Positions 1 through 64,000 of a DNA stretch of 64,000 nucleotides are shown here, piece by piece. This stretch comes from Vulcanimicrobiota bacterium (GTDB lineage: Bacteria > Vulcanimicrobiota > Xenobia > Xenobiales > QWHO01). How positions within the stretch are numbered: position 1 is the stretch's first letter; each line of letters opens with the position of its first letter. The position numbers and the translations under genes were made by a program. Under the pieces are notes generated by a model. That model did no database searches. It was not told the DNA's origin and saw nothing but the letters and a program-made list of their open reading frames with translations. Where the stretch lies: positions 10,671 to 74,670 of the forward strand of contig JBDHVW010000005.1 in the NCBI GenBank assembly GCA_039809865.1. Reading direction: 5' to 3'.

Positions 1-25
1 CGCGGCCTCCGCGGCCGAGCCGCTT

Positions 26-1501
26 TCAATTAGCGCCATTGACTCCTCCTAAGTTGCGTAGTGCCCCTCGGTCCACCTTGCCCAGATGGGTGCGGGGCAA
101 GCTGGTCAAAAAATAAATCTTGCGAGGATGCTTGTAGGCATCGAGTTGAGACAGGACATGGTCTTTCAAGACCTGCTCGAGCGCCGCGTCCCCCGCCTGG
201 TCGCTCACGACCCACGCGTGCGGGCGGATCAGCCCGTCGTCACAGGTCACGCCGACCACGCAGCATTCCTTGACGGCCGCGTGGGTCAGCAGGCAGCTCT
301 CCACCTCCTGGGGAGCGAGCCAGCGCCCGGCCACCTTGAGCATCTCGTCGCCCCGGCCGCAGTAGCGGAAGTACCCGTCCTCGTCCTGGGTGACCAGGTC
401 GCTCGAGACGAACCACGGCCCGCGCAGCGCCTCGTGCGACTTGTCGGCGGCCTGCCAGTAGCAGAGCCCGCGCGAATCGCCCTTGACCCACAGGCGTCCC
501 ACCTCTCCGCGCGGCACCTCGCGGCCCTCGTCGTCGGCCGCCTTCACCTCGAAGCCCGGCACGGCGACGCCCAGCGTGCCGGCGCGCGCTCCCCCGGGCG
601 GGTTGCTCAGGAAGATGTGCCACATCTCGGCCGTGCCCAGCCCGTCCAGCAGGTCCACGCCGAATATCTCGCCCCACTTGTGGAACAGCGCCTCGGGCAG
701 GGCCTCCCCGGCACTGGTGGAGAGCCGCAGGCAGCTCAGATCTTGCCGGGCTGCTTCGGGGTGATTCACCATGTGGTTCACGATCGTGGGCACGTTCACG
801 AGAATCGTGGGCCGATGCTTTTGGATTTGCTCGAACAGCACCTCGGCCGTGCATTTGTCGGGAAACAGCACGGCGCTGGCCCCGACCGAGAACGGGAAGA
901 TCAGGTTGGAGCCGGTGGCGTAGCCAAAGAACAGCTTGGGCACGCTCAAAGTGCGGTCCTGGCGGGAATACTTCAGGAACCGCTTGGCGTAGAGCTCGGT
1001 GGTGTTGTAGAAACTGCGATGGCTTTGCAGCACGGCCTTGGGCCGACCGGTGGTGCCGCCCGAGAACAGCCAGATCGCGATGTCGTCGCGGTGCGTGGGG
1101 TAGTTCACGAAACTCGTGGGCTGGCCGTCGGCTCCCTCTCCCGACTGCAACTTGAGCCGGGCGCGCGAGTAGGCCATCATGTCGGCCACTTCGGCCTCGG
1201 TGGAGGCCGGGTTCAGCATCACGACGGCGGCTCCGAGCTTGAGGGCGCCAAAGAGCCCGGCCACGTAATCCAGGCCATCGGGCATGCTGAGCAGCAGGCG
1301 ATCTTCGGCCTCCAGGCCCGCGGAACGCAGGAAGTTGGCCATCTGGTTGGCGCGCTCGTAGACCTGGCGATAGGTGTAGGTCTGCTCTCCTACGTGCAGA
1401 GCCGGCTGGTCGCCCAGCCCTTCGCTCAGACGGGCGTCGAGGCAGTATTCGGCCAGGTTGAATTGTTCGGGCGGCGGGTCAATGAGGCTTTTTGAGGACA
1501 T
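26..1501 (-). CDS. AMP-dependent synthetase/ligase (aryl-/acyl-CoA ligase family, benzoate-CoA ligase-like)
   Basis: 491-aa ORF with AMP-binding core motif (SGGTTGRPKAV) and adenylate-forming enzyme C-terminal motifs; natural amino-acid composition, unlike the antisense ORF 86..1495. Confidence 0.85.
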   Translation of the reverse strand: MSSKSLIDPPPEQFNLAEYCLDARLSEGLGDQPALHVGEQTYTYRQVYERANQMANFLRSAGLEAEDRLLLSMPDGLDYVAGLFGALKLGAAVVMLNPASTEAEVADMMAYSRARLKLQSGEGADGQPTSFVNYPTHRDDIAIWLFSGGTTGRPKAVLQSHRSFYNTTELYAKRFLKYSRQDRTLSVPKLFFGYATGSNLIFPFSVGASAVLFPDKCTAEVLFEQIQKHRPTILVNVPTIVNHMVNHPEAARQDLSCLRLSTSAGEALPEALFHKWGEIFGVDLLDGLGTAEMWHIFLSNPPGGARAGTLGVAVPGFEVKAADDEGREVPRGEVGRLWVKGDSRGLCYWQAADKSHEALRGPWFVSSDLVTQDEDGYFRYCGRGDEMLKVAGRWLAPQEVESCLLTHAAVKECCVVGVTCDDGLIRPHAWVVSDQAGDAALEQVLKDHVLSQLDAYKHPRKIYFLTSLPRTHLGKVDRGALRNLGGVNGAN

Positions 1502-2153
1502 CCTCGTCTTCCGTCATCGGCGGCGGAGGCATGAAGCCGCCGGCCTTGGGGGCGCTGAGCTCGCCTTCGTCTTCGGTCATCGGGGGGGGAGCCACGGCCT
1601 TCGGCGCCGCGGGGGGCAGCTCGGTATACTCGGGCAACGGGGGCGGGGGCGCAGGGGGGGCGGGGGCCTGCCCCGGGCTTCCCATGACCACGCCGGCTTT
1701 GCGCATGTCGAACAAGCGCTGCTCGAGCGCGCCTCCGAACTCTTCCGCCAGCTTCAGGTGCTTGTCCGTGAAGGCGCCCGCTTTGATGCGGTTGTCGACG
1801 TACAGCAGGCCCACGACCAGGCGCGAAGGATGGCGCAGGGGGACGCACAGGATGGAGCGCAGGTTGCTGAGCACCACGCTGGTGCGGTTGCCGAACTTGG
1901 GGTCGGAGCCCGCGTCCAGGAGAACGATCGATTTGCCTTCGCGGCGGACCGAGCGCAGCAGCTCCTGGCTGATCTCGGCCGTGGTGAAGACGGTTCCGGG
2001 CTCGATGCCGTGGGCGGCCTCCACCACCATCTCCTCGGCCTCTTTCTCTTGATAGAGAAAAAGGCACCGCTCTGCCGCCAGCTCGTCTCGCAAGAAGGAC
2101 AGCACTTGCTGGCACAGGGCGTCAAAGGTGTCGATGTGTGCGAGGTCCCACAT
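1479..2153 (-). CDS. GAF domain protein with Pro-rich C-terminal tail carrying a duplicated PPPMTEDE motif
   Basis: 224-aa ORF; the N-terminal ~150 aa resemble a GAF fold (LLDAGSDPKF...ILCVPL). The C-terminus holds a direct repeat PPPMTEDEGEL / PPPPMTEDEDVL, mirrored by an 18-bp DNA direct repeat at ~1504 and ~1566. Confidence 0.65.
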   Translation of the reverse strand: MWDLAHIDTFDALCQQVLSFLRDELAAERCLFLYQEKEAEEMVVEAAHGIEPGTVFTTAEISQELLRSVRREGKSIVLLDAGSDPKFGNRTSVVLSNLRSILCVPLRHPSRLVVGLLYVDNRIKAGAFTDKHLKLAEEFGGALEQRLFDMRKAGVVMGSPGQAPAPPAPPPPLPEYTELPPAAPKAVAPPPMTEDEGELSAPKAGGFMPPPPMTEDEDVLKKPH

Positions 2154-2231
2154 AGTCGGCGCATTTTCGGCGACTCCGGCAGGGGCACCTTTCGGGTGGG
2201 GAGAATAGGCGGTGCTTTACGGAGGAACGCT

Positions 2232-2615
2232 ATGTCGCTGAAAGATGTGGGCAAGACCACGCCCATCGTGGAAGTCATTCGCCGCGTGCTCGAAAAGCAG
2301 GCCAAACCGATGTCCCTGGAAGAGCTGACCATGCACGTCATGGAGTCGTGGGGTCGCGACTTCCCGAACAATCCCTACGAGGACGTCAGCTTGATCTACA
2401 AGCTGGCCACCCGCGTCCTGCAGTGCCAGGTGCACTTTGACGAGACCGGGGGCGAGCCGCCCACGGTGCAGGCCGAGGATGCCCGTCCCGAGCCGATGAA
2501 CCAGGTGCCCTTCCTGACCTCGACGCAGCTCAACGTCATCCTCGACCAGCTGCGGCACGTCAAATTGTCGGTGGGCGAGCCCGTGGCCGCCGGCACGGCC
2601 GGCAAGAAGAAGTAA
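2232..2615 (+). CDS. hypothetical small protein (possible HARE-HTH-like helix-turn-helix N-terminus)
   Basis: 127-aa ORF starting at ATG 2232, preceded by GGAGG 7 nt upstream. The N-terminal pattern TPIVEVIRRVLEKQAKPMSLEELTMHV resembles HARE-HTH domains. Confidence 0.55.
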   Translation: MSLKDVGKTTPIVEVIRRVLEKQAKPMSLEELTMHVMESWGRDFPNNPYEDVSLIYKLATRVLQCQVHFDETGGEPPTVQAEDARPEPMNQVPFLTSTQLNVILDQLRHVKLSVGEPVAAGTAGKKK

Positions 2616-2701
2616 TTCTCAAACGGATCCTGCGGGAGGCGGAGGGGAAAGGCCTCGTCGAGGCCCTGACCGAGCTTTCCCAGCGCGACTTCGATTCGCT
2701 G

Positions 2702-3604
2702 TTGCTGCACGTTTTCGAGCGGCGCACGGCGGAGATGGAGCCGGTGGAGCTGCTGCGACGCTTCGAGGAGAAGCGGACCAGCCGGCCTGTTCGGGCCGAT
2801 GCTCGCCGGCTCCATTCCTTTGAGGCCGAGCTGCTCACGTCGGCTGAAGCGTTCGAAGCTGTCGCCCTGGGGCCGGTGGTGCCGTTGGGAGCGACCCGGG
2901 CTCTGGGGGGAATCCATCCCAATAACGTGCTGGCGGGGGTGCGCGGCCACGAAGTGCAGAGTGACCCCAGCGTGTGGTTGGCGCTCGAGGCGGCGCGGCG
3001 GCGGCGGGCTTCCCGCCAGGAGGCAGTCCACCTCTGCGCCTCGCAGCGCGTGATCCGGATGCAGCCTCTGCCCAATCCCGATTTGCTGCCGCACTTCACG
3101 CTCTTCGCCTGTCTCTCGGCCAGCCGGGGCGGTTCGCCCCTCGAGGTCATGCGCCGCCACGCTGGCGTCTATTTGCGCGTCTTGAGGAGGGTGGCCCGGC
3201 GCGTGGTGCTCGAGGTTTCCGACGTCCGCCGGGTGCGCTCTTTACTGGCCTCCCACGGCGTGGAGGTGAGCGGGCAGTTCAAAGCCCACGACCTGGAGGG
3301 CTCGAAGCGCTATCTGGCCTCGCGAAATATCGAGCTGCCGCGCGGTCGCGGGCTGGACCCGGGCCTGGAGACCTCCGTGTTGGAGCCTCTGGAGCGCCTG
3401 TTCCCCGGCGTGGAGATGGTGGTCGACCTGGCGCGCACCGAGGGACTGGGCTATTACACCGGTCCGGTCATGCGCGTGATGGCCGATGGTCACCACATGG
3501 TGGATGGCGGGTTGCTCGACTGGACGGCCCGCCTGTTGTGCGACCGCTCCGAGTGGTGCTTCTCGAGCGGCATCGGGGTGGACCGCCTCGCGCTGGAGTT
3601 CTGA
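2702..3604 (+). CDS. hypothetical protein (5' end uncertain)
   Basis: 300-aa ORF with natural composition. The reading frame stays open and protein-like upstream of the annotated TTG start, so the true start or a frameshift relative to 2232..2615 is unresolved. Confidence 0.5.
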   Translation: MLHVFERRTAEMEPVELLRRFEEKRTSRPVRADARRLHSFEAELLTSAEAFEAVALGPVVPLGATRALGGIHPNNVLAGVRGHEVQSDPSVWLALEAARRRRASRQEAVHLCASQRVIRMQPLPNPDLLPHFTLFACLSASRGGSPLEVMRRHAGVYLRVLRRVARRVVLEVSDVRRVRSLLASHGVEVSGQFKAHDLEGSKRYLASRNIELPRGRGLDPGLETSVLEPLERLFPGVEMVVDLARTEGLGYYTGPVMRVMADGHHMVDGGLLDWTARLLCDRSEWCFSSGIGVDRLALEF

Positions 3605-3636
3605 ACTCTTTCAGCGCTGGCCCTTAGGGTAAGCGG

Positions 3637-4365
3637 GTGAAGATCGATCCCGTTCGGTCGTATTTGCGTGCGCCTTCGCTGGCGCGGGCCCTGCCCGCGC
3701 CGGTGGATCGTTTCGTGCAGGGAGTGCGCGCGCTGGCTCCGGTAGCCCGGGGGACCGCCATGATTGGCTCCCTACCCGCTCTCGTGATGGCCGGCGTCCT
3801 GGGGGGAGCTGTGGTCGCCTGGACGTTGACCGCGGGGGCCAACCCGGTGATGGCCGCGGTGGCTGCTGGTAGCTCGGTCGCCCTTATGGGCCAGGCCGCT
3901 GCCGCAGCGCCGGTCACGGCCAAAGCTCTCATGGTGCTGGGCGGAGCCACGGGCCTCGGTGTGTGGATGCGGGGCGGCCTCGCGGCTCATCCCGCCGCCC
4001 GCGTGGCGGCCTCCATCCTGGGCGGCTTCGGGCTGATCGCCGGCGCGACCGGGTCCGTCGTCCTGGCCGGCAGTCTCGGGATGGCGCTGGGTCCCGGTCT
4101 CATCGCCGTGGGTCTGGCGGGAGGTTTGGCCGGGGGCTACGGGGGCATGCAGTTGGCCGGCTGCGCTAGCAAAGGGATAGGCGTCTTGGTGGACCGGGCG
4201 CTCGCGCCCAAGAGGCTGGAAGCGATGAACCAGGAGCAGCTCCGCGCCTCGGTCGCCGACCTGCGCGACGGCCTGAAGCCACGGACCTCCACCGTGGTCG
4301 AGGAGTCCCAGGGCAAGGTCGTCATCGGCGGCGTCAAGCTCCGCCGCCGCGAGGTCCGCTCGTGA
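3637..4365 (+). CDS. Gly/Ala-rich predicted integral membrane protein with C-terminal IGGVKLRRR motif
   Basis: 242-aa ORF with several Gly-zipper-like hydrophobic segments. Its stop overlaps the GTG start of the downstream YwbE gene (GTGA). The alternative start is Met42 (MIGSLPAL). Confidence 0.5.
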   Translation: MKIDPVRSYLRAPSLARALPAPVDRFVQGVRALAPVARGTAMIGSLPALVMAGVLGGAVVAWTLTAGANPVMAAVAAGSSVALMGQAAAAAPVTAKALMVLGGATGLGVWMRGGLAAHPAARVAASILGGFGLIAGATGSVVLAGSLGMALGPGLIAVGLAGGLAGGYGGMQLAGCASKGIGVLVDRALAPKRLEAMNQEQLRASVADLRDGLKPRTSTVVEESQGKVVIGGVKLRRREVRS

Positions 4366-4556
4366 GCGCCCCGACCCGGGCCCAGTTGCGCGTCGGCCTG
4401 CGGGTGGCCATCGTTCTCAAGGCGGACCAGCGCACCGGCAAGCGCACCGAGGGCGTCATCGCAGAGTTCCTGACGAAGTCGCCCACGCATCCGCACGGGA
4501 TCAAGGTCCGCCTGGCGGACGGCCAGGTAGGGCGCGTGCAGGAAATCCTGGGCTAG
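4362..4556 (+). CDS. YwbE/DUF2196 family protein
   Basis: 64-aa ORF with the family hallmark ...GKRTEGVIAEFLTKSPTHPHGIKVRLADGQVGRVQEI...; translationally coupled to the upstream gene. Confidence 0.75.
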   Translation: MSAPTRAQLRVGLRVAIVLKADQRTGKRTEGVIAEFLTKSPTHPHGIKVRLADGQVGRVQEILG

Positions 4557-4595
4557 CTTCAGCCCCTTTTCAGCGCCTGATCTTAAGCTCGAAGC

Positions 4596-7022
4596 ATGGT
4601 GATCCGTCCGGACATGGTCAGCCTCAGGCTGGCGCAGCCGCAGCCCGCGGGGCTGCGCGAGGATGTGCACGCGCTGGACAAGTGGGTGCAGGCGCCGAAC
4701 CGCTTCGGCTTCCACGAGCCGCCGGCGGTGGCCGACGTGGCCCGAGAGTTGCGGTCGCGCGGTCCCGAGGAGGAGACCCTGCGGGGCGCGGCTCACCTGG
4801 CGTACACGTTTCAGGCGCACGGCCAGTCGCCCGAGCCGTTCGTGCAGATCGTGCACGACTGGCAGTCGGAGGGTCTGATCGCGGGACCGGCCGACCTGAC
4901 GCAGCGCATCCTGCAGGAGCGCGTCCCGGTGGAGGGCACCTCCGTGAGCACGCCCGCCGCTCCGGAGTTCTCGCCGCTGGCCCAGCAGTTCATCCCCGCG
5001 AAGGTCGGCTACTTCCTGGACGGCCAGGACGAGGCCAAAGCTTACGCCAAACTGGCCAAGGACGATCCCCAGACGGCCAGCCGGATCTTTCCCGCCCTGC
5101 TGCACCAGTCGGGCCTGGCGCGCGGCGAGGCGGCCGGACGGTTGCTCGTCCCCGCTCTCTTCGAGCAGGCCTCCACCTCGCCCGAGCTCAAGAAGGTGCT
5201 CGAGCAGCACGTGGACCTGATGCTGACCGTCATTCCCGAGGCCCAGGCCCGGGGTTGCCTGGGCCGCCCCAAGGTGGAGAGCCAGAACACGGTGGTCTCC
5301 AACTCGCTGGGCTACAGCGGTCTTTTCCGCGGGCTCGCCACCCTGACCCCGCTGACCGTCGAGTTCGTGGACAGCCAGGTCAAGCCGTTCCTGCAAGGTC
5401 CCGATCGCGATTGGCGTCTGGGCGGCTTCAGCTTCCTGACCCAGCAGCTCCCGAAACACCCCGAGCTGGCCGAGCACGCCGTCGAGCTGGCGCTGCCGTT
5501 CAGCGAGACCGATGACGAGCACCAGCTGATCCTGGAGGCGGCCAATCAGGGCTGGCGTCCGGACGCGGGTCAGAAGCAGCTCTTGTTCTCTCGCCTGGAA
5601 GACAAGGAGTCGGGGAGCTTCCATCGCACCGCGCGCCTGCTGGGCAAGCTGTGCGGCGAGCATCCCGACCTCCTGGACCCCTCCGAGCGGCGCCGGGTCG
5701 CCGAGACGGTGCTGGCCCGCCAGGAGCTGGCCTCGTCGCTCTGCGATCCGGACCCGCCCAGCGCTTCCTGTGTGCACGCCCTGAAAGCTTTCACCCCCGA
5801 GCTGCGCGAGCTGGCCGAAGCGCGCATCCAGACGCTCGAGCCCGCGCAGCTCTTGCAGGACGCCAATACGCTGGCTTTGACCTCGTTCGTCCAGCTGGAT
5901 CTTGGCGACATCGCGCACAAGCTGCGTCCTCTGCTCGTCAGCGGGGAGTCCGAGCCGGGCGCGGCCCGCGTGGCCGTCGGCCGGATGCGCGATCGGCTGC
6001 TGAGCGAAGGTGGGACGCCCCGCGAGCTGATGCTGCTCAACCTGGGGCGCGCCGCGACGCACGTCTCGCCGCGCGAGAAGCAGCGCGAGATGGCGATTCA
6101 CGAGCGGATCCTGGAGCTGGCGGGCGAGCTGCCGGTCGGTCCCGTGCCCGAGAAGCCGCTCAAGGAGCTGAGCGCGGTCGAGCTGGCAGACCTTGCCCTG
6201 AATCCGCCCGACCCGGATGCCCTGGCCGACCAGCTGGCCGACTACAGCCAGCCCGACCGGATGCAGATCGCCTGCGCCGGCCTGCAGCGCGTGGCGCTCG
6301 AGCGCGGCCTCGTGCGGCTGCTGTCGGATGCGCCGCCGCCCGAGCGGTTGAAGGCTTTCCGGCAGGCGGTCGTGGCCGTGAACCAGGGCGGCCTGGGCCG
6401 TTTCGAGGAGTTGCAGGAGGCCTGGCTGAGCGGCTTCCCCGACCTGACGAGTTGGGGAGACTCGAAACTTTCGGTGGCCGCCGAGCTGGCCGGGTGCTCC
6501 CCCGACCGCGACTCGCTGGACCGCCATCATTCTCGCTTGCTGCGTCTCCAGGGCCCCGACACCGAGCAGGCTCTGTCGGATTACCGCCAGCTGCGCGACA
6601 TGGCCCGGGACCTGGACGGCGCCACCGATCGCATGGCTGAGCTACGGGAGCGTTTTGGCGAGGAGGCGCGTGCGATGTCCGCCTTCATCGAGGACCGGCC
6701 CAGGCCCGAGGACGATTTCCGCCGCTACGCCGAGCTGACCGGCACCCTGGCCGACCGCGCGCTGGTCGAGAGCAGCTTCCGCCGCGGCCACTCCGAGCAC
6801 CTCGAGCACCTGACCGCCGCCACCCGGGATCGGGAGACCGCTCTGAAGACCTGGACCGCCATCCTGCCCCGCCTGGAGGCCGGCGAGCGCTACGAGGACA
6901 TCTACCTCTCCGAGCTCGGCGTCACCCTGGGCAAAGCCAGACAGGATTCCTCGAGCATCGCCCTGGGAGACAAGAACATCACGATCGGCGGCGTGCGCCT
7001 GCCGACCCGCAAGCGCGGCTGA
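4596..7022 (+). CDS. hypothetical protein (808 aa), C-terminal ITIGGVRLPTRKRG motif
   Basis: Long ORF with natural composition and an ATG start; I recognise no domain. The C-terminus resembles that of the protein at 3637..4365. Confidence 0.7.
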   Translation: MVIRPDMVSLRLAQPQPAGLREDVHALDKWVQAPNRFGFHEPPAVADVARELRSRGPEEETLRGAAHLAYTFQAHGQSPEPFVQIVHDWQSEGLIAGPADLTQRILQERVPVEGTSVSTPAAPEFSPLAQQFIPAKVGYFLDGQDEAKAYAKLAKDDPQTASRIFPALLHQSGLARGEAAGRLLVPALFEQASTSPELKKVLEQHVDLMLTVIPEAQARGCLGRPKVESQNTVVSNSLGYSGLFRGLATLTPLTVEFVDSQVKPFLQGPDRDWRLGGFSFLTQQLPKHPELAEHAVELALPFSETDDEHQLILEAANQGWRPDAGQKQLLFSRLEDKESGSFHRTARLLGKLCGEHPDLLDPSERRRVAETVLARQELASSLCDPDPPSASCVHALKAFTPELRELAEARIQTLEPAQLLQDANTLALTSFVQLDLGDIAHKLRPLLVSGESEPGAARVAVGRMRDRLLSEGGTPRELMLLNLGRAATHVSPREKQREMAIHERILELAGELPVGPVPEKPLKELSAVELADLALNPPDPDALADQLADYSQPDRMQIACAGLQRVALERGLVRLLSDAPPPERLKAFRQAVVAVNQGGLGRFEELQEAWLSGFPDLTSWGDSKLSVAAELAGCSPDRDSLDRHHSRLLRLQGPDTEQALSDYRQLRDMARDLDGATDRMAELRERFGEEARAMSAFIEDRPRPEDDFRRYAELTGTLADRALVESSFRRGHSEHLEHLTAATRDRETALKTWTAILPRLEAGERYEDIYLSELGVTLGKARQDSSSIALGDKNITIGGVRLPTRKRG

Positions 7023-7065
7023 CGAAGCTGCCCGAGCACGGGAAACGGCCGCCCAAACCGGGTCG

Positions 7066-7210
7066 GAGTCGTTCCGGAAATGTGAGATTCTTCCAAAACT
7101 GGAACGAGGTCGTTCCCAAGACGCGAGATTCTGCCAAAACGAACGGAACTCTCGCGCGCATAGAAACCCCCACGATGCCGCCGGCACGGGCTGAAAATTT
7201 CCGGGAACCT
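7066..7210. promoter_or_regulatory. cluster of palindromes and direct repeats upstream of the DoxX gene
   Basis: Four elements lie 50-190 bp upstream of the DoxX ATG: TTCCGGAA (7072-7079); a perfect inverted repeat GGAACGA-GG-TCGTTCC (7101-7116); a 16-bp direct repeat GAGATTCT(T/G)CCAAAAC (7084-7099 and 7125-7140); and TTCCGGGAA (7199-7207). Confidence 0.3.
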
Positions 7211-7262
7211 TTTTCGCAAACTTTCGTTGATCGGTTCAGAACGACATCGGAGGAGCCAAACC

Positions 7263-7751
7263 ATGCTGGAGAAACTCGATCAGAAGCTGCAATACCTCAA
7301 CGCGGTCCCGCCCCTGGCCAGCCGCATCACCGTGGGAATCGGATTCTTCCTCACCGGCTCGGGCAAGCTCGCCCACCTGGACCGGTTCACGGAGTTCCTG
7401 ACCAGCCTGCACATCCCGCTGGCGGCGCTGCAGGCGCCGTTCATCGCCGGGCTGGAGTATGTGGGCGGCATTCTGCTGCTGCTCGGGCTTTTCACGCGCC
7501 CGATCGCCTTCTTGCTGAGCGGCACCATGGTGGTCGCTCTGCTCACGGCGGACACGGCGCGCTTTCTGGACAGTTGGAAGAAGACCAGCGACATCGTGCC
7601 GACGGACGTGACCTCGTTCGCCTACCTGCTGCTGTTGAGCTGGCTCGTGTTTTACGGCGCGGGCGCAGTCAGCCTGGACCGGCTCGTGATCAAGCCGCTG
7701 GCGAAGAAACTCGCGTGGCCGTCCACCCGTGAGGCCCTTCAGCCAGCCTGA
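7263..7751 (+). CDS. DoxX family membrane protein
   Basis: Start taken at MLEKLDQ... (ATG 7263). Four predicted TM helices and a DoxX-like pattern (GIGFFLTGSGKLAHLD...GGILLLLGLFTR). Confidence 0.8.
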   Translation: MLEKLDQKLQYLNAVPPLASRITVGIGFFLTGSGKLAHLDRFTEFLTSLHIPLAALQAPFIAGLEYVGGILLLLGLFTRPIAFLLSGTMVVALLTADTARFLDSWKKTSDIVPTDVTSFAYLLLLSWLVFYGAGAVSLDRLVIKPLAKKLAWPSTREALQPA

Positions 7752-8340
7752 TCCCTCGCTCGGCCAGGCGCCCCAGGATGAGCTGGCGCGCCGAGCCCTG
7801 CATCGGAACGAGATCGGGCGCCGCGCCCGAGGCCACCTCGGCCTTCAGCCCGGCGAATTGCTCCGGACCACGCCCGTAGCCAACGGCCCCGCCGTGGGTC
7901 GCGGGCTTTCTCTGCTCGGTCGCGTCGGCGAAAAAGAAGTCCAGGTCGGAGTGCACCCCGAAGCTGCCGGTGGCGGCGCTGCCGAAGGCCAGGAACTCGC
8001 GCGGATAGGCCGGGAGCCCGGCCTTGAAGGCCTCGAAGTCGCCGTCCAGGCGCACCACGTGCTCGCCGACCTCCTGGTCGCTGTAAGGCTTGCGGATGTC
8101 GCGGCGCAGTTTCTCGAACATGCGCGACTGCTCGCGGGCGCCCGGCTCGCCTTCGTCGGCGCGACGCATGAGATCGTTGCCGGTGCGGAACAGCCAGTCA
8201 CCAAGCTCCTGACGGCTCTCGAGAGCTCCCGACGGGGGGGAGCTCGCCAGGAACGAATCGAGGTTGGCTTCCAGCACCCGGTGGCGCTCGGGTTTCAGGT
8301 CGAGGAGATTGAGGATGCGCTGGGCACCGATCCGGTCCAT
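7690..8340 (-). CDS. hypothetical protein with nucleotidyltransferase-like motif (GS-x10-DLD)
   Basis: 216-aa ORF containing FGSAATGSFGVHSDLDFFF, which matches the Pol-beta-superfamily NTase signature hG[GS]x9-13Dh[DE]. It overlaps the DoxX 3' end by ~60 bp on the opposite strand, and the antisense ORF 7729..9597 is junk-like. The call is uncertain. Confidence 0.45.
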   Translation of the reverse strand: MDRIGAQRILNLLDLKPERHRVLEANLDSFLASSPPSGALESRQELGDWLFRTGNDLMRRADEGEPGAREQSRMFEKLRRDIRKPYSDQEVGEHVVRLDGDFEAFKAGLPAYPREFLAFGSAATGSFGVHSDLDFFFADATEQRKPATHGGAVGYGRGPEQFAGLKAEVASGAAPDLVPMQGSARQLILGRLAERGIRLAEGPHGWTATRVSSPAA

Positions 8341-8346
8341 GAGAGA

Positions 8347-9555
8347 CTATTTCGCCCGCCACCGCTCCTCGATCCTGTCGCAGGCCGTCTGGACGCCATC
8401 CTCGCCGGCTATGACCCGGGCCACCTCAGCGCAGCCATCGGACGGCAGGCGTTGGAGCCGGCGCGCCAGCCGGCCCGGCGACACCCGGGCGAAGGGGAGC
8501 CAGCGGCCACAGCGCAGCCTCTCCACCCGCCCGGCGTTGTCGAACTGGTCGTGGGCGAACGGCACGACCAGCTGGGGCCGGCCGGACCGCAGAGCCTGGG
8601 CCGTGGTGCCGATGCCGCCCGAGTGCACGATGGCGCCCGCGCGCGGAAAGAGCCGGAAGTAGGGAGCCGAGGGCAGCGCGAGCACGTGCGCGGGCAGAAC
8701 CCCGAGCTCGGCCTTGCCGCTCAGCAACACGGCGCGTCGTCCCAGGCCCGCGGCCAGACGGTAGAAGTCGGAGGCCATTCGGACCGCCGTGGAGCCCAGC
8801 GTAAAGACGACCGGAGGCTCGCCGGCCGCCAGGAACTCCTCCAGGCGCTGGTCGAGGCCGGTCGCGCCGCCCAGGTCCTCATCCAGGAAAGGAAAGCCGC
8901 ATTGATGCGCGTGGGGCGGCCAGTCTGGCTGGGGAGCTGCGAGAGCGCGCGAGAACAGCACCAGCACGCCGTGGGGCGAATGCTGCCCGGTAAAAATGGG
9001 GTCCTCGCCCGGGCCGAGTCCCAGGCGCCGCCGGAAGGCACGAACCGGTTCTCCCCACGGGTGAGAGAATTTGCGCAGCTGGCCCAGCAAAAGCTTGTGA
9101 AAGCCCGGCCCCAGGGGGCGCAAAGCCCTCAGCCAGGGGGCGGGAGCCATGATGGGCGGGTCATAGGCCGACATGAGGGCGATCGGCTGCAGCACCACGT
9201 TCATCCAGGGCAGGCCCTTCTTTTCGGCCAGGATGGGTCCCGCGAAAACCAGAAAATGGGTCAGGAGCAGGTCGGCACCCTCGCAGGCGCGCTCGAGGTC
9301 AAGGTAGGTCTCGTTCAGGGCGGGCATCACCAGTTGCGAGATGACGTAGGCCGAGCCGGCTCTGGGGTCGAGGATTTTGGGCAGCAAGGTGGGATCGTCG
9401 ATGTCGATGTCGGGCCGGATGGCTACGAAGTCGATTCCCTCGCGGGCGGCCTCGGCCGCGTACTGATAGGGCGCGGCCAGCACGATGGAGTGCCCGCGCC
9501 GCTTGAGCTCGCGGCCGAGGGTAAGATAAGGGTTGACGTCCCCGTGCGACCCCAT
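8347..9555 (-). CDS. glycosyltransferase family 1 (UDP-glycosyltransferase, MGT/macrolide-GT-like)
   Basis: 402-aa ORF with GSHGDVNP (GT1 N-terminal motif), a C-terminal UDP-sugar binding region (HSGGIGTTAQAL...PQLVVPFAHDQFDNAGRVE). The conserved ...KRIVLSAMGSHG continues in frame upstream of the first ATG with no canonical start codon. Confidence 0.85.
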   Translation of the reverse strand: MGSHGDVNPYLTLGRELKRRGHSIVLAAPYQYAAEAAREGIDFVAIRPDIDIDDPTLLPKILDPRAGSAYVISQLVMPALNETYLDLERACEGADLLLTHFLVFAGPILAEKKGLPWMNVVLQPIALMSAYDPPIMAPAPWLRALRPLGPGFHKLLLGQLRKFSHPWGEPVRAFRRRLGLGPGEDPIFTGQHSPHGVLVLFSRALAAPQPDWPPHAHQCGFPFLDEDLGGATGLDQRLEEFLAAGEPPVVFTLGSTAVRMASDFYRLAAGLGRRAVLLSGKAELGVLPAHVLALPSAPYFRLFPRAGAIVHSGGIGTTAQALRSGRPQLVVPFAHDQFDNAGRVERLRCGRWLPFARVSPGRLARRLQRLPSDGCAEVARVIAGEDGVQTACDRIEERWRAK

Positions 9556-9574
9556 CGCCGACAGGACGATGCGC

Positions 9575-9823
9575 TTACTCGTGGTCGGCCGCCCTGAGAG
9601 CCGCCGAGATCTTGGCCGACAGGCCGGGCGGCAGCACCGCCGGCTGGAGTTTCGTCCGCACCTCCTCGAGCAGCGCGACCTCGAAGGTGTATTCCTCCAG
9701 GCAGACGGCGCAGGTCTCCAGGTGCTCCTTCATCTTCTCGGTCTCTTCGGCCGTCAGCTCGCGATCGAGGTAGTCGGGCAGCCGCCGGAAGAACATCTCG
9801 CAGGTATAGCGATCGGGGGTCAT
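9575..9823 (-). CDS. zinc-finger anti-sigma factor (RsrA/ChrR-like)
   Basis: Starts at MTPDRYTCEMFF (ATG 9823) with GGAGA 10 nt upstream. Contains the H-x3-C-x2-C motif (HLETCAVCLEEY) and lies immediately downstream of the ECF sigma factor gene with a 4-nt overlap. Confidence 0.7.
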   Translation of the reverse strand: MTPDRYTCEMFFRRLPDYLDRELTAEETEKMKEHLETCAVCLEEYTFEVALLEEVRTKLQPAVLPPGLSAKISAALRAADHE

Positions 9824-10395
9824 GCGGGTTGTCTCCTGTCTACCAATCCCGCTTCCAGGGCGGCATCCCACAACTGGCGTTGCAGCATCTTGCGGCCCCG
9901 GTGCAGGCGCGAGCGCACCGTCCCCACCGGCACTCCCACGACTTCGGAAATCTCGAGATAGGACATCTCCTGGACGAAATAGAGCGAGCAGACCGAGCGG
10001 AACTCGTCCGCCAGGCTCTCGAGGGCGCGCGTGACCTGCTCCTGGCTGAGGCGCCCGATGACCTGGCGGGCCGGGTCGGCTTGCGGATCTTCGAAGAGCC
10101 CGGCCCCCTTGGCGCTGCGAAAAAGGTGCAGGTCGGAGGTCTCGTCCACGCTGACGGTCACGGGGGCGCGTTTGGCGCGGCGATACTGCTCGAGGTAGAG
10201 GTTGGTCACGATGCGCAGGAACCAGGCCCGGAAGTTGGTGCCCCCCTGGAACGTGTGGAAAGCGCGGAAGGCGCGCAGCGCGGCCTCCTGCACCAGGTTC
10301 TCGGCCGCGTCTCCGTCGCCGCGCGTGAGATGGCGCGCGGTCGCGTAGGCCTGCGTAAGAACCGGCGTGAGGAGGGCCTCGAACTGCTCTACCAC
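9820..10395 (-). CDS. RNA polymerase sigma factor, ECF subfamily
   Basis: About 191 aa from a GTG start overlapping the pentapeptide gene stop. Sigma-70 region 2 (ENLVQEAALRAFRAFHTF...NFRAWFLRIVTN) and region 4 (LSQEQVTRALESL...EISEVVGVPVGTVRSRLHRGR) are both present. Confidence 0.8.
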   Translation of the reverse strand: MVEQFEALLTPVLTQAYATARHLTRGDGDAAENLVQEAALRAFRAFHTFQGGTNFRAWFLRIVTNLYLEQYRRAKRAPVTVSVDETSDLHLFRSAKGAGLFEDPQADPARQVIGRLSQEQVTRALESLADEFRSVCSLYFVQEMSYLEISEVVGVPVGTVRSRLHRGRKMLQRQLWDAALEAGLVDRRQPA

Positions 10396-11066
10396 ACGGG
10401 CCCCAGCAAGGCGGCCGAGGAGAGCGCCAATTCGCGCTCCCAGCCGCGGCAGTCGACCATGACGGTGCGCGCCAGGATGGCGTCGGCGAAGTTGCAGCCG
10501 GTCAGGTCGGCGCCGTTGAAGTTGGCCAGCGTCAGATCGGCCAGGGAAAGGTCGGCCAGGGCCAGGCAGGCCCGCGTGAAATCGGCTTCCACCAGCTCGG
10601 CGCCCTTCAGGTGCGCCCCCGCCAGGTTGGCCGAGCTGAAACGGGCTGCGGTGAGCTGAGCCCCGGTCAGGTTCGCCTCGGCCAGGGAGGCCTCGGTGAA
10701 GTCGGCTCTCGCCAGCAAAACCCCCGCCAGGCTGGCGCGGCCGAGGTTGGCCCATTTGGCCCACACCCCTTCGAGGCGCGCTCCCTCCAGGTGGGCGCCG
10801 GTCAGGTTGGTGGCCAGCAAGACGGCCCGGCTCAATTCGGCGTGGCGCAGGTCGCAGCCCGTCAGGTCGGCGGCCGTCAGCTCGGCGCAGCGCAGGTTGG
10901 CGCCGGACAGATTCGCCTCGCGCAGGTCGGCCGAGCCCAGGTCGGCACCCCGCAGGTCGAGACCGCGCAGGTCGGCGCCGCGCAAATCGGCATAGCCCAG
11001 ATTGGCGCCCGGCCCGAGAGAGCCGAGCGCCGCTCCCGTCCCCTTGTGGCGAACCTGAACGGCCAT
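10389..11066 (-). CDS. pentapeptide repeat protein
   Basis: 225-aa ORF made almost entirely of A(D/N)LxG-type pentapeptide repeats (ADLRGADLRGLDLRGADLGSADLREANLSGANL...). Confidence 0.8.
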   Translation of the reverse strand: MAVQVRHKGTGAALGSLGPGANLGYADLRGADLRGLDLRGADLGSADLREANLSGANLRCAELTAADLTGCDLRHAELSRAVLLATNLTGAHLEGARLEGVWAKWANLGRASLAGVLLARADFTEASLAEANLTGAQLTAARFSSANLAGAHLKGAELVEADFTRACLALADLSLADLTLANFNGADLTGCNFADAILARTVMVDCRGWERELALSSAALLGPVW

Positions 11067-11087
11067 CAGGCCGGCGGTTCGCGAAGG

Positions 11088-13614
<2,527 letters not shown>

Positions 13615-13634
<20 letters not shown>

Positions 13635-14664
13635 TCTTGATTCCCCCTTTGCCCAGAACTTGCGTGAACTCGGAGACCGGGTAGCGGCCGGTGATCAGGG
13701 CGTCCAGCGCCCGGGGAAACAGCTCGCGGAAGCGCCCCAGGTCGCGCACCGCGGCCTCGAAGGCGTCACGGCCCGCGTTGACCGTGCCCAGGATGACCTG
13801 ATTCTTGAGCACGATCGCGCGCATGAGCTCGCCCGACTCGAGGTTGATGACCGCCTTACGCCCCGGAACCCCGGTGAAGCAAAAGATTCCGTTGGTGCCC
13901 AGGAGTCCGAGCGCCTCGAAGGCCAGCTCCGAGGCTCCCACGGCTTCGTAGATCAGGTCCGGGGGAGCCAGCTCGGTCAGTGGCCCGGCGTGATAGCGAG
14001 CTCCCAGCGACTCGACCAGCTCGCTGCGGGGGCCGCCGGCCGGCTCGCGCGAGTAGACGACCGTCTCGAACCCTCGCGCCTTCAGCAGCATGGCCCCCAG
14101 CAGGCCCACCGGCCCGGCGCCCAGCACGAGCGCCCGGCGCCCTTTCCAGGGCAGCCGCTCCTGCACGTCGTCCACCTGGATCAGCGCCTTTTCGGCGATC
14201 GTGAGAGGCTCCACCAGGACGGCCCAGGGCCGCAGCTCCTCGGGCACCCGGATCAGGTAGCGCTCCTCTTCGACCACCAGCTCGGTATTGAAGCCGTGGA
14301 GCCCGTTGATGCCCCGTTCGGCGAACTTGCCGGTGAAGCAGAAGTCCTGACGGCCGGCGTTGCAGGCATCGCACTCGGCCAGACCGCACGGACGGCGCAC
14401 GGTCGGCACCACCAGATCTCCGACCGCCAATCGGGCCTTTGCCCCCACCTCGACCACCCGCGCCAGCGACTCGTGCCCGATCACCAGCCAGTCATCGCCC
14501 TGCGGCGGCGTGCCGTAGTGAAACCCGCAGATCTCCTTGTCGGTACCGCAGATCCCGACCTCCAGAACCCGGAGCTTGACCTGGGTGGGCGACTCGATGC
14601 CGGGCTCGGGCACCTCGATCAGCTCCACCTGGTGGGTGGACGGTTTGACAGCCAGGGCTTTCAT
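13615..14664 (-). CDS. zinc-dependent medium-chain dehydrogenase, glucose 1-dehydrogenase-like
   Basis: 349 aa from MKALAVKP (GGAGG RBS). The GHE, catalytic and structural Zn Cys motifs (GICGTD, GHESLARV, C-x2-C-x2-C...) and the overall pattern are very close to archaeal-type glucose 1-dehydrogenases. ATGA overlap with the GMC gene. Confidence 0.8.
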
Positions 14665-16223
14665 TGTTTTCCTCCATTCAGCGCGTAGGCGTGGGTTTGG
14701 GCGTTGAGTCGTCCCAGCAGGTGGTCGCCCACCCGCAAAGCGTTGGCCATGATGGTCAGGGCCGGGTTGGTGGCCGCGCTGGACGGGAAGAAGCTCCCGT
14801 CCACGCAGTAGAGGTTGTCCAGCTCGTGGGCGCGGCAGTTGCGATCCAGGGCCGACTGGCCCGGGTCGTCGCCGAAGCGCACCGTGCCGCACTGGTGGGC
14901 GGTCCCCGCCAGGGGGATGCGCTTGCCCAGGTAGAGCTCCATCGGGACGAGCTCCTCCTCGCACTGGATGTGGTTCAGCATCGATTTCAGGCGCCGTTCC
15001 AGTCGCTTGTGACCCTCCAGGTTGTTGGGGGTGTAGCTCAGCCGGATCCGTCCGTCTTTCTCGAGACCGACGCGGTTGAAAGGGTCCGGCAGGTCCTCGG
15101 ACGTCATCCAGAAGTCCAGGGCGTGGTCGGCCATCAGCTCCAGGGCCATTCCCGGCGCGATGGCCGGCGCGCCCGCCTCGAGCATCTCGCGGGTGGACTT
15201 GCCCAGCATCTGGATGTGCCCCATCGGGAACTCGAAACCGTCCTCGCCGAAGTAGAAGTCGTTCAAACCCAGCGTCTTTTGGAAACGCGTGGGGTTGGGA
15301 TGGCGCGAGATGGCCAGGAAAGCCGAGTTGTTGTGGGCCATGTAGTGGCGTCCCACCGTGTCCGAGCCGTTGGCCAGGCCCCTGGGGTGCCGCTCGTTGG
15401 CCGAGCGCAGCAGCAGGGCGGCCGAGTTGATCGCCCCGGCGGCCACCACGACGAGATGCCCGCGCACGATCTCGCCGCTTTCCAGCACGACGCCGGTAAC
15501 GTCGCGTCCGCTGGGCGAGGTCAGCAAGCGCTCCACTCTGGCTCCCGTGCGCAGCTCCACGTTCGCGTGGCGCAGAGCCGGGTCGACACAGGTGACCTGC
15601 GCGTCGGCCTTGGCGTTGAGCGGGCAGGGGAAGCCGTCGCAGGCCTGGCAACGGATGCAGGCCGACAGGTGGGGGCGCTGCTCGTCCAGTTGCAGGCCCA
15701 GCGGCAGGGGGAACGGATGCAGCCCCTGTCGGCGCAGGTCCTCGTACAGGTCGAGGATGCGCGGCTCGTGACGCACCGGCCCGTGCGGGTAGGGCGCCGA
15801 GCTGTAGGGCTCGGTGGGGTCGGCCCCGCGCTGCCCGTGCACACCGTAAAGTTGCTCGGCCTGGGTGTAGTAGGGCTCGAACTCGTCATAGCCCACGGGC
15901 CACGCGGGGGAAATTCCCCCGTGATGCTGCAGCTCGCCGAAGTCCTCGGCCCGAAAGCGCAGCAGGGCGGCTCCGAAGACCTTGGTATTGCCTCCGACAT
16001 AGTAGTGGATGCCTGGCGCGAACGCCTTGCCCTTTTTGTCCAGCCAGGACTCGTGCGCCTTGTAGCGATTGTGCACGAACACCTCGCGGGCATCCCAGTT
16101 CTGGGGCTCGCGCGGAAGATAGTCGCCCCGCTCGAGCAAGAGAATGCGCCGTCCCGAAGGCGCCAGGCGATGCGCCAGGGTTCCGCCCCCGGCGCCGGTT
16201 CCGATGATGATCACGTCGTACAT
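14661..16223 (-). CDS. GMC family oxidoreductase (FAD-dependent)
   Basis: 520 aa with an N-terminal FAD-binding GxGxxG (DVIIIGTGAGGG) and a C-terminal GMC signature (CGTVRFGDDP...VDGSFFPSSAATNP). Confidence 0.85.
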   Translation of the reverse strand: MYDVIIIGTGAGGGTLAHRLAPSGRRILLLERGDYLPREPQNWDAREVFVHNRYKAHESWLDKKGKAFAPGIHYYVGGNTKVFGAALLRFRAEDFGELQHHGGISPAWPVGYDEFEPYYTQAEQLYGVHGQRGADPTEPYSSAPYPHGPVRHEPRILDLYEDLRRQGLHPFPLPLGLQLDEQRPHLSACIRCQACDGFPCPLNAKADAQVTCVDPALRHANVELRTGARVERLLTSPSGRDVTGVVLESGEIVRGHLVVVAAGAINSAALLLRSANERHPRGLANGSDTVGRHYMAHNNSAFLAISRHPNPTRFQKTLGLNDFYFGEDGFEFPMGHIQMLGKSTREMLEAGAPAIAPGMALELMADHALDFWMTSEDLPDPFNRVGLEKDGRIRLSYTPNNLEGHKRLERRLKSMLNHIQCEEELVPMELYLGKRIPLAGTAHQCGTVRFGDDPGQSALDRNCRAHELDNLYCVDGSFFPSSAATNPALTIMANALRVGDHLLGRLNAQTHAYALNGGKQ

Positions 16224-16919
16224 CTAAGCGAGCTCCTTACGTCCGAATGCGCAGCGGAAGAGACAGGGCTGGTCGTTCAGGTGGTGCAGCTTGGCGCAGG
16301 CCACGGGCCCCCGGTAGAGCCAGCCCGCTGCCAGCATCCCCGCCAGAGGCGCCAGGAGGTAGATCCAGAGGTCGCGCAGGTCACCCGCCCAGAAGGCGGA
16401 GGCGAAGCAGCGGGCCGGATTCAGTCCCACCGGGGCGAAACAGTAGAGGTAGGTTGCGAGCAACCAGGCGGCCACCCCAGGCGTGTGCCGGTGGAAGCTC
16501 GAGTTGGAAACGGTCAGCACGGTCAGCATCATCCCCATCGCCAGGGCGAACTCGGCCACGAAGGCCAGCGCCGGGTGGGAGGCGGGATGAAGACTCAGGA
16601 AATCGACCGCGCGCAGGGCTTTGCCGGCCAGGAGGAAGGCCAGGCCGAGGCCCAGGAGCGCCCCGGCGAACTGGGCGAGCACGTAACCGGCAGCATCGCG
16701 AGGGGCGACCTTGCCCAGGCGCGTGAACGTAAGCGTCACCGCCGGGTTGAAGTGGGCGCCCGAGCGTTGGCCCCAGGGCGAAGTGGTGAGCGCGAAGGCG
16801 GTGCCGGCCAGCAGAAGGGCGCTGGCGGCACGATTCTCGTGGAGCACGAAACTCGTGACGCAAGCCACCAGCATGAAGCACCCGAGGCCGACGGCCTCGA
16901 TGAGATACTCCTTCTTCAT
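16224..16919 (-). CDS. MIP/aquaporin family channel
   Basis: 231 aa with six TM segments and two NPA boxes (HFNPAVT, GLNPARC). The stop abuts the GMC start. Confidence 0.8.
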   Translation of the reverse strand: MKKEYLIEAVGLGCFMLVACVTSFVLHENRAASALLLAGTAFALTTSPWGQRSGAHFNPAVTLTFTRLGKVAPRDAAGYVLAQFAGALLGLGLAFLLAGKALRAVDFLSLHPASHPALAFVAEFALAMGMMLTVLTVSNSSFHRHTPGVAAWLLATYLYCFAPVGLNPARCFASAFWAGDLRDLWIYLLAPLAGMLAAGWLYRGPVACAKLHHLNDQPCLFRCAFGRKELA

Positions 16920-18148
16920 CGCACCAGCACCGAGTTGAAGCCGCCGAACCCATCCTTCTCGCGGGCGGGGTTACAGGGGTCTTCTTCCCACCGCTCCGCG
17001 TCGATCAGGAACTTGTAGCTGTAGCGGCCCGGCGCGGGCGACGCGAGGCTGGCGCGCCAGAGGCCGCCCTTGCGCTCGAGCGGCACGAGCTCCTCCAGCC
17101 AGCTGGCCTGCAGCTCGACCTGGCTGGCGGCGGGCTCGAGGAATTGGAAGACGAGTCGTCCCCGGTGGAGCCTCGGGGTCGTCAGTTGCCCGAAGGACCG
17201 GGCCTGCTCGAGAGCCGCGTGGGCGTTGACGGATCCGAATCCCTGGCGCAGACGCGGCTGGCCCTCCAGGAAGTCGGCCGTGGACATCAAGATCTGTTTG
17301 ATGGCGCCGGGCGTAAGGTCGGGGTTGAGGGCCAGCATGCGGGCGGCCAGCGAGGCCACCAGCGGAGCGGCGAATGACGTCCCGTCCACGTGCTGGTAGT
17401 GGGTGCTTACCAGCTTGCGCTCCAGCAGCTCTTGCTCGAGGTCGTGCCGGGGGCGATCCAGCTGGTCGTCGGGCAGCGCCAGAAGCTCGGCCAGTCGCTC
17501 GGCGTGGCGCCACTCCGGGGTTCCTTTCACGAGGGGAGCGGCCACCCACATCGCGGGAGCGATCACCTCTGGCTTGAGCCCGTCGTCGCCGTAGCTCGAG
17601 CAGTAGAGCTCCGACCCGGCCGAGCCGCCCACGGTGAGAGCACGCGGGGCCGTCGCGGGTGGATAGGGGAGCGGATTCTGACTGCAACCCGAGTTGCCGG
17701 CCGCGACCACGACCGTGATGCCGCGGGCGACCAGGCGATCCACGGCGTCGTTCAGGCGCTCGTCCTCGCCGCCCAGCGAGATGCTGAGCACCTGGATGCC
17801 CAGTCGGTGGCCGTTTTGCTCGATCCACTCCAGGCCCTCCAGAATCGAGGCGTCGTCGCGGGGATCGACGGCGACCAGCACCACGTCGGCCTGCCAGGCC
17901 AGCCCGCGGTAAGCGCCGTCCGACAGGGTTCCGTCGCCGGCCGCCACGACCGATGTCTGGGTGCCGTGCCAGACGTTGTCACCCTGACCGTGGCGGGCCT
18001 TGATGCGCCCCTTCAGGTCGGGGTGCTCGCTGAACCCGGCGTCCAGGAACGCGATGGTGACCCCCCGGGCGCCGTCTCCCGGGGCCACTCCGAGCAACTC
18101 ACAGGTCGGCATGACGGCGAAGCGGTTGAGAACGTGAAGGTGACTCAT
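16916..18148 (-). CDS. S8 subtilisin-like serine peptidase with C-terminal CBM48/AMPK-beta-like glycogen-binding domain
   Basis: 410 aa from MSHLHVL (GGAGG RBS). The Asp/His/Ser triad motifs (AFLDAGF; HGTQTS; GTSFAAP) are present, and the C-terminal ~90 aa (LVFQFLEPAASQVELQASW...YSYKFLIDAERWEEDP) resembles CBM48. ATGA overlap with the MIP gene. Confidence 0.8.
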   Translation of the reverse strand: MSHLHVLNRFAVMPTCELLGVAPGDGARGVTIAFLDAGFSEHPDLKGRIKARHGQGDNVWHGTQTSVVAAGDGTLSDGAYRGLAWQADVVLVAVDPRDDASILEGLEWIEQNGHRLGIQVLSISLGGEDERLNDAVDRLVARGITVVVAAGNSGCSQNPLPYPPATAPRALTVGGSAGSELYCSSYGDDGLKPEVIAPAMWVAAPLVKGTPEWRHAERLAELLALPDDQLDRPRHDLEQELLERKLVSTHYQHVDGTSFAAPLVASLAARMLALNPDLTPGAIKQILMSTADFLEGQPRLRQGFGSVNAHAALEQARSFGQLTTPRLHRGRLVFQFLEPAASQVELQASWLEELVPLERKGGLWRASLASPAPGRYSYKFLIDAERWEEDPCNPAREKDGFGGFNSVLVR

Positions 18149-18588
18149 TGGACCTCCTTGAGCATGCGCTCGATTTCGTGCAGTTTGCGGTGGGTGAGCA
18201 CGCTGATCTCGTAGTCGAGCTCGGCGCGCTTGTCGGCGAAAGCGGACTGGCGGTTCTGGCTGATCATCAGCACTCCGGTGATGAAGATGGCCTCGACCGA
18301 CAGGATGATGCCCAGCAACCCGAACGGGTAAGCGTCGAAGCGCGCCGCCACGGTCAGGACCAGGGTGTTGAGCACGACCCAGAGGACGAACCACAGTCCG
18401 TGCACCACCAGGAAGTGCGGAGCACCGATGAAAGCGGCGATCCGGTCCGCCACGGCCTGATGCCAGCGGGTGTCGGCGTCGAACTCCTCGCGGGCGTAGC
18501 GCAGGCCACCCAGGGCCTTGCCGCATTCCTCGTTGGCGCAGAAGATGGCGTCGGGAGAGTTTTCCGTGCTGCAGACGGGGCAGATCAT
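18145..18588 (-). CDS. DUF1003 family membrane protein with N-terminal zinc ribbon
   Basis: 147 aa starting MICPVCSTENSPDAIFCANEECGK (zinc ribbon) followed by a DUF1003-like two-TM region; GGAGG RBS. The upstream 5' extension in the 6-frame track is R/G-rich junk. Confidence 0.65.
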   Translation of the reverse strand: MICPVCSTENSPDAIFCANEECGKALGGLRYAREEFDADTRWHQAVADRIAAFIGAPHFLVVHGLWFVLWVVLNTLVLTVAARFDAYPFGLLGIILSVEAIFITGVLMISQNRQSAFADKRAELDYEISVLTHRKLHEIERMLKEVQ

Positions 18589-19856
18589 GCCTCCACCCTC
18601 GCTTTCTCCCGCGAGGTGTCCAGGAACTGGACCAGCTCGCGCCGGAAGAACAGGTCCAGAGTCCAGTCCAGCGCGACCCGCAGCTTCTTCTCGAGCCGGG
18701 GCAGCTTGGCGAGGTAGATCGTGCGCCACAGCCACCAGGCGGGGAAGCCCGAGAAGTGCATCCCCATGACCTGGGCCACGCCGGTGCGCTTTCCCAGGGC
18801 GGCCAGCTGACCCAGCATGCGGTAGCCGAAGGCTTTCTTGGGCCGGCCGGTCAACTCGGCCACCAAATTCTGAGCCATCACCTTGCCCTGGCGCACGGCG
18901 TGCTGAGCGGTCGGTGGGCACGGCTCGCTGCTGAGCGCGTTGGGCACCAGGGCGCAGTCGCCCAGGGCCCAGACGCCGGGCCATTCCGGCAGCTGCATGG
19001 TGGCGTCCACCACCAGCCGGCCCCGCTCCTTGCGGCAGGGAAGCTCGTCGAGCAGCCGGGGAGCCTTTTGTCCGGCCGTCCAGACCAGCGTGCACGCCGG
19101 CAGCTCCTCGCCGCTCGCCAGCTGCACCGCCCCGTGGAGGTAGCTCTTCACGCGGGTGTTCAGGCGCACCTCGACACCCTGCCGGACGAGCTGTCGCTCG
19201 GTGTACTCCCCCAGGGCCCGGTCCAGCTCGGGCAGCACGCGGTCGCCCGAGTGCACCAGCACGGTGCGGATCATCTCCGGCCGCAGGTTGCGATACTGCC
19301 CCAGCGTCTCGCGGACGCAGTCATTGATGCCCGCGACCGTCTCCACTCCGGCGAACCCTCCTCCGGCCACCACGAATGTCAGCTCTTGCTTGCGCTGGGA
19401 GGCGGCGCACTCGGTATCCGCCTCCTCCAGCAGCGAGATAACGTGGTTGCGTAGCTTCAGGGCGTCGTGCAGGGACTTCATGCGGAGCGCTTGCTCCATT
19501 CCGGGAAGGCCGTAGTCGTTCGTCACCAGTCCCAGCGCCAGCACCAGCTGGTCATACGGGAGCTGGTGCGAATGGCCGTCAGCGCCGTGCGTGACCGTGA
19601 CCTCCTTGCGCATGAGGTCGATCGACCCGACCTCGGCGACCACCAGATCGCAGCTCTTGAGAAGGGTGCGGACGGGCGATACCACGTGCCCCAGCTCCAA
19701 CTCGCTCGAGGCGACCTCGTGCAGCATCGGCGTGAACAGGGTGAAGTTGTCCCGGTTGACGACGGTGATCTCGAGGTTGTGCCGCTTCTTGTGTTTCTGC
19801 AGGTGCTGGGCCACCGCCAGTCCGGCGAACCCCGCGCCCAGGATCAGGATTTTCAT
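18585..19856 (-). CDS. ndh: type II NADH:quinone oxidoreductase (NDH-2)
   Basis: 423 aa from MKILILGAGFAGL. Two Rossmann dinucleotide-binding motifs (GAGFAG..., VVAGGGFAGVE) and the overall NDH-2 pattern are present. Confidence 0.85.
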   Translation of the reverse strand: MKILILGAGFAGLAVAQHLQKHKKRHNLEITVVNRDNFTLFTPMLHEVASSELELGHVVSPVRTLLKSCDLVVAEVGSIDLMRKEVTVTHGADGHSHQLPYDQLVLALGLVTNDYGLPGMEQALRMKSLHDALKLRNHVISLLEEADTECAASQRKQELTFVVAGGGFAGVETVAGINDCVRETLGQYRNLRPEMIRTVLVHSGDRVLPELDRALGEYTERQLVRQGVEVRLNTRVKSYLHGAVQLASGEELPACTLVWTAGQKAPRLLDELPCRKERGRLVVDATMQLPEWPGVWALGDCALVPNALSSEPCPPTAQHAVRQGKVMAQNLVAELTGRPKKAFGYRMLGQLAALGKRTGVAQVMGMHFSGFPAWWLWRTIYLAKLPRLEKKLRVALDWTLDLFFRRELVQFLDTSREKARVEA

Positions 19857-19944
19857 CGTTGACCTCGCTTTCATGAAGGTCAATGACGGGGGGATGGAAA
19901 GGTTCCCGACTTTGGAAGGAATTTTGATACGGATGGATCCAATG

Positions 19945-19972
19945 AAAAAGGCCCGCCGGGGTGGGCGGGCCT
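19945..19972 (-). terminator. rho-independent terminator of the Cys-repeat protein gene
   Basis: On the minus strand: GGCCCGCC-CACCCC-GGCGGGCC hairpin followed by TTTTT. Confidence 0.6.
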
Positions 19973-19998
19973 CGTTTCTAGCGGACCGGTTGCCGAGC

Positions 19999-20430
19999 TT
20001 ATTTGGCCGAGCAGCCGTCTTTGCCCGAGCAACTGGACTTGCCGCCTTCCTTACCGCCGCAGCCGTCTTTGCCCGAGCAGCTGGACTTGCCTCCTTCCTT
20101 ACCGCTGCAGCCGTCTTGGCCCGAGCAACCCGATTTGCCGCTGTCTTTGCCGCTGCAGCCGTCTTTGCCCGAGCAGCCTGATTTGCCGCCGTCCTTGCCG
20201 TTGCAGCCGTCTTTGCCCGAGCAGCCCGATTTGCCGCTGTCTTTGCCGTTGCAGCCGTCTTTGCCGGAGCAGCCGGACTTGCCGCTGTCTTTGCCGTTGC
20301 AGCCGTCCTTACCCGAGCAGCCGTTCTTCTCTTTGTCGGTCTGAGCCAGGCCAGGCAGGGCGGCGCCTCCGGCCACCACCATTCCGGCCACCGCGGCCGC
20401 CAGCATCTTGGTGAAATCGCGTCTCTTCAT
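19999..20430 (-). CDS. TAT-signal secreted protein built of seven 16-aa Cys/Gly/Lys/Asp repeats
   Basis: 143 aa with a twin-arginine signal (MKRRDFTKMLAAAVAGMVVAGGAALPGLAQT) followed by 7 x CSGKDGCNGKDSGKSG; 14 cysteines in a regular C-x5-C-x9 spacing. Confidence 0.65.
   Translation of the reverse strand: MKRRDFTKMLAAAVAGMVVAGGAALPGLAQTDKEKNGCSGKDGCNGKDSGKSGCSGKDGCNGKDSGKSGCSGKDGCNGKDGGKSGCSGKDGCSGKDSGKSGCSGQDGCSGKEGGKSSCSGKDGCGGKEGGKSSCSGKDGCSAK
20003..20344. repeat. 48-bp tandem repeat, ~7 near-identical copies (coding)
   Basis: Direct visual periodicity (ccgtctttgcccgagcag...gacttgcc...) gives the 16-aa protein repeat. There are no spacers, so this is not a CRISPR array. Confidence 0.9.
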
Positions 20431-20514
20431 GAGGTTCCTCCACGGGTTTTCTGGGCGCCGGAGCGCTCCTTACCCCATGCAATGACGGACCCCCCGATCA
20501 GGTTCCCGGAATCT

Positions 20515-20528
20515 GTGAACTGGTTCAC
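20515..20528. promoter_or_regulatory. perfect inverted repeat GTGAAC-tg-GTTCAC upstream of the Cys-repeat protein gene
   Basis: 6-2-6 palindrome about 90 bp upstream of the ATG at 20430; operator-like. Confidence 0.3.
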
Positions 20529-20726
20529 GCGCGCTTCGTAACAGGGATCACGGAATCTCCAGCCGGCCAGAGATAAGATACGGCCATCGGAAGGAGATGA
20601 TGATGGTGAGGAAGCGCAGTCACAACACGCACTGGCGCCACTGGAGCGCCGGGCGCCCCAAACATAAAAGCTAACGAGTCTTGGAGGTCCGGTTCCCCGG
20701 GGGGAGCACCGGGCCTCTCTTCGTTG

Positions 20727-20775
20727 AGACGGTAGACGGGAGAGGGTAGACGGGAGACGGGAGACCGGAGACGGT
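20727..20775. repeat. tandem degenerate heptamer (GAGACGG)x7 microsatellite followed by CTGTCGAC x2
   Basis: gagacgg tagacgg gagaggg tagacgg gagacgg gagaccg gagacgg in intergenic DNA between 20872 and 20430. ctgtcgactgtcgac follows at ~20826-20840. Confidence 0.6.
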
Positions 20776-20871
20776 CGAACTAGAGCCCGCCCACCCATCG
20801 TCTGTCTGCCGCCGTCCCCCTGTTGACTGTCGACTGTCGACCCCCCGTCCCCTTACCCGGACCACGACTCC

Positions 20872-21513
20872 CTAGCGGCGCTTGCGCACCAGCACGCCGC
20901 CCACGTAGGTGCGGCCGCCGACCTCGCCCAGTTGGCCGCCGCCCGCGCCGTCGCGGGCGTTCTCCAGCAGGTAGCCCGCGTAGGAGTGGTCGTCCTCGAA
21001 CTCGCCGAGCTTCGCCAGGCGCGTTTTGAGAATCCCCACGCGCCCCTCGGTCTGGATGTCGGCCCCGTCGTGAATGGGGCTGAGGAAGAGATGCACGTCG
21101 TCGATCACCTCGCGAGAGCCAGGCGCCATCCCGTAATGGGGGGTGACGGCGGTCGCGATGGCGCCCATCACGGGCACGTCACGCTTGCCCAGGGGGCCGG
21201 CCAGGCGGGAGCCGAACTCGGCCAGCTTGAGCTGAGGGCCCTCCTGCAGAGCCTCGAAGGCGGTCTTGCAGAGGGTCTGGGCCAGCGGGCCCGTGCCCGC
21301 GGCCAGCAAGGCCGCCACGGCCACGTGAACCTGCTTGCTGAGGCGAACGTCGCTCGTCTGGCCCAGCGTCTTGAGCGCCGCCATCGCGAGGGGAAGAGCG
21401 TCCGGTTGCTCCATGGCCACGAACGTGTCCTGGATGAGCGTCCGCTCCACGGGCGAGAAACTCGCCGTGGGGCGGCTCATCGTCGGATAGCTCCCGATAC
21501 TCCCCGTCAGCAT
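20872..21513 (-). CDS. hypothetical protein
   Basis: 213-aa ORF with natural composition, whereas the antisense ORF 20932..21519 is Arg/Gly-rich. I recognise no domain. Confidence 0.5.
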   Translation of the reverse strand: MLTGSIGSYPTMSRPTASFSPVERTLIQDTFVAMEQPDALPLAMAALKTLGQTSDVRLSKQVHVAVAALLAAGTGPLAQTLCKTAFEALQEGPQLKLAEFGSRLAGPLGKRDVPVMGAIATAVTPHYGMAPGSREVIDDVHLFLSPIHDGADIQTEGRVGILKTRLAKLGEFEDDHSYAGYLLENARDGAGGGQLGEVGGRTYVGGVLVRKRR

Positions 21514-21553
21514 GGTTAAAATTTAACGCAAGCTTCTGAAACGGGGCTGAAAG

Positions 21554-22003
21554 CTAGGCGGCGGCCTGCTCCAACGTCGAGGTGCATTGCGGGCAGCGGG
21601 TGGCATTGAGGGGGATGGCGGTGCAGCAGAAGGGGCAATCCTTCGTGGTAGGGGCGGCTTCGGGCTCCGGCGCTTTGTGCCGCATCCGCTCGATGGCCTT
21701 CACCATCATGAAGACGGCGCCGGCCACGATCAGGAACTGGATGATGGTGTTCAGGAAGACCCCGTAATTGATGGTGGCGGCGCCCGCCTTCTGGGCGTCG
21801 GCCAGAGTGGAGTAGGCCGGCCCGCCCAGCGTGAGGAAGAGGTTGGTGAAGTCGACCCCACCCATCAGTTTTCCGATCGGGGGCATGATGATGTCATTGA
21901 CCAGCGAGGTGACGATCTTGCCGAAGGCGGCGCCGATGATCACACCGACGGCCATATCGACCACGTTTCCCCGCTGGATGAAGTCGCGAAACTCTTTAAG
22001 CAT
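21554..22003 (-). CDS. mscL: large-conductance mechanosensitive channel MscL with C-terminal zinc-ribbon extension
   Basis: 149 aa from [31 protein letters not shown] (canonical MscL TM1). The C-terminal tail [19 protein letters not shown] forms a Cys4 ribbon. Confidence 0.85.
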
Positions 22004-22175
22004 CGCCGCCGGTTCGCGAGAGTGCGGGCCCCTCCTCCCTTGCATGAAGGTCGGGAAATGTCGTGAAATTTTTTGCTGTTTGTACGATTTTCGAAAGGAG
22101 TGCCTCGAGGGGGAGAGAATTTCAATTTTGACCCCGGAGCGCTCTGGGGAAAAGAGGTGTTGCAAAGCGAGTAAC
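22004..22175. promoter_or_regulatory. divergent promoter region between mscL and thpR
   Basis: 172-bp intergenic stretch of relatively lower GC with T-rich segments (gaaattttttgctgtttgtacgattttcgaaagg). No specific motif is asserted. Confidence 0.3.
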
Positions 22176-22733
22176 TTGCGCTTGTTCATCGCCGTCGAGC
22201 TGGGCTCGGCGGTCCGCCGGCATGTGGAGGAGATTCAAGCTCTTCTCCGGTCCGCGACCACCGATGTCAGCTGGGTGCGCCCCGAGAACTTCCATCTGAC
22301 TTTGAAGTTCCTGGGAAGCACCCCGAGCGAGCAGGTCCTCCCCATCGAGCAGGCCCTTTCCCGAGCCGTCACTCGGGTCCGGCCGTTCGAGGTCGAGTTG
22401 CGCGGGGTGGGGGCTTTCCCCAGCCCGTCGCGAGCGCGGGTGTTCTGGATCGGGCTCGTTCCCGAGCGCCCGCTGGCGCAGCTGGCGGGCAGCGTCGAGG
22501 ACGAGCTGGCCCGGCTCGGATTTGCACGCGAGGCGCGCGCGTTCACGGCCCACGTCACGCTGGGGCGGAGACGCGTCCCGCGCCGAGACGATACGCTCCA
22601 GAAAAAGTTAGCCGAGCTGGCCGGCGCCGGTGGCGCCCGAGCTGGCGTGTCCGAGGCGGTCCTGATGCAGAGCCAGTTGAGACCAGGTGGACCGCTCTAC
22701 ACGCCGGTAAGCAAGCATCGACTTCAAGGTTAA
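22176..22733 (+). CDS. thpR: RNA 2',3'-cyclic phosphodiesterase (2H phosphoesterase, ThpR/LigT family)
   Basis: About 185 aa from a TTG start giving MRLFIAVEL. Two H-x-T-x motifs (HLTLKFLG and HVTLGRR) are typical of 2H phosphoesterases. Confidence 0.75.
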
Positions 22734-22750
22734 GCACAACGACGAACGAG

Positions 22751-23782
22751 GTGGAACTGATGGACAAACACAAGGCACTGGAAATGGCGCTCGGGCAGAT
22801 CGAGCGTCAGTTTGGTAAAGGCTCGATCATGAAGCTTGGCGATGCGTCCTCGCGTTACGAGGTCCCCGCCATTCCGACCGGATCGCTGGCCATCGACATG
22901 GCGCTGGGCATCGGGGGCGTCCCCCGCGGCCGCGTGACCGAGATCTTCGGCCCCGAGTCCTCGGGTAAGACCACGCTGGCCCTCCAGATCGTGGCCGAAG
23001 CGCAGAAGCTGGGCGGCGTGGCCGCGTTCATCGACGTGGAGCACGCGCTCGACCCGAACTATGCCCGCAACCTGGGCGTGGATCTCGACAACCTCTACGT
23101 GGCCCAGCCGGACACGGGCGAGCAAGGCCTCGAGATCGTCGAGACCCTGGTGCGCTCGAACGCGGTCGACGTGGTGGTGGTCGACTCGGTGGCGGCCATG
23201 GTGCCCAAGGCCGAGATCGAGGGCGATATGGGAGACTCCCACGTGGGTCTGCAGGCGCGCCTGATGTCGCAGGCGCTGCGCAAGCTCACCGGCACCATCT
23301 CCAAGACCAAGACGGCGGTCATCTTCATCAACCAGATTCGTGAGAAGATCGGCGTCATGTTCGGCAGTCCCGAGACGACCCCGGGCGGCCGGGCGCTCAA
23401 GTTCTACTCCTCGGTGCGCATCGACGTGCGCCGGATGGATACCATCAAGCAGAACGGCGAGATGACCGGCAACCGCGCCAAGATCAAGGTGGTCAAGAAC
23501 AAGCTGGCGCCGCCGTTCCGCTCGGCCGAGTTCGACATTATCTTCGGCAAGGGCATCTCGCGCGAGTCGAGCCTCATCGATGTGGGCCTCGAGGCGGGCA
23601 TCCTGTCCAAGTCGGGCACCTGGTATTCGTTCGGCGACGTGCGCCTGGGTCAGGGCAAGGAAAACTCCCGCGCCTACCTCGAGGAGCACGCCAACGTGGC
23701 CGACGAGATCGAGCGCACGGTGCGCAGCCAGCAGACCTTCAACTACCGGCCCAACGGTGAGGCCGTGGAAGTCGAGGTCTAA
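22751..23782 (+). CDS. recA: recombinase RecA
   Basis: Unmistakable RecA sequence with Walker [13 protein letters not shown] and the L1/L2 loops. The start is either GTG 22751 or ATG 22760 (MDKHKALE...). Confidence 0.97.
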
Positions 23783-23789
23783 GACGAGG

Positions 23790-24263
23790 GTGCGCGGCAG
23801 CCGACGAGACCCGGAAGCTGCCGCGTCCCCCCGCGCGCTGCGCGAGCGCGCTTACCGTCTGCTCGCGCAGCGCGACCACTCCCGCCTGGAGCTGGCCCGC
23901 AAGCTCGGGGTCCCCCCTGACGACCCCCTGCTGCTCGAGCTGCTCGGGCTCGGCTATCTCGACGATCGGCGCTTTGCCATGACCTTTGCCCGCCAGCGCC
24001 AGGAGCGCGGCCTGGGCCGCGAGCGCATCGTCTATGAGCTCTCCCTGCGCGGAATCGACCGCGCCCTGGCCAACGAGGCCGTCGGTGAAGACGACCTCGA
24101 CCGCGCCGTCGAGCTCGCCCGCAAGCGCCTTGCGGGCAAACGAACCCCCGAGCAGGTCATGCGCTTTCTGATCGGCCGCGGCTACAAGCCCGGCCTGGCC
24201 CGGCGCGCCCTGGAAGCGGCCTCGGCCGAAGGCGAGCGCCGGGTGGGCGACTTTTTCGCTTAA
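23790..24263 (+). CDS. recX: recombination regulator RecX
   Basis: About 157 aa from a GTG start 8 bp after the recA stop. It contains RecX three-helix repeats (RAYRLLAQRDHSRLELARKL...; ...RALANEAVGEDD...; ...VMRFLIGRGYKPGLARRAL). The upstream part of the 6-frame ORF overlaps recA out of frame and is ignored. Confidence 0.8.
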   Translation: MRGSRRDPEAAASPRALRERAYRLLAQRDHSRLELARKLGVPPDDPLLLELLGLGYLDDRRFAMTFARQRQERGLGRERIVYELSLRGIDRALANEAVGEDDLDRAVELARKRLAGKRTPEQVMRFLIGRGYKPGLARRALEAASAEGERRVGDFFA

Positions 24264-24676
24264 CCCCAGCGGGAGCGGTCGAAGAGCAGGTAGAGGCACT
24301 GGTAAGCCACCAGGGCCGCGAACAGAGTGCCGGCGCCGAAGAGCAGGGGGCGCACCTTCAGCCAGAGGGACCGGAAGGACGAGAGCTGGATGAGCACGTC
24401 CGGCACGTAACCCGCGCAGTAGCACACATTCGCCAGCACGGCCAGGACGATGAGCCCGGGCAGCTCGTGCACGATGAGCGCCCCCCGGCACCCGGCCAGG
24501 TCCACGATCAGCACGATGATCGTCAGAATCAGGTTGTAGCCGATCCGGCGGAGCTCCCAGTAACGGATGGCGTCGTCGAGGATGGCGCGGAAAGTGAGCT
24601 GCTCGTTGCGAGCGGGCGCATCGAGCAGGCCTCGCTGGCGAGCGATGTGAGCCGGGATGAACTCTCGCTCCTGCAT
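24260..24676 (-). CDS. hypothetical membrane protein
   Basis: 138-aa ORF with 3-4 hydrophobic helices; convergent with recX with a 4-bp overlap. Confidence 0.5.
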   Translation of the reverse strand: MQEREFIPAHIARQRGLLDAPARNEQLTFRAILDDAIRYWELRRIGYNLILTIIVLIVDLAGCRGALIVHELPGLIVLAVLANVCYCAGYVPDVLIQLSSFRSLWLKVRPLLFGAGTLFAALVAYQCLYLLFDRSRWG

Positions 24677-24731
24677 ACCTTTGTTTTATCACGGAAAGGT
24701 AGAAGAGAATGACAAAGCGAGGCAGAAACTC

Positions 24732-25283
24732 ATGGAAATGCTGGAGGAACGACTCTATACGGCCGAGGAGCTCGAGGACTTCGAGCGCCTGGACGACAAT
24801 TTCCACTACGAGTTGGATCAGGGGAGGCTCGTCAAACTGATGCCTCCCATGCCCCTTCATGGCCGCCTCTGCGCAGAGATTGCCCGCGTCCTCGGAAATC
24901 ATTGCCAGGAGACGGGCGATGGGGTGGTTCTGGGCAACGATAGCTGGTGCTTGTTGGAAAGGAAGCCGGACACCGTACGCGGTCCCGATGTTGCGGTCGT
25001 GACGCGGGCTCGCTGGGAGGCGTCCGACCCCAACAAGATGCTGGAAGGCGCGCCGGACCTCGTCGTCGAGGTCGCCAGTCCGTCCCAGACGCGAGCTTCG
25101 CTACTCAAGAAGGCCTGGCAGTACCTGCAGGCCGGAACCGCGCTCGTTTGGATATTTTATCCGGCCCAGCGAAAAGTCGTCATTTTGACTGCCGACGACG
25201 ATATCGAGCTGGTCACCGGCGTCTTGAGTGGAGGTCCCGTCTTGCCCGGGTTCAGCTGCCAGGTAGAGGATCTATTCGGGTAG
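24732..25283 (+). CDS. Uma2 family endonuclease (DUF820, PD-(D/E)xK-like)
   Basis: About 183 aa from MEMLEERLYTAEELEDFERLDDNFHYELDQGRL..., followed by PDLVVEVASPS (the D...E-V-x-S nuclease core of the Uma2 family). Confidence 0.7.
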   Translation: MEMLEERLYTAEELEDFERLDDNFHYELDQGRLVKLMPPMPLHGRLCAEIARVLGNHCQETGDGVVLGNDSWCLLERKPDTVRGPDVAVVTRARWEASDPNKMLEGAPDLVVEVASPSQTRASLLKKAWQYLQAGTALVWIFYPAQRKVVILTADDDIELVTGVLSGGPVLPGFSCQVEDLFG

Positions 25284-26004
25284 CGCGGCGCAGGACGACG
25301 CCGCCGATGGAAACCGACTGGTCCGTTTCGCGGATGCCGGTGTAGGCCAGCTTCGGGGCCGCGATCCGCTCGGCGGTCCGGGTGCTGGCCTCCATCTCCT
25401 GACGCAGGTGACCGGCCCGCAGGGCGAGGTTGGGGAAAAGCTCGGTGCGATCGCGGAAGAAGAACGTCCCCAGCGCGCCGCTGGTCCAGCAGTCCATGGC
25501 CAGGCGGAGCCCCGAAAAGAAGCCGTGCTCGGCGATGCGATCGCGCAAAGAGGTCTTGTCTTCGCTGATTTTGAGCCGATGGCCCGAGATCTCCGCCGCC
25601 ATGGGGATGGTCTTGTCGCCTCGCAGCTGCCGTCCCACCAGCTCGCCCGAAACCGTCTGCTCGGCCTGGTAGGTGCGGTCGCGACTCTGCCAGTCGTAGA
25701 GCCAGTTGCCATTGGCCCGATAGCCCTCGCAGTGGCCTCCCGAGCGCACCCCGTAATAGAGGGAGTCGGGGTGAAAGAGGACCTCTGCGGTCTGGTCCGG
25801 GCCCATATCCACCACGACCATGCCGTCGGGCCTCTGCGAGCACCCGAAGACGAAGCTCTGGTCCAGCGGGGCCTGCAGGTGGGCGGAAAGACCGGCCTGG
25901 GTCTGCTCCACGACCAGCGACTCGGGCAGATAGCTGCCCTGGGGCAGCACCGCCTTCCAGCTCCGGCCCGAGCCCTCGAATTGCACTCCGCTGGGTGTAA
26001 CCAT
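25252..26004 (-). CDS. hypothetical protein with C-terminal SIGGVVLRRATR motif
   Basis: 250-aa ORF with natural composition, whereas the overlapping alternative frames are R/G/P-rich. It shares a C-terminal motif with 3637..4365 and 4596..7022. Confidence 0.5.
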   Translation of the reverse strand: MVTPSGVQFEGSGRSWKAVLPQGSYLPESLVVEQTQAGLSAHLQAPLDQSFVFGCSQRPDGMVVVDMGPDQTAEVLFHPDSLYYGVRSGGHCEGYRANGNWLYDWQSRDRTYQAEQTVSGELVGRQLRGDKTIPMAAEISGHRLKISEDKTSLRDRIAEHGFFSGLRLAMDCWTSGALGTFFFRDRTELFPNLALRAGHLRQEMEASTRTAERIAAPKLAYTGIRETDQSVSIGGVVLRRATRIDPLPGS

Positions 26005-26079
26005 ACCGATACACCCTAGACCGGCGCGCTGAAAAAAAGCTCGCAGGAGCGTTCGCGCACGTTTCCGAATGCGCGGCCC

Positions 26080-28311
26080 ATGCTACGCAAAGTATCCCTT
26101 CTCATTTGCCTTTTGGCCCTGGCTTTCGCGCCCGCGGTAGCCCAGGCACCCACGCGAGCTCAGCTCGATAACCAGCGCGATCTGCTCCAGGCCTACAGCG
26201 CCCGACTCATGGAGGTCAATGATCGCTACCAGGTCTTCCAGAAGATCGTGGACCTGGCCAGTCAGGACCAGATCGATGCCGTCAATGCTCTCCGCATCTC
26301 TCCCACGCAGGCCATGGACCTGCTCAAGATCGTGCAGCAGAACATGCCCAGCGGCCCGATGGACGATGCCGCGATGAAGGCTCTCCAGAAGACGGTTCAG
26401 CCCCAGATGGAGCAGCTGCTCGGCTCGGACCAGTTCGACCTCATCCTGCAGCTCTTCCCGAGCCCGCAGCAGAAGGCCCAGGCCGACGCCATCATGGCCG
26501 AGGCGGCCAATACGCCCGAGGGCCAGGCGGCCTATAAGGCCTCGCAGGCCCTGAGCGCGGCCCTGACCCCGGATCAGCGCTCTTTCCTGCAGCCCTATCT
26601 GGACCTGGCCAAAGCGCCCACCGCCGCGGCCCCCGAGGGGACGACGCTGGCCCCCAGCACCGCTCCGGCCCGTCCGGCCGTGCGCAACCTGGTGAACCTG
26701 CGCCGCACCGGCGCCGGTGACTTCTTCGCCGACGTCCTGCCCGACCAGAATTACCTGGCTCACCTGCCCCGAACCTACCGCGTCCAGGGCGGCGACCCCA
26801 ACACGATGTCCGCCCTGGCCACCTCGTCGGGCATCACCGTCCGCCTGCTCGGCACCTACGAAGGCGATGTCGTCTCGGTGGCCAACGTCGGCCTGCTGGG
26901 CTCTCCGGCTCTGTTGGCCGTGGGCGGCAGCGGCACCGTCTGGCACGGCAAGCTGCCGGCCCGCGTGGTGAGCGCCAATCCGCCCACCGTCGAGCTCGAT
27001 GCCGGTCGCGGCCAGAAGATCACGGCCACCCTGGAGATGAGCTCCAAGGAGCAACAGGCTTTCCAGGCCGCCGGCCAGAGCTTCACGGTGGAGGGCACCT
27101 GCTGGATGGCCTCCGACAAGAACACCCTCTACGACGTGGAGTTCACTCCCTACCAGGCGCCCAACCAGGCCGTGCAGGCCGCGGCGCTCGTCCAGGTGTC
27201 GGAAGACTTCTTCAACCACGCCGCCAACGAGTTTCTCAAGGGTCACAAGGACAAGCTGAGCTTCGGCGGCCCAACCGACAACCTCAAGTTCCGCGTCACC
27301 GACATCGGCCTGACCTTTGCCGGCTGCCAGCCGGGGCAGGCTCGCGTTTTTGGAATGGGCGTGCTCTCCCACTCCGGTCTGGACGTCGCCTCGGCTCAGG
27401 TCGAGCTGACCGGGACGGTGACGTTCAACGGCACCAGCCTGACCCTGGCGCCGGTCCCGGGCACCCTGGCGGCCCGCCTCAACTACCCGGTGTTCGCCCA
27501 GGCCCCGGCGAACTGGGGCACCACCCTCGAGACCATCATGGGCCCCGAGTACGCCAAGGGCTTCGCCTTCGCGCTGCCCGCCGACTACCAGGACCAGCTG
27601 ACCAAGACCGGTCTCGTGACCGCCGACCAGATCAACGGCATCAAGCTGGAAACCCTTCCCACCGAGGATCGCCGCACCGCCCTGGCCTCGCTCTCGATGC
27701 CGCAGGCGGCCGGCGTGGCCGGCCCGGCCACCAACGTCCTGCAGTCGCGCATCCAGAGCCCGGGGGAGTGCGCCGTCGTGGTGCCCGAGGCGACCATCAA
27801 CAACGCCATCAAGACGAAGCTGCCCGGCATGATGCCGATCATGATCGATGTTCCGGAGAACATGCAGGAGCAGCAGGGCGGCGTGAAGTTCAAGCAGATC
27901 GAGATCGCCGAGCTGGACGTCGCCTATGCCAACGGCGCCTTCAAGATCAACAACTGCGTCCTGAATGTGCACTGGCGCTACGGGATCTTTGCCGGCGTCG
28001 AGCCGGGCATGAAGTTCTCCGGCTCGGCCACGCTCGCGTCCACGACCGACAACCCGCCCCAGGTGGTGGGGCGCCTCACGATCGACCAGGTGACCTTCCT
28101 CTCGCCGCACGTCCTGGCGATGTCGCAGCAAGAGCAGGATGACATCAAGTCCAAGTTGCTCAAGGCCGTGGCCGACTACAATCTGCCCCTGGCCAGCAAC
28201 CAGAAGTTCGCCATTCCGGCGCTCAGCGACCAGGCCAGCCTCGTGCCGGCGGGCGCGGGCGGAACCTCGGCCCCGTCGGAGCTGCTGCTGCAGGGACGGC
28301 TGGCACCGTGA
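26080..28311 (+). CDS. secreted hypothetical protein (743 aa)
   Basis: Has an N-terminal signal peptide (MLRKVSLLICLLALAFAPAVAQA); Q/A/T-rich with no recognisable catalytic motif. Confidence 0.7.
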   Translation: MLRKVSLLICLLALAFAPAVAQAPTRAQLDNQRDLLQAYSARLMEVNDRYQVFQKIVDLASQDQIDAVNALRISPTQAMDLLKIVQQNMPSGPMDDAAMKALQKTVQPQMEQLLGSDQFDLILQLFPSPQQKAQADAIMAEAANTPEGQAAYKASQALSAALTPDQRSFLQPYLDLAKAPTAAAPEGTTLAPSTAPARPAVRNLVNLRRTGAGDFFADVLPDQNYLAHLPRTYRVQGGDPNTMSALATSSGITVRLLGTYEGDVVSVANVGLLGSPALLAVGGSGTVWHGKLPARVVSANPPTVELDAGRGQKITATLEMSSKEQQAFQAAGQSFTVEGTCWMASDKNTLYDVEFTPYQAPNQAVQAAALVQVSEDFFNHAANEFLKGHKDKLSFGGPTDNLKFRVTDIGLTFAGCQPGQARVFGMGVLSHSGLDVASAQVELTGTVTFNGTSLTLAPVPGTLAARLNYPVFAQAPANWGTTLETIMGPEYAKGFAFALPADYQDQLTKTGLVTADQINGIKLETLPTEDRRTALASLSMPQAAGVAGPATNVLQSRIQSPGECAVVVPEATINNAIKTKLPGMMPIMIDVPENMQEQQGGVKFKQIEIAELDVAYANGAFKINNCVLNVHWRYGIFAGVEPGMKFSGSATLASTTDNPPQVVGRLTIDQVTFLSPHVLAMSQQEQDDIKSKLLKAVADYNLPLASNQKFAIPALSDQASLVPAGAGGTSAPSELLLQGRLAP

Positions 28312-28370
28312 GGCACCGCCAGTACTCGCGTACGTTTGACCCATCGCGCCGGTCTGGCTATAGTGGACCG

Positions 28371-29408
28371 ATGATTGCTCGAACGTTACTTCTCATGCTT
28401 GCCGTGACCCTGGTCGCCATTGCGGCCGGTCCGGCTTCTCGCAACCCGATTCCCGACCCGGCCTCGCTGATCGAAGCAGACAGCTACTCGATCGCCGTGG
28501 TGATGGCCCGGGCCGACGACGTGCCGATTCAGAACCTGCTCAAGTCGGCTCTGAACGCCATCGCCACCGGCAAGGCCAAGCTGCCCGCGTCGATGGCTCA
28601 GGCCTCCGACTACCTGGCTCAGAACAACCGCGCCGACATGCTGATCGACGGCCTGCCCTTCCAGGGCGTGCGGGTCGACCGGCTGCAGGCGTCGGGCCAG
28701 ACCTCGCCCACCTACGCCTCCACCCTCTCGGGCTGGCGTGGACTGCAGGTGCAGGTCTACAACGGTCTCACCGCGGACTCGGCCGGCAAGCCCTATCCGT
28801 CGACCACCTATCGCCGCAACGACATCGTGACGCTGCCGGCCAACAGTGATCCGACGCTGCCCACGACCGTGTCCAAGGTCAACGGAACGTTCCTTTTCAC
28901 CCCGGACGCCACCGAGACCAAGACCATCATCGACCGCCTGGTGCCGAAAGAGGACGGCAAGTCCGCTCCCAACGCCAGCGGCGCTCTGGCGAGCGCCTGG
29001 GCCAGCCTGGACAAGTCGGCCGACGCTTACGGCGTGGCCATCAACAACAAGGGCGCCTTCAGCACCCTGCTCAAGTCGATGAACAACGAGTACACCGACA
29101 AGGTTCGCCAGACGGTGGGCTCGGATCGCCTCGACAAGGGCGTGGCCGCTACCAAGATGGCGACCTGGACCGTCAACGTGGTCAGCGACGACCGCGCTGA
29201 GGCCGTGGCCATCCTGAAGGTGGACCCGGCGCAGGCGGCGGATGTCGCGGCGATGTTCCAGGAAGGCCAGAAGGGCCTGGACGCCACCAAGATCACCGAC
29301 GCGACCGTCACCCAGAGCGGCGACACCGTGACCATCAAGTTCGCGGTGATCGGTCTTCAGCAGCTGATGCTGGACATGCTCGCCAAGGGCTTCACCGGCG
29401 GCACCTAG
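28371..29408 (+). CDS. secreted hypothetical protein
   Basis: Start chosen at MIARTLLLMLAVTLVAIAAG (signal peptide). Lies immediately downstream of 26080..28311, so probably in the same operon. Confidence 0.6.
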   Translation: MIARTLLLMLAVTLVAIAAGPASRNPIPDPASLIEADSYSIAVVMARADDVPIQNLLKSALNAIATGKAKLPASMAQASDYLAQNNRADMLIDGLPFQGVRVDRLQASGQTSPTYASTLSGWRGLQVQVYNGLTADSAGKPYPSTTYRRNDIVTLPANSDPTLPTTVSKVNGTFLFTPDATETKTIIDRLVPKEDGKSAPNASGALASAWASLDKSADAYGVAINNKGAFSTLLKSMNNEYTDKVRQTVGSDRLDKGVAATKMATWTVNVVSDDRAEAVAILKVDPAQAADVAAMFQEGQKGLDATKITDATVTQSGDTVTIKFAVIGLQQLMLDMLAKGFTGGT

Positions 29409-30520
29409 GGCCGGTTGGCCAGCGACCACTCCCGATAGGCGGCCACGAACGCCGGATCCCGGCGCGCCAGGCTGTCATCATCCACTCTCGAGCTCCTGGT
29501 CATCGCCTCGTAGGCGAAGGGCAGGGGCTCGAGCTCTTTGAGGGAGCGGGCCTGCTCGAACCAGTGCCGGCTGAGCTCGCTGACCGTCTGGTAATGCTCC
29601 ACGTTGGGACGCCGGGCGGCCTCGAAAGCGGGTAGCGCGTCAGCCACGTCCGCGTGCTGGCCGAAAGCCTGCCACAGGGCGATCGAGTCCTCCAGGGCCA
29701 GCTTGGTGCCCGAGCCGATGGAGAAATGGGCCGTGTGCAGCGCGTCGCCGAGCAGAACCTTGTTCTCGAAGTGCCAGTGGCGGTTGCGCACGACCGTGAA
29801 GCGGATCCAGCGGGCATTGTTGACCAGCAGGGGATTTCCGCCCAGGTCGTCGGCGAAGACGCGCTCGAGCAGAGCCCGGCTCTCGGGCTCGGACTGGCCT
29901 TCGAGGGTCTGCCAGGTGGGCAGGTCCACCTCCACGATGAAGGTGCTCAGATCGGCGCTGTACTTGTAGGCGTGGGCCACGTAGAAGCCGTCGCCGTAGG
30001 GGCGGAAGATGAGCGTCAGCCCGCCGAAGGGTTGGGCGGTGCCGTACCAGATGTAGCGGTTGTCAGCCAGCTCCAGGGTGGGCTGGAACTTGTCCGCGAA
30101 GCGCTCGCGCATCAACGAGTTGACGCCGTCGGCGAAGACGACCAGGTCGCCGGTGGGCGGCTCGGTCAGCTCGGACGAGAAGTGCAGCGTGACGCCCAGC
30201 TCCTCGCAGCGCGTCTGGAGCAGGTCCAGCAGGGCGATGCGCGCGATACCGCTGAAGCGATTGCCGGCCACCGAGATCTTCTGGCCGTGCTGCACGATAT
30301 CGACGTCCTCCCAGGTGCGCAGGCGCTCGACCAGGCGGCGATGCGTCTCCGGGTCGGGGTCGGCCAGGTACTTCATGGTGCGGTCACTGAAGACCACTCC
30401 CCAGCCGAACGTGTTGTCGCGGGCGTTGCGCTCGTGCACCACCACCTCGTGGCCGGCCTGGCGCATCAGCACGGCGAAATACAGGCCCGCCGGCCCGCCT
30501 CCCACGATCGCGATCTTCAT
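29405..30520 (-). CDS. FAD-dependent aromatic-ring monooxygenase (group A flavin monooxygenase)
   Basis: About 371 aa from MKIAIVGGGPAGLYFAVLM (GxGxxG). A DG motif (VVFADGVNS) and a C-terminal GDALHTAHFSIGSGTKLALED are present. ATGA overlap with the upstream OYE-like gene. Confidence 0.85.
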   Translation of the reverse strand: MKIAIVGGGPAGLYFAVLMRQAGHEVVVHERNARDNTFGWGVVFSDRTMKYLADPDPETHRRLVERLRTWEDVDIVQHGQKISVAGNRFSGIARIALLDLLQTRCEELGVTLHFSSELTEPPTGDLVVFADGVNSLMRERFADKFQPTLELADNRYIWYGTAQPFGGLTLIFRPYGDGFYVAHAYKYSADLSTFIVEVDLPTWQTLEGQSEPESRALLERVFADDLGGNPLLVNNARWIRFTVVRNRHWHFENKVLLGDALHTAHFSIGSGTKLALEDSIALWQAFGQHADVADALPAFEAARRPNVEHYQTVSELSRHWFEQARSLKELEPLPFAYEAMTRSSRVDDDSLARRDPAFVAAYREWSLANRP

Positions 30521-31962
30521 GATTGCCACCGGGGCGCCACCAGGCGGCGCCGTCCATCTTCGGCCATGGGTACTCCTTCGCCCAGCTCCAGGCGGTCCCA
30601 GAGCTGGCAGGTGACCTGCTTGTGCTTCTGATCGAGGCCCTCGCAGTAGTTGGTGTATTTGCAGCGGCGGATTTCTTCTCCCCGCCCCAGCGCCATCTTG
30701 CGCCACCAGTCCGGATCGGCCAGCGACTGGCGGGCCGCCCCGATGACGTCAGCGGTGCCGTCGGCCAGCAGCTCCTCGGCCTGAGCGAAGCTGCAGATCC
30801 CGCCCGTCACCACCACGGGCACGTCCGAGACGGCGCGCACGGCCTGGCGAATGGGGCGCGCGCTGGCCACGTTGCGCCCGAACGGTCCGCGAGCGTCGCT
30901 GATCACCGTGGGCATGCACTCGTAGCCGCTCGGGCCCGTGTAGGGGTAGACCGCCCAGCCGACGTTCGGCTGCTTGGCGTCTTCGAACTTGCCCCCGCGG
31001 GACAGCGACAAGAAGTCCATGCCGGCGCGGGCGAACTCCACGCCGTAGTAGCAGGCGTCCTCCAGGGAGTAGCCGCCGGCAATGCCCTCGTGGGCCAGGT
31101 AGCGGCAGCCCAGGGTGTAGTCGTCGCCGACGGCGGCGCGCACGGCCCGGTAGACCTCGAGCGGGAGCCGCACGCGGCCCTCGCGCGTTTGCCCGTAGCC
31201 GTCGTCGCGATCGTTGCGACCCGAGAGAAAGCTGGCCATCGTGTAGGCGTGGGCGTAGTGCAGCTCGATCCCGTCGAATCCAGCCGCCCGGGCCCGTTGG
31301 CCCGCCTCGGCGAAGATGGAGGGCAGCGTGCGCGGCAACTCCCGGATATGCTCCTGGTCCAGGTCGGTGACCCGCTCGCGCCAACCCATCCGCAACGACT
31401 CCAGCTCGCGCTCGTCGAGCACGTCCTCGAGCGCGGCGTCGGGCAACGCGGCGAGCTCGCGGCGCAGCTCCTCGTCGGAGAGCCCGGGGAAACGGGCGCG
31501 GTGCCGGTCGGTCAGCGCCAGGAAGCGAGCAAAGTATTTCGCCGGCTCGGGGCGGCGCCGGATGGACAGAAAATCGATCAGCTGGATGTAGAGCCGCGTA
31601 TGACCCTCGCTGGCCTCGCGCACGGCCTGGACCAGGCGGGTGAGGCCTTCCACGAAGCGGTCGGCGCCGATGCGCAGCAGTGGACCACTGGGGATGTCGC
31701 GCACGCCCGTGGCCTCGACCACGATGGCGCCGGGACGCCCCTGGGCGAAACGGGCGTACCAGTCGAGCACGTCCTGGGTGACGAAGCCGTCCTCGGTCGC
31801 GCGCCAGGGCACCATGGCGGGCACCCAGGTGCGCTGCTCCAGCCCCAGACTCTCCAGAGGCTGAAACAAACGCGCATCCGCGGCATGGGTCGCCGAGGGC
31901 CAGACGCCCTCGGGCTTGTCATGCTTGATTCGCTCAGGCGGGGTCCACACCAGGTTGGTCAC
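30517..31962 (-). CDS. NADH:flavin oxidoreductase, Old Yellow Enzyme family (TIM barrel)
   Basis: 481 aa with an OYE N-terminal pattern (LFQPLESLGL...VPAMVPW...), an active-site region HYAHAYTMASFLSG (the OYE HxxH-Y region) and a C-terminal VVVTGGI motif. Confidence 0.85.
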   Translation of the reverse strand: MTNLVWTPPERIKHDKPEGVWPSATHAADARLFQPLESLGLEQRTWVPAMVPWRATEDGFVTQDVLDWYARFAQGRPGAIVVEATGVRDIPSGPLLRIGADRFVEGLTRLVQAVREASEGHTRLYIQLIDFLSIRRRPEPAKYFARFLALTDRHRARFPGLSDEELRRELAALPDAALEDVLDERELESLRMGWRERVTDLDQEHIRELPRTLPSIFAEAGQRARAAGFDGIELHYAHAYTMASFLSGRNDRDDGYGQTREGRVRLPLEVYRAVRAAVGDDYTLGCRYLAHEGIAGGYSLEDACYYGVEFARAGMDFLSLSRGGKFEDAKQPNVGWAVYPYTGPSGYECMPTVISDARGPFGRNVASARPIRQAVRAVSDVPVVVTGGICSFAQAEELLADGTADVIGAARQSLADPDWWRKMALGRGEEIRRCKYTNYCEGLDQKHKQVTCQLWDRLELGEGVPMAEDGRRRLVAPRWQS

Positions 31963-33106
31963 TCCTCAAAAGCTCTTTGGCCAGGATCAGGTGCTGGATC
32001 TCGGTCGTCCCCTCGTAGATCCGCAGGCTGCGCACGGCGCGGTAGAGCTGCTCGACGGGATGGTCGGCCAGCATCGCGACCCCGCCGCAAACCTGCATCG
32101 CCTGGTCGATGATCTGCTGCGCGGTCTCGGTGGCGAAGGCCTTGGCCATGGCGACCTCGCTCGTGACCCGCTCGCGGCCCTGGTCGCGCATCCAGGCGGC
32201 GCGAAAGGTCAGCAGTCGCGCGGCATCCAGCCCGATCGCCATCTGGGCCAGCTTGGACTGGATCAGCTGGAACTCGGCCAGGGGCTTGCCGAACTGCTGG
32301 CGCTGCAGCGCGTGCCGACGGGCCTCGTGCAGAGCACGCATGGCCATGCCGCAGGCGGCCGCGGCCACCGAGACGCGCAACGCGTCCAGAGTGCGCATAC
32401 CGAGCTTGAAACCCTGGCGGCACACCAGCTCGGCCGGACACGACGTGAACCCGATCCGCCCCAGAGGGTGCGGCGCGCTCATCACCTGGGGTCCCAGAAA
32501 CGCCAGCCCGGGCGCGTCCTTCTCCACCAGGAAGGCCCCGATGCCGCGGCTTGCCTGGGAAGCGTCGGTCTGCGCGAACACCACGTAAAAGTCGGCGATG
32601 CCGGCGTTGGAAATGAACGTCTTCTCACCCTCGAGCCGCCAGACGCCGTCGGAATGGTGCGCCGTGGTGCGCATGGAAGCCACGTCCGAGCCGGCTTCGG
32701 GCTCGGTCATGGCGAAAGCGGCCATGGCCTCACCCCGGGCCACCGCGGGCAGCCAGCGCTCTTGCTGCGAGGCCGAGCCTTCCAGCGAGAGGGGCGTCGA
32801 GCCCAGGCCCTGCAAGGCAAAAACAGCGTCGGCCAGGGGCGAGGTGAAACCGAGATTCTCGCGCACCAGGCACAGCCCGCGCGCGTCCTGGGGCATCTCG
32901 GCGCTGCAGAACTGGCGCGGAATCGCCGTGCCCAGCCAACCGTGGTGGCCCAGCTTGCTCAGGATCGAACGGGCCTCCAGCCGGGCCGCCGCATCGCTTT
33001 CGGGATGGGCTCCGGCCAGTTGCTCGGCGCAGAAGGCGCCAAAGCGCGCCGAAGCCTCCCGGTGGGCAGGCGTCAGGAAGACCTCGACCGCCCCGGTGTC
33101 GATCAC
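31934..33106 (-). CDS. acyl-CoA dehydrogenase
   Basis: About 390 aa from a GTG start overlapping the hydratase stop (GTGA). ACAD motifs are present (AFAMTEPEAGSDVASM..., YEGTTEIQHLILAKEL). The N-terminal 164 aa of the 6-frame ORF is out-of-frame junk over the hydratase gene. Confidence 0.8.
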   Translation of the reverse strand: MIDTGAVEVFLTPAHREASARFGAFCAEQLAGAHPESDAAARLEARSILSKLGHHGWLGTAIPRQFCSAEMPQDARGLCLVRENLGFTSPLADAVFALQGLGSTPLSLEGSASQQERWLPAVARGEAMAAFAMTEPEAGSDVASMRTTAHHSDGVWRLEGEKTFISNAGIADFYVVFAQTDASQASRGIGAFLVEKDAPGLAFLGPQVMSAPHPLGRIGFTSCPAELVCRQGFKLGMRTLDALRVSVAAAACGMAMRALHEARRHALQRQQFGKPLAEFQLIQSKLAQMAIGLDAARLLTFRAAWMRDQGRERVTSEVAMAKAFATETAQQIIDQAMQVCGGVAMLADHPVEQLYRAVRSLRIYEGTTEIQHLILAKELLRSDQPGVDPA

Positions 33107-33894
33107 TTGAAAGCCGGGGTCCGCTTGGCGGTGAACGCCTCGTAGGCTTCCCGGAAGTCCGGGTGTTGCATGCAGGCGGCCTGGATCTCGCACTCGGCGG
33201 CCATGGCGGACCGCACGTCCATATTGGCCTCGCGGTAGAGCATCTTCTTGGTGATCTCCAGCCCGAAGGACGGGCCGGCCGCCAGCTTGCGCGCCAGCGC
33301 GGTGGCCGCGTTCAGCGTCTGGTCGGCCTTGACGACCTGGTTGTAGAGACCGATGTGGACGGCTTCCTGGGCGCTGGTGAAATCGCCCGTCATCAGCATG
33401 GCGTTGGCCCGGCCCAGCCCCACGATGCGGGGGAGCAGCCAGCTGGCGCCCATATCGGCCCCGGAGAGCCCGACCTTGGTAAACAGGAAGGCGATCTTGG
33501 CCGTCTCGGCCGCGATGCGGAAATCGCAGGCCAGGGCCATCACCGCTCCGGCGCCGGCCACGGTGCCGTTCAGGGCCCCGATGATGGGCCGGCGGCACTC
33601 GATCATCGAGAGGATCAGGTCGCCGGTGCTGCGGGTGAAATCGAGCAGGCCCTGATAGTCGCGCTCGAACAGCGCGCCGATGATGTCCTCCACGTCGCCC
33701 CCGGAGCAGAACGCCCGCCCGGCCCCGGTGAGCACGATGGCGCGCACGCCCGGCTCGGTGTCGAGCGCCAGGAAGACCTCCTTCAGCTCGCGGTAGACGT
33801 CGAAGGTGAGCGCGTTCAGGCGATCGGGCCGATTGAGGGTGATGGTGGCGATCCCGTCGACGTGTTGGTAGAGAAAATTCTCGGGAGTTTTCAC
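33103..33894 (-). CDS. enoyl-CoA hydratase/isomerase (crotonase family)
   Basis: 263 aa with crotonase-fold signatures (ITLNRPDRLNAL; FCSGGDV; GALNGTVAGAGAVMALACDFRIA). Confidence 0.85.
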   Translation of the reverse strand: MKTPENFLYQHVDGIATITLNRPDRLNALTFDVYRELKEVFLALDTEPGVRAIVLTGAGRAFCSGGDVEDIIGALFERDYQGLLDFTRSTGDLILSMIECRRPIIGALNGTVAGAGAVMALACDFRIAAETAKIAFLFTKVGLSGADMGASWLLPRIVGLGRANAMLMTGDFTSAQEAVHIGLYNQVVKADQTLNAATALARKLAAGPSFGLEITKKMLYREANMDVRSAMAAECEIQAACMQHPDFREAYEAFTAKRTPAFK

Positions 33895-34286
33895 AGCACG
33901 GCGGTCCCTTCGATCTCCACGCGGGCTTCGGGCTCGAGCAGCGAAACGACCTCGAGCAGAGCCATCGTGGGATAATGGCGGCCCATCCGGGCCCGATAGG
34001 CTTCCCCCACCCTCTTGGTGGCGGCGTTGTACTCCGCCTTGTCGACCACGTAAAGCGTCAACCGGGCCAGATTCTCGGGCCCGCCCCCGGCCGCCTTGAC
34101 CACCTCGAGCACGTTCTCGAGCGCTTTGTCGAATTGCTCGGCGAAATCGCGGCTGACGAAGTGGCCGTCCCTGTCCCAGCCGACCTGCCCGGCGATGAAG
34201 AGCAGTCGCCCCCCCGGCTCGGCCAGCAAGCCGTTCGAGTAACCGCGCGGTTTGGCCAGCGTGTCCGGGTTCAGGGGAGTCAGCAT
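33891..34286 (-). CDS. RidA family protein (YjgF/TdcF-like enamine/imine deaminase)
   Basis: About 131 aa from MLTPLNP. Typical RidA pattern (SNGLLAEPGGRLLFIAGQVG..., C-terminal PTMALLEVVSLLEPEARVEIEGTAVL). ATGA overlap with the hydratase gene. Confidence 0.8.
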   Translation of the reverse strand: MLTPLNPDTLAKPRGYSNGLLAEPGGRLLFIAGQVGWDRDGHFVSRDFAEQFDKALENVLEVVKAAGGGPENLARLTLYVVDKAEYNAATKRVGEAYRARMGRHYPTMALLEVVSLLEPEARVEIEGTAVL

Positions 34287-34321
34287 GGGCGCGGGTTTGG
34301 CGCGCGGCGGGCGGGATCCTG

Positions 34322-34723
34322 CTATTTCAGGGTGGAGAGGTGGCGCGAGGCCAGTTTCCACTCTCCGTTCATTTTCACCCAGACGTGGGTGAACCGGCGC
34401 CCGGCCTCTCCGCCTCCGCCGGAAATCTGCCAGGTGCCCGTCACGATGGCGGTGTCACCGTTGTAGAGCCGCACCTCGACCTCGGAGGCCAGGATCTGGT
34501 CGATGTCCACCTGTTTGCCGTCCAGGTTATAGGAGCCGGCCATCTTGTGCTGTTTTCCGTCGCCCCAGATGCCCACGAAGTCGGGCGCCAGCAGAGCGTG
34601 GAGCGCGGTCTGGTCGGCCGCGATGATGGCCTGGCGAAACGTCTTCTCGCGCTCGAGAATGACCGGCTCCTGAGCCGAGACGCCCAGGGACAGAAGGAAG
34701 ATGAGAATCAGCGCGCGCGCCAT
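34322..34723 (-). CDS. secreted NTF2-like (DUF4440/SnoaL-like) protein
   Basis: 133 aa with a signal peptide (MARALILIFLLSLGVSAQE) and an NTF2-fold-like pattern ending ...FTHVWVKMNGEWKLASRHLS. Confidence 0.6.
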   Translation of the reverse strand: MARALILIFLLSLGVSAQEPVILEREKTFRQAIIAADQTALHALLAPDFVGIWGDGKQHKMAGSYNLDGKQVDIDQILASEVEVRLYNGDTAIVTGTWQISGGGGEAGRRFTHVWVKMNGEWKLASRHLSTLK

Positions 34724-35763
34724 GAAGCCTGCACCTTTCGCAAGATGGCCCGGCGCTTCTCCACCGGGGGATGGGTCTGTCCGCCCTGCAGGGCCGCGTC
34801 GCCGAAGCGCTGCACGCCGTATTTCTCGAGCTTGCCCAGCGCCTTGTCCAGTCCGTCGGGGTCGTAGCCGGCTCTGGCGGTCAGCTCGAGCCCTTTCAGG
34901 TCGGCATCGATCTCGTCGGCGTGATTGTATTCGCGCTCATGGTCCTGCTGGTAGCCGACGCTCTTGAGGCGGGCCTTGGCCGAGTCGACTCGCCGCCGCA
35001 CCGCGATCATCCGGTCTTTGTAGCGATCGGCGGCGTAGGGGTCACCGGCCTCCCGCTGATATTCGGCGTAGTACTTGTCGGCCAGCCGCTGGGCGTCTTC
35101 CAGCTCCTTGAGCGCCAGGTCGACCTGGTGGTCCTGGTCCGACTCGCGGAGAGTATGGCGCTCGGTGCCGTGGCAGATCTCATGGGCCAGCACTCCGGCC
35201 AGCTCGTCGTCCGTCAGGCCCAGCGCCAGCAGCGGCTCGGTCACGAACACGAATCCCTCGCCGATGGTAAAGGCGTTCGGCTCGTCGGCCTCCACCAGGT
35301 AGAAGTTCCAGGGGATGTTGCGCCCCGAGGCTTTGGCCAGCTTCTCGCCGATGCGCTTCACGCGGGCCGCGCTCTTGGTGTCGCGCGACTCGGGAAACAT
35401 GCGGAGAGCTTTGGCCAGGCTCCGCTCGGCGATGCGATACTCGTTGCTGGCCACGGGAGCGCCTGAAGCCGAGCTCGCCTGGCCGGCCGGATGCCGCAGG
35501 AAGGCGATGGAATCGCCCACGCGCGCATCGTAGACGCCGCGCAACGTGATGACGGCGCCCCCGGGAGTGACGCGGAGCACGGTGGCCTCGCCCAGCTTCT
35601 GAGCGCCCCGCGACACGGCCACGATATCCCCGGGGGCCAACGTGCCCGCGCACTGGACCCGGAAAACCCCGATGCCCGAGCGCTCCGGCGCAGTCACGCT
35701 GCCGGTCTGGGGGGAGGCCAACAGGCCGAACGAAATCCAGAGGCCCAGAATCAATCGCTTCAT
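34708..35763 (-). CDS. M48 family zinc metallopeptidase (secreted)
   Basis: About 351 aa from MKRLILGLWISFGLLASP. HEICHGTERH is an HExxH motif; an N-terminal beta-rich domain is followed by the peptidase domain. Confidence 0.8.
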   Translation of the reverse strand: MKRLILGLWISFGLLASPQTGSVTAPERSGIGVFRVQCAGTLAPGDIVAVSRGAQKLGEATVLRVTPGGAVITLRGVYDARVGDSIAFLRHPAGQASSASGAPVASNEYRIAERSLAKALRMFPESRDTKSAARVKRIGEKLAKASGRNIPWNFYLVEADEPNAFTIGEGFVFVTEPLLALGLTDDELAGVLAHEICHGTERHTLRESDQDHQVDLALKELEDAQRLADKYYAEYQREAGDPYAADRYKDRMIAVRRRVDSAKARLKSVGYQQDHEREYNHADEIDADLKGLELTARAGYDPDGLDKALGKLEKYGVQRFGDAALQGGQTHPPVEKRRAILRKVQASWRAR

Positions 35764-35836
35764 GAGAGCCAATTCTATTCGAGGCCGCCGGCCCCCCGCG
35801 TGCAAGATATTCAATCACGACCCCGAATCCCGACGG

Positions 35837-37954
35837 GTGGAGCTCATCGGCCTCGCCCCTTCCCGGCTGACCTTGCTGCGTTGCGAGTCGGCCCGGCTGC
35901 CGTTCCGGCCCACCCTGGTATTGACGCCGCGCGAGCTCGAGAAACTGGGCCGGCTGCTTCAGGAAGCCGCCGGGCAGTCCGCCGAGGTTTGCCTGGGGGC
36001 GCTGCCGGCCCGTCCGATGCGGCTCGAGGTCTGGTCCCGCCCTCCCCAGGTGGCCCTGGTTTTCTCGCAGCGCAACTGGCGCTTCGAGACCCCGGTCGGG
36101 TCGACCCTGGCCGCGGCGGCTCTCGAAGCTTCGGCCCGAGCGGCCGCAGAGCCCGTGGCCCCCTATCTCGCCGAGGTGGTCTCTCCCGAGGCCTGGTTCG
36201 TGCCCGGCCTGCCGGGCCCCGTGCCCAACCACGCTCTGTGCGCCTGTTTCGGGCCTTATGACGAGCCGCTTTCCCTCCCCGAGCTCGAGGCGGGCGAGCT
36301 GGCCTGGATCTGGCGCGGCCCCGACGACACGATCATGCGCATCGACCTGCGCGATCCGGCCCTGCCCGAGCTGCCGCCCGAGCCGCGACCCCTGCTGCAG
36401 CAAGACTACGCCGGCGTGCTCAAGCTGCTGGGACACGATACCGCGGGAACCTTGCTGCGCGCGCACTGCCTGGCCCGTCTGGGCGGGCCGGCCGACGAGC
36501 TGGACGCGGCCATGACCCGGCTCGTCAGCGAGCTCCACAATGCCCCTCCCAAGCTGTTGCGGATGGTGCTGGCCAACTGGCGCCAGGACCTGCTGCCGGG
36601 CGATTCCCTGGCCGCGTGGGAGGCTGCCTGCCAGCACTATGGCCGTCCGGTGGTGCCCGCCCACCTTTCGTTTCCACCCTTTCAGGAGAATGCTCCCGAG
36701 CCCGCGATCGTGCCTCGCCTGGAGGCCACCGGCCAGTGGCTGGACGACCGCTTCCTGTCCGCCCGGCGCTGGAGCGCTCTGCGCTCGGGTTATCTCAAGT
36801 TGTTGATGACCGTGCTGAAATACGGCGTGCTGGACCGCTTCTTGCTGGGGAAGAGCTTTCTGGGTCTGCTGCTGGTGGCCCACGGTCAGGGGCGCTCCGA
36901 GCAGGCCGGGCACCTGCTGGCCGGCCGCATCGCGGACCCGAGCCTGAAGCGCGCCCTGGACGTGGGCCGGGGCGCTTTGCGGGAGGGTCTTCTGCCCGAG
37001 GCCGACCAGTCGCTCTTCGACTTCCTGCGAGCCCGGTCAGGTCCCCTGGAGGGCTTTCCGCCCCCCGGCCCCTGGGAGCGCACTCCGACCTCCCTGGGTC
37101 CCATCCCGCTGAGCCACATGCCCCTGCCGAGCCTGGCCCCGCGCGCAGGCACGCCGCGAGGCGAGCTCGTCCACGGCCGCGAGCCGGTGGACGCCCTGGC
37201 CCTCGCGAGCTTCCTGGTCACCCGCAGTCGGGAGCGGATCTGTCTGTGGGACGCCCGGACGGGCGCGCGTCTGGGAGCGCTCGAGGGCGAGCGTCGCCTC
37301 CTGGGCCTGTCGGGCGACTATCTCTGGACCGCACGCACCGGGGAGATCGAGATCTGGCGCTGTCCCTCGCTGGTGAGCGAGCCGCCCCTCCAGTCTCTCG
37401 ACGCGCGCTGTCTCTCCGGCGACGGCTCCTGGATGGCCGGGATCTCCGACGGCAAGGTGGCCCTGCTCGACCTGGCCAGTCTCACCCTGCAGACTCTGGC
37501 TCACGCCAACCCTCACTCGCTGCTGGCGCTGAGCCACGACGGAGGTCTGCTGGCCGAGGCCGGCCCGGAGCAGCTGCACGTCTGGCACGTGGCCAGCGGC
37601 CGGCTGACCTTCGAGGCGCGCCTGGCAGCGACCGCCCTGCGTTTTCGCGGTCCGGTGCTGGTCTGTGGCGGCGCGGACGGGCGCGCCCTGCGCCTGGACT
37701 TCCGCCAGGGGGAGGAGGCCCACGCGGCCCTGGCGTTCACCCCTCTCCACTGCGTGGACAGCAGTCCTGACGGCCAGTTCCTGGCCGGTGGCCACGAGCG
37801 TGGCGTCGCGCTGGCCGACGTGATCCTGGGCGACACCTGCGCCCGTCTCGATTGCGAGCCCGCGAGCCTCGAGCTGGCCAGCCCGGACGCGCTCTGGGTA
37901 GGCCTGCGCGACGGCCGCGTGCGCCTCTACGACCTGGACCAGCCCTTTTACTGA
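35837..37954 (+). CDS. hypothetical protein with C-terminal WD40-like beta-propeller repeats
   Basis: The 770-aa 6-frame ORF would overlap the M48 gene start, so the start is placed at an internal GTG (uncertain). The C-terminal ~250 aa hold repeated ...DG..L..G..DG.V.LWD-type blades. Confidence 0.55.
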   Translation: MELIGLAPSRLTLLRCESARLPFRPTLVLTPRELEKLGRLLQEAAGQSAEVCLGALPARPMRLEVWSRPPQVALVFSQRNWRFETPVGSTLAAAALEASARAAAEPVAPYLAEVVSPEAWFVPGLPGPVPNHALCACFGPYDEPLSLPELEAGELAWIWRGPDDTIMRIDLRDPALPELPPEPRPLLQQDYAGVLKLLGHDTAGTLLRAHCLARLGGPADELDAAMTRLVSELHNAPPKLLRMVLANWRQDLLPGDSLAAWEAACQHYGRPVVPAHLSFPPFQENAPEPAIVPRLEATGQWLDDRFLSARRWSALRSGYLKLLMTVLKYGVLDRFLLGKSFLGLLLVAHGQGRSEQAGHLLAGRIADPSLKRALDVGRGALREGLLPEADQSLFDFLRARSGPLEGFPPPGPWERTPTSLGPIPLSHMPLPSLAPRAGTPRGELVHGREPVDALALASFLVTRSRERICLWDARTGARLGALEGERRLLGLSGDYLWTARTGEIEIWRCPSLVSEPPLQSLDARCLSGDGSWMAGISDGKVALLDLASLTLQTLAHANPHSLLALSHDGGLLAEAGPEQLHVWHVASGRLTFEARLAATALRFRGPVLVCGGADGRALRLDFRQGEEAHAALAFTPLHCVDSSPDGQFLAGGHERGVALADVILGDTCARLDCEPASLELASPDALWVGLRDGRVRLYDLDQPFY

Positions 37955-37979
37955 ACCGGGTTTCCCCGGCCCACTCGCA

Positions 37980-38408
37980 TCAAGAATCGACCTTCAGGAC
38001 CGTGCACTCGAGTCCCTCGATTCTCGCAAAATCGCTGTCGAACGTTATCAGGTGAGCTCGCGAGTCCAGGGCGGAGGCCGCGATCCAGATATCGTTCACC
38101 GGGAGGGGAGTGCCAGCCTGTCGAAGGCGGGCGAAGAGCTCGCCATAACGCTTGGCCACGGACTGGCTCACAGGCCGCAGTGCGACAAACGGCTCGGCCA
38201 AAAACTCGCTCAAGGCCGACGAATTTTCCTGATAGCGAGTTCCTAGCCGAAAAGCAGCTTCCAGTTCCCCGATGACTGTCGTGCTCAGGTCGACCGCGTC
38301 GGCAGCAGCCACCCAATCCAGAACTTTCTTGTGACGTCTTCGCAAATGGGAGTAAGCTGACGTATCCAGGGCGAGATGCCGGGAAGGCGGTCTATCGCCA
38401 GAGGTCAT
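37980..38408 (-). CDS. vapC: PIN domain ribonuclease toxin VapC
   Basis: About 142 aa from MTSGDRPPSRHLALDTSAY (first PIN acidic residue), followed by ...NDIWIAASAL...HLITFDSDF. It overlaps the upstream antitoxin gene by 17 bp. Confidence 0.75.
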   Translation of the reverse strand: MTSGDRPPSRHLALDTSAYSHLRRRHKKVLDWVAAADAVDLSTTVIGELEAAFRLGTRYQENSSALSEFLAEPFVALRPVSQSVAKRYGELFARLRQAGTPLPVNDIWIAASALDSRAHLITFDSDFARIEGLECTVLKVDS

Positions 38409-38643
38409 GGTCGATTTGTCTCTGGGCCCGCAAGGCTTGCTGGAACTCGAGCAAGTCGTCTTCGGTCCAGGTTCCGTAGCGTTCTGCCAGATGTTCCCGT
38501 CGCTGATCGATTCCGAGACTCTGGTCAAGAATTCGAAGAATCGTCGCGTTAACGCTGGTTCCGGTTGATTCAGCCAGGGTTTTCAGACGCTGGGCGAGTT
38601 CCGGGGAGACGTTGCGCAGCGTGATGACTTTGGACGTTTCCAT
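38392..38643 (-). CDS. vapB: antitoxin VapB-like (ribbon-helix-helix)
   Basis: 83-aa ORF whose N-terminal METSKVITLRNVSPELAQRLKTLAE has an RHH pattern; located directly upstream of the PIN toxin. Confidence 0.65.
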   Translation of the reverse strand: METSKVITLRNVSPELAQRLKTLAESTGTSVNATILRILDQSLGIDQRREHLAERYGTWTEDDLLEFQQALRAQRQIDHDLWR

Positions 38644-38703
38644 GACATCATGATTCTAGCGTGGTGATGTCATGCAGTCAACGGACTCAATCTGCGGCTC
38701 AGG

Positions 38704-41043
38704 TTATTCGACCAGGTCCCGCTCCACGGCCCATTCCCGAACCGTGGCGATCTCGGCGGCGGTCAACTCGGTGCCGCCCGCCATCAGGCGCCGGGCGTCG
38801 TCGCGGACATAACTCAGGCCCAGGTGTAGCCCCAACCCGGCCGCCAGGCACTGCGGCCCGGAGGCGGCCGGCAGCGACTGCGACACGACCAGCACCCGAC
38901 GGTGCGCGTAATAGACGCCCGGACGGCCCAACGCCGAGCGGACGAAAAAGACGTTGAGCGCCCCCGGCTCGAACTCGGGCAGCTGCGTCAGCGGAATGCC
39001 GTTGGGCACCTCGGGCGGAGGTGGGAGCGCGCGCGCCAGCACAGCGTCCTGCACGGCGGTGGGGGCGGCCCCCACGACCTCGAAAGCCAGCCCGGCCGGG
39101 GCGAAGAACTGATTGGCGTAGGCCACGCAGGCCTCGAAGAACGCGACCGGCTGGTCCACCCCCGCCTGCCGGTGTACGACCAGGTGCAGCCGCAGCGGAA
39201 TGCGCATCGGGGCCAGCGCGCACTCGGCGGGCGGAAGGTGCAGCATGAGCCTCTGCAGGCCCTGCACGCGCAGCGAGGCGCACTCGTCCGGGGTCAGCCG
39301 GGTGCCGCGGAAGCTGTTGCGGGCCAGGAGCCGCTCGGGCGGAGCATCGACGAAGCGGGCGCCCATCTGCGTGGCCAGCGTCAGCGCCAGGCACGAGCCG
39401 GCGCTGGGCACGGACTCGCTGACCAGGGTCACGCCCGGCGTCAGGTAAGCCACCCCCACCTGCAGACTGCCCGTCGCCCGGTTGCGGATCTCTTTGACGT
39501 AGAACAGGTTGTGAGCCATCGCATCGAACTCGGGCAGCAGGGTGAGGGGCGCGCCGTCGGGCGCGCTCGTGCCCGACGGCAGCACCTGCGAGAGCAGCGC
39601 GTCGCTGAGCCGGGTCTCGCTCCAAGATTGGATCTCGGCCTGGATGCCCGCCGGGGCCAGAATCGCGTTGGCGGAGCGCACGGCCTCCTCCAGCTCGCGC
39701 CTTGTGCGCGTGGCGCCGACCTCCGCGTGGCCCACGCGGTGGATGCGCAGCGGCAGGCGCAGCGTCCAGCGGTCGACGGGCTCGGGCGGGCCGAGCAGAC
39801 GCGCGGCGCGCTGGCGGGCCCAGCGCACGTCGTCCGGGCTCAGCTGGGTGCCCGGCTCGGGGAAGTTGGTCAACCGCTGCGGCGCGCCCTGGCTGGGAGC
39901 CAGCCCCAGGATCAGCCCCAGGCCCAGGGCCAGCCAGCGCTCGGATGCGTCGTGCGCCAGCAAGAGGATGCGCTCCGCCGGGTAGGCCACCATGGGCAGC
40001 GTGCGCACGGTGCCGCGCAGGGGCAGAAACGTGGCCCGGTAGAGGTTGATGCCCCGCGAATGATACCCCGCCGAGCGCCGGAGCGGACCGCAATCAGCCA
40101 GCGGAGCCTGGCTCTCGGGCTCGCGCGGGCAGGCGCGCTCGAGCGAGCCCGGCCCGGCCCCATAGCCGACCAGCTCGAACCCGATTCCGGCGGCTTTCCA
40201 CAACTCGTTGGCCCGGGTCAGGAGAGCCGCCAGCCCCTGCCCGCCGTCCAGCTCGACACCATACACCGGCAGGCGCAGCTCGGTGGCCGGGGGAGCGGGA
40301 GGGCTGGCGGCGCTGGCCGGAGAGCGAGGGTGCCAGGCCAGGAGGGGCGGCTCGAGGTCCCTGGGGCGCAGCTCCGGCGGCAGGGCGTCCAGGTCCGAGA
40401 CCATCGGACCGGCAGTCTCCGGCTCCACCACCGCCATCAAAGGGCGCTCGGGCAGGGCCGGGTCGTCGGGCCCGTGCGACTCGGAGAGTTTGGGCCCCGG
40501 CCTGAACTCGGCCCGCATGAGCCCGGCCAGCAGGCGCGAGTCGTCCAGCAACGCGGCCCGCGGCTCCTCTCTTGGAGGGGGCTCCGGACGGGCCTCGGGA
40601 GCGGTTTCCTGGGGCGTCAACCCGGCCAGGTCCAGCAGGCACCGGGCGATCAGCTCGACCTCGTTGCCGTCCAACTCGTCCGGCACCAGCGCCAGCTGCT
40701 GGAGCTTGTGCGGCACCAGCGCGTGATGAGGAGCGCCGCTCACCTGGCCGCCGATGGCCAGGATCTCGCTGGTGAAGAACAGGTTCATCGCCTGATGGTC
40801 GAACGCCGGCAGATTGGCCAGCCCCAAACCGTTGGGACGCCGCCGCGACGAGCGAATGCGCGGGTCGTTGGGGAACGCGTCATGCAGGGCCCCGATCGGC
40901 ACCGGGTCGTCGCGCACGCCGACGAGCTCGACCTCCAGGTTGGAGGGGAGATAGCGCCAGGTCGCCTTCAGCAGCGCCTCGACGTCCTCGGGCGCGCGGC
41001 TGGTGGCAGCCAGGTGAGCGACGACCGGAATCGTTACGGCCAC
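38704..41043 (-). CDS. hypothetical protein (779 aa) with four internal divergent repeats
   Basis: Natural composition, whereas the alternative frames 38699..40093 (-) and 38902..41823 (+) are R/G/A-rich. The repeated module is PxGxPLTxLPEFDxxAxNLF(F/Y)V (ANLPAFDHQAMNLFFTSE; LTLLPEFDAMAHNLFYVKE; LTQLPEFEPGALNVFFVRS; plus the degenerate INLYRATFLP). It lies 3 bp downstream of an acyl-CoA dehydrogenase gene. Confidence 0.6.
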   Translation of the reverse strand: MAVTIPVVAHLAATSRAPEDVEALLKATWRYLPSNLEVELVGVRDDPVPIGALHDAFPNDPRIRSSRRRPNGLGLANLPAFDHQAMNLFFTSEILAIGGQVSGAPHHALVPHKLQQLALVPDELDGNEVELIARCLLDLAGLTPQETAPEARPEPPPREEPRAALLDDSRLLAGLMRAEFRPGPKLSESHGPDDPALPERPLMAVVEPETAGPMVSDLDALPPELRPRDLEPPLLAWHPRSPASAASPPAPPATELRLPVYGVELDGGQGLAALLTRANELWKAAGIGFELVGYGAGPGSLERACPREPESQAPLADCGPLRRSAGYHSRGINLYRATFLPLRGTVRTLPMVAYPAERILLLAHDASERWLALGLGLILGLAPSQGAPQRLTNFPEPGTQLSPDDVRWARQRAARLLGPPEPVDRWTLRLPLRIHRVGHAEVGATRTRRELEEAVRSANAILAPAGIQAEIQSWSETRLSDALLSQVLPSGTSAPDGAPLTLLPEFDAMAHNLFYVKEIRNRATGSLQVGVAYLTPGVTLVSESVPSAGSCLALTLATQMGARFVDAPPERLLARNSFRGTRLTPDECASLRVQGLQRLMLHLPPAECALAPMRIPLRLHLVVHRQAGVDQPVAFFEACVAYANQFFAPAGLAFEVVGAAPTAVQDAVLARALPPPPEVPNGIPLTQLPEFEPGALNVFFVRSALGRPGVYYAHRRVLVVSQSLPAASGPQCLAAGLGLHLGLSYVRDDARRLMAGGTELTAAEIATVREWAVERDLVE

Positions 41044-41046
41044 GGG

Positions 41047-42234
41047 TTAACCGACCGGGGCGGGCTCCCGCCGGTGCTCGTCCTCGTAAGCCTGGATGCC
41101 GGTCAGGTGGCGGCCCAGAATCAGTTGCTGGATCTGCGACGTGCCCTCGTAAAGGCTGGCCACGCGCGCGTCGCGCCAGAGCCGTTCGGGGGCGAACTCG
41201 TTGGAGTAGCCGTAGCCGCCGTGGATCTGGATCGCTTTGTCGGCCGCCCGCTTGGCCACCTCGCTGGCGTAGTACTTGCAGACCGAGACCTCGATGGTGC
41301 TGCGGCGCTTCTCGTTCTTGGCCATCCCGGCCTGGTAGACCAGCAGCCGCGCGGCCTGCGTCTCGACGTAGAGGTCGGCCAGCATCTCCTGCACCAGCTG
41401 GAAACCGGCGATGGGCTTGCCGAAGGCCTGGCGCTCCCTGGCGTAGGCCACGCTGCAGTCCAGCGCGTGCTGGGCTATGCCCACGCACCCGCTGGCCACG
41501 CCGTAACGACCATTGTCGAGCGCGCTCATGGCGATCTTGAAGCCTTCACCCACCTCGCCCAGGCGGGCCGAATCGGGCACGCGCACGTTCTCGAGGAAGA
41601 GCTCGCCCGTGTCGGAGGCGCGCAGGCCCAGCTTGCCTTTCATTTTCTGGGCGTGGAAGCCCTGGCTGGAGGTCTCCACCAGGAAGGCCACCATGCCCTT
41701 GTTCTTCGAGCCCGGCTCGGTCTGAGCGAAGATCAGCGCCAGGTCGGCCCAGGTTCCGTTGGAGATCCACACCTTCTGGCCATTGAGGATCCAGTCGGAG
41801 CCCTGTCGCACGGCCCGCGTTGAGAGGTTCTGCGCGTCCGAGCCGGCGCCCGGCTCAGTCAGGCCGAAGCAGCCGATCAACTCGGCCGAGCACAGGCGCG
41901 GCAGATAAGCCTTTTTCTGCTCCTCGGTGCCCCAGGTCAAGATGGTCAGCTCGACGAGCGACATCTGCACCGACAGCGTGGTGCGCACCGAGCTGTCGGC
42001 ATAGCCGATCTCCTCGAAGACCATCGCCTCGCTGATGTAATCGAGCCCGGCGCCGCCGTATAGCTCGGGGATGGGCACCCCCAGAAAGCCGAGCTTGCCC
42101 ATCTCGTTGAGCAGCTCGCGGGGGTAGGCCTCGTCGATGTCCCATTGACGGGCGTTCGGGAGGATTTTGTCTTTGGCGAAGACGCGCGCGGCGTCGCGAA
42201 TCATTTTCTGTTCGGAAGTGGGGTTGAAGTCCAT
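41047..42234 (-). CDS. acyl-CoA dehydrogenase
   Basis: 395 aa with a canonical ACAD N-terminus (MDFNPTSEQKMIRDAARVFAKDKI), CFGLTEPGAGSDA, and a C-terminal YEGTSQIQQLILGRHL. Confidence 0.9.
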   Translation of the reverse strand: MDFNPTSEQKMIRDAARVFAKDKILPNARQWDIDEAYPRELLNEMGKLGFLGVPIPELYGGAGLDYISEAMVFEEIGYADSSVRTTLSVQMSLVELTILTWGTEEQKKAYLPRLCSAELIGCFGLTEPGAGSDAQNLSTRAVRQGSDWILNGQKVWISNGTWADLALIFAQTEPGSKNKGMVAFLVETSSQGFHAQKMKGKLGLRASDTGELFLENVRVPDSARLGEVGEGFKIAMSALDNGRYGVASGCVGIAQHALDCSVAYARERQAFGKPIAGFQLVQEMLADLYVETQAARLLVYQAGMAKNEKRRSTIEVSVCKYYASEVAKRAADKAIQIHGGYGYSNEFAPERLWRDARVASLYEGTSQIQQLILGRHLTGIQAYEDEHRREPAPVG

Positions 42235-42278
42235 GGTGCGCCGGGGTTTCTCGCAGGGTGTGGAGAAGCCCTTTCGCC

Positions 42279-43010
42279 ATGCGGCTTGCCGAGATGACTT
42301 ACACCGAGTTCGCCGGGCTCGATCGCTCGCGCTGCCTGGCCCTTTTGCCCGTGGGAGCGGTGGAGGCGCACGGGCCCCACCTGCCGCTCGGCACCGACAA
42401 CGTGATCGCCGACGCCATGGCGCGGGCAGCCGGCGCGGAGCTCCTCAAGCACGACTGGCTGCCCCTGGTCTTGCCCGGCCTGGACTTCACGGTGGCCGGC
42501 TTTGGTCGCAATTTTCCCGGCACGTTTTGCTTTCGCCCCGCGACGGTGCAGGCGTGGCTGCGGGACCTGATGGACGAGCTGGCGCGCTGGGGCGTGCGGG
42601 CGCTCGGGATCGCCAACGCGCATCTCGACCCGGGCCACCTCGCGTCGCTCCGCGAGGCGCTGGCCGACCCGCCGCTGCCGGTCGCCTTCCCCGACCTGAC
42701 GCGCCGCAAGCACGCCGCGCGGCTCACGGAGGAGTTCCAGAGCGGGGCCTGCCATGCCGGCCAGTATGAAGGCTCGGTCGTGCTGGCGGCCCGGCCCGAG
42801 CTGGTCCGGCTGGAAGCCGCCCGCTCTTTGCAAGACAACCCGCGCTCCCTGGTCGAGGCCATTCGCGCCGGCCAGCTCAGCTTCGAGGAAGCCGGCGGCC
42901 ACCACGCTTACTTTGGCTCGCCCAGAGGCATCAGCGCGTCCGAGGGCCATTCAACCATCGATATTCTGGGCGCCATCCTGGCCGAGGAGCTCCTCGCTCT
43001 TCTGAGCTGA
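42279..43010 (+). CDS. creatininase family amidohydrolase
   Basis: Starts at MRLAEMTYTEF. Family pattern LLPVGAVEAHGPHLPLGTDNVIADAM...ANAHLDPGHL...GQYEGSV. Confidence 0.75.
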   Translation: MRLAEMTYTEFAGLDRSRCLALLPVGAVEAHGPHLPLGTDNVIADAMARAAGAELLKHDWLPLVLPGLDFTVAGFGRNFPGTFCFRPATVQAWLRDLMDELARWGVRALGIANAHLDPGHLASLREALADPPLPVAFPDLTRRKHAARLTEEFQSGACHAGQYEGSVVLAARPELVRLEAARSLQDNPRSLVEAIRAGQLSFEEAGGHHAYFGSPRGISASEGHSTIDILGAILAEELLALLS

Positions 43011-43023
43011 CCGCCAACGAGGC

Positions 43024-43055
43024 AAAAAAAAGCGCCCCGCGTTCCGCGAGGCGCC
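43024..43055 (-). terminator. rho-independent terminator (for the minus-strand secreted protein gene ending at 43078)
   Basis: The plus strand reads AAAAAAAA-GCGCCCCGCG-TTCC-GCGAGGCGC, so on the minus strand the hairpin is followed by a U8 tract. Confidence 0.6.
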
Positions 43056-43077
43056 TTCTGCCCGAGACAGCGACTTC

Positions 43078-43677
43078 TTAGAAGCCGGTCTTGGGATTGA
43101 CGTTCCACTGGATGTTGTTGAACTTGCGCTCTTCCGTCACCTTGGAGCCGTCGACTTTCTGCGAGTGCACGATCGTGCCATCGTCGGTCGCCCAGACCTT
43201 GCAGCCGTTCGAGAAGGTGAACAGCGTGGTGGCCTGGCCCTTGTAGCTGTCGCCGGCGCTGACCTTGGGGGCGCTGCTGCCACAGTCCTTGATGATCAGG
43301 CCGAAAACGCTCTGGTAGAGGGAGGTGCCGGCCACATCTTTGTGGTCCAGGCTGCGCTTGATCTGGCCGCTGCCGACGCGGGCGACGACCTGGTTGGCGT
43401 TCTCAGAGCTGTTGAAAACGGTGACCGCACCCACGCGATCCTGGCTGCCCGGCAGCACCTTCGTGCGGACCGACAGCGGGTTGTTGATGCAGGCATACTC
43501 GAAATTGTACTTGCCTTTGGGGCCGACATACTCATAGGTGCAGGAATAATCCTTGGCTCCGGCCACCTTGGCTTTGACGGCATCCCAGGTCGTTGCGGCC
43601 TGACTCGTCGAGGCGTTGAGCAGAATAGCGCTCAGGACCCCCATGGCCATAGCGACGAACTTCGTGCGGAATTTCAT
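43078..43677 (-). CDS. secreted hypothetical protein (199 aa, Lys-rich, beta-rich)
   Basis: Signal peptide (MKFRTKFVAMAMGVLSAILLNASTSQA) and its own AGGAG RBS. Last gene of the tatD / tubulin-like / cyclase operon, followed by a terminator. Confidence 0.65.
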   Translation of the reverse strand: MKFRTKFVAMAMGVLSAILLNASTSQAATTWDAVKAKVAGAKDYSCTYEYVGPKGKYNFEYACINNPLSVRTKVLPGSQDRVGAVTVFNSSENANQVVARVGSGQIKRSLDHKDVAGTSLYQSVFGLIIKDCGSSAPKVSAGDSYKGQATTLFTFSNGCKVWATDDGTIVHSQKVDGSKVTEERKFNNIQWNVNPKTGF

Positions 43678-43719
43678 TCTGGTTTCTCCTAACTCCTTGG
43701 GAAAATGCCGGTCCGAGTT

Positions 43720-45276
43720 CTACGACGCGTTCGTAGATCCTTCGAACGGGTCGACCACGAAGATCTTGACGTCGTACTCGGGCCAATACTCTTCGCGGGC
43801 GACCACCGGTCTAACCGGCAAGCGACCCAGAGTGTTTTCGGTCAGGCAAATTTCCCGGGCTCCCGCCCCTTTTTGCACTTTGCCGGCCACGTCCAGCGTG
43901 TAATCGTAGAGGTTGCGGGTTTGGGACGCGTCGCCCAGGTCGCGCGTGAGCACCTTGCCGCTGTTCACGCCGATGCGCACCTCCAGGCCCATCTCCAGGC
44001 GGTTGTGACGGCGGTTGAAGGCGCCCAGGTGGAGCTGGATCTCCCGACAGCATTCCACCGCATCCTGGGCCGAGTCGAAGACCGCCATGGTGCCATCCCC
44101 GGCCGCGTCCTTGACGTGGCCTTTGTGGCGCCGCACCAGGTTGCCCACATACTCGTGATACTGCTGGAACGTGTAGGTCACGTTGACTTTGTCCTGATTC
44201 TGCTTCAAGCGGGTGGAGTCGACCACGTCCAGGCAGACCGCGGTGCATTCGCGGCCCTCCGAAACGGGCGCCGACACGCTCTCGGGCGCACCCACCAGCT
44301 CTTTGTACATCGCGTTGCGGATGCGGCAATTGCCGTCCTTGTCGGCTTTGATCAGCCCGATCAACTCGAGGCGCGCCAGACGAGGATTGGTCATGCGGTT
44401 GAACTTGATCTTCTCGCCCACCAGCACGCGGTCGAGCCAGGGACGCAGCTCGGGCTCGCTCTCCAGGCGGTGCACCACGTGGTCGAGGTTGTTGCAGTCG
44501 CTCATAATCTCGCGCACGGCGCGCGCGACCACCTCGGGGCCGCCGACCGGAATGCGCCAGCCGGCCAGCACGGAGCAAAGGCGCTGGGTCAGGTAGGGCT
44601 GACCTTCCGTCCAGCGATAGATCTCGTCGGGAACGTCCTCGGCGGTGGCGATTCCCAGGCGCTCGAGCAGCGTCACCAGCTTGCGCACGCCGTCGCGCGT
44701 CAGGTCGGTCATGCGCAGGGTCTTGGAGACGTTGAAAGGCGAGTTGGCCTGGTTCTTGATCAGGTCGCGGGGCGAGAACGTGCCGCAGAGGACGAAGGAC
44801 ATCCTGGCAAACTCGGGCTTGACCTGGCGATTGGAGAACACGTAGCGCACGTTGCCGAAGAACGCGTCGGTAAACTCCTCGGGCACCGAGCCGACCTCGT
44901 CGAGCATCAACACGACCCGTCCCAGGGCGCCGCCCAGCGCGCGCAGGTAGTTCAAGAACTCGAGGTGCGTCGCGGGCATTTCCGAGGGGCCGCCAATTTG
45001 CTCATGGATCGTGGTGGCGATGTAGCGGTACCACGACGGTAGCGGCTCCTCGCGGGCGGCCGAGAGGTCCACATAGGCGATCGCGTAGCCCTGGGGCGCC
45101 AGCTTGTGGCGAACCCGGTAGAGAAGGCTCGTCTTGCCCATCTGGCGCGGGCCGATGACGGTGACGAAGTCGCCCGCCGCCAGGTGCTCGGGCAACTTCT
45201 CGTCCTCGATCCGATCGCAGTAGGCGGCCGAGTCCGGCCGCAGATTCCCGCCCCAGTGAAACAGGTCAGCCTCCAT
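43720..45276 (-). CDS. AAA-like ATPase fused to class III adenylyl/guanylyl (nucleotidyl) cyclase domain
   Basis: 518 aa. The N-terminal domain has Walker A GPRQMGKTSLL and Walker B VLMLDEVGS. The C-terminal ~180 aa carry CHD cyclase motifs (AVCLDVVDSTRL...HKGHVKDAAGDGTMAVF...RIGVNSGKV). AAGGAG RBS; the start overlaps the upstream giant gene stop by 11 nt. Confidence 0.75.
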   Translation of the reverse strand: MEADLFHWGGNLRPDSAAYCDRIEDEKLPEHLAAGDFVTVIGPRQMGKTSLLYRVRHKLAPQGYAIAYVDLSAAREEPLPSWYRYIATTIHEQIGGPSEMPATHLEFLNYLRALGGALGRVVLMLDEVGSVPEEFTDAFFGNVRYVFSNRQVKPEFARMSFVLCGTFSPRDLIKNQANSPFNVSKTLRMTDLTRDGVRKLVTLLERLGIATAEDVPDEIYRWTEGQPYLTQRLCSVLAGWRIPVGGPEVVARAVREIMSDCNNLDHVVHRLESEPELRPWLDRVLVGEKIKFNRMTNPRLARLELIGLIKADKDGNCRIRNAMYKELVGAPESVSAPVSEGRECTAVCLDVVDSTRLKQNQDKVNVTYTFQQYHEYVGNLVRRHKGHVKDAAGDGTMAVFDSAQDAVECCREIQLHLGAFNRRHNRLEMGLEVRIGVNSGKVLTRDLGDASQTRNLYDYTLDVAGKVQKGAGAREICLTENTLGRLPVRPVVAREEYWPEYDVKIFVVDPFEGSTNAS

Positions 45277-48200
45277 TCGCCATCATCTCCTTGTAGAGGT
45301 CCACGCCCTCGCGAACATCCATCACCTGGGCCACCATCTCGGGGAAGGAGCGCACCGCCAGGTGGTAGCGTGGACCATGCCGCTCGAGCAAGCCATAGAG
45401 ACAGAGGTTGTCCAGGGACTCCACCAGCTCGGGCAGGCTCAGCTTGACGTCGTAATCGGCCTCCAGGCGTTTTCGTAAATCCTGGGCGGTGATCTCCTCG
45501 TCCGTCTCGAGGGTCAGCGAGGCGATCCGCTCGCGCATCCCGCCCGATCCCCACAGCGTTTCCAGGTATTCCTCGGCGAAGAGCTGGTCGGTGAGCACCT
45601 CGCGCAAGAGGTCGGTGGAGATCTGACGCGTCCGCTCACGGTTGAGGCGATCGACCAGCACGCTGCAGGCCCGCTGCACCAGGTTGGGATGCCCGGCGGA
45701 AACGTAAAGCAGCATCTCCAGCGCCGCCTGGCGGTCGTCGAAGCGAACCTCCATCTGCTCTAAGGGCTCCGTGATCAGGTTCGTGGCCTCTTCGGCGCTC
45801 AAAAAGCCCAGTTTCATGGCGTGGCTGAAATTGAAAAACGCGGAGTCGGCCTGGTGCAGCTTATGGTGCAGGGTGCGCTCGCCACAAAGGAGGAAGCTGG
45901 CCTTCCCCTCGGTGGCGGCCTGGCGGAACGAGCGCCCCAAGAACTCGGAGTTTTGCGGGTCCTGCGCCAGCATCAGGTCGATCTCGTCGAGGATGATCAG
46001 GGCCTGGCGGCCCTCGTGGCGGTGCTGGAGCTCCATCAGGATGGCCGGAAAGCTCATCTTGGGCTCCCAGTTGGGGAGGTGCTCGGCCGCCAGCGTCATC
46101 AGGAAGTCCGAGCCTTTGGAGAGCGCCTGGCAGTCGAGATAGAAGACGGGCCGGTCCTGCTTGCGCAGGGAGCTCAGCACCCGCTGCAGCACCGAGGTCT
46201 TGCCTACCCGCCGGGGCCCCACCAGGGCCACGTTGCTGTGATCGAGCCGGTAGTGGATCTCCTTGATCACGCCCTCGCGCCCGTAGAACATCGAGGCGGG
46301 CACCGGTCCCTCCGTCACGAAGGGCGACACCACCGTGAGATCGACCTGCTCGAGCACGCGCCGCACCAGTTGGGACAGGCGGTTCTTCTCGCGCATGATG
46401 GCCTTGAGGTCGTCGGGGGTGAGCGCAATGATGTCGTAACGCAGCAAGCTGGACAGTCCCTCGGACAAAAGGGCGCGGTTGGCCTCTTTGTCGCCGGTCA
46501 CGAGCAGGAACCCGAACCGGTTGTCCTGGCCGACCTGCTCGAGCAAATTGCGCAGGTTGGCCACATCTTGCGGACCCATCAGGGGCCGCAGGCATGCCAG
46601 GAAGGGAATGGTGGAGGGGATGCGGATGCGGAGCCCGTGGGTCTCCACCAGCCGGCCCCAGATCGTCCCCAGGCCGAGGGGGCGCCCGGGCGTGAAACCG
46701 AGCGTCTGGCAGCAGAAGTCGATGATCTCGCCGGCCGCGCGGGCGAAGACGTCCGGATCCATCTCCTGGCTTTCCACCAGGCGCCGGATATCCGCGTCGA
46801 GGTGGGAGAGGTCGCGGGCCGAAACCAGCTCCAGGCGCCCGGCGCCGGGGTGGAAAGCCAGGTTCTCGCCCGGGTGCGTGAGCTCATAGCGCTGCATGGC
46901 CCAGCGGCGATAGCCGGCCGGGATCTGGACCAGGTCGGCCTCGGAGAGGCTGGGCGCGTGCTTGAGATAGCTCGCCAGCAAGGGCTCCCATTCCTGCCAG
47001 GATTGCTCGAGCTGCAGGCGCAGACGGCGCGCGGCCTGATGCAGCCAGGGCTCGAGGTCCACCCCCAGCAGCATGCGCCCGGACCCGGCCATCCTGTCCT
47101 CGCTGAGCTCGAGCTGCTTGAGATAGCCCTCCACTCCTAACTCGTCCAGTTTCTCCTCCTGCCAGCGCGCCAGCGAGATGAGCAGCGTGCTCTGGGTGAG
47201 CAGACCCTCCTCGATGTCGTGGAAGAGGTAGAGGCACGAGATGACCGGCGTCATGTCGGGCCAGCGCAGGCTCTCCAGCGTGTCGCCGGCCTCGAGGTGG
47301 CCGAGCCGGACGGCTGCGGCCAGCGTTTCCCAGACCCGCTCGCGCTCGTAGTCGGAGGGGCGCGACAGAGCTCGCCAGCGCACGTCGGTGCGCGAATGAG
47401 GAGCGACTTTGGCGCCTTTCAGCTCGTTGAGGTAGGACGAATGCAGCGGACCGAGCTCGAGAGCCCGCAGCGGAAAGCCCCCCGTGACGCGCAAGAAGAC
47501 CATGCGCTCGCGGGTCAAGAACGGCACCACGCTCAGGGTCAACTCTTGCTGCAGCAAGAACTCGGCCAGCTTCTGATGGCCGGGCGTCTCCTCGCCGGGC
47601 GCGGCGTGGACGGCGACGAAGGCCACCTCCTGGCCGTGGCCCCAGCCTTCCAGCTGCTGGCGCGGCTGCAGCGCCGGCCGGGCGCGCAGGAAGAGCTGCT
47701 TGAGCTGCTCTTCGGCGGCCGCGCCGCGATAGCGCTGGAAGAACTGATCCACCGCGTCGATCCCCTCCAGGCCCCCCAGGTGGCGCGCCACCGCGCCCAC
47801 CAGGGCCGAGACGGCCTCGCGAGGCTTGTAGCGCGCCGGCAGCTCGATGGGCTCCACGTTGAGCTCGTCGCGCACCCAGCGCGGCGCTTTCTCGATCTTC
47901 TTGTCGCTGGCCCGGTCGGCCAGAAAGTCGTTGACCTCGGTGCGGCTCAGCAGCACCTCGCCGGGCACCGAGAAGACCTGGCCCATCGCCTGGTTGTGCT
48001 GGTCGTGGAAGAGCTTGCCCAGCGTGGTCAGGTATTCGAACAGGGTAGTGGTGTCCGAGCGGAACCTTTCGACCAGCAGCAGCAGCTCCTGAAAGGCGTT
48101 CCAGGCCTCGCGGTGGATGTGAAGCACGAGCCGGCTGGAGTAGAACCGCTCGATCAGCTCCAGGGCCGGGGGGGTGGTCGACAGGCCTTTCTTCTTCTTG

Positions 48201-49675
48201 AAGACGCTCTTGCTGGCCGCCGCCGTCTCGAGCTGGCGCAGCGTCTGATCCTTCTCCTGCAGCAGGCGCAGCTCGTCGAGCTCGAGCTGGGACATCTCCT
48301 CGTAGAGCGTGCGCAGGCGGTCGCCCACCGCGTCGGAGAGCTGCTCGAGGTAAGCGGCGTAGCCCAGAGTGCGCTCGGCCCGAAAAAAGGCGTTGACTTC
48401 GTCGGTGAGGGCGGCCGTGCCACGGGCCGCCAGCTCGGCCGCACGGGCGGAGACCTTGCCGAACAGCCCGTCGGGTTTGTTCTCTCCCAGAGCGCGCAGG
48501 ATGGCCTCTTCCAGCACCCGCAGTTTGGCGGCCAGCGCGGCGCCCTGAGGCGGCTTTCGCTCGAGCTGCTCGCGCACGGCGGTCACCTCGCGGTCGTGGC
48601 GGAAGGCGGTCGGGCCGCCGGCCGCGTTGGTCAGCTCCTCCACGAACACGTGACGGGCCAGGGCTTCGCGATGCAAGAACTCCAGCGCCACTTTGGGCGT
48701 CTTGTCGGGCTCCTCGGCACCCCGCGTAATGGCGGCCTGCCAGCGCTCGGTCAGCTGGTTGAGAATGCGTGAGGCCAGCGCGGTGCGGATCTCGTCGAAG
48801 GGCAGCGAAAGCGAGGACGACGCCTGGCTGAAGTAGGTCACCGGGTTGCCCCGCTCGTCGACCTGGTGGGAAAACGCGTTCTGGCGGCGCGCGACCTCGG
48901 TGGCCAGGGGCCGGTAGGGCTCCCACAGCGGCAATCCCAGGTAGGCGGTGACCTGGAGGCCAAGAGCCTCGCGCTCGTGGGCGTCCTCGAGGTCGCGGCA
49001 GCTGAACATCACCACCCGGTCGTACGGGGCCTGGTCGGTCTCAAACGTCAATCCGCCGGGAATGCTGATGCTGTAGGTCGTGTCGGGGGCCTGCCAGTGG
49101 TTGAGCTCGATCAGCGCGGCATAGGGATTCGAGGCCCCGCGTTCGTGGCGCGCGGGCCGGGCCGAGCTGACCAGCACGGCTTCCACGACGGCCTCGGAGC
49201 CGGGCCGCAGCTGCTCGATCAGACCGCGCAACAAGAAGGGCAGCTCGCACAGCAGCACGCCGCCCGTGCCGCCGGCCAGGGAGCCGACCAGCGTGACGTG
49301 CACGGCCCCGTCCTCCAGCACCTCCGTCAGCAACGGATTGAGCCAGGCCGCCAGCACGCTGTAGTTGGTCAGGAAGACGAGTCGCCCCAGCATGCGGATG
49401 GCGCCGCAGCCCGAGCGACGCAGCTCGGGGCGGACCCCCGGCGGAACCAGGCGCTCCCAGATACCGGCGTCCAGGAGCAGCTTCTCGGACGGCTGCAGGT
49501 TGAGCTGGTGGCTCAGAATTTGCTTGCCCGCCAGCATGCTCAGGCTGGCCTTGTCGCTGTCGATGGCGGCGCACACCATGCGGGAGGCGGCCAGCCGGCC
49601 CGACAGCACGTCGCAGGCCTGCCCTACCAGGGCGGTGCCCAGGCCACCCAGACCGAGAATGAGGTGACCGCTCAC
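45266..49675 (-). CDS. giant multidomain protein: N-terminal FtsZ/tubulin-like GTPase domain, long helical middle region, C-terminal AAA-like ATPase
   Basis: 1469 aa. The N-terminus has ILGLGGLGTALV (G-box 1), AIDSDKASL (compare FtsZ AVNTDAQAL) and SLAGGTGGV (compare the tubulin/FtsZ GGGTGSG T4 loop). The C-terminus has Walker A VGPRRVGKTSVL and Walker B ALIILDEIDLM, paralogous to the ATPase of the downstream cyclase gene. ATGA overlap with upstream tatD. Confidence 0.75.
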   Translation of the reverse strand: MSGHLILGLGGLGTALVGQACDVLSGRLAASRMVCAAIDSDKASLSMLAGKQILSHQLNLQPSEKLLLDAGIWERLVPPGVRPELRRSGCGAIRMLGRLVFLTNYSVLAAWLNPLLTEVLEDGAVHVTLVGSLAGGTGGVLLCELPFLLRGLIEQLRPGSEAVVEAVLVSSARPARHERGASNPYAALIELNHWQAPDTTYSISIPGGLTFETDQAPYDRVVMFSCRDLEDAHEREALGLQVTAYLGLPLWEPYRPLATEVARRQNAFSHQVDERGNPVTYFSQASSSLSLPFDEIRTALASRILNQLTERWQAAITRGAEEPDKTPKVALEFLHREALARHVFVEELTNAAGGPTAFRHDREVTAVREQLERKPPQGAALAAKLRVLEEAILRALGENKPDGLFGKVSARAAELAARGTAALTDEVNAFFRAERTLGYAAYLEQLSDAVGDRLRTLYEEMSQLELDELRLLQEKDQTLRQLETAAASKSVFKKKKGLSTTPPALELIERFYSSRLVLHIHREAWNAFQELLLLVERFRSDTTTLFEYLTTLGKLFHDQHNQAMGQVFSVPGEVLLSRTEVNDFLADRASDKKIEKAPRWVRDELNVEPIELPARYKPREAVSALVGAVARHLGGLEGIDAVDQFFQRYRGAAAEEQLKQLFLRARPALQPRQQLEGWGHGQEVAFVAVHAAPGEETPGHQKLAEFLLQQELTLSVVPFLTRERMVFLRVTGGFPLRALELGPLHSSYLNELKGAKVAPHSRTDVRWRALSRPSDYERERVWETLAAAVRLGHLEAGDTLESLRWPDMTPVISCLYLFHDIEEGLLTQSTLLISLARWQEEKLDELGVEGYLKQLELSEDRMAGSGRMLLGVDLEPWLHQAARRLRLQLEQSWQEWEPLLASYLKHAPSLSEADLVQIPAGYRRWAMQRYELTHPGENLAFHPGAGRLELVSARDLSHLDADIRRLVESQEMDPDVFARAAGEIIDFCCQTLGFTPGRPLGLGTIWGRLVETHGLRIRIPSTIPFLACLRPLMGPQDVANLRNLLEQVGQDNRFGFLLVTGDKEANRALLSEGLSSLLRYDIIALTPDDLKAIMREKNRLSQLVRRVLEQVDLTVVSPFVTEGPVPASMFYGREGVIKEIHYRLDHSNVALVGPRRVGKTSVLQRVLSSLRKQDRPVFYLDCQALSKGSDFLMTLAAEHLPNWEPKMSFPAILMELQHRHEGRQALIILDEIDLMLAQDPQNSEFLGRSFRQAATEGKASFLLCGERTLHHKLHQADSAFFNFSHAMKLGFLSAEEATNLITEPLEQMEVRFDDRQAALEMLLYVSAGHPNLVQRACSVLVDRLNRERTRQISTDLLREVLTDQLFAEEYLETLWGSGGMRERIASLTLETDEEITAQDLRKRLEADYDVKLSLPELVESLDNLCLYGLLERHGPRYHLAVRSFPEMVAQVMDVREGVDLYKEMMANGG

Positions 49676-50433
49676 AACGGGCCGAAGAGGGAGGCGGCGG
49701 CGGCGCTGGTGGCGCGGGCCACTTCTTCAGGGTCGAGCCCGCGCAGCTCGGCGACCTTGCGCGCCATCAGGGGCACGTAACCCGGCTCGTTGCGCTTGCC
49801 TCGGTAAGGAATCGGGGCGAGGTAGGGGCCGTCGGTCTCGAGCAGCAGGCGGTCGAGAGGGGCCTGCCGCGCCACTTCGTGCACTTCGTGCAGCTTGGGA
49901 AAGGTGACCATGCCGGTGACGCCCACGTAAAAACCGAGCTGCAGGAATTTCTGGGCCCAGTCCCAGCCGCCCGTGAAGCAATGGACCACGCCCCGAACCC
50001 CGCCCTGACGGCACTCTTCGTAGAGCGCCTCCTCGGCCTCGCGGCAGTGCAGGATTACGGGTTTGTCCACCTTTCGGGCCAGCTCGAATTGCTGGCGCAG
50101 GCAGCGGAACTGCTCCTCGGGCGTGGCGAAATCGTAGTGGAAGTCGAGCCCGATCTCGCCGATCGCGACGGCCTTGCCGGCCAGCTGCTCGAGCTCGGTC
50201 AGGCAGTCGGAGCTCCAGGCCTTCGCCTCGTGGGGGTGCACGCCCACGGCCGCCCGGATGCGGTCGTCGCGCTCGCTCATTCGCACGATCTGGCGCGCCG
50301 AATCCATTTGCGTGGCCGGGGCGATGACGCGTTCCACCCCCGCTTGCGTGGCGCGATCGAGCACGGCCTCCCAATCGGCCGAATAGGCCTCGGCATCCAG
50401 GTGAATATGGGTGTCGACCAGCACGGTCAGCAT
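49672..50433 (-). CDS. tatD: TatD family metal-dependent hydrolase/DNase
   Basis: About 253 aa from MLTVLVDTHIHLD. TatD motifs are present (VGVHPHEA; AIGEIGLD; ILHCREA; VHCFTGG; LLETDGPYL). Its stop overlaps the start of the giant gene. Confidence 0.85.
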   Translation of the reverse strand: MLTVLVDTHIHLDAEAYSADWEAVLDRATQAGVERVIAPATQMDSARQIVRMSERDDRIRAAVGVHPHEAKAWSSDCLTELEQLAGKAVAIGEIGLDFHYDFATPEEQFRCLRQQFELARKVDKPVILHCREAEEALYEECRQGGVRGVVHCFTGGWDWAQKFLQLGFYVGVTGMVTFPKLHEVHEVARQAPLDRLLLETDGPYLAPIPYRGKRNEPGYVPLMARKVAELRGLDPEEVARATSAAAASLFGPL

Positions 50434-50572
50434 GCTTCGGGTGTCTGCGAAGTTTTGCCTTTCCGGACGCCCCCGCCAGCCTCCCACACACCTGTTCGGA
50501 AGGTGCGAAGGAAATTCTTCAAGTCGGGAAGAATTTTCCTCGTCTGACGACTGGGAAAGGAGGAGGGATGTC

Positions 50573-50848
50573 ATGGGTCGGGCGGCTCGCGAGCATAGCT
50601 CGGCAGAACCGGTACGCCGTTTGCGGCGCAGCGTCGAGGGTTTCGAGAAGAAGACCCGGGCGGCGACTCCGCAGCGGTCCAAGACCCGTTCGGCCCGAGC
50701 CAAATCACGTCCCTCGAAGTCCCGAGCGTTGCCCTGGCGCCTTCTCCTGGTGCTGGGGCTGATCCTGATGGTGGGCTCCACCGTCTGGACGATCGTCCAC
50801 TCGCCAACGAAACGCCCCCCCTTATCCCATAGCAAATCGTCCCGTTAG
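50573..50848 (+). CDS. putative small basic protein with C-terminal transmembrane anchor
   Basis: 91-aa ORF (MGRAAREHSS...ALPWRLLLVLGLILMVGSTVWTIVHS...) preceded by a strong AAGGAGG RBS 9 nt upstream. Intergenic location between tatD and the amidase; unverified. Confidence 0.35.
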   Translation: MGRAAREHSSAEPVRRLRRSVEGFEKKTRAATPQRSKTRSARAKSRPSKSRALPWRLLLVLGLILMVGSTVWTIVHSPTKRPPLSHSKSSR

Positions 50849-50970
50849 GGGTTGAGAGTCGAGAGTTAAGAGTATCGCTGCGAAACTCTAAACTCTGAGC
50901 CCTCAATTCTCGACCGAACAGAGAAACACGATACCGGGGTTCCCTGTCTGATTCGCGGAAGGAGTGAAGG

Positions 50971-52752
50971 ATGAAGAAACTCCGCCTGTTTGCCCTGGCG
51001 GCGCTGCTGGCACTGTGTTTGCCCGTGGTCGCGCGCGCTCAGGATGAAGGCTCCGACCGGTGCGTCGTCACCCTCAAGGGGATGACCCGCCTGAATATCA
51101 AGCACTACGGCGGCAGCCTCGCGTTGCCGGCCCGCGCCACCAGCCTTCCCGACGATTTCCTGGTGGACGCCCGCTCTCCCGAGTTGGGCGAGCTGGGGCG
51201 CCCCTACGGCGCCCAGATCAGCTGGGACGGGAAGGCGCTGGTGTGCCGCAAGAACGGCCAGACCACCCGGCTGGCCCTCAATCAGGACCGCTATCCCGAT
51301 GACGCCACCGGCCGCCATCTCGACCTGGTCGCCCAGGAGCTCGACGGCGTGCCCCAGATCCCCCTCTCGATCCTCGAGGACATGTGCGGCGCCCGCCTCA
51401 CCGTGCAGGGCAACGACGCCTGGTTCGAGCCGCTGATCAAGTCGGTGCGCGTGGATGGCAAGAAGCTGCTCATCGACTCCACTCTGGCCGTGCGCTGCAA
51501 GACCTTTCGCTTGAAAGAGCCCGACCGCTACGTCATCGACATCGCCGGCGCCGTGCTGGACACCGGCTCCAACAAGCTCGAAGACCCCGACCTGGGCGTG
51601 GTGCGCCTGGGCCAGTTCACACTGGGCCCGGCGGTCAGCCGCATCGTCATCCCGACCACTCCGGGCGTCAACCTGCGCCCGACCAGCGGAGCCCCCGGCC
51701 AGCTGGCCTTCGCTCTCACGCTGCCCAGGTCGGCTCCGGTGGCCACCGCCGCCCCTGCGCCGGGCCAGTCCTTTCCGGGCGCCAAGATTACCTCGGTCGC
51801 GTTCGAGCCGATGGTGGGCGGACATCGCCTGATCGTCACCGCCGACGGCCCGGTGCAGTATGAGTGGCGTCGCTACAAGCAGCCCGACAACCGCTTCGTG
51901 CTGGACATCCCCAAGGCCGGCCTGGTTGGAGCCAAGCAAGACTTCGACGGCGACGGCGCCTTTCTGGCCAACGTCCGCGTCTCCCAGTTCTCGGCCGAGC
52001 CCGACGCCGTGGTGCGGGTGGTTGCCGAGCTCAATCGTCCCGCCCTCACCCGCATCACTCCGGGCGATGACGCCAACAGCTTCGTGCTCGAGATCATGGA
52101 CCAGGCTCCTATCGAGTACGGCCAGACCCAGGGTTACGGCGCCACCAGCTTTCCCAAGATCGGCGGCGGCGTCATCTGCATCGACCCGGGCCACGGCGGC
52201 TCGGATACCGGCGCCGTCAACCGCGCGCTGGGCATCTGCGAGGCCGACATCACGCTGGACATCTGCCTGCGGCTGGCCGAGATCCTCAAACGCGAGGGCT
52301 GGAACGTGGTGATGACCCGCACCGACGATCGCGATGTCTCCTGGGCCGGCTCCCCCGACGCCCAGGAGCTGGGCGCCCGCGTCAAGGTGGGCGACGACTA
52401 CGGCGCCGACCTCTTCGTGAGCGTGCACTGCAACAGCTCGGCCGGCTCCAGCGCCAACGGCACGTCCGTCTACTACTACAAGTCCTCCGACTACCTGCTG
52501 GCCCAGGAGCTGCACGGCAACATCGTCGCCGCCACCGGCCGGGCCAACCGCGGCATGCAGAAGAACCGCTTCTACGTGCTGGCCCACTCCAAGATCCCGT
52601 CGGTGCTGATCGAGACGGCCTTCATCTCCAACATGACCGAAGCCAGGCTGCTCAATACCCCCGAATTCCGCCAGGGCATCGCCGAGGGCATCGCGGTGGG
52701 TCTGCGCCAGTACGCCTCGCGCTACATGAACAAAGCCACCGCGAACCGTTGA
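50971..52752 (+). CDS. N-acetylmuramoyl-L-alanine amidase (Amidase_3, AmiC-like with N-terminal AMIN-like domains)
   Basis: Signal peptide (MKKLRLFALAALLALCLPVVARA). The C-terminal catalytic domain is ICIDPGHGGSDTGAV...DLFVSVHCNS...NRGMQKNRFYVLAHSKIPSVLIETAFISN. Confidence 0.85.
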   Translation: MKKLRLFALAALLALCLPVVARAQDEGSDRCVVTLKGMTRLNIKHYGGSLALPARATSLPDDFLVDARSPELGELGRPYGAQISWDGKALVCRKNGQTTRLALNQDRYPDDATGRHLDLVAQELDGVPQIPLSILEDMCGARLTVQGNDAWFEPLIKSVRVDGKKLLIDSTLAVRCKTFRLKEPDRYVIDIAGAVLDTGSNKLEDPDLGVVRLGQFTLGPAVSRIVIPTTPGVNLRPTSGAPGQLAFALTLPRSAPVATAAPAPGQSFPGAKITSVAFEPMVGGHRLIVTADGPVQYEWRRYKQPDNRFVLDIPKAGLVGAKQDFDGDGAFLANVRVSQFSAEPDAVVRVVAELNRPALTRITPGDDANSFVLEIMDQAPIEYGQTQGYGATSFPKIGGGVICIDPGHGGSDTGAVNRALGICEADITLDICLRLAEILKREGWNVVMTRTDDRDVSWAGSPDAQELGARVKVGDDYGADLFVSVHCNSSAGSSANGTSVYYYKSSDYLLAQELHGNIVAATGRANRGMQKNRFYVLAHSKIPSVLIETAFISNMTEARLLNTPEFRQGIAEGIAVGLRQYASRYMNKATANR

Positions 52753-53537
52753 CCCCGGTCCAGCAGGCCGCCCTGCTGGGGGTGATCCAGGGATTGACGG
52801 AGTTCCTGCCGGTCTCGAGCTCGGCCCACCTGCGGCTGGTGCCCGAGCTGGCCGGGTGGCCCTATCTGGGCAAGGGTTTCGACGTGGCTCTCCACGGCGG
52901 GACCCTGCTCGCTTTGATGGCCTACTTTCGGGCCGAGCTTCTCAGGTTGCTCCAGGCTCTGCTCCCCGGGCGCGAGCCGGACGTGGTGGCACGCCGCCTG
53001 CTGGCCCGCCTGGCGCTGGCCAGCGTGCCGGTGGCCACGGTGGGCTACCTGCTGGAGAAGTTCCTCGAGAGCCACTTCCAGAGCTCGCTCTCGATCGCGT
53101 TCTGGCTGGCGCTGGTGGGCGTCTTGATGCTGCTGGCGGAGCGCGGCCCCGAGCGCGCCGGGCCCGTCGGTCTGGGGCAGGCTCTGGCGGTGGGCTGCGC
53201 TCAGGTCCTGGCGCTGTTCCCGGGAGCTTCGCGCTCGGGAACGACCCTGGCGGCGGCTCGCTGGCTCGGCTTGGAGCGTCGCGAGGCGGCCCGGTTCTGT
53301 TTCCTGATGGGCTTCCCGGTCATCCTGGGCGCCACGGTCTACAAGTTGCTCAAGCTCGAGGGCGGTCCGCCCGAGCTGCTGCTGACCGGAATGGCCTGCG
53401 CTGCCCTGAGCGGGCTGGTCGCCATCCACCTCTGCCTGCGGGTGCTGCCCCGCTGGGGTCTGGCGCCGTTCGCGCTGTATCGAATCGCTCTGGCGGTCCT
53501 CCTGGTTGCGAGGTCGGCAGTTGACAGTTGGCAGTAA
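52749..53537 (+). CDS. uppP: undecaprenyl-diphosphatase (UppP/BacA)
   Basis: 262 aa starting at TTG with a 4-nt overlap with the amidase gene. Motifs GLTEFLPVSSSAHL and FPGASRSGTT (PGxSRSGxT). Confidence 0.85.
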   Translation: MTPVQQAALLGVIQGLTEFLPVSSSAHLRLVPELAGWPYLGKGFDVALHGGTLLALMAYFRAELLRLLQALLPGREPDVVARRLLARLALASVPVATVGYLLEKFLESHFQSSLSIAFWLALVGVLMLLAERGPERAGPVGLGQALAVGCAQVLALFPGASRSGTTLAAARWLGLERREAARFCFLMGFPVILGATVYKLLKLEGGPPELLLTGMACAALSGLVAIHLCLRVLPRWGLAPFALYRIALAVLLVARSAVDSWQ

Positions 53538-53540
53538 AGT

Positions 53541-54854
53541 GTGGGTGTGCTGAGGATCTGGTTGATTTTGCTGCTGTTGGGCGTGGCCCGGGGAGAGACG
53601 CGTGAGCTGACGTTCATGCCGCCCGGACCGGGGGACTCGCTGTATCAGTATGCCACTTTCGAGGTCCCGCCCGGCACCGGCCGGGTGCATGTGGCCTACG
53701 CCTACGACAGGAACGGCAACACGGTCGACATCGGTCTGTTCGACTGCCAGGGATTTCGCGGCTGGAGCGGGGGCAAGCGGTCCGAGTTCAGCGTGGCCGC
53801 GGACCGGGCGACGCCGGGCTACCTGCCGGGGCCGCTCCCGCCGGGCCAGTGGAAGGTGATCCTGGGGCTCTACCAGGTCCAATCCGAGGGGGTCACCATC
53901 CGCCTGACGATCGACGTGGAGCCCGGTTCCGCCACCCGGACCACGGCCTTTCCGCGAGCCTTCGGGGCGCGCGGCGGCCCGGGTTGGTACCGAGGCGATC
54001 TCCACATGCACACCGAGCACAGCGACGGCGACCAGACGCTGGACGAGCTGGTGGCCTACGCGCTGGGGCATCACCTGCAATTTCTCGGGCTTACCGAGCA
54101 CAACACGGTGAGCCACCACGGCGCCTTCAGCGACGAGGTGCTGCTGATCCCGGGCGAGGAAATCACCACGCGCCACGGCCATTGCAATGCCTGGGGCGAG
54201 CCCGCGGGCCACTGGCTCGACTTTCGCCAGCCCGTGGCAGCCCTCGTGAAAGAGGTCCACGAGCTCGGAGGGCTGATTTCGGCCAACCATCCCTACGCGC
54301 TCTGCAAAGGCTGCGTGTGGGAGTACGGGTTCGACCTGCCGCTCGACTCGGTGGAGGTCTGGAACGGCGCCTGGGACCCCACCGATGAGCAGGCCCTCGA
54401 GCTCTGGGTGGGCCTGCTGAAACAGGGCCGCCATCTTCCCCTGGTGGGCTCGAGCGATTCGCACAAGCTGTCCGAGCCGATCGGCAATCCGACGCTGCAC
54501 GTCTGGGCCGAGGCCCTTTCGCAGCAAGCCGTGCTGGACGCTGTCAAAGCGGGCCGCTCGTTCGTGACCGCGACCCCGGCCACGCCGCCCCTCGCGTTGC
54601 GCGCGGGCGAGAAGCAAATCGGCGACACCGTGGTGATTCCGAACCCGGACCGGGTGCGCGTGCGCGCCGAAGGTCCGGGCCTGTTGACCCTGGTCACGCC
54701 GACCACGCGGCGTCCGGTCGAGAGCGGGGCCGAGGTGGAGCTGGCCTTCCAAAGCTCCGGGTTCGTCTATCTCGAGGCTCGCGACGAAAACGGCCAGATG
54801 CTGGGGCTCACCAACCCCATCTACGTAAAAATCGCTACAATGGCTGCCCTTTGA
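53541..54854 (+). CDS. PHP-domain (CehA/McbA family) metallohydrolase, secreted
   Basis: Signal peptide, then an N-terminal beta domain and a PHP core GDLHMHTEHSDG...LGLTEHNT...NHPY. Confidence 0.75.
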   Translation: MGVLRIWLILLLLGVARGETRELTFMPPGPGDSLYQYATFEVPPGTGRVHVAYAYDRNGNTVDIGLFDCQGFRGWSGGKRSEFSVAADRATPGYLPGPLPPGQWKVILGLYQVQSEGVTIRLTIDVEPGSATRTTAFPRAFGARGGPGWYRGDLHMHTEHSDGDQTLDELVAYALGHHLQFLGLTEHNTVSHHGAFSDEVLLIPGEEITTRHGHCNAWGEPAGHWLDFRQPVAALVKEVHELGGLISANHPYALCKGCVWEYGFDLPLDSVEVWNGAWDPTDEQALELWVGLLKQGRHLPLVGSSDSHKLSEPIGNPTLHVWAEALSQQAVLDAVKAGRSFVTATPATPPLALRAGEKQIGDTVVIPNPDRVRVRAEGPGLLTLVTPTTRRPVESGAEVELAFQSSGFVYLEARDENGQMLGLTNPIYVKIATMAAL

Positions 54855-56025
54855 GCGTCTCCACCATCTTGCCCTCGAAGATCTTGGGCCTGGTCTCGTC
54901 GTAGACGGTGCCGGTCAGCGCTTCCTTGCCTTTGCCCAGAGCCCGGTGCAGGTCTTCCGTGATGGCGTTGATCGCCATGCGCGGCCGCTCGCCGGGCTGG
55001 AAGTAGGTCTCCGGCACGATGGGCTTGCCCACCAGCACTTTGGCGACGTAGCGGTTGCGCCAGGCCTCGTTCAATCCCAGCGTGCCGGCGGCGCCCAGGC
55101 TGCCCACGATGGGAGCCATCGTGTCCGGGGCGAGCGCGCAGGCCAGGCCTCCGAAGAGGCCTCCGGCCAGGGCGCCCAGCGCGCCTCCCTTCAGCATCGC
55201 GGCGAAACGGGGAGCCTGGTTGTGTTTCACGCGGGCGGGCGTGGTGTGCTTCTTCAGGCCGCCCCAGATCTTGGCGCCCGCCAACGAGCCGCTCAGGGCG
55301 CCCATGGCGGCGCGCGCGGCCAGGCCGCCGTTGGCGCCCGCATAGATGGTGGCGGTGGCCACCCCGACCGCGGCCAGCACGCCCACCGCCAGCTCGGTGT
55401 AGCGGGGCTTGTCGTCGGGAGCGTAGTGAATGGAGATCGGGATGATCGACCTGGCGCCGCCGGAAATGGCGGCCGCGGCCACGCCCTTCTTGATGGGGGC
55501 GACGGTCCCGTCGTCATACTCTTCCTGAGGGATGGTGCCCTCGGGGAAGATCACCATATCCTTGCCGCCCTCGAGGATCTCCTTGGTGTGCCGCATCGTG
55601 GCGGGCGCGGCCCCTTCGCGGTTGACGGGGAAAGCGCCGCCCCAGGTGATGATCTTGCCCCCCAGACCGCGGAAGATCTGCTGGTTGGCCATCGAGCGCA
55701 CGTCCCGGTCGAGCACCGCGAACACGACCGCCGGGTCGAACACGCTGGGATGCGTGGGGGCGAAGATGTGGCCCCCGTCGCCCTTCTCGGGCAGGTTCTC
55801 CGCGCCCTCGACCTCGATGCGGTATTTCATGGCGACCAGTCCCTTGCACAGAGGGCGCAGGATGTTCGTGAAGCGCGGGGCGGACCGGCCATCGGGCGGA
55901 CCGGAATAGTCGATCACGTCCGAGCCGAACGTGGCTTTGGGCTTCTCGGCCTCGGCCGGGGGCGCTTCGCCCTCGGCTTTCTGAGCCCGCGTATAGAGAT
56001 GAGTGGTCGCGGCGGTGACCTGCAT
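54835..56025 (-). CDS. lysophospholipid (1-acyl-sn-glycerol-3-phosphate) acyltransferase-like protein with Gly/Ala-rich C-terminal region
   Basis: Central acyltransferase blocks (IFAPTHPSVFDP; FPVNREG; VIFPEGT) are followed by a Gly/Ala-rich hydrophobic tail. Convergent overlap of 20 bp with the PHP gene. Confidence 0.65.
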   Translation of the reverse strand: MQVTAATTHLYTRAQKAEGEAPPAEAEKPKATFGSDVIDYSGPPDGRSAPRFTNILRPLCKGLVAMKYRIEVEGAENLPEKGDGGHIFAPTHPSVFDPAVVFAVLDRDVRSMANQQIFRGLGGKIITWGGAFPVNREGAAPATMRHTKEILEGGKDMVIFPEGTIPQEEYDDGTVAPIKKGVAAAAISGGARSIIPISIHYAPDDKPRYTELAVGVLAAVGVATATIYAGANGGLAARAAMGALSGSLAGAKIWGGLKKHTTPARVKHNQAPRFAAMLKGGALGALAGGLFGGLACALAPDTMAPIVGSLGAAGTLGLNEAWRNRYVAKVLVGKPIVPETYFQPGERPRMAINAITEDLHRALGKGKEALTGTVYDETRPKIFEGKMVETLKGQPL

Positions 56026-56155
56026 GGCATCGTCCCCTTTATCTAGTCGTGCCCAGAATGGGCCAGGGGGCTCAAAGGTACCTGAAACTGGCTTTTCATG
56101 AAGATTTTAGGGACCCCGAGCATGATGTCTTTACTTCCGAACAGGTGAGGCAGAT

Positions 56156-57211
56156 ATGCAAGTATTACAAGCGCAGGTTCCGGCCCTGAAGACGCTCACA
56201 AGCGCTCAGGGAGCCGCGGAGATGAAACCCGCGGCAGATGCCAACATCGACGACAAAGCTGGCGTCGACCACAATCAACTGGAGTATTACACTCCCGCTC
56301 CCGAAGAGATCGTCCCCGAGGACGTCAAAGCCAAGATCACGACGCCCCTGGCAAACAAGGTGGCGTGTGGCGCTGTGATCGGCTCGGGCGCCTGGCTGGC
56401 GGCCAACATCGTCGCCCAGGCGGTGGGCACCGGCAGCGTTCCTGGCGCAATCGGCGTCGGATTGGGAGCCGTCGCCGCGATGGCCGCGGGACACGTGGCG
56501 GCCGACCTCGGCAGCGGTATCTTCCACCACTGGATCGACAATTATCCGACCTACAAGACGCCGGTGATCGGCGACATGGCTTACGAATTCCAGGTCCACC
56601 ACCACAAGATCCACGACCTCGAGCACGAGACCATCTGGACCAACATGTCGGCGGCGGGCAAGTATATGTGGGCGCCAATGCTGGCCGTGGCGGCCACCGG
56701 CCCCCACTGGGCCATCCAGGCCTTCACGCTCGGCATGACCGGCGGCTCGTTCATCGCTCAGGGCTCGCACCGCTGGACGCACGAGAAGAACCCGCCCGCC
56801 ATCGCCAAGGTGCTGCAGAAGCTGCACATCACCCAGTCCAAGGAGAGCCACGCCATCCACCACAAGATGCCGTGGGCCGACAACTACTGCATCGTCAACG
56901 GCATGTGGAACCCGTTGCTCTCCAAGACGCACTTCTTCCGCAAGTGGGAGAAGCTGATCTTCGACGTCACCGGCAAGGAGCCGCACTGCTGGCAGGATCC
57001 CGGCGTGAAGGCCTTCGCCAAGGGCGAGATTACCGAGAGCCAGTTCCTGGCCGACCAGGGCATCAACCGCAAGATCTTCCGCGGCATCGTGAAGGGACAG
57101 TTCGACGCCGAGTACGAGCGCCGGCAGGCCCTGCGCCAGGCCAAACGCGACGAGATCGAAGCCAGGATCGAGGCCCGCACCCACAAGCCCGAGGACCTGG
57201 CCAAACACTAA
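56156..57211 (+). CDS. TMEM189/CarF-like (Kua domain) lipid desaturase
   Basis: Histidine boxes typical of plasmanylethanolamine desaturase CarF/TMEM189 (FHHWID, QVHHHKIH, HRWTHE, HAIHH) plus TM segments. Confidence 0.7.
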   Translation: MQVLQAQVPALKTLTSAQGAAEMKPAADANIDDKAGVDHNQLEYYTPAPEEIVPEDVKAKITTPLANKVACGAVIGSGAWLAANIVAQAVGTGSVPGAIGVGLGAVAAMAAGHVAADLGSGIFHHWIDNYPTYKTPVIGDMAYEFQVHHHKIHDLEHETIWTNMSAAGKYMWAPMLAVAATGPHWAIQAFTLGMTGGSFIAQGSHRWTHEKNPPAIAKVLQKLHITQSKESHAIHHKMPWADNYCIVNGMWNPLLSKTHFFRKWEKLIFDVTGKEPHCWQDPGVKAFAKGEITESQFLADQGINRKIFRGIVKGQFDAEYERRQALRQAKRDEIEARIEARTHKPEDLAKH

Positions 57212-57287
57212 GACTTCTCACTGGCCCCTTTGGAAAAGCCGGGACGTGTCAAAGCGTCGCGGCTTTTCGCTTTGGGCGCGAGCCTCC

Positions 57288-58358
57288 TCAGGGCGCTTCC
57301 CGAAAGCGAATGGCCAGCACCACCACGTCGTCGTCCTGCTGCCCGCCCGTCAGCTTGAAAAGGCGGTCGGTCAGCTCGCTGACGGGGCGCGAGCACTCGG
57401 CCAGCAGCGTCTTCTTCACCGGCTCCTCGCCCAGGCGGCCGGCCCCCGGGACCGGAGCGTTCGTCAGCCCGTCGGTATAGCACAGGAACACGTCACCCGG
57501 GGACACCTCGAAGGAGTCTTCCGTCAGTGCCAGCTCGGGCGCCACTCCCAGGGGCAGGCCCTGGCCCACCACCTCGGTCAACTCGCCGTTGCGGCAGAGG
57601 TAGGCCGGCTCGTGACCCGCATTACAGCAGGTCAGGCGCCCGGAGGGCCCGTCGTACTGGGCCGCCAGGCAGGTCACGAACATCGAGTCGGGCAGAAACG
57701 GCCCCAGGCGCTCCTGAACCATTGTCAGCAGGTGGGCAGGGCCCGTGCAGCGCGGCATGGTCTCCTCGAAGAGACCGCGCAGCACGCTCACGACCAGGGC
57801 GGCCGATGGGCCTTTGCCGGAAACATCGGCCAGCACGAGCGCGGTGCCGTTGCTCATGTTGCGCACGTCGAAGAAGTCGCCTCCCAGCGCGAACGCCACC
57901 TCGAAGCGCACCGAGCCTTCGACCCAGCGCAGTCCGCTCAGGTCCGAGCGCAGCAGGGCCAGCTGCACTCCCCGCGCGTCCGTCAAGGCCTGCTCGAGAC
58001 GCTGCTGCGTCTCGTGCAGCTGGGCCCGGCTTTCCTCGACCTGTTGCAGGTAGGCGCGTTGAGCCGCCGCGCCCATCCCCAGCACCACCCACTGCACCAC
58101 GGTCAGCGCGTCGTTGGAAAGATACAGTAAATCCTCGCGCAGCGAGGGCTCCTTGATGAACGTGGCGCCCAGATCCACGAGGGTGCACATGGCGGTGGTC
58201 CACATGACGCCCGGAATGCCGCCCGTCCAACCGCCGGCCAGGATGACCAGGGCGTAGCAGAGGGAGAGGTTGATATTGAGCCCGATTTGGTAATCGACCA
58301 GACCGATCAGCAGCGTGACCAGAACGAGGGCCAGCCGGATCAGCCGTTCGCGGCTCAC
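57288..58358 (-). CDS. PP2C-family serine phosphatase (SpoIIE/RsbU-like) with N-terminal membrane segments
   Basis: 356 aa. The N-terminal 2-3 TM helices precede a PP2C domain (FALGGDFFDV...ALVLADVSGKG...CNAGHEPAYL...YTDGLTN). ATGA overlap with the upstream coiled-coil gene. Confidence 0.8.
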   Translation of the reverse strand: MSRERLIRLALVLVTLLIGLVDYQIGLNINLSLCYALVILAGGWTGGIPGVMWTTAMCTLVDLGATFIKEPSLREDLLYLSNDALTVVQWVVLGMGAAAQRAYLQQVEESRAQLHETQQRLEQALTDARGVQLALLRSDLSGLRWVEGSVRFEVAFALGGDFFDVRNMSNGTALVLADVSGKGPSAALVVSVLRGLFEETMPRCTGPAHLLTMVQERLGPFLPDSMFVTCLAAQYDGPSGRLTCCNAGHEPAYLCRNGELTEVVGQGLPLGVAPELALTEDSFEVSPGDVFLCYTDGLTNAPVPGAGRLGEEPVKKTLLAECSRPVSELTDRLFKLTGGQQDDDVVVLAIRFREAP

Positions 58359-61009
58359 TCGATGGGAAGCTCGAGGACCTCGCGCATGATCTTCATTCGC
58401 TCGGCCAGGTTGGGCCGATCGCGGAACTGCTCGGCCAGCTTCGTGAGCATCTGCGGGTCGCAGCTACGCAACTTCTCGCGCAGCGTCACCAGCCGGGCGA
58501 AGACGAGGTTGATCTCGGACTGCACGCTGTCGAGGGTCTCGCGCGCTTCCACCGAGCTGGCCAGGGCGTGCAACCGCTCGCGCGTCATTTCCTCGACGTC
58601 TTCCTCGCGTTGCCGCAGCTTGTCGCGCAGGTTCTCGTTCCGGTCTTGCTGGGCCCGGAGCTGCTCTTTGAGGCCCCGCTCGGCATCCGATAGCGACCAG
58701 CCCTTCTGCACGGCCTCCTGCATCTCGGCCCGAGAAATGGCCAGCTGGGTCTCGAGCTCGGTCCGCTGGCTGTCGAGGCGGTCCACCAGCTCCTGAAGCC
58801 TGGCCAGCTGGCTGTCCTTGTCGGACAACTTCTGAGCCAGCTCTCCGCTTTTGCTGAGGGCCTCCTGCCGCACTTTCTCTTGCTCGGCGTCCCGGGCCAC
58901 CAGCTCGTCCTTGTCGTGGGCCACCGTGGTGCGGAGCTTGAGCACCTCCGACTCGAGCCTCTCGCCAGCGCTATACGCCTCGAGCAGCTTGAGGCGGTTC
59001 GCGGCCAGCTCCGCTTCGAGATGGGAGACCTTCTGGCGCGTCTTGAGCAGGTCGGCCTTGACCGTGGCTTCGGGCAGCTTGGACAGGTCGTCCGCCAGCG
59101 CCGTCTCGAGGTCCTCGGCCAGTGTCTCGGCGGCTTTGGCGCGCGAGCGCTCCTCCACGACATCCGACTCGAGCTGGCGCACGCGCCTGATCAGGCCTTC
59201 GGGGTCTTGCACCGAGTCGACCAGCTTCTGCAGGCCTTCCACCAGTTTGCGGGTTTTCTCGAGCTCCTCGCGGGCCTTGATCAGCTGGCGCTCTTGCTCG
59301 GGATCCTTCTTGGGCGCCTTCTCTAACTCGGCGACCCGCTCGGTGAGCTCCTTGACGCGCTTCTTCTCGGCGATGGCGTCGCCCGAATGCTGGCGGTTCT
59401 CTTCCTCGAGCTCGGCGTAGGCGGCTTCCAGGTCGGCGCGCTCTTGTTGGAGGTCGGCGTACATCCTCTCCTTAGACTCCAACTCGCCCTGGATCGTTTC
59501 CAGGGTGGCGGTCATGCTCTGAATTTCATCTTCCAGGGCGATCCGGGCCTCGGCGTCCGCCGCAGCCTCAGCGCGAGTCTTGGCCAGCTCGGCCTCCAGG
59601 CCGGCCAGTTTTTCGCCCAGCTCGCGCCGGATGGATTCGCGGGCCGCCTCGAGCTCGCTGACCGCGGAGCTCTTCTCCTCGAGCCTGGCCAGATCGTCAT
59701 TGCGGACGAGCATCACCTCGCGGTGGGCCTGGCGCTCGGCGGTCAGGTCGGCATCCAGATCGGCGACCCGCTGCTCGAGCTGCGCGATGCGCTCGTTGGC
59801 GAACACCAGCCGCGCCTCGCGCTCTTTCAGCTCGGCCTGCCGATGCGACAGATCCTGCTGCAGATGGCGCAGCTGGGCCTCGCCGCGGTTGATGATGCCT
59901 TCGAGGTTCTGAGTGCGGGCCCGCTGCTCGGCCAGGGCGCCGGCCGAGCTGTTGGAGCTCTCCTCGAGTGAGACGGAGCGCTCGCGCAGGAAGCTCAGCT
60001 CGCGGTCGGCCTCGGCCAGCAACTGTCCCAGCTCGCGTGCCCGCTCCGACTGCGACAGCGTCGCCTGCTGGAGCTTTTCGCTCTGGGCCAGGCGGCGCTC
60101 CAGTTCGGACACGTTGCTGTGGGACCGGCCCAGCTCGCCCTGCAGGTCGCCCAGCTTGCGTTGCAGCTCGTCGCGCTCGACTTTGAGCTTGGCCGCCTCG
60201 GTGCGGGTGCGCTCGAAGTCCGCCGTGAGGCGCTTGGGCTCTTCCAGCGCCCCGGCCAGCTCGGCCTCGAGCTTGCCGATGCGGCCCATCGCCTGCTCCA
60301 AACGCACGCTGACGCGACCCTCCTGGGCGCGGGCCTCGGATAAGCGGGCCGTCAGGCGCGACACTTCCTCGCGGGCCTCCTGCCCCATCGCCTCGAGCGC
60401 GGTGGGCTCGGCGACCGCCAGCTGCCCCTTCTCTTCCTCCAGCTCCTCGATGCGTTTCTGGCGGCTCTCCAGCTCGGCGCTGAGCACCTGCTCGGCCTCG
60501 CGGGCGTGCTGGAGCTTCTTCTCCAGGTCTTCGAGCCGGGCCAGCCGCGCTCGGGCCTCCTCCAGCTCGGTCTGCCCGCCCTGGAGCACCTCCAGTTGAG
60601 CTTTCAGAGCTTTGGATTCTTTGTCACGCTTGGCCAGCCGGGCCTTGACGTCGGCCAGCTCGGTCTGGCTGGCCTCCAGCTCGCTCTTGCGTTTCTCGAG
60701 CTCCTCGAGCAGCTCGGGCGAGCCCGCTCCGCCGCCCCCGGCCTCGAGCTTGGCCTGCAACGCCTTGAGCTTCTTGCCACGGGCTTTGAGCTGGTCGTTG
60801 AGCTCTTTATTCTGCTGCTCGAGCTTGAGATTGTGCTCGTCGAGCTCGTCGACCTGGTCCTCGAGCTCGTCGATCTTGTCCTGATTGGCTTCGAGCTGAT
60901 CCTCGAGCTCCTCGATGCGGTCCTCGGCCGCTTCCAACGCCTTCTTCAGCTTGGAGTCAAGGTCGACCGATTTTACGGCAGGGGCGGCTGTCGCCTTCTT
61001 AGTAGCCAT
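58355..61009 (-). CDS. large coiled-coil protein (884 aa)
   Basis: Almost entirely heptad-type E/L/R/K/A/Q-rich sequence with no globular catalytic motif; translationally coupled to the PP2C gene. Confidence 0.75.
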   Translation of the reverse strand: MATKKATAAPAVKSVDLDSKLKKALEAAEDRIEELEDQLEANQDKIDELEDQVDELDEHNLKLEQQNKELNDQLKARGKKLKALQAKLEAGGGGAGSPELLEELEKRKSELEASQTELADVKARLAKRDKESKALKAQLEVLQGGQTELEEARARLARLEDLEKKLQHAREAEQVLSAELESRQKRIEELEEEKGQLAVAEPTALEAMGQEAREEVSRLTARLSEARAQEGRVSVRLEQAMGRIGKLEAELAGALEEPKRLTADFERTRTEAAKLKVERDELQRKLGDLQGELGRSHSNVSELERRLAQSEKLQQATLSQSERARELGQLLAEADRELSFLRERSVSLEESSNSSAGALAEQRARTQNLEGIINRGEAQLRHLQQDLSHRQAELKEREARLVFANERIAQLEQRVADLDADLTAERQAHREVMLVRNDDLARLEEKSSAVSELEAARESIRRELGEKLAGLEAELAKTRAEAAADAEARIALEDEIQSMTATLETIQGELESKERMYADLQQERADLEAAYAELEEENRQHSGDAIAEKKRVKELTERVAELEKAPKKDPEQERQLIKAREELEKTRKLVEGLQKLVDSVQDPEGLIRRVRQLESDVVEERSRAKAAETLAEDLETALADDLSKLPEATVKADLLKTRQKVSHLEAELAANRLKLLEAYSAGERLESEVLKLRTTVAHDKDELVARDAEQEKVRQEALSKSGELAQKLSDKDSQLARLQELVDRLDSQRTELETQLAISRAEMQEAVQKGWSLSDAERGLKEQLRAQQDRNENLRDKLRQREEDVEEMTRERLHALASSVEARETLDSVQSEINLVFARLVTLREKLRSCDPQMLTKLAEQFRDRPNLAERMKIMREVLELPIE

Positions 61010-61175
61010 CTGTCCGCCAGCGGGAGAGTGGGGCTGGCGTTATGCCGAGGTAGCAATATAACACGATCCTGGAGGCGGTTCTCGAGCGAATTTCGAAAAA
61101 GATTCGACTTCTTTCGACCCTGTCCTTTCGGAGCATTCGAGGAATCGCGAAGGCCGCGCGAGAAGGCGCGAAGCC

Positions 61176-62348
61176 ATGTCCTTCGAGCACGAGTGGGAGC
61201 TGCCCAATGGCCAAAAGGTGCGCATGCGCCTGGCCGGCCTGCCCGATCTGGAGACCGTGCGCGGCCTCTACTTCGCGACGTACGGCGACCGCTACGGGCT
61301 GGCCGAGGTCGCCGACCCGGAAGAGACCCGCCGCGCGCTCACGAGCGAACGCATCATCTGGCTCCTGGCGGAGTGCGACGGGAAGGTCGCCGCCTCGCTC
61401 ATCATCGCCATCGCGCCCGAGAACCGGCTGGGTAAGAGCTTTGGAGGGATCGTCCATCCCGACTTCCGCGGTCAGAAGATCATGGAGGGCATGCTCAAGC
61501 GGGCGTTGGAGCACCTCATGGTCGAGGGCGGGCCGTTCGACATGATCTACGCCGTGGTCCGCACGTTCATCTCGCTCGAGTTTCACAACGATCTGCGGAA
61601 ACTCGGATTCGTGGATACGGGCATTTTCCCCAATGTCCGGAAGGTGCAGCGCTACGAAACCCACGGCCTCAAGGTCTGTCTCGGTCCCGAGGGCCTGGCG
61701 CGCCGCCGGCGCACGCCTCGTCTCATCCCTCAGGCGCATACCCTCTACGAGATCGTGCGCAGTCGCCTGGGCCTGGAGACGAACCGCATCGTGCCGGTGC
61801 GGCTGCCTCCGTTCACCGGCCGCCGGGCCGAGTTGACGGTGCGCACGGACGCTCAAGATCTGGAGAAGATCCAGTTTCTGCATTCGACCACGCGGAACAT
61901 GGTGTATGACTTCTTCCCCCTGCACCATCCCAACCTGATCCTGGCGGACTCGACCAGTAAAACCAGGGTTTTCTTGAATGTGCAGCCGAAAGACGGTCAC
62001 GCCACCGTGGTCGGTCTGACCTCCGAGGAGAAGGACCGGGTGGCTGTGCTGAACTCGGTGGGCGATCAATGCGAGGCGATGGGGGTGGTCTATCTCGAGC
62101 TGCTCGTCAGCGCCTACGAGCCGGAGCTGCAAGCTCAGGCCTACCAGGCCGGTTTCTTACCCTGCGCGTACTTTCCGGCCGCCCGCCTGAACCGCCAGGG
62201 CGAGCGCGAGGATTACCTGGTGACCTCCAAGACGTTCGTCCCGCTCCATTTCCGTGGCTTACGCTTGACCGAGGACGCCAAGCCGTTTCTGCTGGAGTTC
62301 TTCAAGCTCTATACCTCCAGTCTCTGGGAAGAGCTGATGGATGCCTGA
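61176..62348 (+). CDS. GNAT family N-acetyltransferase with ~230-aa C-terminal extension
   Basis: N-terminal GNAT motif A (GGIVHPDFRGQKIMEGMLKRALEHL). The C-terminal domain is unrecognised. Confidence 0.65.
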   Translation: MSFEHEWELPNGQKVRMRLAGLPDLETVRGLYFATYGDRYGLAEVADPEETRRALTSERIIWLLAECDGKVAASLIIAIAPENRLGKSFGGIVHPDFRGQKIMEGMLKRALEHLMVEGGPFDMIYAVVRTFISLEFHNDLRKLGFVDTGIFPNVRKVQRYETHGLKVCLGPEGLARRRRTPRLIPQAHTLYEIVRSRLGLETNRIVPVRLPPFTGRRAELTVRTDAQDLEKIQFLHSTTRNMVYDFFPLHHPNLILADSTSKTRVFLNVQPKDGHATVVGLTSEEKDRVAVLNSVGDQCEAMGVVYLELLVSAYEPELQAQAYQAGFLPCAYFPAARLNRQGEREDYLVTSKTFVPLHFRGLRLTEDAKPFLLEFFKLYTSSLWEELMDA

Positions 62349-63006
62349 CCTCGAGCGCGCCGAGCGGCTCGCGCGCCGTCTGAAGGGGGCCACCGCGACT
62401 CTGCTCGGCGGTCGGGCCGCTTTCACTTACCGCCCCTCCACCCACCGCATGTTCTTGCGGGCGATGCGCGAGTCGTTCGCCCATCACTACCTGCACAACC
62501 CGGCCTACCGCGAGCTCTGCGAGAGCGCGCCCTGGCATGTGCGCCAGCTCTCCGACCTGTCCCGGCTTCCTACCGTCGTGCTCCCGACCGGAGACCGGAG
62601 CCTGCTGGAGCTGGAGGGATTGCCCTGGGACGGCCGTTCCATCCGGCGCCTGCGCAAGCTCGTGCGCCATGTCTTCGGCGCGCTGGGGCTGTCGGACCGC
62701 CGCCGCACCCATTTCCTCTCGCGCGAGATTCCGCTGCCGGAGTTGCTGCGCAAGGCCCGCTGGCTGGCCGGCGAGCGCCGGCTCTTCTGGCCCCTGACCC
62801 ACGGCGTGCCCTACTGCGCGTGCGAGGAGGGGTCCTTTCACGTGCCGCGCTATGCGCACGTGGACGTGCAGGCGGATGGCCGTCTGCGGCTGTTCTCTCC
62901 CTGGCCGCACTCCTTTACCGGTCTCTCGGTGCTGGCGGACGAGCGTGCCGAGCGGCTGCGCGCCTGTGCCTGCGGGCTTCGCGCCCCCGCCTTCCGCCTG
63001 TTGTGA
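62341..63006 (+). CDS. hypothetical protein
   Basis: 221-aa ORF overlapping the GNAT gene by 8 nt. Natural composition; I recognise no domain. Confidence 0.5.
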   Translation: MPDLERAERLARRLKGATATLLGGRAAFTYRPSTHRMFLRAMRESFAHHYLHNPAYRELCESAPWHVRQLSDLSRLPTVVLPTGDRSLLELEGLPWDGRSIRRLRKLVRHVFGALGLSDRRRTHFLSREIPLPELLRKARWLAGERRLFWPLTHGVPYCACEEGSFHVPRYAHVDVQADGRLRLFSPWPHSFTGLSVLADERAERLRACACGLRAPAFRLL

Positions 63007-63138
63007 ACACGGCCGCAAAAGACGGCAATGTAGTTTACACAGAGTTAACTGAACATCATGTTACCTTTCAGCCATTTTTCAGGGATACTGAGGTCACAAC
63101 AGCAACGCACCAAAAAAAACAAACGGAGGACTTTCCAA

Positions 63139-63336
63139 ATGCCCGTAGCACTGCTCGCCGCCGCCACCATCGTTCCCCAGGTCATGGGCCTCGTTCAGAC
63201 GGGTATGATGATGCACTCCAACAATCAGAATCAAGAGCAGATGATGGCCCTCCTCAAAGGCGGGCAGGGCGCCCAGCAAGGCCTCGGCGGCGTCACCGGC
63301 AACCCCGTCGAGGGTGGCGGGACCTACGCGGTCTAG
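63139..63336 (+). CDS. small hypothetical protein (65 aa; hydrophobic N-terminus, Met/Gln/Asn/Gly-rich)
   Basis: ATG 63139 with GGAGG 8 nt upstream; an AT-rich segment lies upstream and a rho-independent terminator immediately downstream. Confidence 0.45.
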   Translation: MPVALLAAATIVPQVMGLVQTGMMMHSNNQNQEQMMALLKGGQGAQQGLGGVTGNPVEGGGTYAV

Positions 63337-63356
63337 AGCGCTCGGCTCCAGCCAGA

Positions 63357-63383
63357 AAGGCCTCCTGCGGGAGGCTTTTTTGT
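63357..63383 (+). terminator. rho-independent terminator
   Basis: GGCCTCC-TGCG-GGAGGC hairpin followed by TTTTTTG, 20 bp after the stop of the small ORF. Confidence 0.65.
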
Positions 63384-63406
63384 TGAGCGCGGGAAGGAAA
63401 GCCCTA

Positions 63407-64000
63407 TGCTGTGTATCCGTTGCGGCTATGACAATCGCGAAGGCACCAATTACTGCTCCAAATGCAACGCCAAGATGCTGGCCATGGCGCCCGTAGGGGT
63501 TCCCGGCGGCACGGGCGGCCTGGAGATGGATGAGAACACGACTTACATCACTCCCCAGCAGCGCTTCGTTACGGAATACATCTTCAACCTGAGCAACCGG
63601 GCCTACGAATATCTGCACCTGGGCGAGCCCGGGGAGCCCCTGCTCGAAGCCTTCGAGGTCGTCAAGCAGAAGGTCGACGAGTTCGAGTTCAACGCCATGC
63701 CCGACATCCTCAACGATCTGAAGGCCGAGCGCAACGACGACCCGGACAACGAATATCCCAAGCAGGTGCTTTACCTGGTCAACAAAGGCGTGGCGCTCTA
63801 CCGGGAAGGGATCGCCCAGTTCGAGTCCTTCGTGGCCTCGGGCGACGAGCCCACGCTGGTCGAGGCGGTGCACAAGATGCAGGACGCCAACGACAACCTT
63901 TGCCTGGCCTACCAGATGGTGGGAACGCGCAACAAGATGCTCGAGGAGAACCTTCGCCGGGCCGAGCTGGCCGAGCGTCAGGCCCAGGCTCAGGCCGCCG
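63407..64000 (+). CDS. zinc-ribbon domain protein (3' end beyond window)
   Basis: ORF from ATG 63407 running to the window end. N-terminal MLCIRCGYDNREGTNYCSKCNAKM is a zinc-ribbon motif; the rest is alpha-helical. Confidence 0.55.

What the first reader, a model, noticed from the sequence alone, without database searches (positions are those of the whole stretch)
19999..20430. TAT-exported protein consisting of seven 16-aa Cys2 repeats (metallothionein-like periplasmic protein?)
After a clean twin-arginine signal (RRDFTKM + hydrophobic + ALPGLAQT), the mature protein is essentially 7 x CSGKDGCNGKDSGKSG, giving 14 Cys with fixed C-x5-C-x9 spacing plus abundant Lys/Asp/Gly. TAT export implies folding or cofactor loading in the cytoplasm. 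A regular Cys array suggests metal or cluster binding. The 48-bp DNA repeats are nearly identical, implying recent expansion and possible copy-number variation. The gene has its own terminator and a palindromic operator-like site upstream.
Basis: seen in the sequence. Interest (0 to 1): 0.55.

Follow-up and report, generated by a model that had tools for sequence, protein, structure and literature searches.

The report
Orphan cysteine-repeat bufferin-like peptide gene
This is a real gene for a small exported peptide with 14 evenly spaced cysteines; it belongs to the recently described class of enzyme-modified, copper-binding bacterial peptides (bufferins/captophorins), but here it sits away from its modifying enzymes and carries about twice the usual number of cysteines.

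Summary
Window 19999-20430 (-) encodes a 143-aa protein with a twin-arginine-type signal, then six full and one truncated 16-aa units (CSGKDGC plus a 9-aa linker), giving 14 Cys. It has a strong ribosome-binding site and its own terminator.

It is not an isolated oddity. It belongs to an unnamed family of small signal-peptide proteins built from C-x-G-K-x-G-C motifs (706 50%-identity clusters). A profile comparison relates the family to BufA2 bufferins (hhalign 97.9%). In every relative with enough flanking DNA, in at least 8 phyla, the gene lies directly upstream of an MNIO enzyme (PF05114) and its DUF2063 partner.

The window, from a Candidatus Xenobia genome, has neither enzyme in 64 kb. 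The positional orthologue in a sister species has 3.5 units, no RR motif, and the same order: peptide, terminator, NDH-2, DUF1003. That sister species carries a precursor-less MNIO-DUF2063 pair on another contig.

Best reading: a split bufferin/captophorin system. The peptide is probably modified in trans (Cys to thiooxazole), exported, and acts as a periplasmic multi-site copper or soft-metal chelator. A conserved ECF-type promoter motif precedes both it and NDH-2. The palindrome is not supported as an operator. This is a new variant of a known kind.

The parts
19999..20430 (-). Gene for the 143-aa Cys-repeat precursor-like peptide (stop codon included)
   Evidence: ORF list and translation. 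81 homologues, all small signal-peptide proteins. A positional orthologue, P0001, lies in L071.
20344..20430 (-). Signal peptide (aa 1-29) with twin-arginine-type n-region KRRDFTK and the family-conserved AAVAG h-region. Likely cleavage is GLA|QT.
   Evidence: TIGR01409 scores 15.3 bits (cut-off 16.7) and PF10399 gives E 0.011. A12, A13 and G16 are nearly invariant in the family alignment. AlphaFold2 models only this part as a helix. The cleavage site is inferred from the A-x-A rule.
20002..20319 (-). Core: 6 full and 1 truncated 16-aa unit (CSGKDGC heptad plus 9-aa G/K/D/S linker), 14 Cys
   Evidence: TRF: 48 bp x 6.5, 89% matches. Unit-by-unit comparison. C38, K41 and C44 are invariant, and G40, G43 and K47 nearly invariant, across 44 family members.
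20436..20441 (-). Shine-Dalgarno GGAGGA, 5 nt before the ATG
   Evidence: Read from the sequence.
20480..20507 (-). ECF-type promoter-like motif GGGAACC-N13-CGTCATTG upstream of the peptide gene
   Evidence: Exact pattern matches. It is the only conserved block when aligned to the orthologous upstream region in L071. Function is inferred.
20515..20528 (.).
   Evidence: Single exact copy. Not beyond chance (30 such 6-N2-6 repeats in the window) and not conserved.
19948..19973 (-). Intrinsic terminator between the peptide gene and NDH-2
   Evidence: Terminator scan. An equivalent hairpin with a T-run follows the orthologue in L071.
19881..19907 (-). Second copy of the promoter-like motif, GGGAACC-N12-CGTCATTG, upstream of NDH-2
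   Evidence: Conserved upstream of the L071 NDH-2.
18585..19856 (-). Type II NADH dehydrogenase (NDH-2), the conserved downstream neighbour
   Evidence: Pfam Pyr_redox_2 (E 7e-44) plus NDH2_C. Same gene order in L071. The start at 19856 is inferred from alignment with L071.
18145..18588 (-). DUF1003 membrane protein, conserved after NDH-2
   Evidence: Pfam PF06210. Same order in L071.
9575..10410 (-). ECF sigma factor (about 9820-10410) and a small zinc-finger anti-sigma factor (9575-9871). Candidate regulators; the link is not shown.
   Evidence: Best NCBIfam hits are SigH_actino (146.7 bits) and antisig_RsrA (46.1 bits), both below cut-off. Pfam zf-HC2.
7227..7751 (+). DoxX protein. DoxX is a core gene of bufferin clusters; here it lies 12 kb away and the link is uncertain.
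   Evidence: Pfam DoxX E 6e-17. Best NCBIfam hit is the HvfX family, 53.5 bits against a cut-off of 80. A weak promoter-motif match (3 mismatches) lies at 7203-7229.

Best explanation
The gene encodes a precursor-type peptide of the bufferin/captophorin superfamily, that is, signal-peptide-bearing, Cys-rich substrates of MNIO enzymes.

Proposed pathway:
1. It is transcribed as a monocistronic unit from an ECF-type promoter that it shares with the adjacent NDH-2 operon, and it ends at its own terminator.
2. The 143-aa product is intrinsically disordered.
3. Its 14 cysteines, arranged as seven C-S-G-K-D-G-C pairs, are most likely converted in the cytoplasm to 5-thiooxazoles. The enzymes would be an MNIO and its DUF2063 partner encoded elsewhere in the genome (a split gene cluster).
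4. The peptide is then exported and its signal is cleaved. In this genome export is probably by Tat; in the orthologue it is by Sec.
5. In the periplasm it acts as a high-capacity chelator or buffer for Cu(I)/Cu(II), or another soft metal, with roughly one metal per Cys pair and so about seven sites.

Shown: gene structure, family membership, enzyme linkage in relatives, the orphan arrangement conserved in the orthologue, and an unlinked enzyme pair in the sister species.

Inferred: modification in trans in this genome, the chemistry, the metal, the stoichiometry, the export route and the regulator.
For: **Enzyme linkage in relatives**
- All 23 genome loci found by similarity to the peptide alone carry an MNIO gene 60-250 bp downstream. 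A DUF2063 gene follows in 21 of them; in the other two the contig ends inside the MNIO gene.
- This includes loci whose precursors consist only of CxGKDGC repeats: L001 (Xenobia), L003, L004 and L011.
- Seven further pure-repeat relatives also have an MNIO downstream: P0004, P0002, P0010, P0034, P0038, P0013 (L073) and L031. DUF2063/HvfC_N was seen in the first five, and DoxX in four of those five (all but P0038). The last two contigs showed the MNIO only.

**Relationship to BufA2**
- Profile-profile comparison of the family against BufA2 gives probability 97.9%, E 6e-13.
- L007 is a bona fide NF050166 BufA2 (66.1 bits against a cut-off of 60).
- Hybrid precursors carry a CSGKDGC motif next to BufA2 units.

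**Leader**
- The leader is about 70% identical to that of the MNIO-linked P0013.

**Orthologue and sister species**
- The orthologue P0001 has the same peptide-terminator-NDH-2-DUF1003 order.
- The same species also carries an MNIO+HvfC_N pair with no Cys-rich ORF within 8 kb on either side (L076). The two assemblies are 99.78% identical over 8 kb.
- That enzyme is closest to the MNIOs next to P0013 (74%) and L001 (69%).

**Literature**
- Stand-alone bufferin precursor genes, and several precursors per enzyme pair, are known. Precursors are rarely found in genomes without MNIO (PMC12452194).
- Thiooxazoles and Cu binding were shown for Buf1, fontiphorin and oxazolin (PMC11626156, PMC13097082, PMC11252979).

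**Structure**
- The AlphaFold2 model is disordered (pLDDT 46.6).
Against: - No MNIO or DUF2063 lies anywhere in the 64-kb window (tblastn; Pfam over most ORFs). The rest of the source genome could not be examined.
- The peptide does not reach any curated bufferin model. NF050166 gave no hit even at E <= 10.
- Its Cys context (Gly-Cys-Ser/Asn-Gly-Lys) has not been tested experimentally. MNIO enzymes are selective for residues flanking Cys (PMC13097082).
- No copper-specific gene lies nearby.
- The promoter motif is not found upstream of the sister species' MNIO, so co-regulation of enzyme and substrate is not evident.
- The profile similarity could be inflated by low-complexity composition.
Confidence: 0.55

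Rival explanations
1. This is an enzyme-independent derivative. In this Xenobia lineage the precursor was uncoupled from MNIO and now works unmodified, as a periplasmic poly-thiol (metallothionein-like) metal or redox buffer. Doubling the Cys pairs would compensate for the lack of heterocycles. It would be expressed with NDH-2 under a thiol or oxidative-stress ECF sigma factor.
For: - The orphan arrangement next to NDH-2 is conserved in two species, and both genes carry the promoter motif.
- The target has the highest Cys count among pure-repeat members: 14, against a mode of 6 and a maximum of 12.
- A SigH/RsrA-like sigma/anti-sigma pair lies in the same 18.5-kb segment.
- Unmodified HvfA still binds 2-3 Cu(I), though weakly (PMC11252979).
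- The literature allows that some stand-alone precursors act unmodified (PMC12452194).
- E. coli NDH-2 has Cu(II)-reductase activity (PMC1847454, PMC7558416).
Against: - The sister species keeps an intact precursor-less MNIO/partner pair, most similar to enzymes that sit next to CxGKDGC precursors. That pair needs a substrate.
- The leader keeps the family-conserved features.
- Unmodified HvfA did not compete with BCA for Cu(I).
- This NDH-2 lacks the CxxC motif implicated in Cu reduction (sequence).
- The sigma factor's link to the motif is untested.
Confidence: 0.27
2. This is a decaying relic: an orphan precursor gene left behind after cluster break-up, no longer functional, whose repeat array drifts in copy number.
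For: - No enzymes lie nearby.
- Copy number differs between species.
- The literature mentions non-functional orphans as a possibility.
Against: - The ORF is intact in two species that are only ~72% identical at DNA level.
- The CSGKDGC heptads, ribosome-binding site, promoter motif and terminator are all conserved.
- Synonymous differences separate units that encode identical peptides.
Confidence: 0.07
3. This is a structural, collagen-like or cell-envelope repeat protein with no role in metal binding.
For: - The Gly-X-Y-like periodicity gives weak hits to collagen-like adhesin models (SclB E 1.8e-5, 23.9 bits).
- Metagenomic collagen-like proteins contain GKDGCDGKDGC stretches.
Against: - The score is far below the cut-off (325).
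- The triplet register breaks in every 16-aa unit, there are no prolines, and there is no anchor.
- The protein is only 114 mature residues.
- The collagen-like hits lack signal-peptide homology and MNIO linkage.
- True relatives are all MNIO-linked.
Confidence: 0.03
4. This is not this gene at all. The real feature would be the antisense ORF 20003-20344 (+), or a non-coding tandem repeat.
For: The antisense ORF (113 aa, P/L/S/Q-rich) is open, and its third codon positions coincide with those of the minus-strand gene. The third-position bias of variation (10 of 15 sites) therefore cannot tell the two apart.
Against: - The plus-strand ORF starts with TTG and has no ribosome-binding site.
- The minus-strand product has homologues across genomes of 41-70% GC, with conserved signal peptides, always co-directional with MNIO genes.
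- The ribosome-binding site, promoter motif and terminator all fit the minus strand.
Confidence: 0.02

Closest known systems
BufA2 bufferins (BUF_6/12Cys; NCBIfam NF050166), periplasmic Cu-binding RiPPs made by the MNIO BufB and the DUF2063 protein BufC
   Same: - Both have an N-terminal signal peptide and a Cys- and Gly/Lys-rich core.
- Both share the C-x-G-K-x-x-C submotif (compare CAGKNSC and CKGKGGC with CSGKDGC).
- Profile-profile probability is 97.9%.
- The same MKRRDFTK leader occurs in many BufA2 precursors.
- Relatives of the target lie in the same precursor-MNIO-DUF2063(-DoxX) clusters.
- Hybrid precursors carry both motif types.
   Different: - The target does not hit NF050166.
- It lacks the 6-Cys unit, with its Asn and GGC signatures.
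- It is a regular 16-aa tandem array with 14 Cys.
- It is not next to MNIO/DUF2063.
Oxazolin (HvfA) and fontiphorin (FonA): the Buf_EGKCG, or 'Lys-Cys', group of captophorins
   Same: - Both are tandem short Cys motifs in pairs. HvfA has AEGKCGEGKCG, and the long family members have 17-aa units with two Cys each.
- Both have signal peptides and MNIO+DUF2063+DoxX clusters.
- One Cu(I) is proposed per pair of modified Cys (PMC11252979, PMC12452194, PMC13097082).
   Different: - In the target each Cys is preceded by Gly and followed by Ser, Asn or Gly (G-C-S-G-K), not K-C-G.
- Spacing is C-x5-C, not C-x4-C.
- AlphaFold2 gives no beta-helix. One was reported for a mid-size EGKCG protein.
- The EGKCG group is mostly from Pseudomonadota; the target is from Xenobia.
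Buf1 / DUF2282 bufferins
   Same: Both belong to the same enzyme class and export logic, with ECF sigma/anti-sigma regulation nearby (P0004 locus).
   Different: The target has no DUF2282 domain, no folded 4-Cys small-protein core and no Pfam hit.
Bacterial metallothioneins (SmtA/BmtA type)
   Same: Both are small, Cys-rich and likely bind soft metals.
   Different: Metallothioneins are cytoplasmic, lack a signal peptide, use C-x-C/C-x-x-C clusters and are not linked to MNIO. The target gave no sequence match in Pfam, NCBIfam or the PDB.
Csp1 copper storage proteins (Tat-exported four-helix bundles lined with Cys)
   Same: Both would be Tat-type exported, multi-Cys, high-capacity Cu stores. 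Properties of Csp1 are from my own knowledge.
   Different: The target is predicted disordered, with no helices beyond the signal peptide, and has no related domain hit.

Membership tests
BufA2 bufferin (NF050166 / BUF_6/12Cys) | Match to the curated family HMM above its cut-off (60 bits) | tested here: not met
   No hit to NF050166 even at E <= 10. As a control, L007 scores 66.1 bits.
BufA2 bufferin (NF050166 / BUF_6/12Cys) | Six (or twelve) conserved Cys in the unit CKGxNxCKGxGGC...CAGKNSCKGKGGC | tested here: not met
   The core consists only of CSGKDGC heptads and linkers. Only the C-x-G-K-x-x-C submotif is shared. The profile-profile relationship is 97.9%.
BufA2 bufferin (NF050166 / BUF_6/12Cys) | N-terminal export signal peptide | tested here: met
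   There is a signal-like N-terminus, and AlphaFold2 models only this part as a helix. The h-region motif is conserved in the family.
Bufferin/captophorin gene cluster (precursor-MNIO-DUF2063, often with DoxX) | Precursor gene immediately upstream of the MNIO (PF05114) and DUF2063/HvfC_N genes | tested here: not met
   The 64-kb window has neither enzyme. The arrangement is met in all 23 genome loci for the MNIO, and for DUF2063 in the 21 whose contig extends far enough. It is also met in 7 further relatives for the MNIO, 5 of them with DUF2063. Stand-alone precursors are recognised in the literature.
Bufferin/captophorin gene cluster (precursor-MNIO-DUF2063, often with DoxX) | MNIO and partner present somewhere in the same genome | not testable with these tools
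   Only 64 kb of the source genome is available. The sister species (RecA 94% identical) has an unlinked, precursor-less pair (L076).
Bufferin/captophorin RiPPs | Cys converted to 5-thiooxazole (-4 Da per Cys, ~302-305 nm absorbance), with Cu binding dependent on the modification | not testable with these tools
   This needs mass spectrometry, UV spectroscopy and metal titration. It is known for Buf1, FonA and HvfA.
Buf_EGKCG / oxazolin (Lys-Cys captophorins) | Repeated E-G-K-C-G five-residue motif (Cys preceded by Lys and followed by Gly) | tested here: not met
   The sequence has G-C-[S/N/G]-G-K and no KCG anywhere.
Tat (twin-arginine) substrates | S/T-R-R-x-F-L-K motif followed by a moderately hydrophobic h-region, and an HMM match | tested here: inconclusive
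   KRRDFTK matches RR-x-F-x-K. TIGR01409 scores 15.3 bits against a cut-off of 16.7, and PF10399 scores 15.6 against 24. The same MKRRDFTK start occurs on a multicopper oxidase (L059). The orthologue lacks RR. No Tat predictor or tat genes were available.
Collagen-like adhesins (Scl family) | Long uninterrupted Gly-X-Y repeats, an LPXTG anchor and an HMM score above cut-off | tested here: not met
   23.9 bits against a cut-off of 325. The triplet register breaks once per 16 aa and there is no anchor.
Bacterial metallothionein | Cytoplasmic location, C-x-C/C-x-x-C metal clusters and a family domain match | tested here: not met
   A signal peptide is present. There is no Pfam, NCBIfam or PDB match.

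The most novel reading that the evidence does not exclude
A RiPP precursor may have been taken over for a new, enzyme-independent role. In this Xenobia lineage a bufferin-type precursor would have left its biosynthetic cluster, doubled its Cys pairs and acquired a Tat-type signal. It would now serve, unmodified, as a periplasmic poly-thiol metal or redox buffer, co-regulated with NDH-2 by a SigH/RsrA-like thiol-stress sigma factor.

A related point does not depend on that reading. The twin-arginine leaders on this peptide and on many BufA2 precursors would mean that some bufferins use Tat export. That would answer the open question of how signal-peptide RiPP precursors avoid export before they are modified.
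Probability: 0.25. Interest if true: 0.7.

Novelty: new variant of a known kind. Interest (0 to 1): 0.55.

Why it matters
Bufferins, oxazolins and captophorins are a newly recognised and very widespread bacterial way of handling copper stress. Their substrate diversity is still being mapped.

This locus matters for four reasons:

- **An unnamed precursor type.** It defines C-x-G-K-x-G-C repeat peptides as a precursor type that no Pfam or NCBIfam model captures, although they are linked to MNIO enzymes in many phyla.
- **A natural split cluster.** Precursor and enzymes are unlinked, and this can be followed across two sister species. That allows a test of modification in trans against function without modification.
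- **A regulatory link.** The peptide shares a conserved ECF-type promoter motif with a respiratory NDH-2. This points to coupling between periplasmic metal or thiol buffering and respiration.
- **A possible answer to an export question.** The twin-arginine-type leaders could explain how signal-peptide RiPP precursors are held in the cytoplasm until they are modified. The literature raises this question explicitly (PMC12452194).

Tried and rejected
- **Direct look-up of the protein.** The exact sequence is not on record.
- **Pfam and NCBIfam on the peptide.** Only sub-threshold Tat-signal and collagen-like hits.
- **PDB sequence search.** Nothing.
- **AlphaFold2 with a 44-sequence alignment.** pLDDT 46.6 and no fold, so no fold search was run.
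- **Rfam on 19800-21000.** Only noise.
- **Sigma-70 promoter scan.** No site.
- **Palindrome as operator.** It is unique as an exact string but statistically ordinary, and it is not conserved.
- **Codon-position test for the coding strand.** Uninformative, because the antisense ORF shares the same third positions. The strand was decided by homology and expression signals instead.
- **MNIO/DUF2063 in the window.** None found by tblastn, nor by Pfam on about 55 ORFs.
- **Metagenome scan.** Eight of the 35 hits are collagen-like look-alikes with GKDGC triplets, unrelated to the family.
- **Promoter motif elsewhere.** It is not found upstream of the island's sigma factor or of the sister species' MNIO. 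The match before DoxX has 3 mismatches and is not above chance.
- **NDH-2 as a copper reductase.** The CxxC motif implicated in E. coli is absent here, so this remains only a lead.
- **Family motif in the held supplements of the two survey papers.** Not found.
Full report
**1. What is there**

Window 19999-20430 on the minus strand is an ATG-initiated ORF of 143 codons. GGAGGA lies 5 nt before the start. A GC-rich hairpin with a T-run follows 25 nt after the stop, at 19948-19973.

Tandem Repeats Finder reports a 48-bp unit, 6.5 copies, 89% matches and score 423.

The product is MKRRDFTKMLAAAVAGMVVAGGAALPGLA / QTDKEKNG / six full 16-aa units (CSGKDGC plus linkers such as NGKDSGKSG) / CSGKDGCSAK. 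That gives 14 Cys with C-x5-C-x9 spacing. The mature part is made of G, K, S, C and D almost exclusively.

The units differ at 3-11 of 48 nucleotides. Units 1 and 2 encode identical peptides with five synonymous changes. The array is therefore conserved at the peptide level but is not a very recent amplification.

An antisense ORF (20003-20344, +) is also open, and its third codon positions coincide with those of the minus-strand gene. Codon-position statistics therefore cannot decide the strand. Homology, the ribosome-binding site, the promoter motif and the terminator all point to the minus strand.

The twin-arginine motif fits RR-x-F-x-K but scores just under the curated cut-offs: TIGR01409 at 15.3 against 16.7, and PF10399 at 15.6 against 24.

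**2. It belongs to a family, and the family is tied to MNIO enzymes**

A search of 5.8 billion proteins returned 81 relatives. All are 80-205 aa and all are 'hypothetical'. Each has a signal peptide followed by two to four C-[SK]-G-K-[DES]-G-C motifs.

A profile of 44 members finds 706 clusters (50% identity) at E <= 1e-3 among 1.84 billion representatives; the 150 best listed are 61-191 aa. In the alignment, C38, K41 and C44 are invariant. G40, G43, K47 and an A-A-x-x-G motif in the signal peptide are nearly invariant.

A scan of 185,579 species genomes for relatives of the peptide gave 23 loci. They come from Xenobia, Armatimonadota, Ignavibacteriales, Vicinamibacteria and other Acidobacteriota, Bdellovibrionota, Opitutaceae and Planctomycetota.

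- Many of these precursors are bona fide BufA2 bufferins with the same MKRRDFTK start. L007 scores 66.1 bits on NF050166, above the cut-off of 60.
- Every one of the 23 loci has an MNIO gene (PF05114, E 1e-107 in L007) 60-250 bp downstream. A DUF2063 gene follows in 21 of them; in L015 and L022 the contig ends inside the MNIO gene.
- This includes the precursors made only of CxGKDGC motifs: L001, L003, L004 and L011.
- Seven further pure-repeat relatives also lie upstream of an MNIO: P0004, P0002, P0010, P0034, P0038, P0013 and L031. DUF2063/HvfC_N was seen in the first five, and DoxX in four of those five (all but P0038). ECF sigma genes flank three of them and MerC one. The last two contigs showed the MNIO only.

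Profile-profile comparison of the CxGKDGC family with BufA2 gives 97.9% probability, E 6e-13. Low-complexity composition may inflate this figure. Hybrid precursors carry a CSGKDGC motif before or after BufA2 units.

The target itself does not reach NF050166 or any other curated model. It has no PDB relative. AlphaFold2 predicts it to be disordered apart from the signal helix (pLDDT 46.6).

**3. What is unusual about this copy**

*No modifying enzymes nearby.* No MNIO or DUF2063 gene exists in the 64-kb window, by tblastn or by Pfam on most ORFs.

*Most Cys among pure-repeat members.* Among 209 family members the Cys count peaks at 6. The highest pure-repeat value is 12, and the only others with 14 are BufA2 hybrids.

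*Source organism.* The source is a Candidatus Xenobia (Eremiobacterota) genome. Its RecA is 94-95% identical to the closest relatives, one of them named as a Xenobia MAG.

*The orthologue.* The best hit, P0001 (110 aa), is the positional orthologue in the sister species (assembly GCA_020063305.1).
- It has the same order: peptide, hairpin terminator, NDH-2, DUF1003.
- DNA identity is 72% over window 20177-17868.
- It has only 3.5 units (CSGKDGCSGKQGEKSA, 8 Cys).
- Its signal has no RR (MNRNELNR...).

Copy number therefore varies between species, the orphan arrangement is conserved, and the Tat motif is not.

*Unlinked enzymes in the sister species.* The MNIO next to P0013, whose leader is closest to the target's, has its best named relatives in Xenobia/Vulcanimicrobiota. 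One of these, P0334, lies in assembly GCA_045863235.1 together with an HvfC_N/DUF2063 gene. No Cys-rich, signal-bearing ORF and no C-x-G-[KQ]-x-x-C motif occurs in any frame within 8 kb on either side.

That assembly and the one holding P0001 are 99.78% identical over 8 kb, so they are the same species. That species therefore has the precursor and the enzyme pair at separate loci. Its MNIO is most similar to those adjacent to CxGKDGC precursors with RR leaders: L073 at 74% and L001 at 69%.

**4. Regulation**

The window contains 30 perfect 6-N2-6 inverted repeats, and the palindrome is missing from the orthologous upstream region and from the 70 loci held when the loci scan was run.

The element that is conserved, in otherwise unalignable spacers, is GGGAACC-N12-13-CGTCATTG.
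- It occurs upstream of the peptide gene (20480-20507) and upstream of NDH-2 (19881-19907).
- It occurs again upstream of both orthologues in L071.
- No sigma-70-like promoter was found.
- The AAC/CGT pattern is ECF-like. This classification is from my own knowledge of ECF promoters, and the spacing is on the short side.

The same 18.5-kb segment holds an ECF sigma factor and a 98-aa H-x3-C-x2-C anti-sigma factor. Their best matches are SigH and RsrA models, both below cut-off. It also holds a DoxX whose best match is the HvfX RiPP-maturation family, also below cut-off. A link between these genes and the motif is not shown.

**5. Most likely mechanism**

The peptide is a bufferin/captophorin-type precursor. 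By analogy with Buf1, fontiphorin and oxazolin (PMC11626156, PMC13097082, PMC11252979), an MNIO-DUF2063 complex would convert the cysteines to thiooxazoles in the cytoplasm. The signal peptide would then take the product to the periplasm, where pairs of heterocycles bind Cu(I)/Cu(II). Seven C-x5-C pairs suggest about seven sites.

Here the enzymes would act in trans. Antoine et al. report stand-alone precursor genes and genomes with several precursors per enzyme pair. They also report that precursors are rarely found in genomes lacking MNIO (PMC12452194).

The main rival is that this lineage uses the peptide unmodified, as a poly-thiol buffer within a stress regulon that includes NDH-2. E. coli NDH-2 has Cu(II)-reductase activity (PMC1847454, PMC7558416), but the CxxC motif implicated there is absent here.

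**6. Comparison with known families, and novelty**

The target fails the sequence-model and motif tests for both BufA2 and the EGKCG/oxazolin group, and it fails the cluster test. It shares the leader, the C-x-G-K-x-x-C submotif and, through its relatives, the enzymatic context.

The C-x-G-K-x-G-C repeat type has no Pfam or NCBIfam model. Its motif was not found in the held supplements of the two survey papers. It may be hidden in their 'Cys-Lys' or unclassified sets.

Neither survey, nor the Buf1 paper, mentions Tat signals. A literature search for MNIO together with twin-arginine found nothing relevant. One caveat applies: many of the MKRRDFTK loci were retrieved with that very peptide as a search pattern, so its 'invariance' in my BufA2 alignment is partly an effect of how the loci were found.

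**Verdict:** a real gene and a new variant of a known kind. Interest is moderate.

Noticed in passing
window 3605-22076: This ~18.5-kb segment holds the peptide gene, NDH-2, DUF1003, an S8 peptidase, an aquaporin, a GMC oxidoreductase, a GH63-like hydrolase, the ECF sigma/anti-sigma pair, DoxX and MscL. It is absent at this position in related Xenobia MAGs. In L063, L066 and L069, window 1-3604 and 22077 onwards lie about 130 bp apart.
   Followed up: partly
window 3628-4365(+), 4587-7022(+), 20872-21522(-), 25252-26082(-): Four proteins without Pfam hits share a C-terminal motif, x-[IV]-G-G-V-x-[LV]-(R/P)-x-R-K-R. One of them is the gene just upstream of the peptide gene. It could be a lineage-specific sorting tag or a shared domain end.
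   Followed up: partly
window 20726-20775: A heptamer tandem repeat, (GAGACGG)x7, which reads CCGTCTC on the coding strand. It lies in the 440-bp spacer upstream of the peptide gene. Unexplained.
   Followed up: no
window 9575-10410 (-): An ECF sigma factor and a small soluble H-x3-C-x2-C anti-sigma factor. Their best matches are the SigH_actino and RsrA models (thiol-stress type), both below cut-off. A pentapeptide-repeat ORF lies just upstream at 10389-11066.
   Followed up: partly
window 7227-7751 (+): A DoxX protein whose best NCBIfam match is the HvfX 'Cu-binding RiPP maturation' family (53.5 bits, cut-off 80). A 3-mismatch copy of the promoter motif lies at 7203-7229.
   Followed up: partly
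L005-L010, L014-L023, L033-L062 (many): Dozens of BufA2-type bufferin precursors from Acidobacteriota, Armatimonadota and others start with the exact twin-arginine octapeptide MKRRDFTK. The same start is found on a multicopper oxidase in L059. Tat-type leaders on bufferins are not mentioned in the papers read. Note that this octapeptide was one of the search patterns, so the retrieval is biased towards it.
   Followed up: partly
L076 7694-9759 (GCA_045863235.1): An MNIO+HvfC_N pair with no adjacent precursor. A 133-aa ClpX-zinc-finger protein with 8 Cys is transcribed divergently, and a long inverted repeat lies at about 7818-7872 in the spacer.
   Followed up: partly
P0019, P0031, P0033-P0037, P0039, P0043, P0076 (Verrucomicrobiota-type members): Many family members end in a conserved C-terminal -[GS]-[SA]-I-L tail after the last Cys motif. 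Its function is unknown.
   Followed up: no
L030, L032, L035-L037, L042, L050, L054: Large collagen-like (Gly-X-Y) metagenomic proteins containing GKDGCDGKDGC runs. They are compositional look-alikes of the repeat, with no signal homology or MNIO linkage.
   Followed up: no
window 14661-19856 (-): NDH-2, DUF1003, a mycosin-like S8 peptidase, an aquaporin and a GMC oxidoreductase have abutting or overlapping stop and start codons. They probably form one operon downstream of the peptide gene's terminator.
   Followed up: no

What the first reader, a model, noticed from the sequence alone, without database searches (positions are those of the whole stretch)
43078..50433. Candidate undescribed NTP-signalling / conflict operon: tatD, giant tubulin-like-GTPase+ATPase, ATPase+class III cyclase, secreted protein
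Four co-directional minus-strand genes are tightly coupled: tatD stop/giant start ATGA, giant stop/cyclase start an 11-nt overlap, then a gene with its own RBS, then a terminator. Two of the three downstream genes carry paralogous AAA-like ATPase domains (GPR(R/Q)xGKTS(L/V)L; hhhhLDE(V/I)). One is fused to an FtsZ/tubulin-like GTPase, the other to a CHD-type nucleotidyl cyclase. I am not aware of a described system with this exact architecture. Cyclase-based antiphage systems (Pycsar, CBASS) use a cyclase plus an effector. Here the cyclase is hard-wired to an ATPase sensor-like module, a cytoskeletal-GTPase fusion partner is present, and a TatD nuclease is co-transcribed. The small secreted protein is a possible further component.
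Basis: partly seen in the sequence, partly recalled or inferred. Interest (0 to 1): 0.85.

Follow-up and report, generated by a model that had tools for sequence, protein, structure and literature searches.

The report
Tubulin-like ATPase paired with ATPase-cyclase
A 1469-residue protein that joins a tubulin/FtsZ-like GTPase to an ATPase switch is translationally coupled to a related ATPase fused to a cyclic-nucleotide cyclase. The pair belongs to a widespread two-gene cassette, for which I found no published name, whose second gene elsewhere carries cell-suicide or signalling enzymes; the neighbouring tatD gene is an ordinary housekeeping gene.

Summary
The four minus-strand genes are real and tightly packed, with one correction: the tatD/giant overlap is GTGA, not ATGA.

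- **Cyclase protein.** It is an Arch_ATPase/AAA_35 module plus a class III cyclase with both metal-binding aspartates.
- **Conservation of the pair.** Giant and cyclase stay adjacent, with the same 11-nt overlap, across divergent Candidatus Xenobia lineages with different flanks. One subclade has lost the cyclase.
- **tatD.** It scores as the housekeeping TatD/YchF family, is absent from two clades, and is absent from all 83 related loci elsewhere.
- **The wider cassette.** The giant's C-terminal ATPase module occurs at the C-terminus of thousands of proteins. In 48 of 65 evaluable metagenomic loci, an AAA_35 gene follows it directly. These partners carry SpoIIE, TIR, caspase, CHAT, SIR2, patatin, nuclease or DNA-binding outputs.

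The pair is therefore one variant of a general paired-ATPase input/output cassette. Whether the Xenobia variant serves defence or lineage-fixed signalling is unresolved. It is vertically inherited, sits among housekeeping genes and has no adjacent cNMP receptor.

The parts
49672..50433 (-). tatD: housekeeping-type TatD/YchF-family hydrolase. Probably co-transcribed, but not part of the module.
   Evidence: Pfam TatD_DNase 5e-80. TIGR00010 249 bits > cutoff 206; QatD 85 bits < cutoff 230. Absent beside the pair in clades C and D and in L030, and from 83 other cassette loci.
48686..49675 (-). Giant, aa 1-330: tubulin/FtsZ-like GTPase domain (FtsZl1 / Tubulin_2). T1 loop GLGGLG, T4 loop AGGTGG.
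47036..48685 (-). Giant, aa 331-880: fast-evolving middle region. It aligns with the short 901-aa FtsZl1 paralogue of Xenobia.
   Evidence: No Pfam hit. 25-36% identity between clades. The L022/L023 paralogue aligns to giant aa 2-958 at 36%.
46301..47035 (-). Giant, aa 881-1125: conserved domain of unknown fold that precedes the ATPase and travels with it in the wider family.
   Evidence: 47-55% identity between clades. P0057 carries the aa 877-1469 unit twice. Conserved columns lie upstream of the QVDLTxVSPFV motif in 43 unrelated proteins.
45266..46300 (-). Giant, aa 1126-1469 plus stop: C-terminal P-loop ATPase (Walker A GPRRVGKTS, Walker B ILDEID) with a helical, winged-helix-like tail. 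This is the 'gC' module.
   Evidence: AAA_22 8.5e-12, with weaker AAA_35, NACHT, ATPase_2 and nSTAND2 hits. 5490 proteins at E<=1e-3 and 428 at E<=1e-30; among the 150 best listed the module lies at or near the C-terminus, with rare exceptions such as P0092. Walker residues are invariant.
45266..45276 (-). 11-nt overlap of the giant stop and the cyclase start, with an SD-like AAGGAG upstream. This is the translational-coupling junction.
   Evidence: The same geometry, (A/G)TGGARRCTRR, is seen in the window, L004, L006, L010, L012, L018, L020, L021 and L024.
44302..45249 (-). Cyclase protein, aa 10-325: AAA_35 / Arch_ATPase-type ATPase (Walker A GPRQMGKTS, Walker B MLDEVG) plus a helical lid. 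This is the 'cyc-type' module.
43819..44250 (-). Cyclase protein, aa 343-486: class III nucleotidyl cyclase domain. Metal-binding Asp D350 and D394 are invariant. The canonical Asn/Arg motif is replaced by the invariant DYTLDxxGKxQK.
43078..43677 (-). Small exported protein (199 aa, signal peptide). A lineage-specific companion of the pair with unknown function.
   Evidence: Follows the pair, or the giant alone, in clades A, B and D and in L114 at 38-82% identity; absent in clades C and E. No Pfam or PDB match.
43024..43064 (-). Intrinsic terminator: GC-rich hairpin followed by U8.
   Evidence: Sequence read directly. Fold -31 kcal/mol, z -2.67.

Best explanation
The functional unit is the giant plus the cyclase gene. 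It is a two-gene 'paired-ATPase' switch cassette. Gene 1 carries a variable N-terminal input region and ends in a conserved ATPase module. Gene 2 begins with a related AAA_35/Arch_ATPase module and ends in a variable output enzyme. In this Xenobia lineage the input is an FtsZl1 tubulin-like GTPase with a long helical region, and the output is a class III cyclase.

Proposed mechanism (inferred, not shown): a change in the state of the tubulin-like part, such as GTP-dependent assembly or binding of a ligand or partner, licenses ATP-dependent co-oligomerisation of the two related ATPase modules. This brings cyclase domains together. Class III cyclases are active only as dimers, so the result is a cyclic-nucleotide signal read by a receptor encoded elsewhere.

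tatD is a housekeeping gene that shares the transcript. The small exported protein is a lineage-specific companion whose role is unknown. In Xenobia the cassette is a fixed, vertically inherited chromosomal module. I therefore favour a domesticated stress, envelope-state or infection-signalling role over a mobile defence gene.
For: Shown:
- Domain identities.
- Giant and cyclase are adjacent, with an identical 11-nt overlap, in Xenobia clades A, C, D, E and L030, including loci with unrelated flanks.
- The two ATPases are homologous. Both keep Walker A/B across their families.
- The giant-type module is a widespread C-terminal module: 5490 hits. Its N-terminal partners include NACHT, HEAT, TPR, WD40, BNR, CHAT, TIR, caspase and EAD7.
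- In loci chosen only by the giant-type module, 48 of 65 with enough downstream DNA have a cyc-type AAA_35 gene starting -19 to +99 nt after it on the same strand.
- The nearest non-cyclase relatives of the cyclase's ATPase sit in the same arrangement after a NACHT-HEAT protein.
- Outputs in 39 partners: SpoIIE 7, TIR 7, caspase 4, CHAT 3, SIR2 2, and one each of patatin, Mrr nuclease, trypsin, Trans_reg_C and cyclase. From general knowledge, several of these (TIR, SIR2, caspase-like proteases, class III cyclases) are enzymes activated by induced proximity.
- Vertical inheritance: amiC and bacA are syntenic with the giant in most clades. The cyclase protein is 55-63% identical between clades, against 42-52% for amiC, 48-51% for bacA and 48% for tatD. 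The window neighbours are housekeeping genes.
Against: - No physical interaction, ATPase, GTPase or cyclase activity has been tested.
- The cyclase lacks the canonical Asn/Arg transition-state motif, so its activity and product are uncertain.
- One Xenobia subclade keeps the giant and the small gene but has lost the cyclase, so the giant can function without it.
- No cNMP receptor was found nearby. The search was a low-sensitivity CRP tblastn plus Pfam on ten neighbours.
- FtsZl1 proteins lack a recognisable T7 loop according to PMC2875224, so polymerisation is uncertain.
- The N-terminal model has only moderate confidence (pLDDT 62).
- Some of the 80 metagenomic loci are near-duplicates (L067/L068, L103/L107; L075 and L081 come from one contig). 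They are also the 80 closest of 225 confirmed matches, so 74% is an estimate.
Confidence: 0.55

Rival explanations
1. It is a bona fide anti-phage, abortive-infection system. The giant senses infection, the cyclase makes a second messenger, and an effector encoded elsewhere kills or arrests the cell, in a Pycsar-like logic.
For: Cassette relatives carry classic immune effectors: TIR, SIR2 (ThsA/Dsr-like), caspase, CHAT, patatin, Mrr nuclease and a Death-like domain. N-terminal partners include NACHT, EAD7 and repeat sensors. There are weak PycC profile hits (E 9e-10). The tubulin part evolves fast, at 24-32% identity, while the enzymatic parts are conserved.
Against: No adjacent cNMP-binding effector was found. 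The locus is syntenic next to amiC/bacA across the class and surrounded by housekeeping genes. The cyclase protein is more conserved than its housekeeping neighbours. No named PADLOC system matches the cassette. It is not found on plasmids or viral contigs. Many outputs in the family are regulatory: SpoIIE+GAF and OmpR-type DNA binding.
Confidence: 0.25
2. It is a cytoskeletal or membrane and cell-envelope remodelling factor, the original FtsZl1 proposal. It would be functionally tied to the neighbouring amiC and bacA, with the cyclase as a regulatory add-on.
For: FtsZl1 proteins were predicted to act in membrane remodelling (PMC2875224). Synteny with the AMIN-amidase amiC and with bacA is conserved in most clades. 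An exported protein is co-transcribed.
Against: Synteny within one class is weak evidence of function. L010 and L030 keep the pair without amiC/bacA. The usual FtsZl1 partners (vWA, GAP1-type GTPase, OmpA, kinases) were not found among the genes checked: the ten nearest window neighbours and the genes called in related loci. The ATPase pairing links it to an input/output switch family instead.
Confidence: 0.1
3. One reading: TatD is the nuclease effector of a tatD-giant-cyclase-secreted-protein operon.
For: There is a 4-nt GTGA overlap of tatD with the giant. tatD-giant adjacency is seen in clades A, B and E. There is a weak QatD-like hit.
Against: tatD passes the housekeeping TIGR00010 cutoff and fails QatD. 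It is absent beside the pair in clades C and D and in L030. There is no TatD in 83 other cassette loci.
Confidence: 0.05
4. The adjacency of giant and cyclase is coincidental, inherited synteny with no functional link.
For: All giant homologues found come from one bacterial class, where the flanking genes are also syntenic. One subclade lacks the cyclase.
Against: The overlap geometry is conserved at 33-41% giant identity and in different genomic contexts. The same two ATPase families are paired in 48 of 65 unrelated loci with entirely different fused domains.
Confidence: 0.03

Closest known systems
FtsZl1 / Pfam Tubulin_2 family (Makarova & Koonin 2010, PMC2875224)
   Same: N-terminal divergent tubulin/FtsZ GTPase domain with T1 and T4 motifs, followed by a long helical region. 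It occurs in addition to ordinary division genes and is uncharacterised experimentally. A classical 901-aa paralogue also exists in Xenobia.
   Different: A roughly 590-aa C-terminal unit (conserved domain plus P-loop ATPase plus helical tail) has been added. The usual vWA, GTPase, kinase and OmpA partners were not found among the genes checked. The partner here is an ATPase-cyclase.
GAP1-N2 GTPase-centric conflict systems with tubulin components (Kaur et al. 2020, PMC7159879)
   Same: A tubulin-superfamily protein with a coiled-coil or helical extension is used inside a predicted NTP-dependent, effector-deploying system. cNMP cyclases are among the output domains in that paper's systems.
   Different: Those systems are defined by GAP1, DO-type GTPases, FNIII and vWA proteins; none of these was found among the genes checked here. 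There the tubulin is a separate gene, not fused to a STAND-like ATPase.
nSTAND2 two-gene operon (Kaur et al. 2021, PMC8195603)
   Same: A two-gene operon in which both products have a STAND-type NTPase core predicted to form a hetero-multimer. One of them is fused to variable effector domains.
   Different: It is a different ATPase family: the nSTAND2 hit is only 15 bits against a cutoff of 24. There one partner is catalytically eroded and the effectors are mainly GT4 or HEPN. Here both keep Walker A/B, and the effectors are TIR, SIR2, caspase, CHAT, SpoIIE or cyclase.
Pycsar (cyclase plus cNMP-activated effector)
   Same: A class III-fold cyclase is the predicted signal generator. There are weak PycC profile hits.
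Single-chain STAND/NLR-like bacterial immune proteins (Avs, bNACHT) and STAND transcription regulators (from general knowledge)
   Same: The logic is a sensor region, an oligomerising P-loop switch, and an effector or output activated by assembly. The structural neighbours of the ATPase include NLR NB-ARC, CED-4 and EfAvs5.
   Different: The function is split over two genes with two active paralogous ATPases. The switch lies at the C-terminus of the sensor protein and at the N-terminus of the effector protein. The closest structures are archaeal Arch_ATPases (2qen, 2fna).

Membership tests
FtsZl1 / Tubulin_2 | Significant match to the Tubulin_2 profile | tested here: met
   70 bits against a cutoff of 27, E 2.9e-19.
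FtsZl1 / Tubulin_2 | Tubulin/FtsZ fold and the T1/T4 nucleotide-binding glycine motifs | tested here: met
FtsZl1 / Tubulin_2 | Operon with vWA, divergent GTPase, kinase or OmpA genes | tested here: not met
   None appears among the ten nearest window genes or among the genes called in related loci.
Class III nucleotidyl cyclase | Profile match and cyclase-homology-domain fold | tested here: met
Class III nucleotidyl cyclase | Two metal-binding aspartates | tested here: met
   D350 and D394 are invariant in 13 homologues and align to the Ma1120 aspartates.
Class III nucleotidyl cyclase | Transition-state Asn/Arg pair and canonical Lys/Asp or Glu/Cys specificity residues | tested here: inconclusive
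   The motif region reads DYTLDxxGKxQK, with T460, D462 and K466 invariant. The sequence alignments disagree on register. The product cannot be predicted.
Pycsar | Adjacent effector with a cNMP-binding domain | tested here: not met
   The downstream gene is an exported protein with no domain hit. There is no CRP-like match in the window (low sensitivity).
Pycsar | Cyclase of the PycC clade | tested here: inconclusive
   PADLOC PycC models reach E 9e-10 over part of the domain. Solved Pycsar cyclases score lower than ordinary cyclases.
CBASS | CD-NTase signal generator | tested here: not met
   No CD-NTase hit in Pfam, NCBIfam or PADLOC for any of the four proteins.
Qat system (QatD = TatD nuclease) | QatD-type TatD plus QatA-C partners | tested here: not met
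   QatD 85.4 bits against a cutoff of 230, while housekeeping TIGR00010 scores 249 against 206. There are no QatA-C hits.
AAA_35 / Arch_ATPase (STAND-like) ATPases | Profile match, Walker A/B, and a fold like PAB2304/SSO1545 | tested here: met
nSTAND2 two-gene operon | Both ATPases of the nSTAND2 family, with one partner having eroded NTP-binding motifs | tested here: not met
   nSTAND2 scores 15.3 bits against a cutoff of 24 in the giant and does not hit the cyclase protein. Walker A/B are invariant in both families.
Paired-ATPase cassette defined here (giant-type C-terminal module followed by an AAA_35-output gene) | The gene-1 product ends in the giant-type module, and gene 2 starts within about 100 nt on the same strand with a cyc-type AAA_35 module | tested here: met
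   Window: 11-nt overlap. The same arrangement holds in 48 of 65 evaluable loci and in L027 and L029.

The most novel reading that the evidence does not exclude
The paired-ATPase cassette is an unrecognised, widespread class of immune or signalling switch. In its Xenobia form, a tubulin-superfamily GTPase is the sensing input. It would act either as a GTP-dependent filament that templates assembly of the ATPase-cyclase, or as an integrated decoy of the division/cytoskeletal tubulin that reports phage or stress factors attacking FtsZ-like polymers. The result would be converted into a cyclic-nucleotide alarm. This would be the first tubulin-gated second-messenger system and the first functional handle on FtsZl1.
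Probability: 0.2. Interest if true: 0.88.

Novelty: new variant of a known kind. Interest (0 to 1): 0.66.

Why it matters
FtsZl1 tubulin-like proteins have had no reported experimentally tested function since their description in 2010, as far as my literature searches show. Here one is hard-wired to an ATPase switch and translationally coupled to an enzyme with an easily measured product. That makes the question 'what does a non-division bacterial tubulin do?' directly testable.

Separately, the analysis exposes a general two-gene architecture: input protein ending in an ATPase, then ATPase-output protein. It is abundant in metagenomes. It swaps TIR, SIR2, caspase, CHAT, patatin, phosphatase, DNA-binding and cyclase outputs. 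It is not captured as a system by PADLOC 2.0 or NCBIfam. If it is a defence or regulated-suicide system, it adds a split, two-ATPase relative of NLR-like immunity. If it is regulatory, it is a new family of signal transducers.

Tried and rejected
- The third word-indexed homologue search, using the N-terminal alignment, returned nothing, probably because glycine-rich words swamped it. This left only five close sequences for the tubulin-domain model.
- Rfam on the whole window: no hits.
- The promoter/terminator scanner found no convincing promoter and missed the real terminator.
This is a low-sensitivity test.
- PDB sequence search and Pfam for the small exported protein: nothing.
- Plasmid collection search with the giant's ATPase module: no match.
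- Viral contigs: only weak P-loop matches of 23-24% identity.
- Literature searches for AAA_35, for tubulin-like defence proteins and for paired STAND operons gave nothing matching. Menshen was checked and is unrelated. The EACC1 system was checked and is unrelated.
- PADLOC PDC-S01 and NCBIfam DS8 hits to the P-loop regions were too weak to use.
- The exact-sequence lookup of the window's own giant found no contig on record.

Full report
**Observation**

The region holds four co-directional minus-strand ORFs with the GC3 bias of real genes in this 67% GC sequence:
- tatD, 49672-50433
- a 1469-aa 'giant', 45266-49675
- a 518-aa ATPase-cyclase, 43720-45276
- a 199-aa protein, 43078-43677

The tatD stop and the giant start overlap by four bases. 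The sequence is GTGA with a GTG start, not ATGA. Orthologues begin MSGH..., which supports this start. The giant stop and the cyclase start overlap by 11 nt. The small gene has its own AGGAG 8 nt upstream of the ATG. It is followed by a GC hairpin and U8.

**Domains**

*Giant.* Pfam gives Tubulin_2 (E 2.9e-19) at the N-terminus and AAA_22 with weaker STAND-like hits at aa 1130-1312. Tubulin_2 is the Pfam model for the FtsZ-like proteins of Makarova and Koonin (PMC9871819). Their widespread, multidomain family with a coiled-coil and helical extension is FtsZl1, whose architecture the giant shares (PMC2875224).

Both metal-binding aspartates (D350, D394) are invariant. The canonical Asn/Arg motif is replaced by an invariant DYTLDxxGKxQK, so activity is plausible but the product is unpredictable.

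*The two ATPases.* They are homologous: 25% identity, E 1e-11.

*tatD.* It passes the housekeeping TIGR00010 cutoff and fails the QatD cutoff.

*Small protein.* No profile or PDB match was found for it.

**Relatives of the locus**

Giant homologues were found only in MAGs of Candidatus Xenobia / UBP9 (Eremiobacterota). Some of these MAGs carry implausible labels. Mapping the window's six proteins onto 26 loci gives five arrangements:

| Clade | Loci | Arrangement |
|---|---|---|
| A | window, L004/5 | bacA<amiC< >tatD>giant>cyclase>small |
| B | giant about 60% identical | tatD>giant>small, cyclase cleanly absent |
| C | 'Xenobium'; giant 38-40% | amiC ... giant>cyclase, no tatD and no small gene beside them |
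| D | L010/11 | unrelated flanks, giant>cyclase>small |
| E | L012/13 | amiC< STAS>tatD>giant>cyclase>htrA |

L114 adds a further lineage with cyclase>small. L030 has giant>cyclase without tatD, amiC or the small gene.

The 11-nt overlap with an upstream SD-like AAGGAG/AAAGAG is the same in every locus examined. The pair is therefore conserved down to 33% giant identity and across different contexts. tatD is not conserved with it. The small gene is linked in four lineages only.

Rates of change differ sharply along the proteins (identity between clades):
- tubulin domain: 24-32%
- middle region: 25-36%
- giant's C-terminal unit: 45-55%
- cyclase protein: 55-63%, higher than amiC (42-52%), bacA (48-51%) and tatD (48%)

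A separate 901-aa Tubulin_2 paralogue without an ATPase exists in the same genomes, beside a CLC channel and cys genes.

**The wider cassette**

An exhaustive phmmer search with the giant's last 374 residues found 5490 proteins at E<=1e-3 and 428 at E<=1e-30. Among the 150 best hits listed, the module lies at or near the C-terminus of proteins of 350-2000 aa, with rare exceptions such as P0092. In 43 of these, the regions N-terminal to the module include nSTAND1/2/6, NACHT, HEAT, TPR, Sortilin/BNR, TIR_2, caspase and EAD7. Individual scans of six of them added CHAT and WD40. Outside the Xenobia set, Tubulin_2 appeared only in P0065, a distant giant-like protein.

The closest non-cyclase relatives of the cyclase protein's ATPase (P0023 and P0024) are encoded just downstream of a 1512-1530-aa NACHT-HEAT protein that ends in the giant-type module. 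An AAA_35-Trans_reg_C gene lies between them.

To test whether this pairing is general, I scanned metagenome contigs with an alignment of giant-type modules only. This gave 80 loci, mostly 29-36% identical to the window. I then scored all ORFs with two home-made HMMs, one for each ATPase type:
- 83 giant-type modules were found.
- 65 of them had at least 1.2 kb of downstream DNA.
- 48 of those 65 (74%) are followed on the same strand by a cyc-type ATPase whose match starts between -19 and +99 nt from the end of the upstream ORF.

All 39 partners examined hit AAA_35. Their C-terminal outputs were SpoIIE (7, four of them with GAF), TIR (7), caspase (4), CHAT (3), SIR2 (2), and single cases of patatin, Mrr nuclease, trypsin, EAD7, Death-like domain, DUF4062, OmpR-type DNA binding and cyclase. 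PADLOC and NCBIfam recognise only these output domains, not the cassette. Walker A/B residues are invariant in both ATPase families.

Caveats:
- A few loci are near-duplicates.
- The loci are the closest 80 of 225 confirmed matches.
- The contigs carry no taxonomy.

**Interpretation**

What is shown: the giant and the cyclase gene form a conserved, translationally coupled pair. They belong to a modular two-gene family in which two related, apparently active ATPases connect a variable input region to a variable output enzyme.

What is inferred: the ATPases co-assemble, and output enzymes are switched on by proximity. Class III cyclases need to dimerise. From general knowledge, TIR, SIR2 and caspase-like enzymes are also proximity-activated.

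In this variant the tubulin-like region would provide the input. Its assembly state, nucleotide state or a bound partner are all candidates.

Defence versus housekeeping signalling remains open. The family's effector repertoire points to conflict. The Xenobia copy's fixed position, its high conservation, its housekeeping neighbourhood, the lack of an adjacent receptor, and its absence from plasmids and viral contigs point to a lineage-fixed signalling role. The loss of the cyclase in clade B shows the giant also functions without it.

**Comparison with known systems**

- *FtsZl1.* The N-terminal half is an FtsZl1 member by profile and fold. It lacks that family's usual vWA, GTPase, kinase and OmpA partners.
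- *GAP1-N2 systems.* Kaur et al. 2020 describe tubulin genes in GAP1-N2 GTPase-centric systems and cNMP cyclases as outputs. None of their defining core genes (GAP1, DO-GTPase, vWA, FNIII) was found among the genes checked here.
- *nSTAND2 operon.* Kaur et al. 2021 describe an nSTAND2 two-gene operon with two STAND proteins, one of them inactive and fused to GT4 or HEPN. The logic is the same, but the ATPase family, the activity state and the effectors differ.
- *Pycsar, CBASS and Qat.* Membership of each fails on defining features.

I found no description of this cassette or of a tubulin-ATPase fusion in the searchable literature. That is absence of evidence only.

**Verdict**

This is a real, conserved module and a new variant within the known world of STAND-like, effector-swapping NTPase systems. 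It has an unusual tubulin-like input and a measurable cyclase output. tatD should be dropped from the system. The small exported protein should be kept as a possible accessory.

Noticed in passing
L022:7980-10685 and L023:8001-10673: Xenobia genomes also encode a 901-aa Tubulin_2 (FtsZl1) paralogue without the ATPase unit. It is 36% identical to giant aa 2-958 and lies next to a CLC chloride channel, cysH and cysNC. The giant therefore looks like a duplicate of this gene that acquired the C-terminal ATPase unit.
   Followed up: partly
L027:1912-9293 and L029:2199-9356: A three- or four-gene version of the cassette: NACHT-HEAT protein ending in the giant-type module, then AAA_35-Trans_reg_C, then a second AAA_35 protein. 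These are followed by a CHAP peptidase with Ricin lectin repeats, which could be an effector.
   Followed up: no
L081:5767-8301; L075, L081 and L083: In L081 the giant-type and cyc-type ATPase modules lie in one ORF, an apparent gene fusion. Several contigs carry two cassettes in tandem.
   Followed up: no
protein P0057 (1522 aa): One protein carries the roughly 590-aa unit (conserved pre-ATPase domain plus ATPase plus helical tail) twice. This shows that the unit starts near giant residue 877 and includes an uncharacterised domain with no Pfam model.
   Followed up: partly
L008:11326-19517: In one Xenobium contig a block with a tyrosine integrase and a serine resolvase is inserted just downstream of the pair, replacing the genes seen there in sister contigs.
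   Followed up: no
window 50434-50970: The divergent amiC/tatD intergenic region is 537 bp long. The tatD reading frame stays open upstream to a TTG at 50835. No sigma-70-like promoter or Rfam element was detected there.
   Followed up: partly
window 35642-37954 (+) and 38704-41043 (-): Two large ORFs (770 and 779 aa) have strong coding GC3 bias but essentially no Pfam match. The only hit is a weak beta-propeller match in the first.
   Followed up: no
L015, L016, L020, L024 (record titles); protein P0010: Several MAGs that carry this Xenobia-specific locus are labelled 'Burkholderiales', and one protein is labelled 'Nitrosotenuis'. The conserved synteny suggests these are mis-binned or mislabelled records.
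   Followed up: no
L003:8001-12272 (protein P0006): The deposited gene call for this giant orthologue starts 36 codons too late. Homology, including the T1 glycine loop, extends upstream to position 7893.
   Followed up: partly

What the first reader, a model, noticed from the sequence alone, without database searches (positions are those of the whole stretch)
45266..49675. 1469-aa protein with an FtsZ/tubulin-like GTPase N-terminus fused to a C-terminal AAA-like ATPase
Three hallmark FtsZ/tubulin elements are visible by eye in the first ~130 aa: ILGLGGLGTALV (compare GVGGGGxN), AIDSDKASL (compare AVNTDAQAL) and SLAGGTGGV (compare GGGTG(S/T)G). A ~900-aa predicted helical region follows (it includes a KKKKGLS patch), then an ATPase domain with Walker A VGPRRVGKTSVL and Walker B LIILDEIDLM. 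Tubulin-superfamily GTPases fused to P-loop ATPases are, to my knowledge, not a characterised architecture.
Basis: partly seen in the sequence, partly recalled or inferred. Interest (0 to 1): 0.75.

Follow-up and report, generated by a model that had tools for sequence, protein, structure and literature searches.

The report
Tubulin-like protein fused to STAND ATPase
A 1469-residue bacterial protein really does join a divergent tubulin/FtsZ-type domain to an NLR-like switch ATPase, and it is always made together with a second switch ATPase carrying a cyclase domain, giving an unstudied tubulin family (FtsZl1) its first link to a signalling partner.

Summary
The ORF is real.

- **Residues 1 to about 935.** This stretch is a complete FtsZl1 protein.
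- **Residues about 878-1100.** This is a conserved alpha/beta module.
- **Residues 1101-1469.** This is a STAND/ORC-like ATPase with a winged helix.

The next gene encodes an AAA_35 ATPase with a class III cyclase-like domain. It overlaps the big ORF by 11 nt in every Xenobia locus that has it.

The same tandem pair of ATPases occurs in Chloroflexota and Terriglobia. There the first gene has other N-termini and the second has other outputs (PP2C, TIR, GAF).

Inside class Xenobia (Eremiobacterota) the locus is syntenic. It diverges at about the rate of its housekeeping neighbours, and dN/dS is 0.13-0.29. One lineage has FtsZl1 alone in the same slot.

My best reading is a vertically inherited two-ATPase switch that couples a tubulin-like scaffold to cyclic-nucleotide output. 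An immune role is not excluded. I rate it a new variant of known kinds.

The parts
45266..49675 (-). Gene A: the 1469-aa FtsZl1 / module X / STAND fusion protein (GTG start, TGA stop).
   Evidence: The start overlaps the TatD stop as GTGA.
48716..49675 (-). Tubulin/FtsZ-fold GTPase-like domain (aa 1-~320). It carries T1 GLGGLG (aa 8-13), IDSD (aa 38-41), T3-like GCGAIRMLGRL (aa 89-99), T4 AGGTGGV (aa 134-140) and the H5 motif SNPYAALIELNHW (aa 182-194).
46871..48715 (-). Remainder of the FtsZl1 protein (aa ~321-935). It comprises a helical, coiled-coil-like region, a basic patch KKKKGLS (48179-48199) and the FtsZl1 C-terminal region with the GGFPLRAL motif (aa 732-739).
   Evidence: Stand-alone Tubulin_2 proteins of ~1050-1130 aa (P0015-P0018 and others) align to profile positions ~190-934. 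Helices span aa 293-449 in the model. Residues 450-860 were not modelled.
46376..47044 (-). Module X (aa ~878-1100): a conserved alpha/beta module that precedes this type of ATPase in many unrelated architectures. Its second half (aa ~974-1095) has alpha-beta-beta-beta-alpha-beta-alpha-beta-alpha order and no D/ExK motif. The junction with the FtsZl1 part (aa 878-935) is ambiguous.
   Evidence: Profile hits to positions ~875-1091 occur in proteins with BNR/sortilin, caspase or CHAT-TPR N-termini. The model has pLDDT about 90. The same region is conserved at the N-terminus of the short A-type proteins. Its fold was not searched separately.
45269..46375 (-). STAND/ORC-like P-loop ATPase with helical lid and winged helix (aa 1101-1469). 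Motifs: FYGREGV (46268-46288), Walker A GPRRVGKTS (46187-46222), Walker B ILDEID (45971-46000) and GHPNLVQ (45674-45694).
   Evidence: Pfam AAA_22 at 8.5e-12, plus weak NACHT, AAA_16, ATPase_2 and AAA_35 hits. nSTAND1 is found in 38 of 48 relatives. AF2 pLDDT 91; Foldseek hits 2fna and 2qen with TM 0.65-0.67, then Orc1/Cdc6, RuvB, RFC, plant NLRs and Avs4. Invariant residues are listed.
43720..45276 (-). Gene B: the 518-aa partner. It has an AAA_35-type ATPase (aa 10-325; 44302-45249) and a class III cyclase-like domain (aa 343-486; 43819-44250).
   Evidence: Pfam AAA_35 at 2.8e-22 and Guanylate_cyc at 9.6e-13. PADLOC PycC at 8.9e-10, a partial match. The closest solved relative is the Ma1120 cyclase, E = 4e-9. 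Both metal-binding Asp and the Lys are invariant, but the canonical Asn/Arg region is replaced by YTLDLAGKVQK. The gene is present next to gene A in L004, L007-L010, L012-L014, L016 and L062.
45266..45276 (-). The 11-nt stop/start overlap ATGGAGGCTGA between gene A and gene B. An AAGGAG Shine-Dalgarno sequence lies 10 nt upstream, inside gene A.
   Evidence: The same -11 overlap occurs in all 9 other Xenobia loci that carry gene B.
49672..50433 (-). Upstream TatD/YchF-family hydrolase (253 aa from ATG 50433). Its stop overlaps the gene A start by 4 nt. I treat it as a probable housekeeping neighbour, not a core part of the system.
   Evidence: TIGR00010 at 247 bits against a cut-off of 206; QatD at only 83.5 against a cut-off of 230. 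The start site was corrected. TatD is adjacent in most Xenobia loci but absent in L008, L012 and L013.

Best explanation
The ORF (gene A) and the gene that overlaps its stop codon (gene B) encode a two-component, nucleotide-driven switch built from two related STAND-type ATPases.

**Gene A.** This is a complete FtsZl1 protein: a divergent tubulin/FtsZ-fold domain, a coiled coil and the FtsZl1 C-terminal region. It is fused through a conserved alpha/beta module to a STAND ATPase and winged helix.

**Gene B.** This is an AAA_35 ATPase carrying a class III cyclase-like domain.

**Proposed mechanism (inferred, not shown).**
1. The tubulin-like arm self-associates in a nucleotide-dependent way, or docks on a cellular structure.
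2. That raises the local concentration of the A ATPase modules.
3. A then co-oligomerises with B in an ATP-dependent way, as paired sensor/helper NLRs do.
4. The cyclase domains of B are brought into the dimers that class III cyclases need for activity, so a cyclic nucleotide is made.

**Biological role.** The locus is inherited vertically and diverges at about the rate of its housekeeping neighbours across class Xenobia. One lineage keeps only FtsZl1 in the same slot. I therefore read FtsZl1 as the constant cellular element. I read the STAND/cyclase pair as an added physiological signalling layer, not as a mobile anti-phage system.
For: **Shown: identity of the parts**
- Tubulin/FtsZ fold and FtsZl1 membership.
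- STAND/ORC-like ATPase with intact Walker A and B, GRExE and GHPNL motifs.

**Shown: A and B are coupled**
- The 11-nt overlap with an internal Shine-Dalgarno sequence is seen in the window.
- The identical overlap occurs in all 9 other Xenobia loci that have B.
- The pair also occurs with a 4-nt overlap in a divergent member in a different genomic context (P0066/L062).

**Shown: the ATPases are related and the cassette is general**
- The A and B ATPases hit each other by BLAST: 23.6% identity over 258 aa, E = 5e-9.
- The A-then-B cassette, with overlapping or closely adjacent genes, is found in 45 of 56 loci across Xenobia, Chloroflexota and Terriglobia.
- The C-terminus of B is a swappable output: SpoIIE/PP2C in 25, cyclase in 9, GAF in 3, TIR in 2 and HATPase_c in 2 of 41.
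- The N-terminus of A is swappable. Tubulin_2 occurs only in the 11 Xenobia sequences; others carry GAF, TPR or sortilin/BNR, or nothing recognisable.

**Shown: vertical inheritance and constraint**
- The order BacA, AMIN-amidase, (STAS), TatD, A, B, then HtrA or a ~200-aa gene is kept even where A is only 33-41% identical.
- Identity to the distant Xenobia loci: B 55-62%, A's ATPase 45-55%. Neighbours: BacA 39-51%, amidase 42-51%, TatD 47-58%.
- dN/dS is 0.13-0.29 in every domain.
- An unfused FtsZl1 occupies the same slot in another Xenobia lineage.

**From established knowledge**
- Class III cyclases are active only as dimers.
- STAND ATPases signal by nucleotide-dependent oligomerisation.
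Against: - No step of the mechanism has been demonstrated.
- The T4 signature is partly degenerate in this subclade (AGGTGGV or GGTASV against GGTGSG). No T7/synergy loop or FtsZ-type C-terminal domain could be mapped. GTP hydrolysis and polymerisation are therefore uncertain, as Makarova and Koonin already noted for FtsZl1 (PMC2875224).
- The cyclase domain lacks the canonical transition-state Asn/Arg. It may be inactive or have another specificity.
- No cNMP receptor is encoded nearby.
- One Xenobia clade (P0004-P0006) lost gene B but kept the fusion. A therefore has some function without B.
- Relatives of the cassette carry TIR, EAD2, VMAP, caspase and CHAT domains, which are typical of conflict systems.
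- Synteny within one class may simply reflect common descent.
Confidence: 0.4

Rival explanations
1. The pair is an NLR-like immune or conflict system. A senses an invader through the FtsZl1 arm or module X, for example a phage tubulin or another phage protein, and then oligomerises. B makes a cyclic-nucleotide alarm signal, as in Pycsar or CBASS-like logic. Alternatively, the tubulin arm polymerises as the effector, as Kaur et al. proposed for tubulin in the GTPase-centric conflict systems.
For: - Other versions of the same A/B cassette, or of its ATPase chassis, carry conflict-type domains. B carries TIR, or TIR plus EAD2 followed by an EAD2-VMAP gene (L021, L022). Chassis proteins carry caspase or CHAT at the N-terminus.
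- nSTAND1 was defined in such conflict systems (PMC8195603).
- FtsZl1-type tubulins were reinterpreted as parts of conflict systems (PMC7159879). cNMP cyclases are common effectors in those systems.
- B's cyclase domain hits the PADLOC PycC models (E = 8.9e-10).
- Structural neighbours of the A ATPase include plant resistosomes and Avs4.
- A TatD-family gene lies next door, and the Qat system uses a TatD nuclease.
Against: - Gene A hits no PADLOC model apart from a marginal PDC-S01 match (E = 0.0067).
- TatD passes the housekeeping TIGR00010 cut-off and falls far below the QatD cut-off. It is missing from some loci.
- The locus sits at a fixed chromosomal position among cell-envelope genes across a whole class. 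No mobile-element genes were seen in the annotated flanks.
- Divergence is equal to or lower than that of the housekeeping neighbours. dN/dS is 0.13-0.29, with no fast-evolving sensor part other than moderately faster FtsZl1 regions.
- The most common output in relatives is a PP2C phosphatase, which is a signalling domain.
- No cNMP-activated effector is adjacent.
Confidence: 0.3
2. The real output is the filament, not the nucleotide. FtsZl1 builds a lineage-specific cytoskeletal or membrane-associated structure. The fused STAND ATPase, together with B, acts as its built-in nucleator, assembly chaperone or disassembly switch. The structure may be linked to septal or cell-envelope processes.
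For: - FtsZl1 alone occupies the same slot in a sister Xenobia lineage, so FtsZl1 is the conserved element.
- One clade keeps FtsZl1-STAND without B.
- The neighbours are envelope and division-related genes: an AMIN-domain amidase, UppP/BacA and HtrA.
- Every characterised member of the tubulin/FtsZ superfamily forms filaments (discussion in PMC2875224).
- A conserved basic patch follows the coiled coil (aa 493-499). It could be a membrane or nucleic-acid contact.
Against: - The T7 loop and C-terminal domain that FtsZ needs for its polymerisation-coupled GTPase were not found.
- Neighbourhood within one class is weak functional evidence.
- This reading does not explain why the partner always carries a conserved cyclase-like domain, which is more conserved than the neighbouring genes.
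- I could not test whether canonical ftsZ is present in these genomes (one search covers only the fetched DNA).
Confidence: 0.2
3. The tubulin-like domain is a non-polymerising relic used only as a nucleotide- or ligand-binding sensor domain of the STAND protein. It would be equivalent to the GAF, TPR or beta-propeller domains found at the N-terminus of other A-type proteins.
For: - The N-terminal position of A is occupied by classic sensor domains in relatives: GAF, TPR and sortilin/BNR.
- T4 is degenerate in this subclade. T1 and T4 are largely lost in P0066.
- FtsZl1 lacks recognisable filament-forming elements.
Against: - The whole ~935-aa FtsZl1 protein is retained under purifying selection, including the coiled coil and C-terminal region, not only the nucleotide-binding domain.
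- Most GTP-contact motifs (T1, T3-like, most of T4, H5) are kept.
- The unfused orthologue functions alone at the same locus.
Confidence: 0.1

Closest known systems
FtsZl1 family (Pfam Tubulin_2, PF13809; Makarova and Koonin 2010, PMC2875224)
   Same: - The N-terminal domain passes the Pfam threshold.
- It carries the family motifs GxGGxG, xDxD, GxGxxRxxGRL, GGTGxx and NxYAALxELN.
- It aligns with FtsZ only as far as helix H5.
- It is followed by a coiled coil and the family's own C-terminal region, which is homologous to stand-alone members up to about aa 935.
   Different: - This protein carries an extra ~530 aa: module X plus a STAND ATPase and winged helix.
- The typical vWA, P-loop GTPase, kinase or OmpA operon partners are absent.
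- The partner here is an AAA_35-cyclase protein.
- The last glycine of the T4 signature is Val in this subclade.
STAND NTPases of the nSTAND1 / ATPase_2 (SSO1545, PAB2304) / ORC-Cdc6-like type
   Same: - It has Walker A and B, an upstream FxGRExE motif, a GxP-like GHPNLxQ motif, a helical lid and a winged helix.
- The best structural matches are 2fna and 2qen (TM 0.65-0.67).
- nSTAND1 is found in 38 of 48 relatives.
   Different: - The query itself scores below the Pfam nSTAND1 cut-off.
- There is no C-terminal repeat sensor (TPR, WD40 or LRR); the protein ends after the winged helix.
- The variable domain is N-terminal.
- It works in a fixed tandem with a second, related ATPase.
Paired sensor/helper NLRs (NAIP-NLRC4; plant paired NLRs). 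This is an analogy from general knowledge, not homology beyond the STAND fold.
   Same: - Two related STAND ATPases are encoded or act together.
- One carries the variable input domain (A) and the other the output domain (B).
- This suggests nucleated co-oligomerisation.
   Different: - No interaction between A and B has been shown.
- The outputs here are enzymatic signalling domains (cyclase, PP2C, TIR), not death-fold or pore-forming domains.
- The genes are bacterial and translationally coupled.
GTPase-centric (DO-GTPase / GAP1 / tubulin / HSP70) and other NTP-dependent conflict systems of Kaur, Burroughs, Iyer and Aravind 2020 (PMC7159879)
   Same: - They use FtsZl1-type tubulins fused to coiled coils.
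- cNMP cyclases, TIR, EADs and STAND NTPases are shared parts.
- The authors regard tubulin assemblies as analogues of STAND assemblies.
- A Chloroflexaceae version of the A/B cassette is linked to an EAD2-VMAP gene.
   Different: - No DO-GTPase, GAP1, HSP70, vWA or MoxR gene lies near the Xenobia loci.
- The term searches of that paper's main text did not turn up a tubulin-STAND fusion.
- The Xenobia locus behaves as a core, syntenic locus.
Pycsar pyrimidine cyclases (PycC), and class III cyclases fused to STAND ATPases in mycobacteria (Rv0386 type; from general knowledge)
   Same: - Gene B combines a class III cyclase-like domain with a STAND-like ATPase.
- The domain has partial PADLOC PycC hits and is similar to the Ma1120 cyclase.
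   Different: - No adjacent cNMP-sensing effector is present, so the Pycsar definition is not met.
- The cyclase is C-terminal to the ATPase.
- The canonical Asn/Arg pair is replaced.
- There is no TPR or LuxR part.

Membership tests
Tubulin/FtsZ superfamily (fold level) | Rossmann-like GTPase domain with tubulin/FtsZ topology | tested here: met
Tubulin/FtsZ superfamily (fold level) | Glycine-rich T1 loop and T4 signature GGGTG(S/T)G | tested here: inconclusive
   hhalign places GLGGLG on the FtsZ T1 loop (GGGGGN) and AGGTGGV on GGGTGTG. Five of seven signature positions are kept. The first and last Gly are Ala and Val, and close homologues have GGTASV. Nucleotide binding is plausible but unproven.
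Tubulin/FtsZ superfamily (fold level) | T7/synergy loop with catalytic acidic residue, and the C-terminal (GTPase-activating) domain | tested here: not met
Tubulin/FtsZ superfamily (fold level) | GTP-dependent polymerisation into protofilaments | not testable with these tools
   This needs biochemistry or imaging.
FtsZl1 (Pfam Tubulin_2, PF13809) | Match to the family model above the curated cut-off | tested here: met
   The score is 70 bits against a cut-off of 27, E = 2.9e-19, aa 87-308. More distant full-length homologues score 101-114 bits over the whole model.
FtsZl1 (Pfam Tubulin_2, PF13809) | Family-specific motifs and inserts between T1 and T4 | tested here: met
   GCGAIRMLGRL and SNPYAALIELNHW match the family consensus GAGxxRxxGRL and ANxYAALxELN. 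G8, G10, G13, D39, G89, R94, R98, G135, G136, T137, N183 and E190 are conserved at 90% or more in 64 members.
FtsZl1 (Pfam Tubulin_2, PF13809) | Coiled coil plus a family-specific C-terminal region after the GTPase domain | tested here: met
   Stand-alone Tubulin_2 proteins align to profile positions up to 749-934 (P0015-P0018, P0023, P0028, P0034, P0036, P0049, P0122). Residues 293-449 are all helical in the model. No dedicated coiled-coil predictor was run.
FtsZl1 (Pfam Tubulin_2, PF13809) | Operon with vWA-domain protein, divergent P-loop GTPase, kinase or OmpA-like genes | tested here: not met
   None of these is among the neighbours in the window or in 10 related loci. This is a typical context, not a strict requirement.
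STAND NTPases | P-loop NTPase with Walker A and Walker B (hhhhDE) | tested here: met
   GPRRVGKTS and LIILDEID are present. G1153, G1158, K1159, S1161, D1230, E1231 and D1233 are invariant in 48 A-type proteins.
STAND NTPases | Upstream hhGRExE motif, GxP-type motif in the helical lid, and a winged-helix domain after the ATPase | tested here: met
   F1130 and R1133 are invariant and G1132 and E1134 nearly so. H1329, P1330, N1331, L1332 and Q1334 are invariant. The model shows ATPase, helical lid and winged helix, with ~370 columns aligned to SSO1545, PAB2304 and Orc1/Cdc6. The motif definitions come from my knowledge of Leipe et al. 2004.
STAND NTPases | Match to a curated STAND family model (nSTAND1, NACHT or NB-ARC) above the cut-off | tested here: inconclusive
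   For the query, NACHT scores 21.3 against a cut-off of 26.7, and nSTAND1 is not reported. nSTAND1 is precomputed on P0002, P0003, P0005 and P0006. It is found at E <= 1e-4 in 38 of 48 A-type relatives.
Pycsar (cyclase plus cNMP-activated effector) | PycC-type cyclase adjacent to an effector with a cNMP-binding domain | tested here: not met
   There are only partial PycC hits on gene B (best E = 8.9e-10, profile positions 44-152 of 226). The downstream 199-aa gene has a signal-peptide-like N-terminus and no Pfam, NCBIfam or PADLOC hit. No cNMP-binding domain is present in the related loci.
Qat defence system | QatD-type TatD nuclease together with QatA, QatB and QatC | tested here: not met
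   The TatD gene scores 83.5 bits against the QatD cut-off of 230, but 247 against the housekeeping TIGR00010 cut-off of 206. No QatABC hits were found.
Avs/AVAST and other catalogued STAND defence systems | Match of the ATPase protein to a PADLOC defence model | tested here: not met
   The only hit is a marginal PDC-S01 match, E = 0.0067 over 43 residues around the P-loop. Avs4 appears only as a distant structural neighbour at rank 48.
GTPase-centric tubulin conflict systems (Kaur et al. 2020) | DO-GTPase and GAP1 core, with tubulin and HSP70 genes | tested here: not met
   No GTPase, HSP70, FNIII or vWA genes occur in the window neighbourhood or in the related loci.

The most novel reading that the evidence does not exclude
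A tubulin-superfamily polymer and an NLR-like STAND oligomer are wired into one machine. GTP-dependent assembly of the FtsZl1 arms would nucleate, or be nucleated by, ATP-dependent A/B STAND co-oligomerisation. Filament state would then be converted directly into a cyclic-nucleotide signal. This would be a core, class-wide 'cytoskeleton-to-second-messenger' transducer in Xenobia. It would be the first functional handle on FtsZl1 and the first case of a tubulin fold serving as the polymerising input or amplifier of a STAND switch.
Probability: 0.2. Interest if true: 0.85.

Novelty: new variant of a known kind. Interest (0 to 1): 0.62.

Why it matters
**A lead on an uncharacterised tubulin family.** FtsZl1 is the most divergent branch of the tubulin/FtsZ superfamily. 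In the papers I read it has no experimentally shown function; what exists are two rival bioinformatic guesses from 2010 and 2020, membrane remodelling and biological conflict. A natural fusion counts as evidence of the 'Rosetta stone' kind. Here it ties FtsZl1 physically to a STAND switch ATPase. Through a translationally coupled partner, it also ties FtsZl1 to a cyclase-like output.

**A natural experiment at one locus.** The same chromosomal slot holds three states within one bacterial class:
- FtsZl1 alone;
- the fusion with its partner;
- the fusion without its partner.

**A more general cassette.** The work also exposes a widespread two-ATPase cassette with swappable input and output domains. 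I could not find it described.

**Directly testable questions.**
- Does FtsZl1 bind GTP and polymerise?
- Does the ATPase control that?
- Does assembly switch on the cyclase?

Tried and rejected
**Searches that led nowhere**
- A word-indexed search with the N-terminal 420 aa alone returned nothing, not even the protein itself. I judged this a prefilter failure. I replaced it with the exhaustive profile search.
- A sequence search of the whole protein against PDB chains gave only chance hits.
- Literature searches gave no paper on the fusion or the cassette. The terms tried were 'FtsZl-1'; FtsZ-like with STAND, anti-phage and vWA; 'tubulin-like' with 'STAND NTPase'; AAA_35/PF14516; and Xenobia with FtsZ.
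- The promoter and terminator scan of 42500-51500 was at background level.
- The exact-sequence look-up of the window protein found no record. The contig for P0015 was too short to show context.
- A tblastn search with E. coli FtsZ against the window and all fetched loci found nothing. This says nothing about the rest of the genomes.

**Ideas considered and rejected**
- *Assembly chimera.* The same architecture occurs in many independent assemblies, including contigs of up to 695 kb.
- *TatD as a QatD-like effector.* It passes the housekeeping model, is far below the QatD cut-off and is missing from some loci.
- *The minus-strand ORFs 50866-52587 and 52722-54752 as genes.* They have no significant hits. 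They are antisense shadows of the amidase, BacA and PHP genes seen in the syntenic loci.
- *Module X as an active PD-(D/E)xK nuclease.* The strand order fits, but no acidic/Lys motif is conserved. Its fold was not searched on its own.

Full report
**1. Observation**

The ORF at 45266..49675 is real, but it is read on the minus strand. It starts with GTG at 49675 and ends with TGA at 45268-45266, giving 1469 aa.

The region has about 67% G+C. Long spurious ORFs are therefore common on other frames and strands. This one is validated in three ways:
- Full-length homologues of 61-80% identity exist.
- More distant homologues of 23-41% identity come from independent NCBI, JGI and Logan assemblies, on contigs of up to 695 kb.
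- dN/dS is 0.13-0.29 in each of its four parts against homologues of 79% and 61% identity.

**2. The N-terminus has a tubulin/FtsZ fold and belongs to FtsZl1**

Pfam Tubulin_2 (PF13809) matches aa 87-308 at 70 bits, against a cut-off of 27. Tubulin_2 is the FtsZ-like 1 (FtsZl1) family of Makarova and Koonin 2010 (PMC2875224; PMC9871819).

A profile of 64 family members was aligned with E. coli FtsZ by hhalign (probability 76%, E = 2e-5). The correspondences are:
- GLGGLG with the T1 loop;
- AIDSD with AVNTD;
- GCGAIR with the T3 loop GAGANP;
- AGGTGGV with the T4 signature GGGTGTG.

The alignment stops at helix H5. That is where the 2010 paper also lost the alignment.

An AlphaFold2 model of aa 1-450, built on that alignment, has mean pLDDT 88.4.
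- All 50 Foldseek PDB hits listed are CetZ, FtsZ or TubZ (E 1e-7 to 2e-5).

Three caveats remain:
- In this subclade the last Gly of the T4 signature is Val, and close homologues have GGTASV.
- No T7 loop or FtsZ-type C-terminal domain could be mapped.
- GTP hydrolysis and polymerisation remain open.

**3. The middle region is not one helical linker**

An exhaustive profile search with aa 1-1097 against 1.84 billion representatives gave 646 hits.
- Stand-alone Tubulin_2 proteins of about 1000-1130 aa align to positions up to about 930. Residues 1 to about 935 are therefore a complete FtsZl1 protein: GTPase-like domain, coiled-coil-like helices and the family's own C-terminal region.
- A different set of proteins matches only positions about 875-1091. 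In those proteins this 'module X' sits directly before an AAA_22/nSTAND1 ATPase.
- Module X follows quite different N-termini there: BNR/sortilin propellers, a caspase domain, or CHAT plus TPR.

In the model of aa 860-1469 (pLDDT 91.1), the second half of module X has alpha-beta-beta-beta-alpha-beta-alpha-beta-alpha order. No conserved acidic/Lys motif is present. I did not fold-search it separately.

**4. The C-terminus is a STAND/ORC-like ATPase**

The following are conserved across 48 related proteins:
- Walker A (GPRRVGKTS);
- Walker B (ILDEID);
- an upstream FxGRExE motif;
- a GHPNLxQ motif.

The model's best structural matches are the archaeal ATPases SSO1545 (2fna) and PAB2304 (2qen), with target-normalised TM 0.65-0.67 over about 370 columns. 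Next come Orc1/Cdc6, RuvB and RFC, then plant NLR resistosomes and Avs4.

Pfam nSTAND1 is found in 38 of 48 relatives and on four close homologues. The query itself stays below the curated STAND cut-offs.

**5. The protein is half of a conserved gene pair**

The next gene (43720-45276, minus strand, 518 aa) encodes an AAA_35 ATPase (E = 2.8e-22) and a class III cyclase-like domain (E = 9.6e-13).
- Its ATG lies 11 nt before the stop codon of the big ORF (ATGGAGGCTGA). An AAGGAG sequence lies 10 nt upstream.
- The same 11-nt overlap is found in all nine other Xenobia loci that carry the gene.
- A very divergent member (P0066, 23% identity) in a different genomic context has the same partner with a 4-nt overlap.

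Across orthologues the partner keeps both metal-binding Asp residues and the substrate Lys. The canonical Asn/Arg region is replaced by an invariant YTLDLAGKVQK. The closest solved relative is the Ma1120 adenylyl cyclase (E = 4e-9, N-terminal half only). PADLOC PycC models match partially.

**6. The pair is one variant of a wider two-ATPase cassette**

Among 56 distinct loci, 45 have an A-type ATPase gene directly followed by a B-type ATPase gene. The loci come from one representative genome per species plus the look-ups. Most pairs have a stop/start overlap of 4, 11 or 14 nt. They occur in Xenobia, Chloroflexota and a Terriglobia MAG.

The two ATPases hit each other by BLAST (23.6% identity over 258 aa, E = 5e-9).

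| Position | Domain found | Count |
|---|---|---|
| C-terminus of B (41 scanned) | SpoIIE/PP2C | 25 |
| | cyclase (all Xenobia) | 9 |
| | GAF | 3 |
| | TIR | 2 |
| | HATPase_c | 2 |
| | EAD2 | 1 |
| N-terminus of A (48 scanned) | Tubulin_2 (all Xenobia) | 11 |
| | GAF | 2 |
| | TPR | 1 |
| | sortilin/BNR | 1 |
| | none recognised (proteins of ~500 aa: module X half plus ATPase) | remainder |

One Chloroflexaceae version has B with TIR and EAD2, followed by an EAD2-VMAP gene. That is a hallmark of the conflict systems of Kaur et al. 2020.

A second, distant Tubulin_2 plus AAA_22 fusion (P0108, 1435 aa) has a different downstream gene. The tubulin-ATPase architecture is therefore rare but not unique to one clade.

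**7. Distribution and evolution**

Full-length members come from MAGs labelled Candidatus Xenobia, UBP9 and Eremiobacteraeota. Some carry evidently loose labels such as Burkholderiales or Armatimonadetes. Xenobia is a class of Vulcanimicrobiota, also called Eremiobacterota.

The gene order is kept even where protein A is only 33-41% identical. It runs BacA/UppP, AMIN-amidase, sometimes STAS, TatD, A, B, then HtrA or a ~200-aa secreted-looking protein.

Identity between the window and the distant Xenobia loci:

| Protein or part | Identity (%) |
|---|---|
| BacA | 39-51 |
| Amidase | 42-51 |
| TatD | 47-58 |
| B | 55-62 |
| A: ATPase | 45-55 |
| A: module X | 41-48 |
| A: FtsZ-like domain | 27-36 |
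| A: coiled-coil/C-terminal part | 25-35 |

The pair evolves about as fast as its housekeeping neighbours. The FtsZl1 part evolves faster.

The same slot exists in three states:
- the fusion plus B, as in the window and most lineages;
- the fusion without B, in the P0004-P0006 clade;
- FtsZl1 alone, 1128 aa, between TatD and HtrA (P0017).

A similar unfused protein is annotated in Candidatus Bruticola, which is also a member of Xenobia.

**8. Mechanism**

*What is shown:* the identity of the domains, the translational coupling of A and B, the modular nature of the cassette, and vertical inheritance under purifying selection.

*What is inferred:* A and B form an ATP-dependent hetero-oligomer, by analogy with paired sensor/helper NLRs. 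The FtsZl1 arm supplies nucleotide-dependent self-association or docking. Oligomerisation brings B's cyclase domains into the dimers that class III cyclases need.

I prefer a physiological signalling role attached to a lineage-specific FtsZl1 structure (confidence 0.4). The reasons are the fixed locus, the housekeeping-like rates, the retention of FtsZl1 alone in one lineage, and the predominance of signalling outputs in relatives.

The rivals are:
- **An NLR-like immune system (0.3).** It is supported by the TIR, EAD2, VMAP, caspase and CHAT relatives, and by Kaur et al.'s view of tubulin and cyclases in conflict systems.
- **A filament machine whose output is the polymer itself (0.2).**
- **A non-polymerising tubulin relic used as a sensor domain (0.1).**

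**9. Comparison with what is known, and novelty**

By the tests above the protein is a member of FtsZl1 and of the STAND/AAA+ ATPases. It does not meet the definitions of Pycsar, Qat, Avs or the DO-GTPase/tubulin/HSP70 systems.

I found no description of a tubulin-STAND fusion or of the A/B cassette in the papers I could search. Databases call these proteins hypothetical.

I rate it a new variant of known kinds, with interest 0.62. It does not overturn anything. It gives FtsZl1, a tubulin branch with no experimental characterisation in the papers I read, a concrete and testable partner and output.

Noticed in passing
L064:8001-11387 and L065 (same arrangement); compare window 45266-50433: An unfused FtsZl1 (P0017, 1128 aa; its 90% cluster has 41 members) sits in the same syntenic slot, in the order AMIN-amidase, STAS, TatD, FtsZl1, HtrA. 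It has no STAND part and no cyclase gene. Its TatD and amidase are as distant from the window as those of the deepest fused lineages. The direction of change, gain or loss of the STAND/cyclase part, is unresolved.
   Followed up: partly
L066:8001-12308 (P0108): This is a second, distantly related Tubulin_2 plus AAA_22 fusion (1435 aa). Its ATPase is 27% identical to the query. It has no cyclase partner and is followed by a 271-aa ORF of unknown function with a 14-nt overlap. The tubulin-ATPase architecture therefore occurs in more than one lineage.
   Followed up: partly
L017-L061, e.g. L029:9707-13532, L022:8552-13293, L021:4683-10683: A widespread cassette of two tandem, related ATPases occurs in Chloroflexota and Terriglobia. 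Gene A is module X plus an nSTAND1-like ATPase. Gene B is an AAA_35/ATPase_2 ATPase plus an output domain, and the genes usually overlap by 4 or 14 nt. B most often carries a SpoIIE/PP2C phosphatase, and sometimes TIR, GAF, HATPase_c or EAD2. I found no description of this cassette.
   Followed up: partly
window 43819-44250 (-), cyclase-like domain of gene B: The class III cyclase-like domain keeps both metal-binding Asp and the Lys. The canonical Asn/Arg segment is replaced by YTLDLAGKVQK, invariant in six orthologues. It could be active with unusual chemistry or specificity, or it could be a nucleotide sensor.
   Followed up: partly
window 46376-46755 (-), aa ~974-1100 of the big ORF: The second half of module X has a strand and helix order like a restriction-endonuclease (PD-(D/E)xK) core, but no conserved catalytic residues. 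The same domain forms the N-terminus of the short (~500 aa) A-type ATPases.
   Followed up: no
window 48179-48199 (-), aa 493-499: The KKKKGLS patch lies in a poorly conserved linker after the coiled coil. A basic R/K-rich motif (roughly LxRxFxRK) recurs at this place in most full-length homologues. It is a possible membrane or nucleic-acid contact.
   Followed up: no
window 49672-50835 (-): The mechanical TatD ORF (387 aa from TTG 50835) is over-extended. Homologues and the Pfam match indicate a start at ATG 50433 (253 aa, MLTVLVDTHIHLD...). It scores as a housekeeping YchF/TatD hydrolase, not as QatD.
   Followed up: yes
window 50866-52587 (-) and 52722-54752 (-): These long minus-strand ORFs (573 and 676 aa) have no significant family hits. 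They are antisense shadows of the plus-strand genes for the AMIN-amidase (50971-52752), BacA/UppP (52749-53537) and a PHP-domain protein (53541-54854), as the syntenic loci show.
   Followed up: yes
window 43078-43677 (-): This 199-aa protein has a signal-peptide-like N-terminus and no family hit. It is conserved directly downstream of the system in the closer Xenobia lineages (62-82% identity). In the deeper lineages HtrA takes its place.
   Followed up: partly
P0040 (1646 aa), P0074, P0117, P0130: Other FtsZl1 fusions turned up in the profile search. One combines Tubulin_2, Macro and a C-terminal protein kinase. Three have an N-terminal protein kinase followed by Tubulin_2. FtsZl1 is repeatedly fused to signalling enzymes.
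   Followed up: no
L008-L010 and L064, upstream of TatD or of gene A: A small STAS-domain protein (anti-sigma-antagonist type) is encoded just upstream in the deeper Xenobia lineages. The commonest output of the related cassettes is a SpoIIE/PP2C phosphatase, the enzyme class that acts on STAS proteins. This may be coincidence.
   Followed up: no
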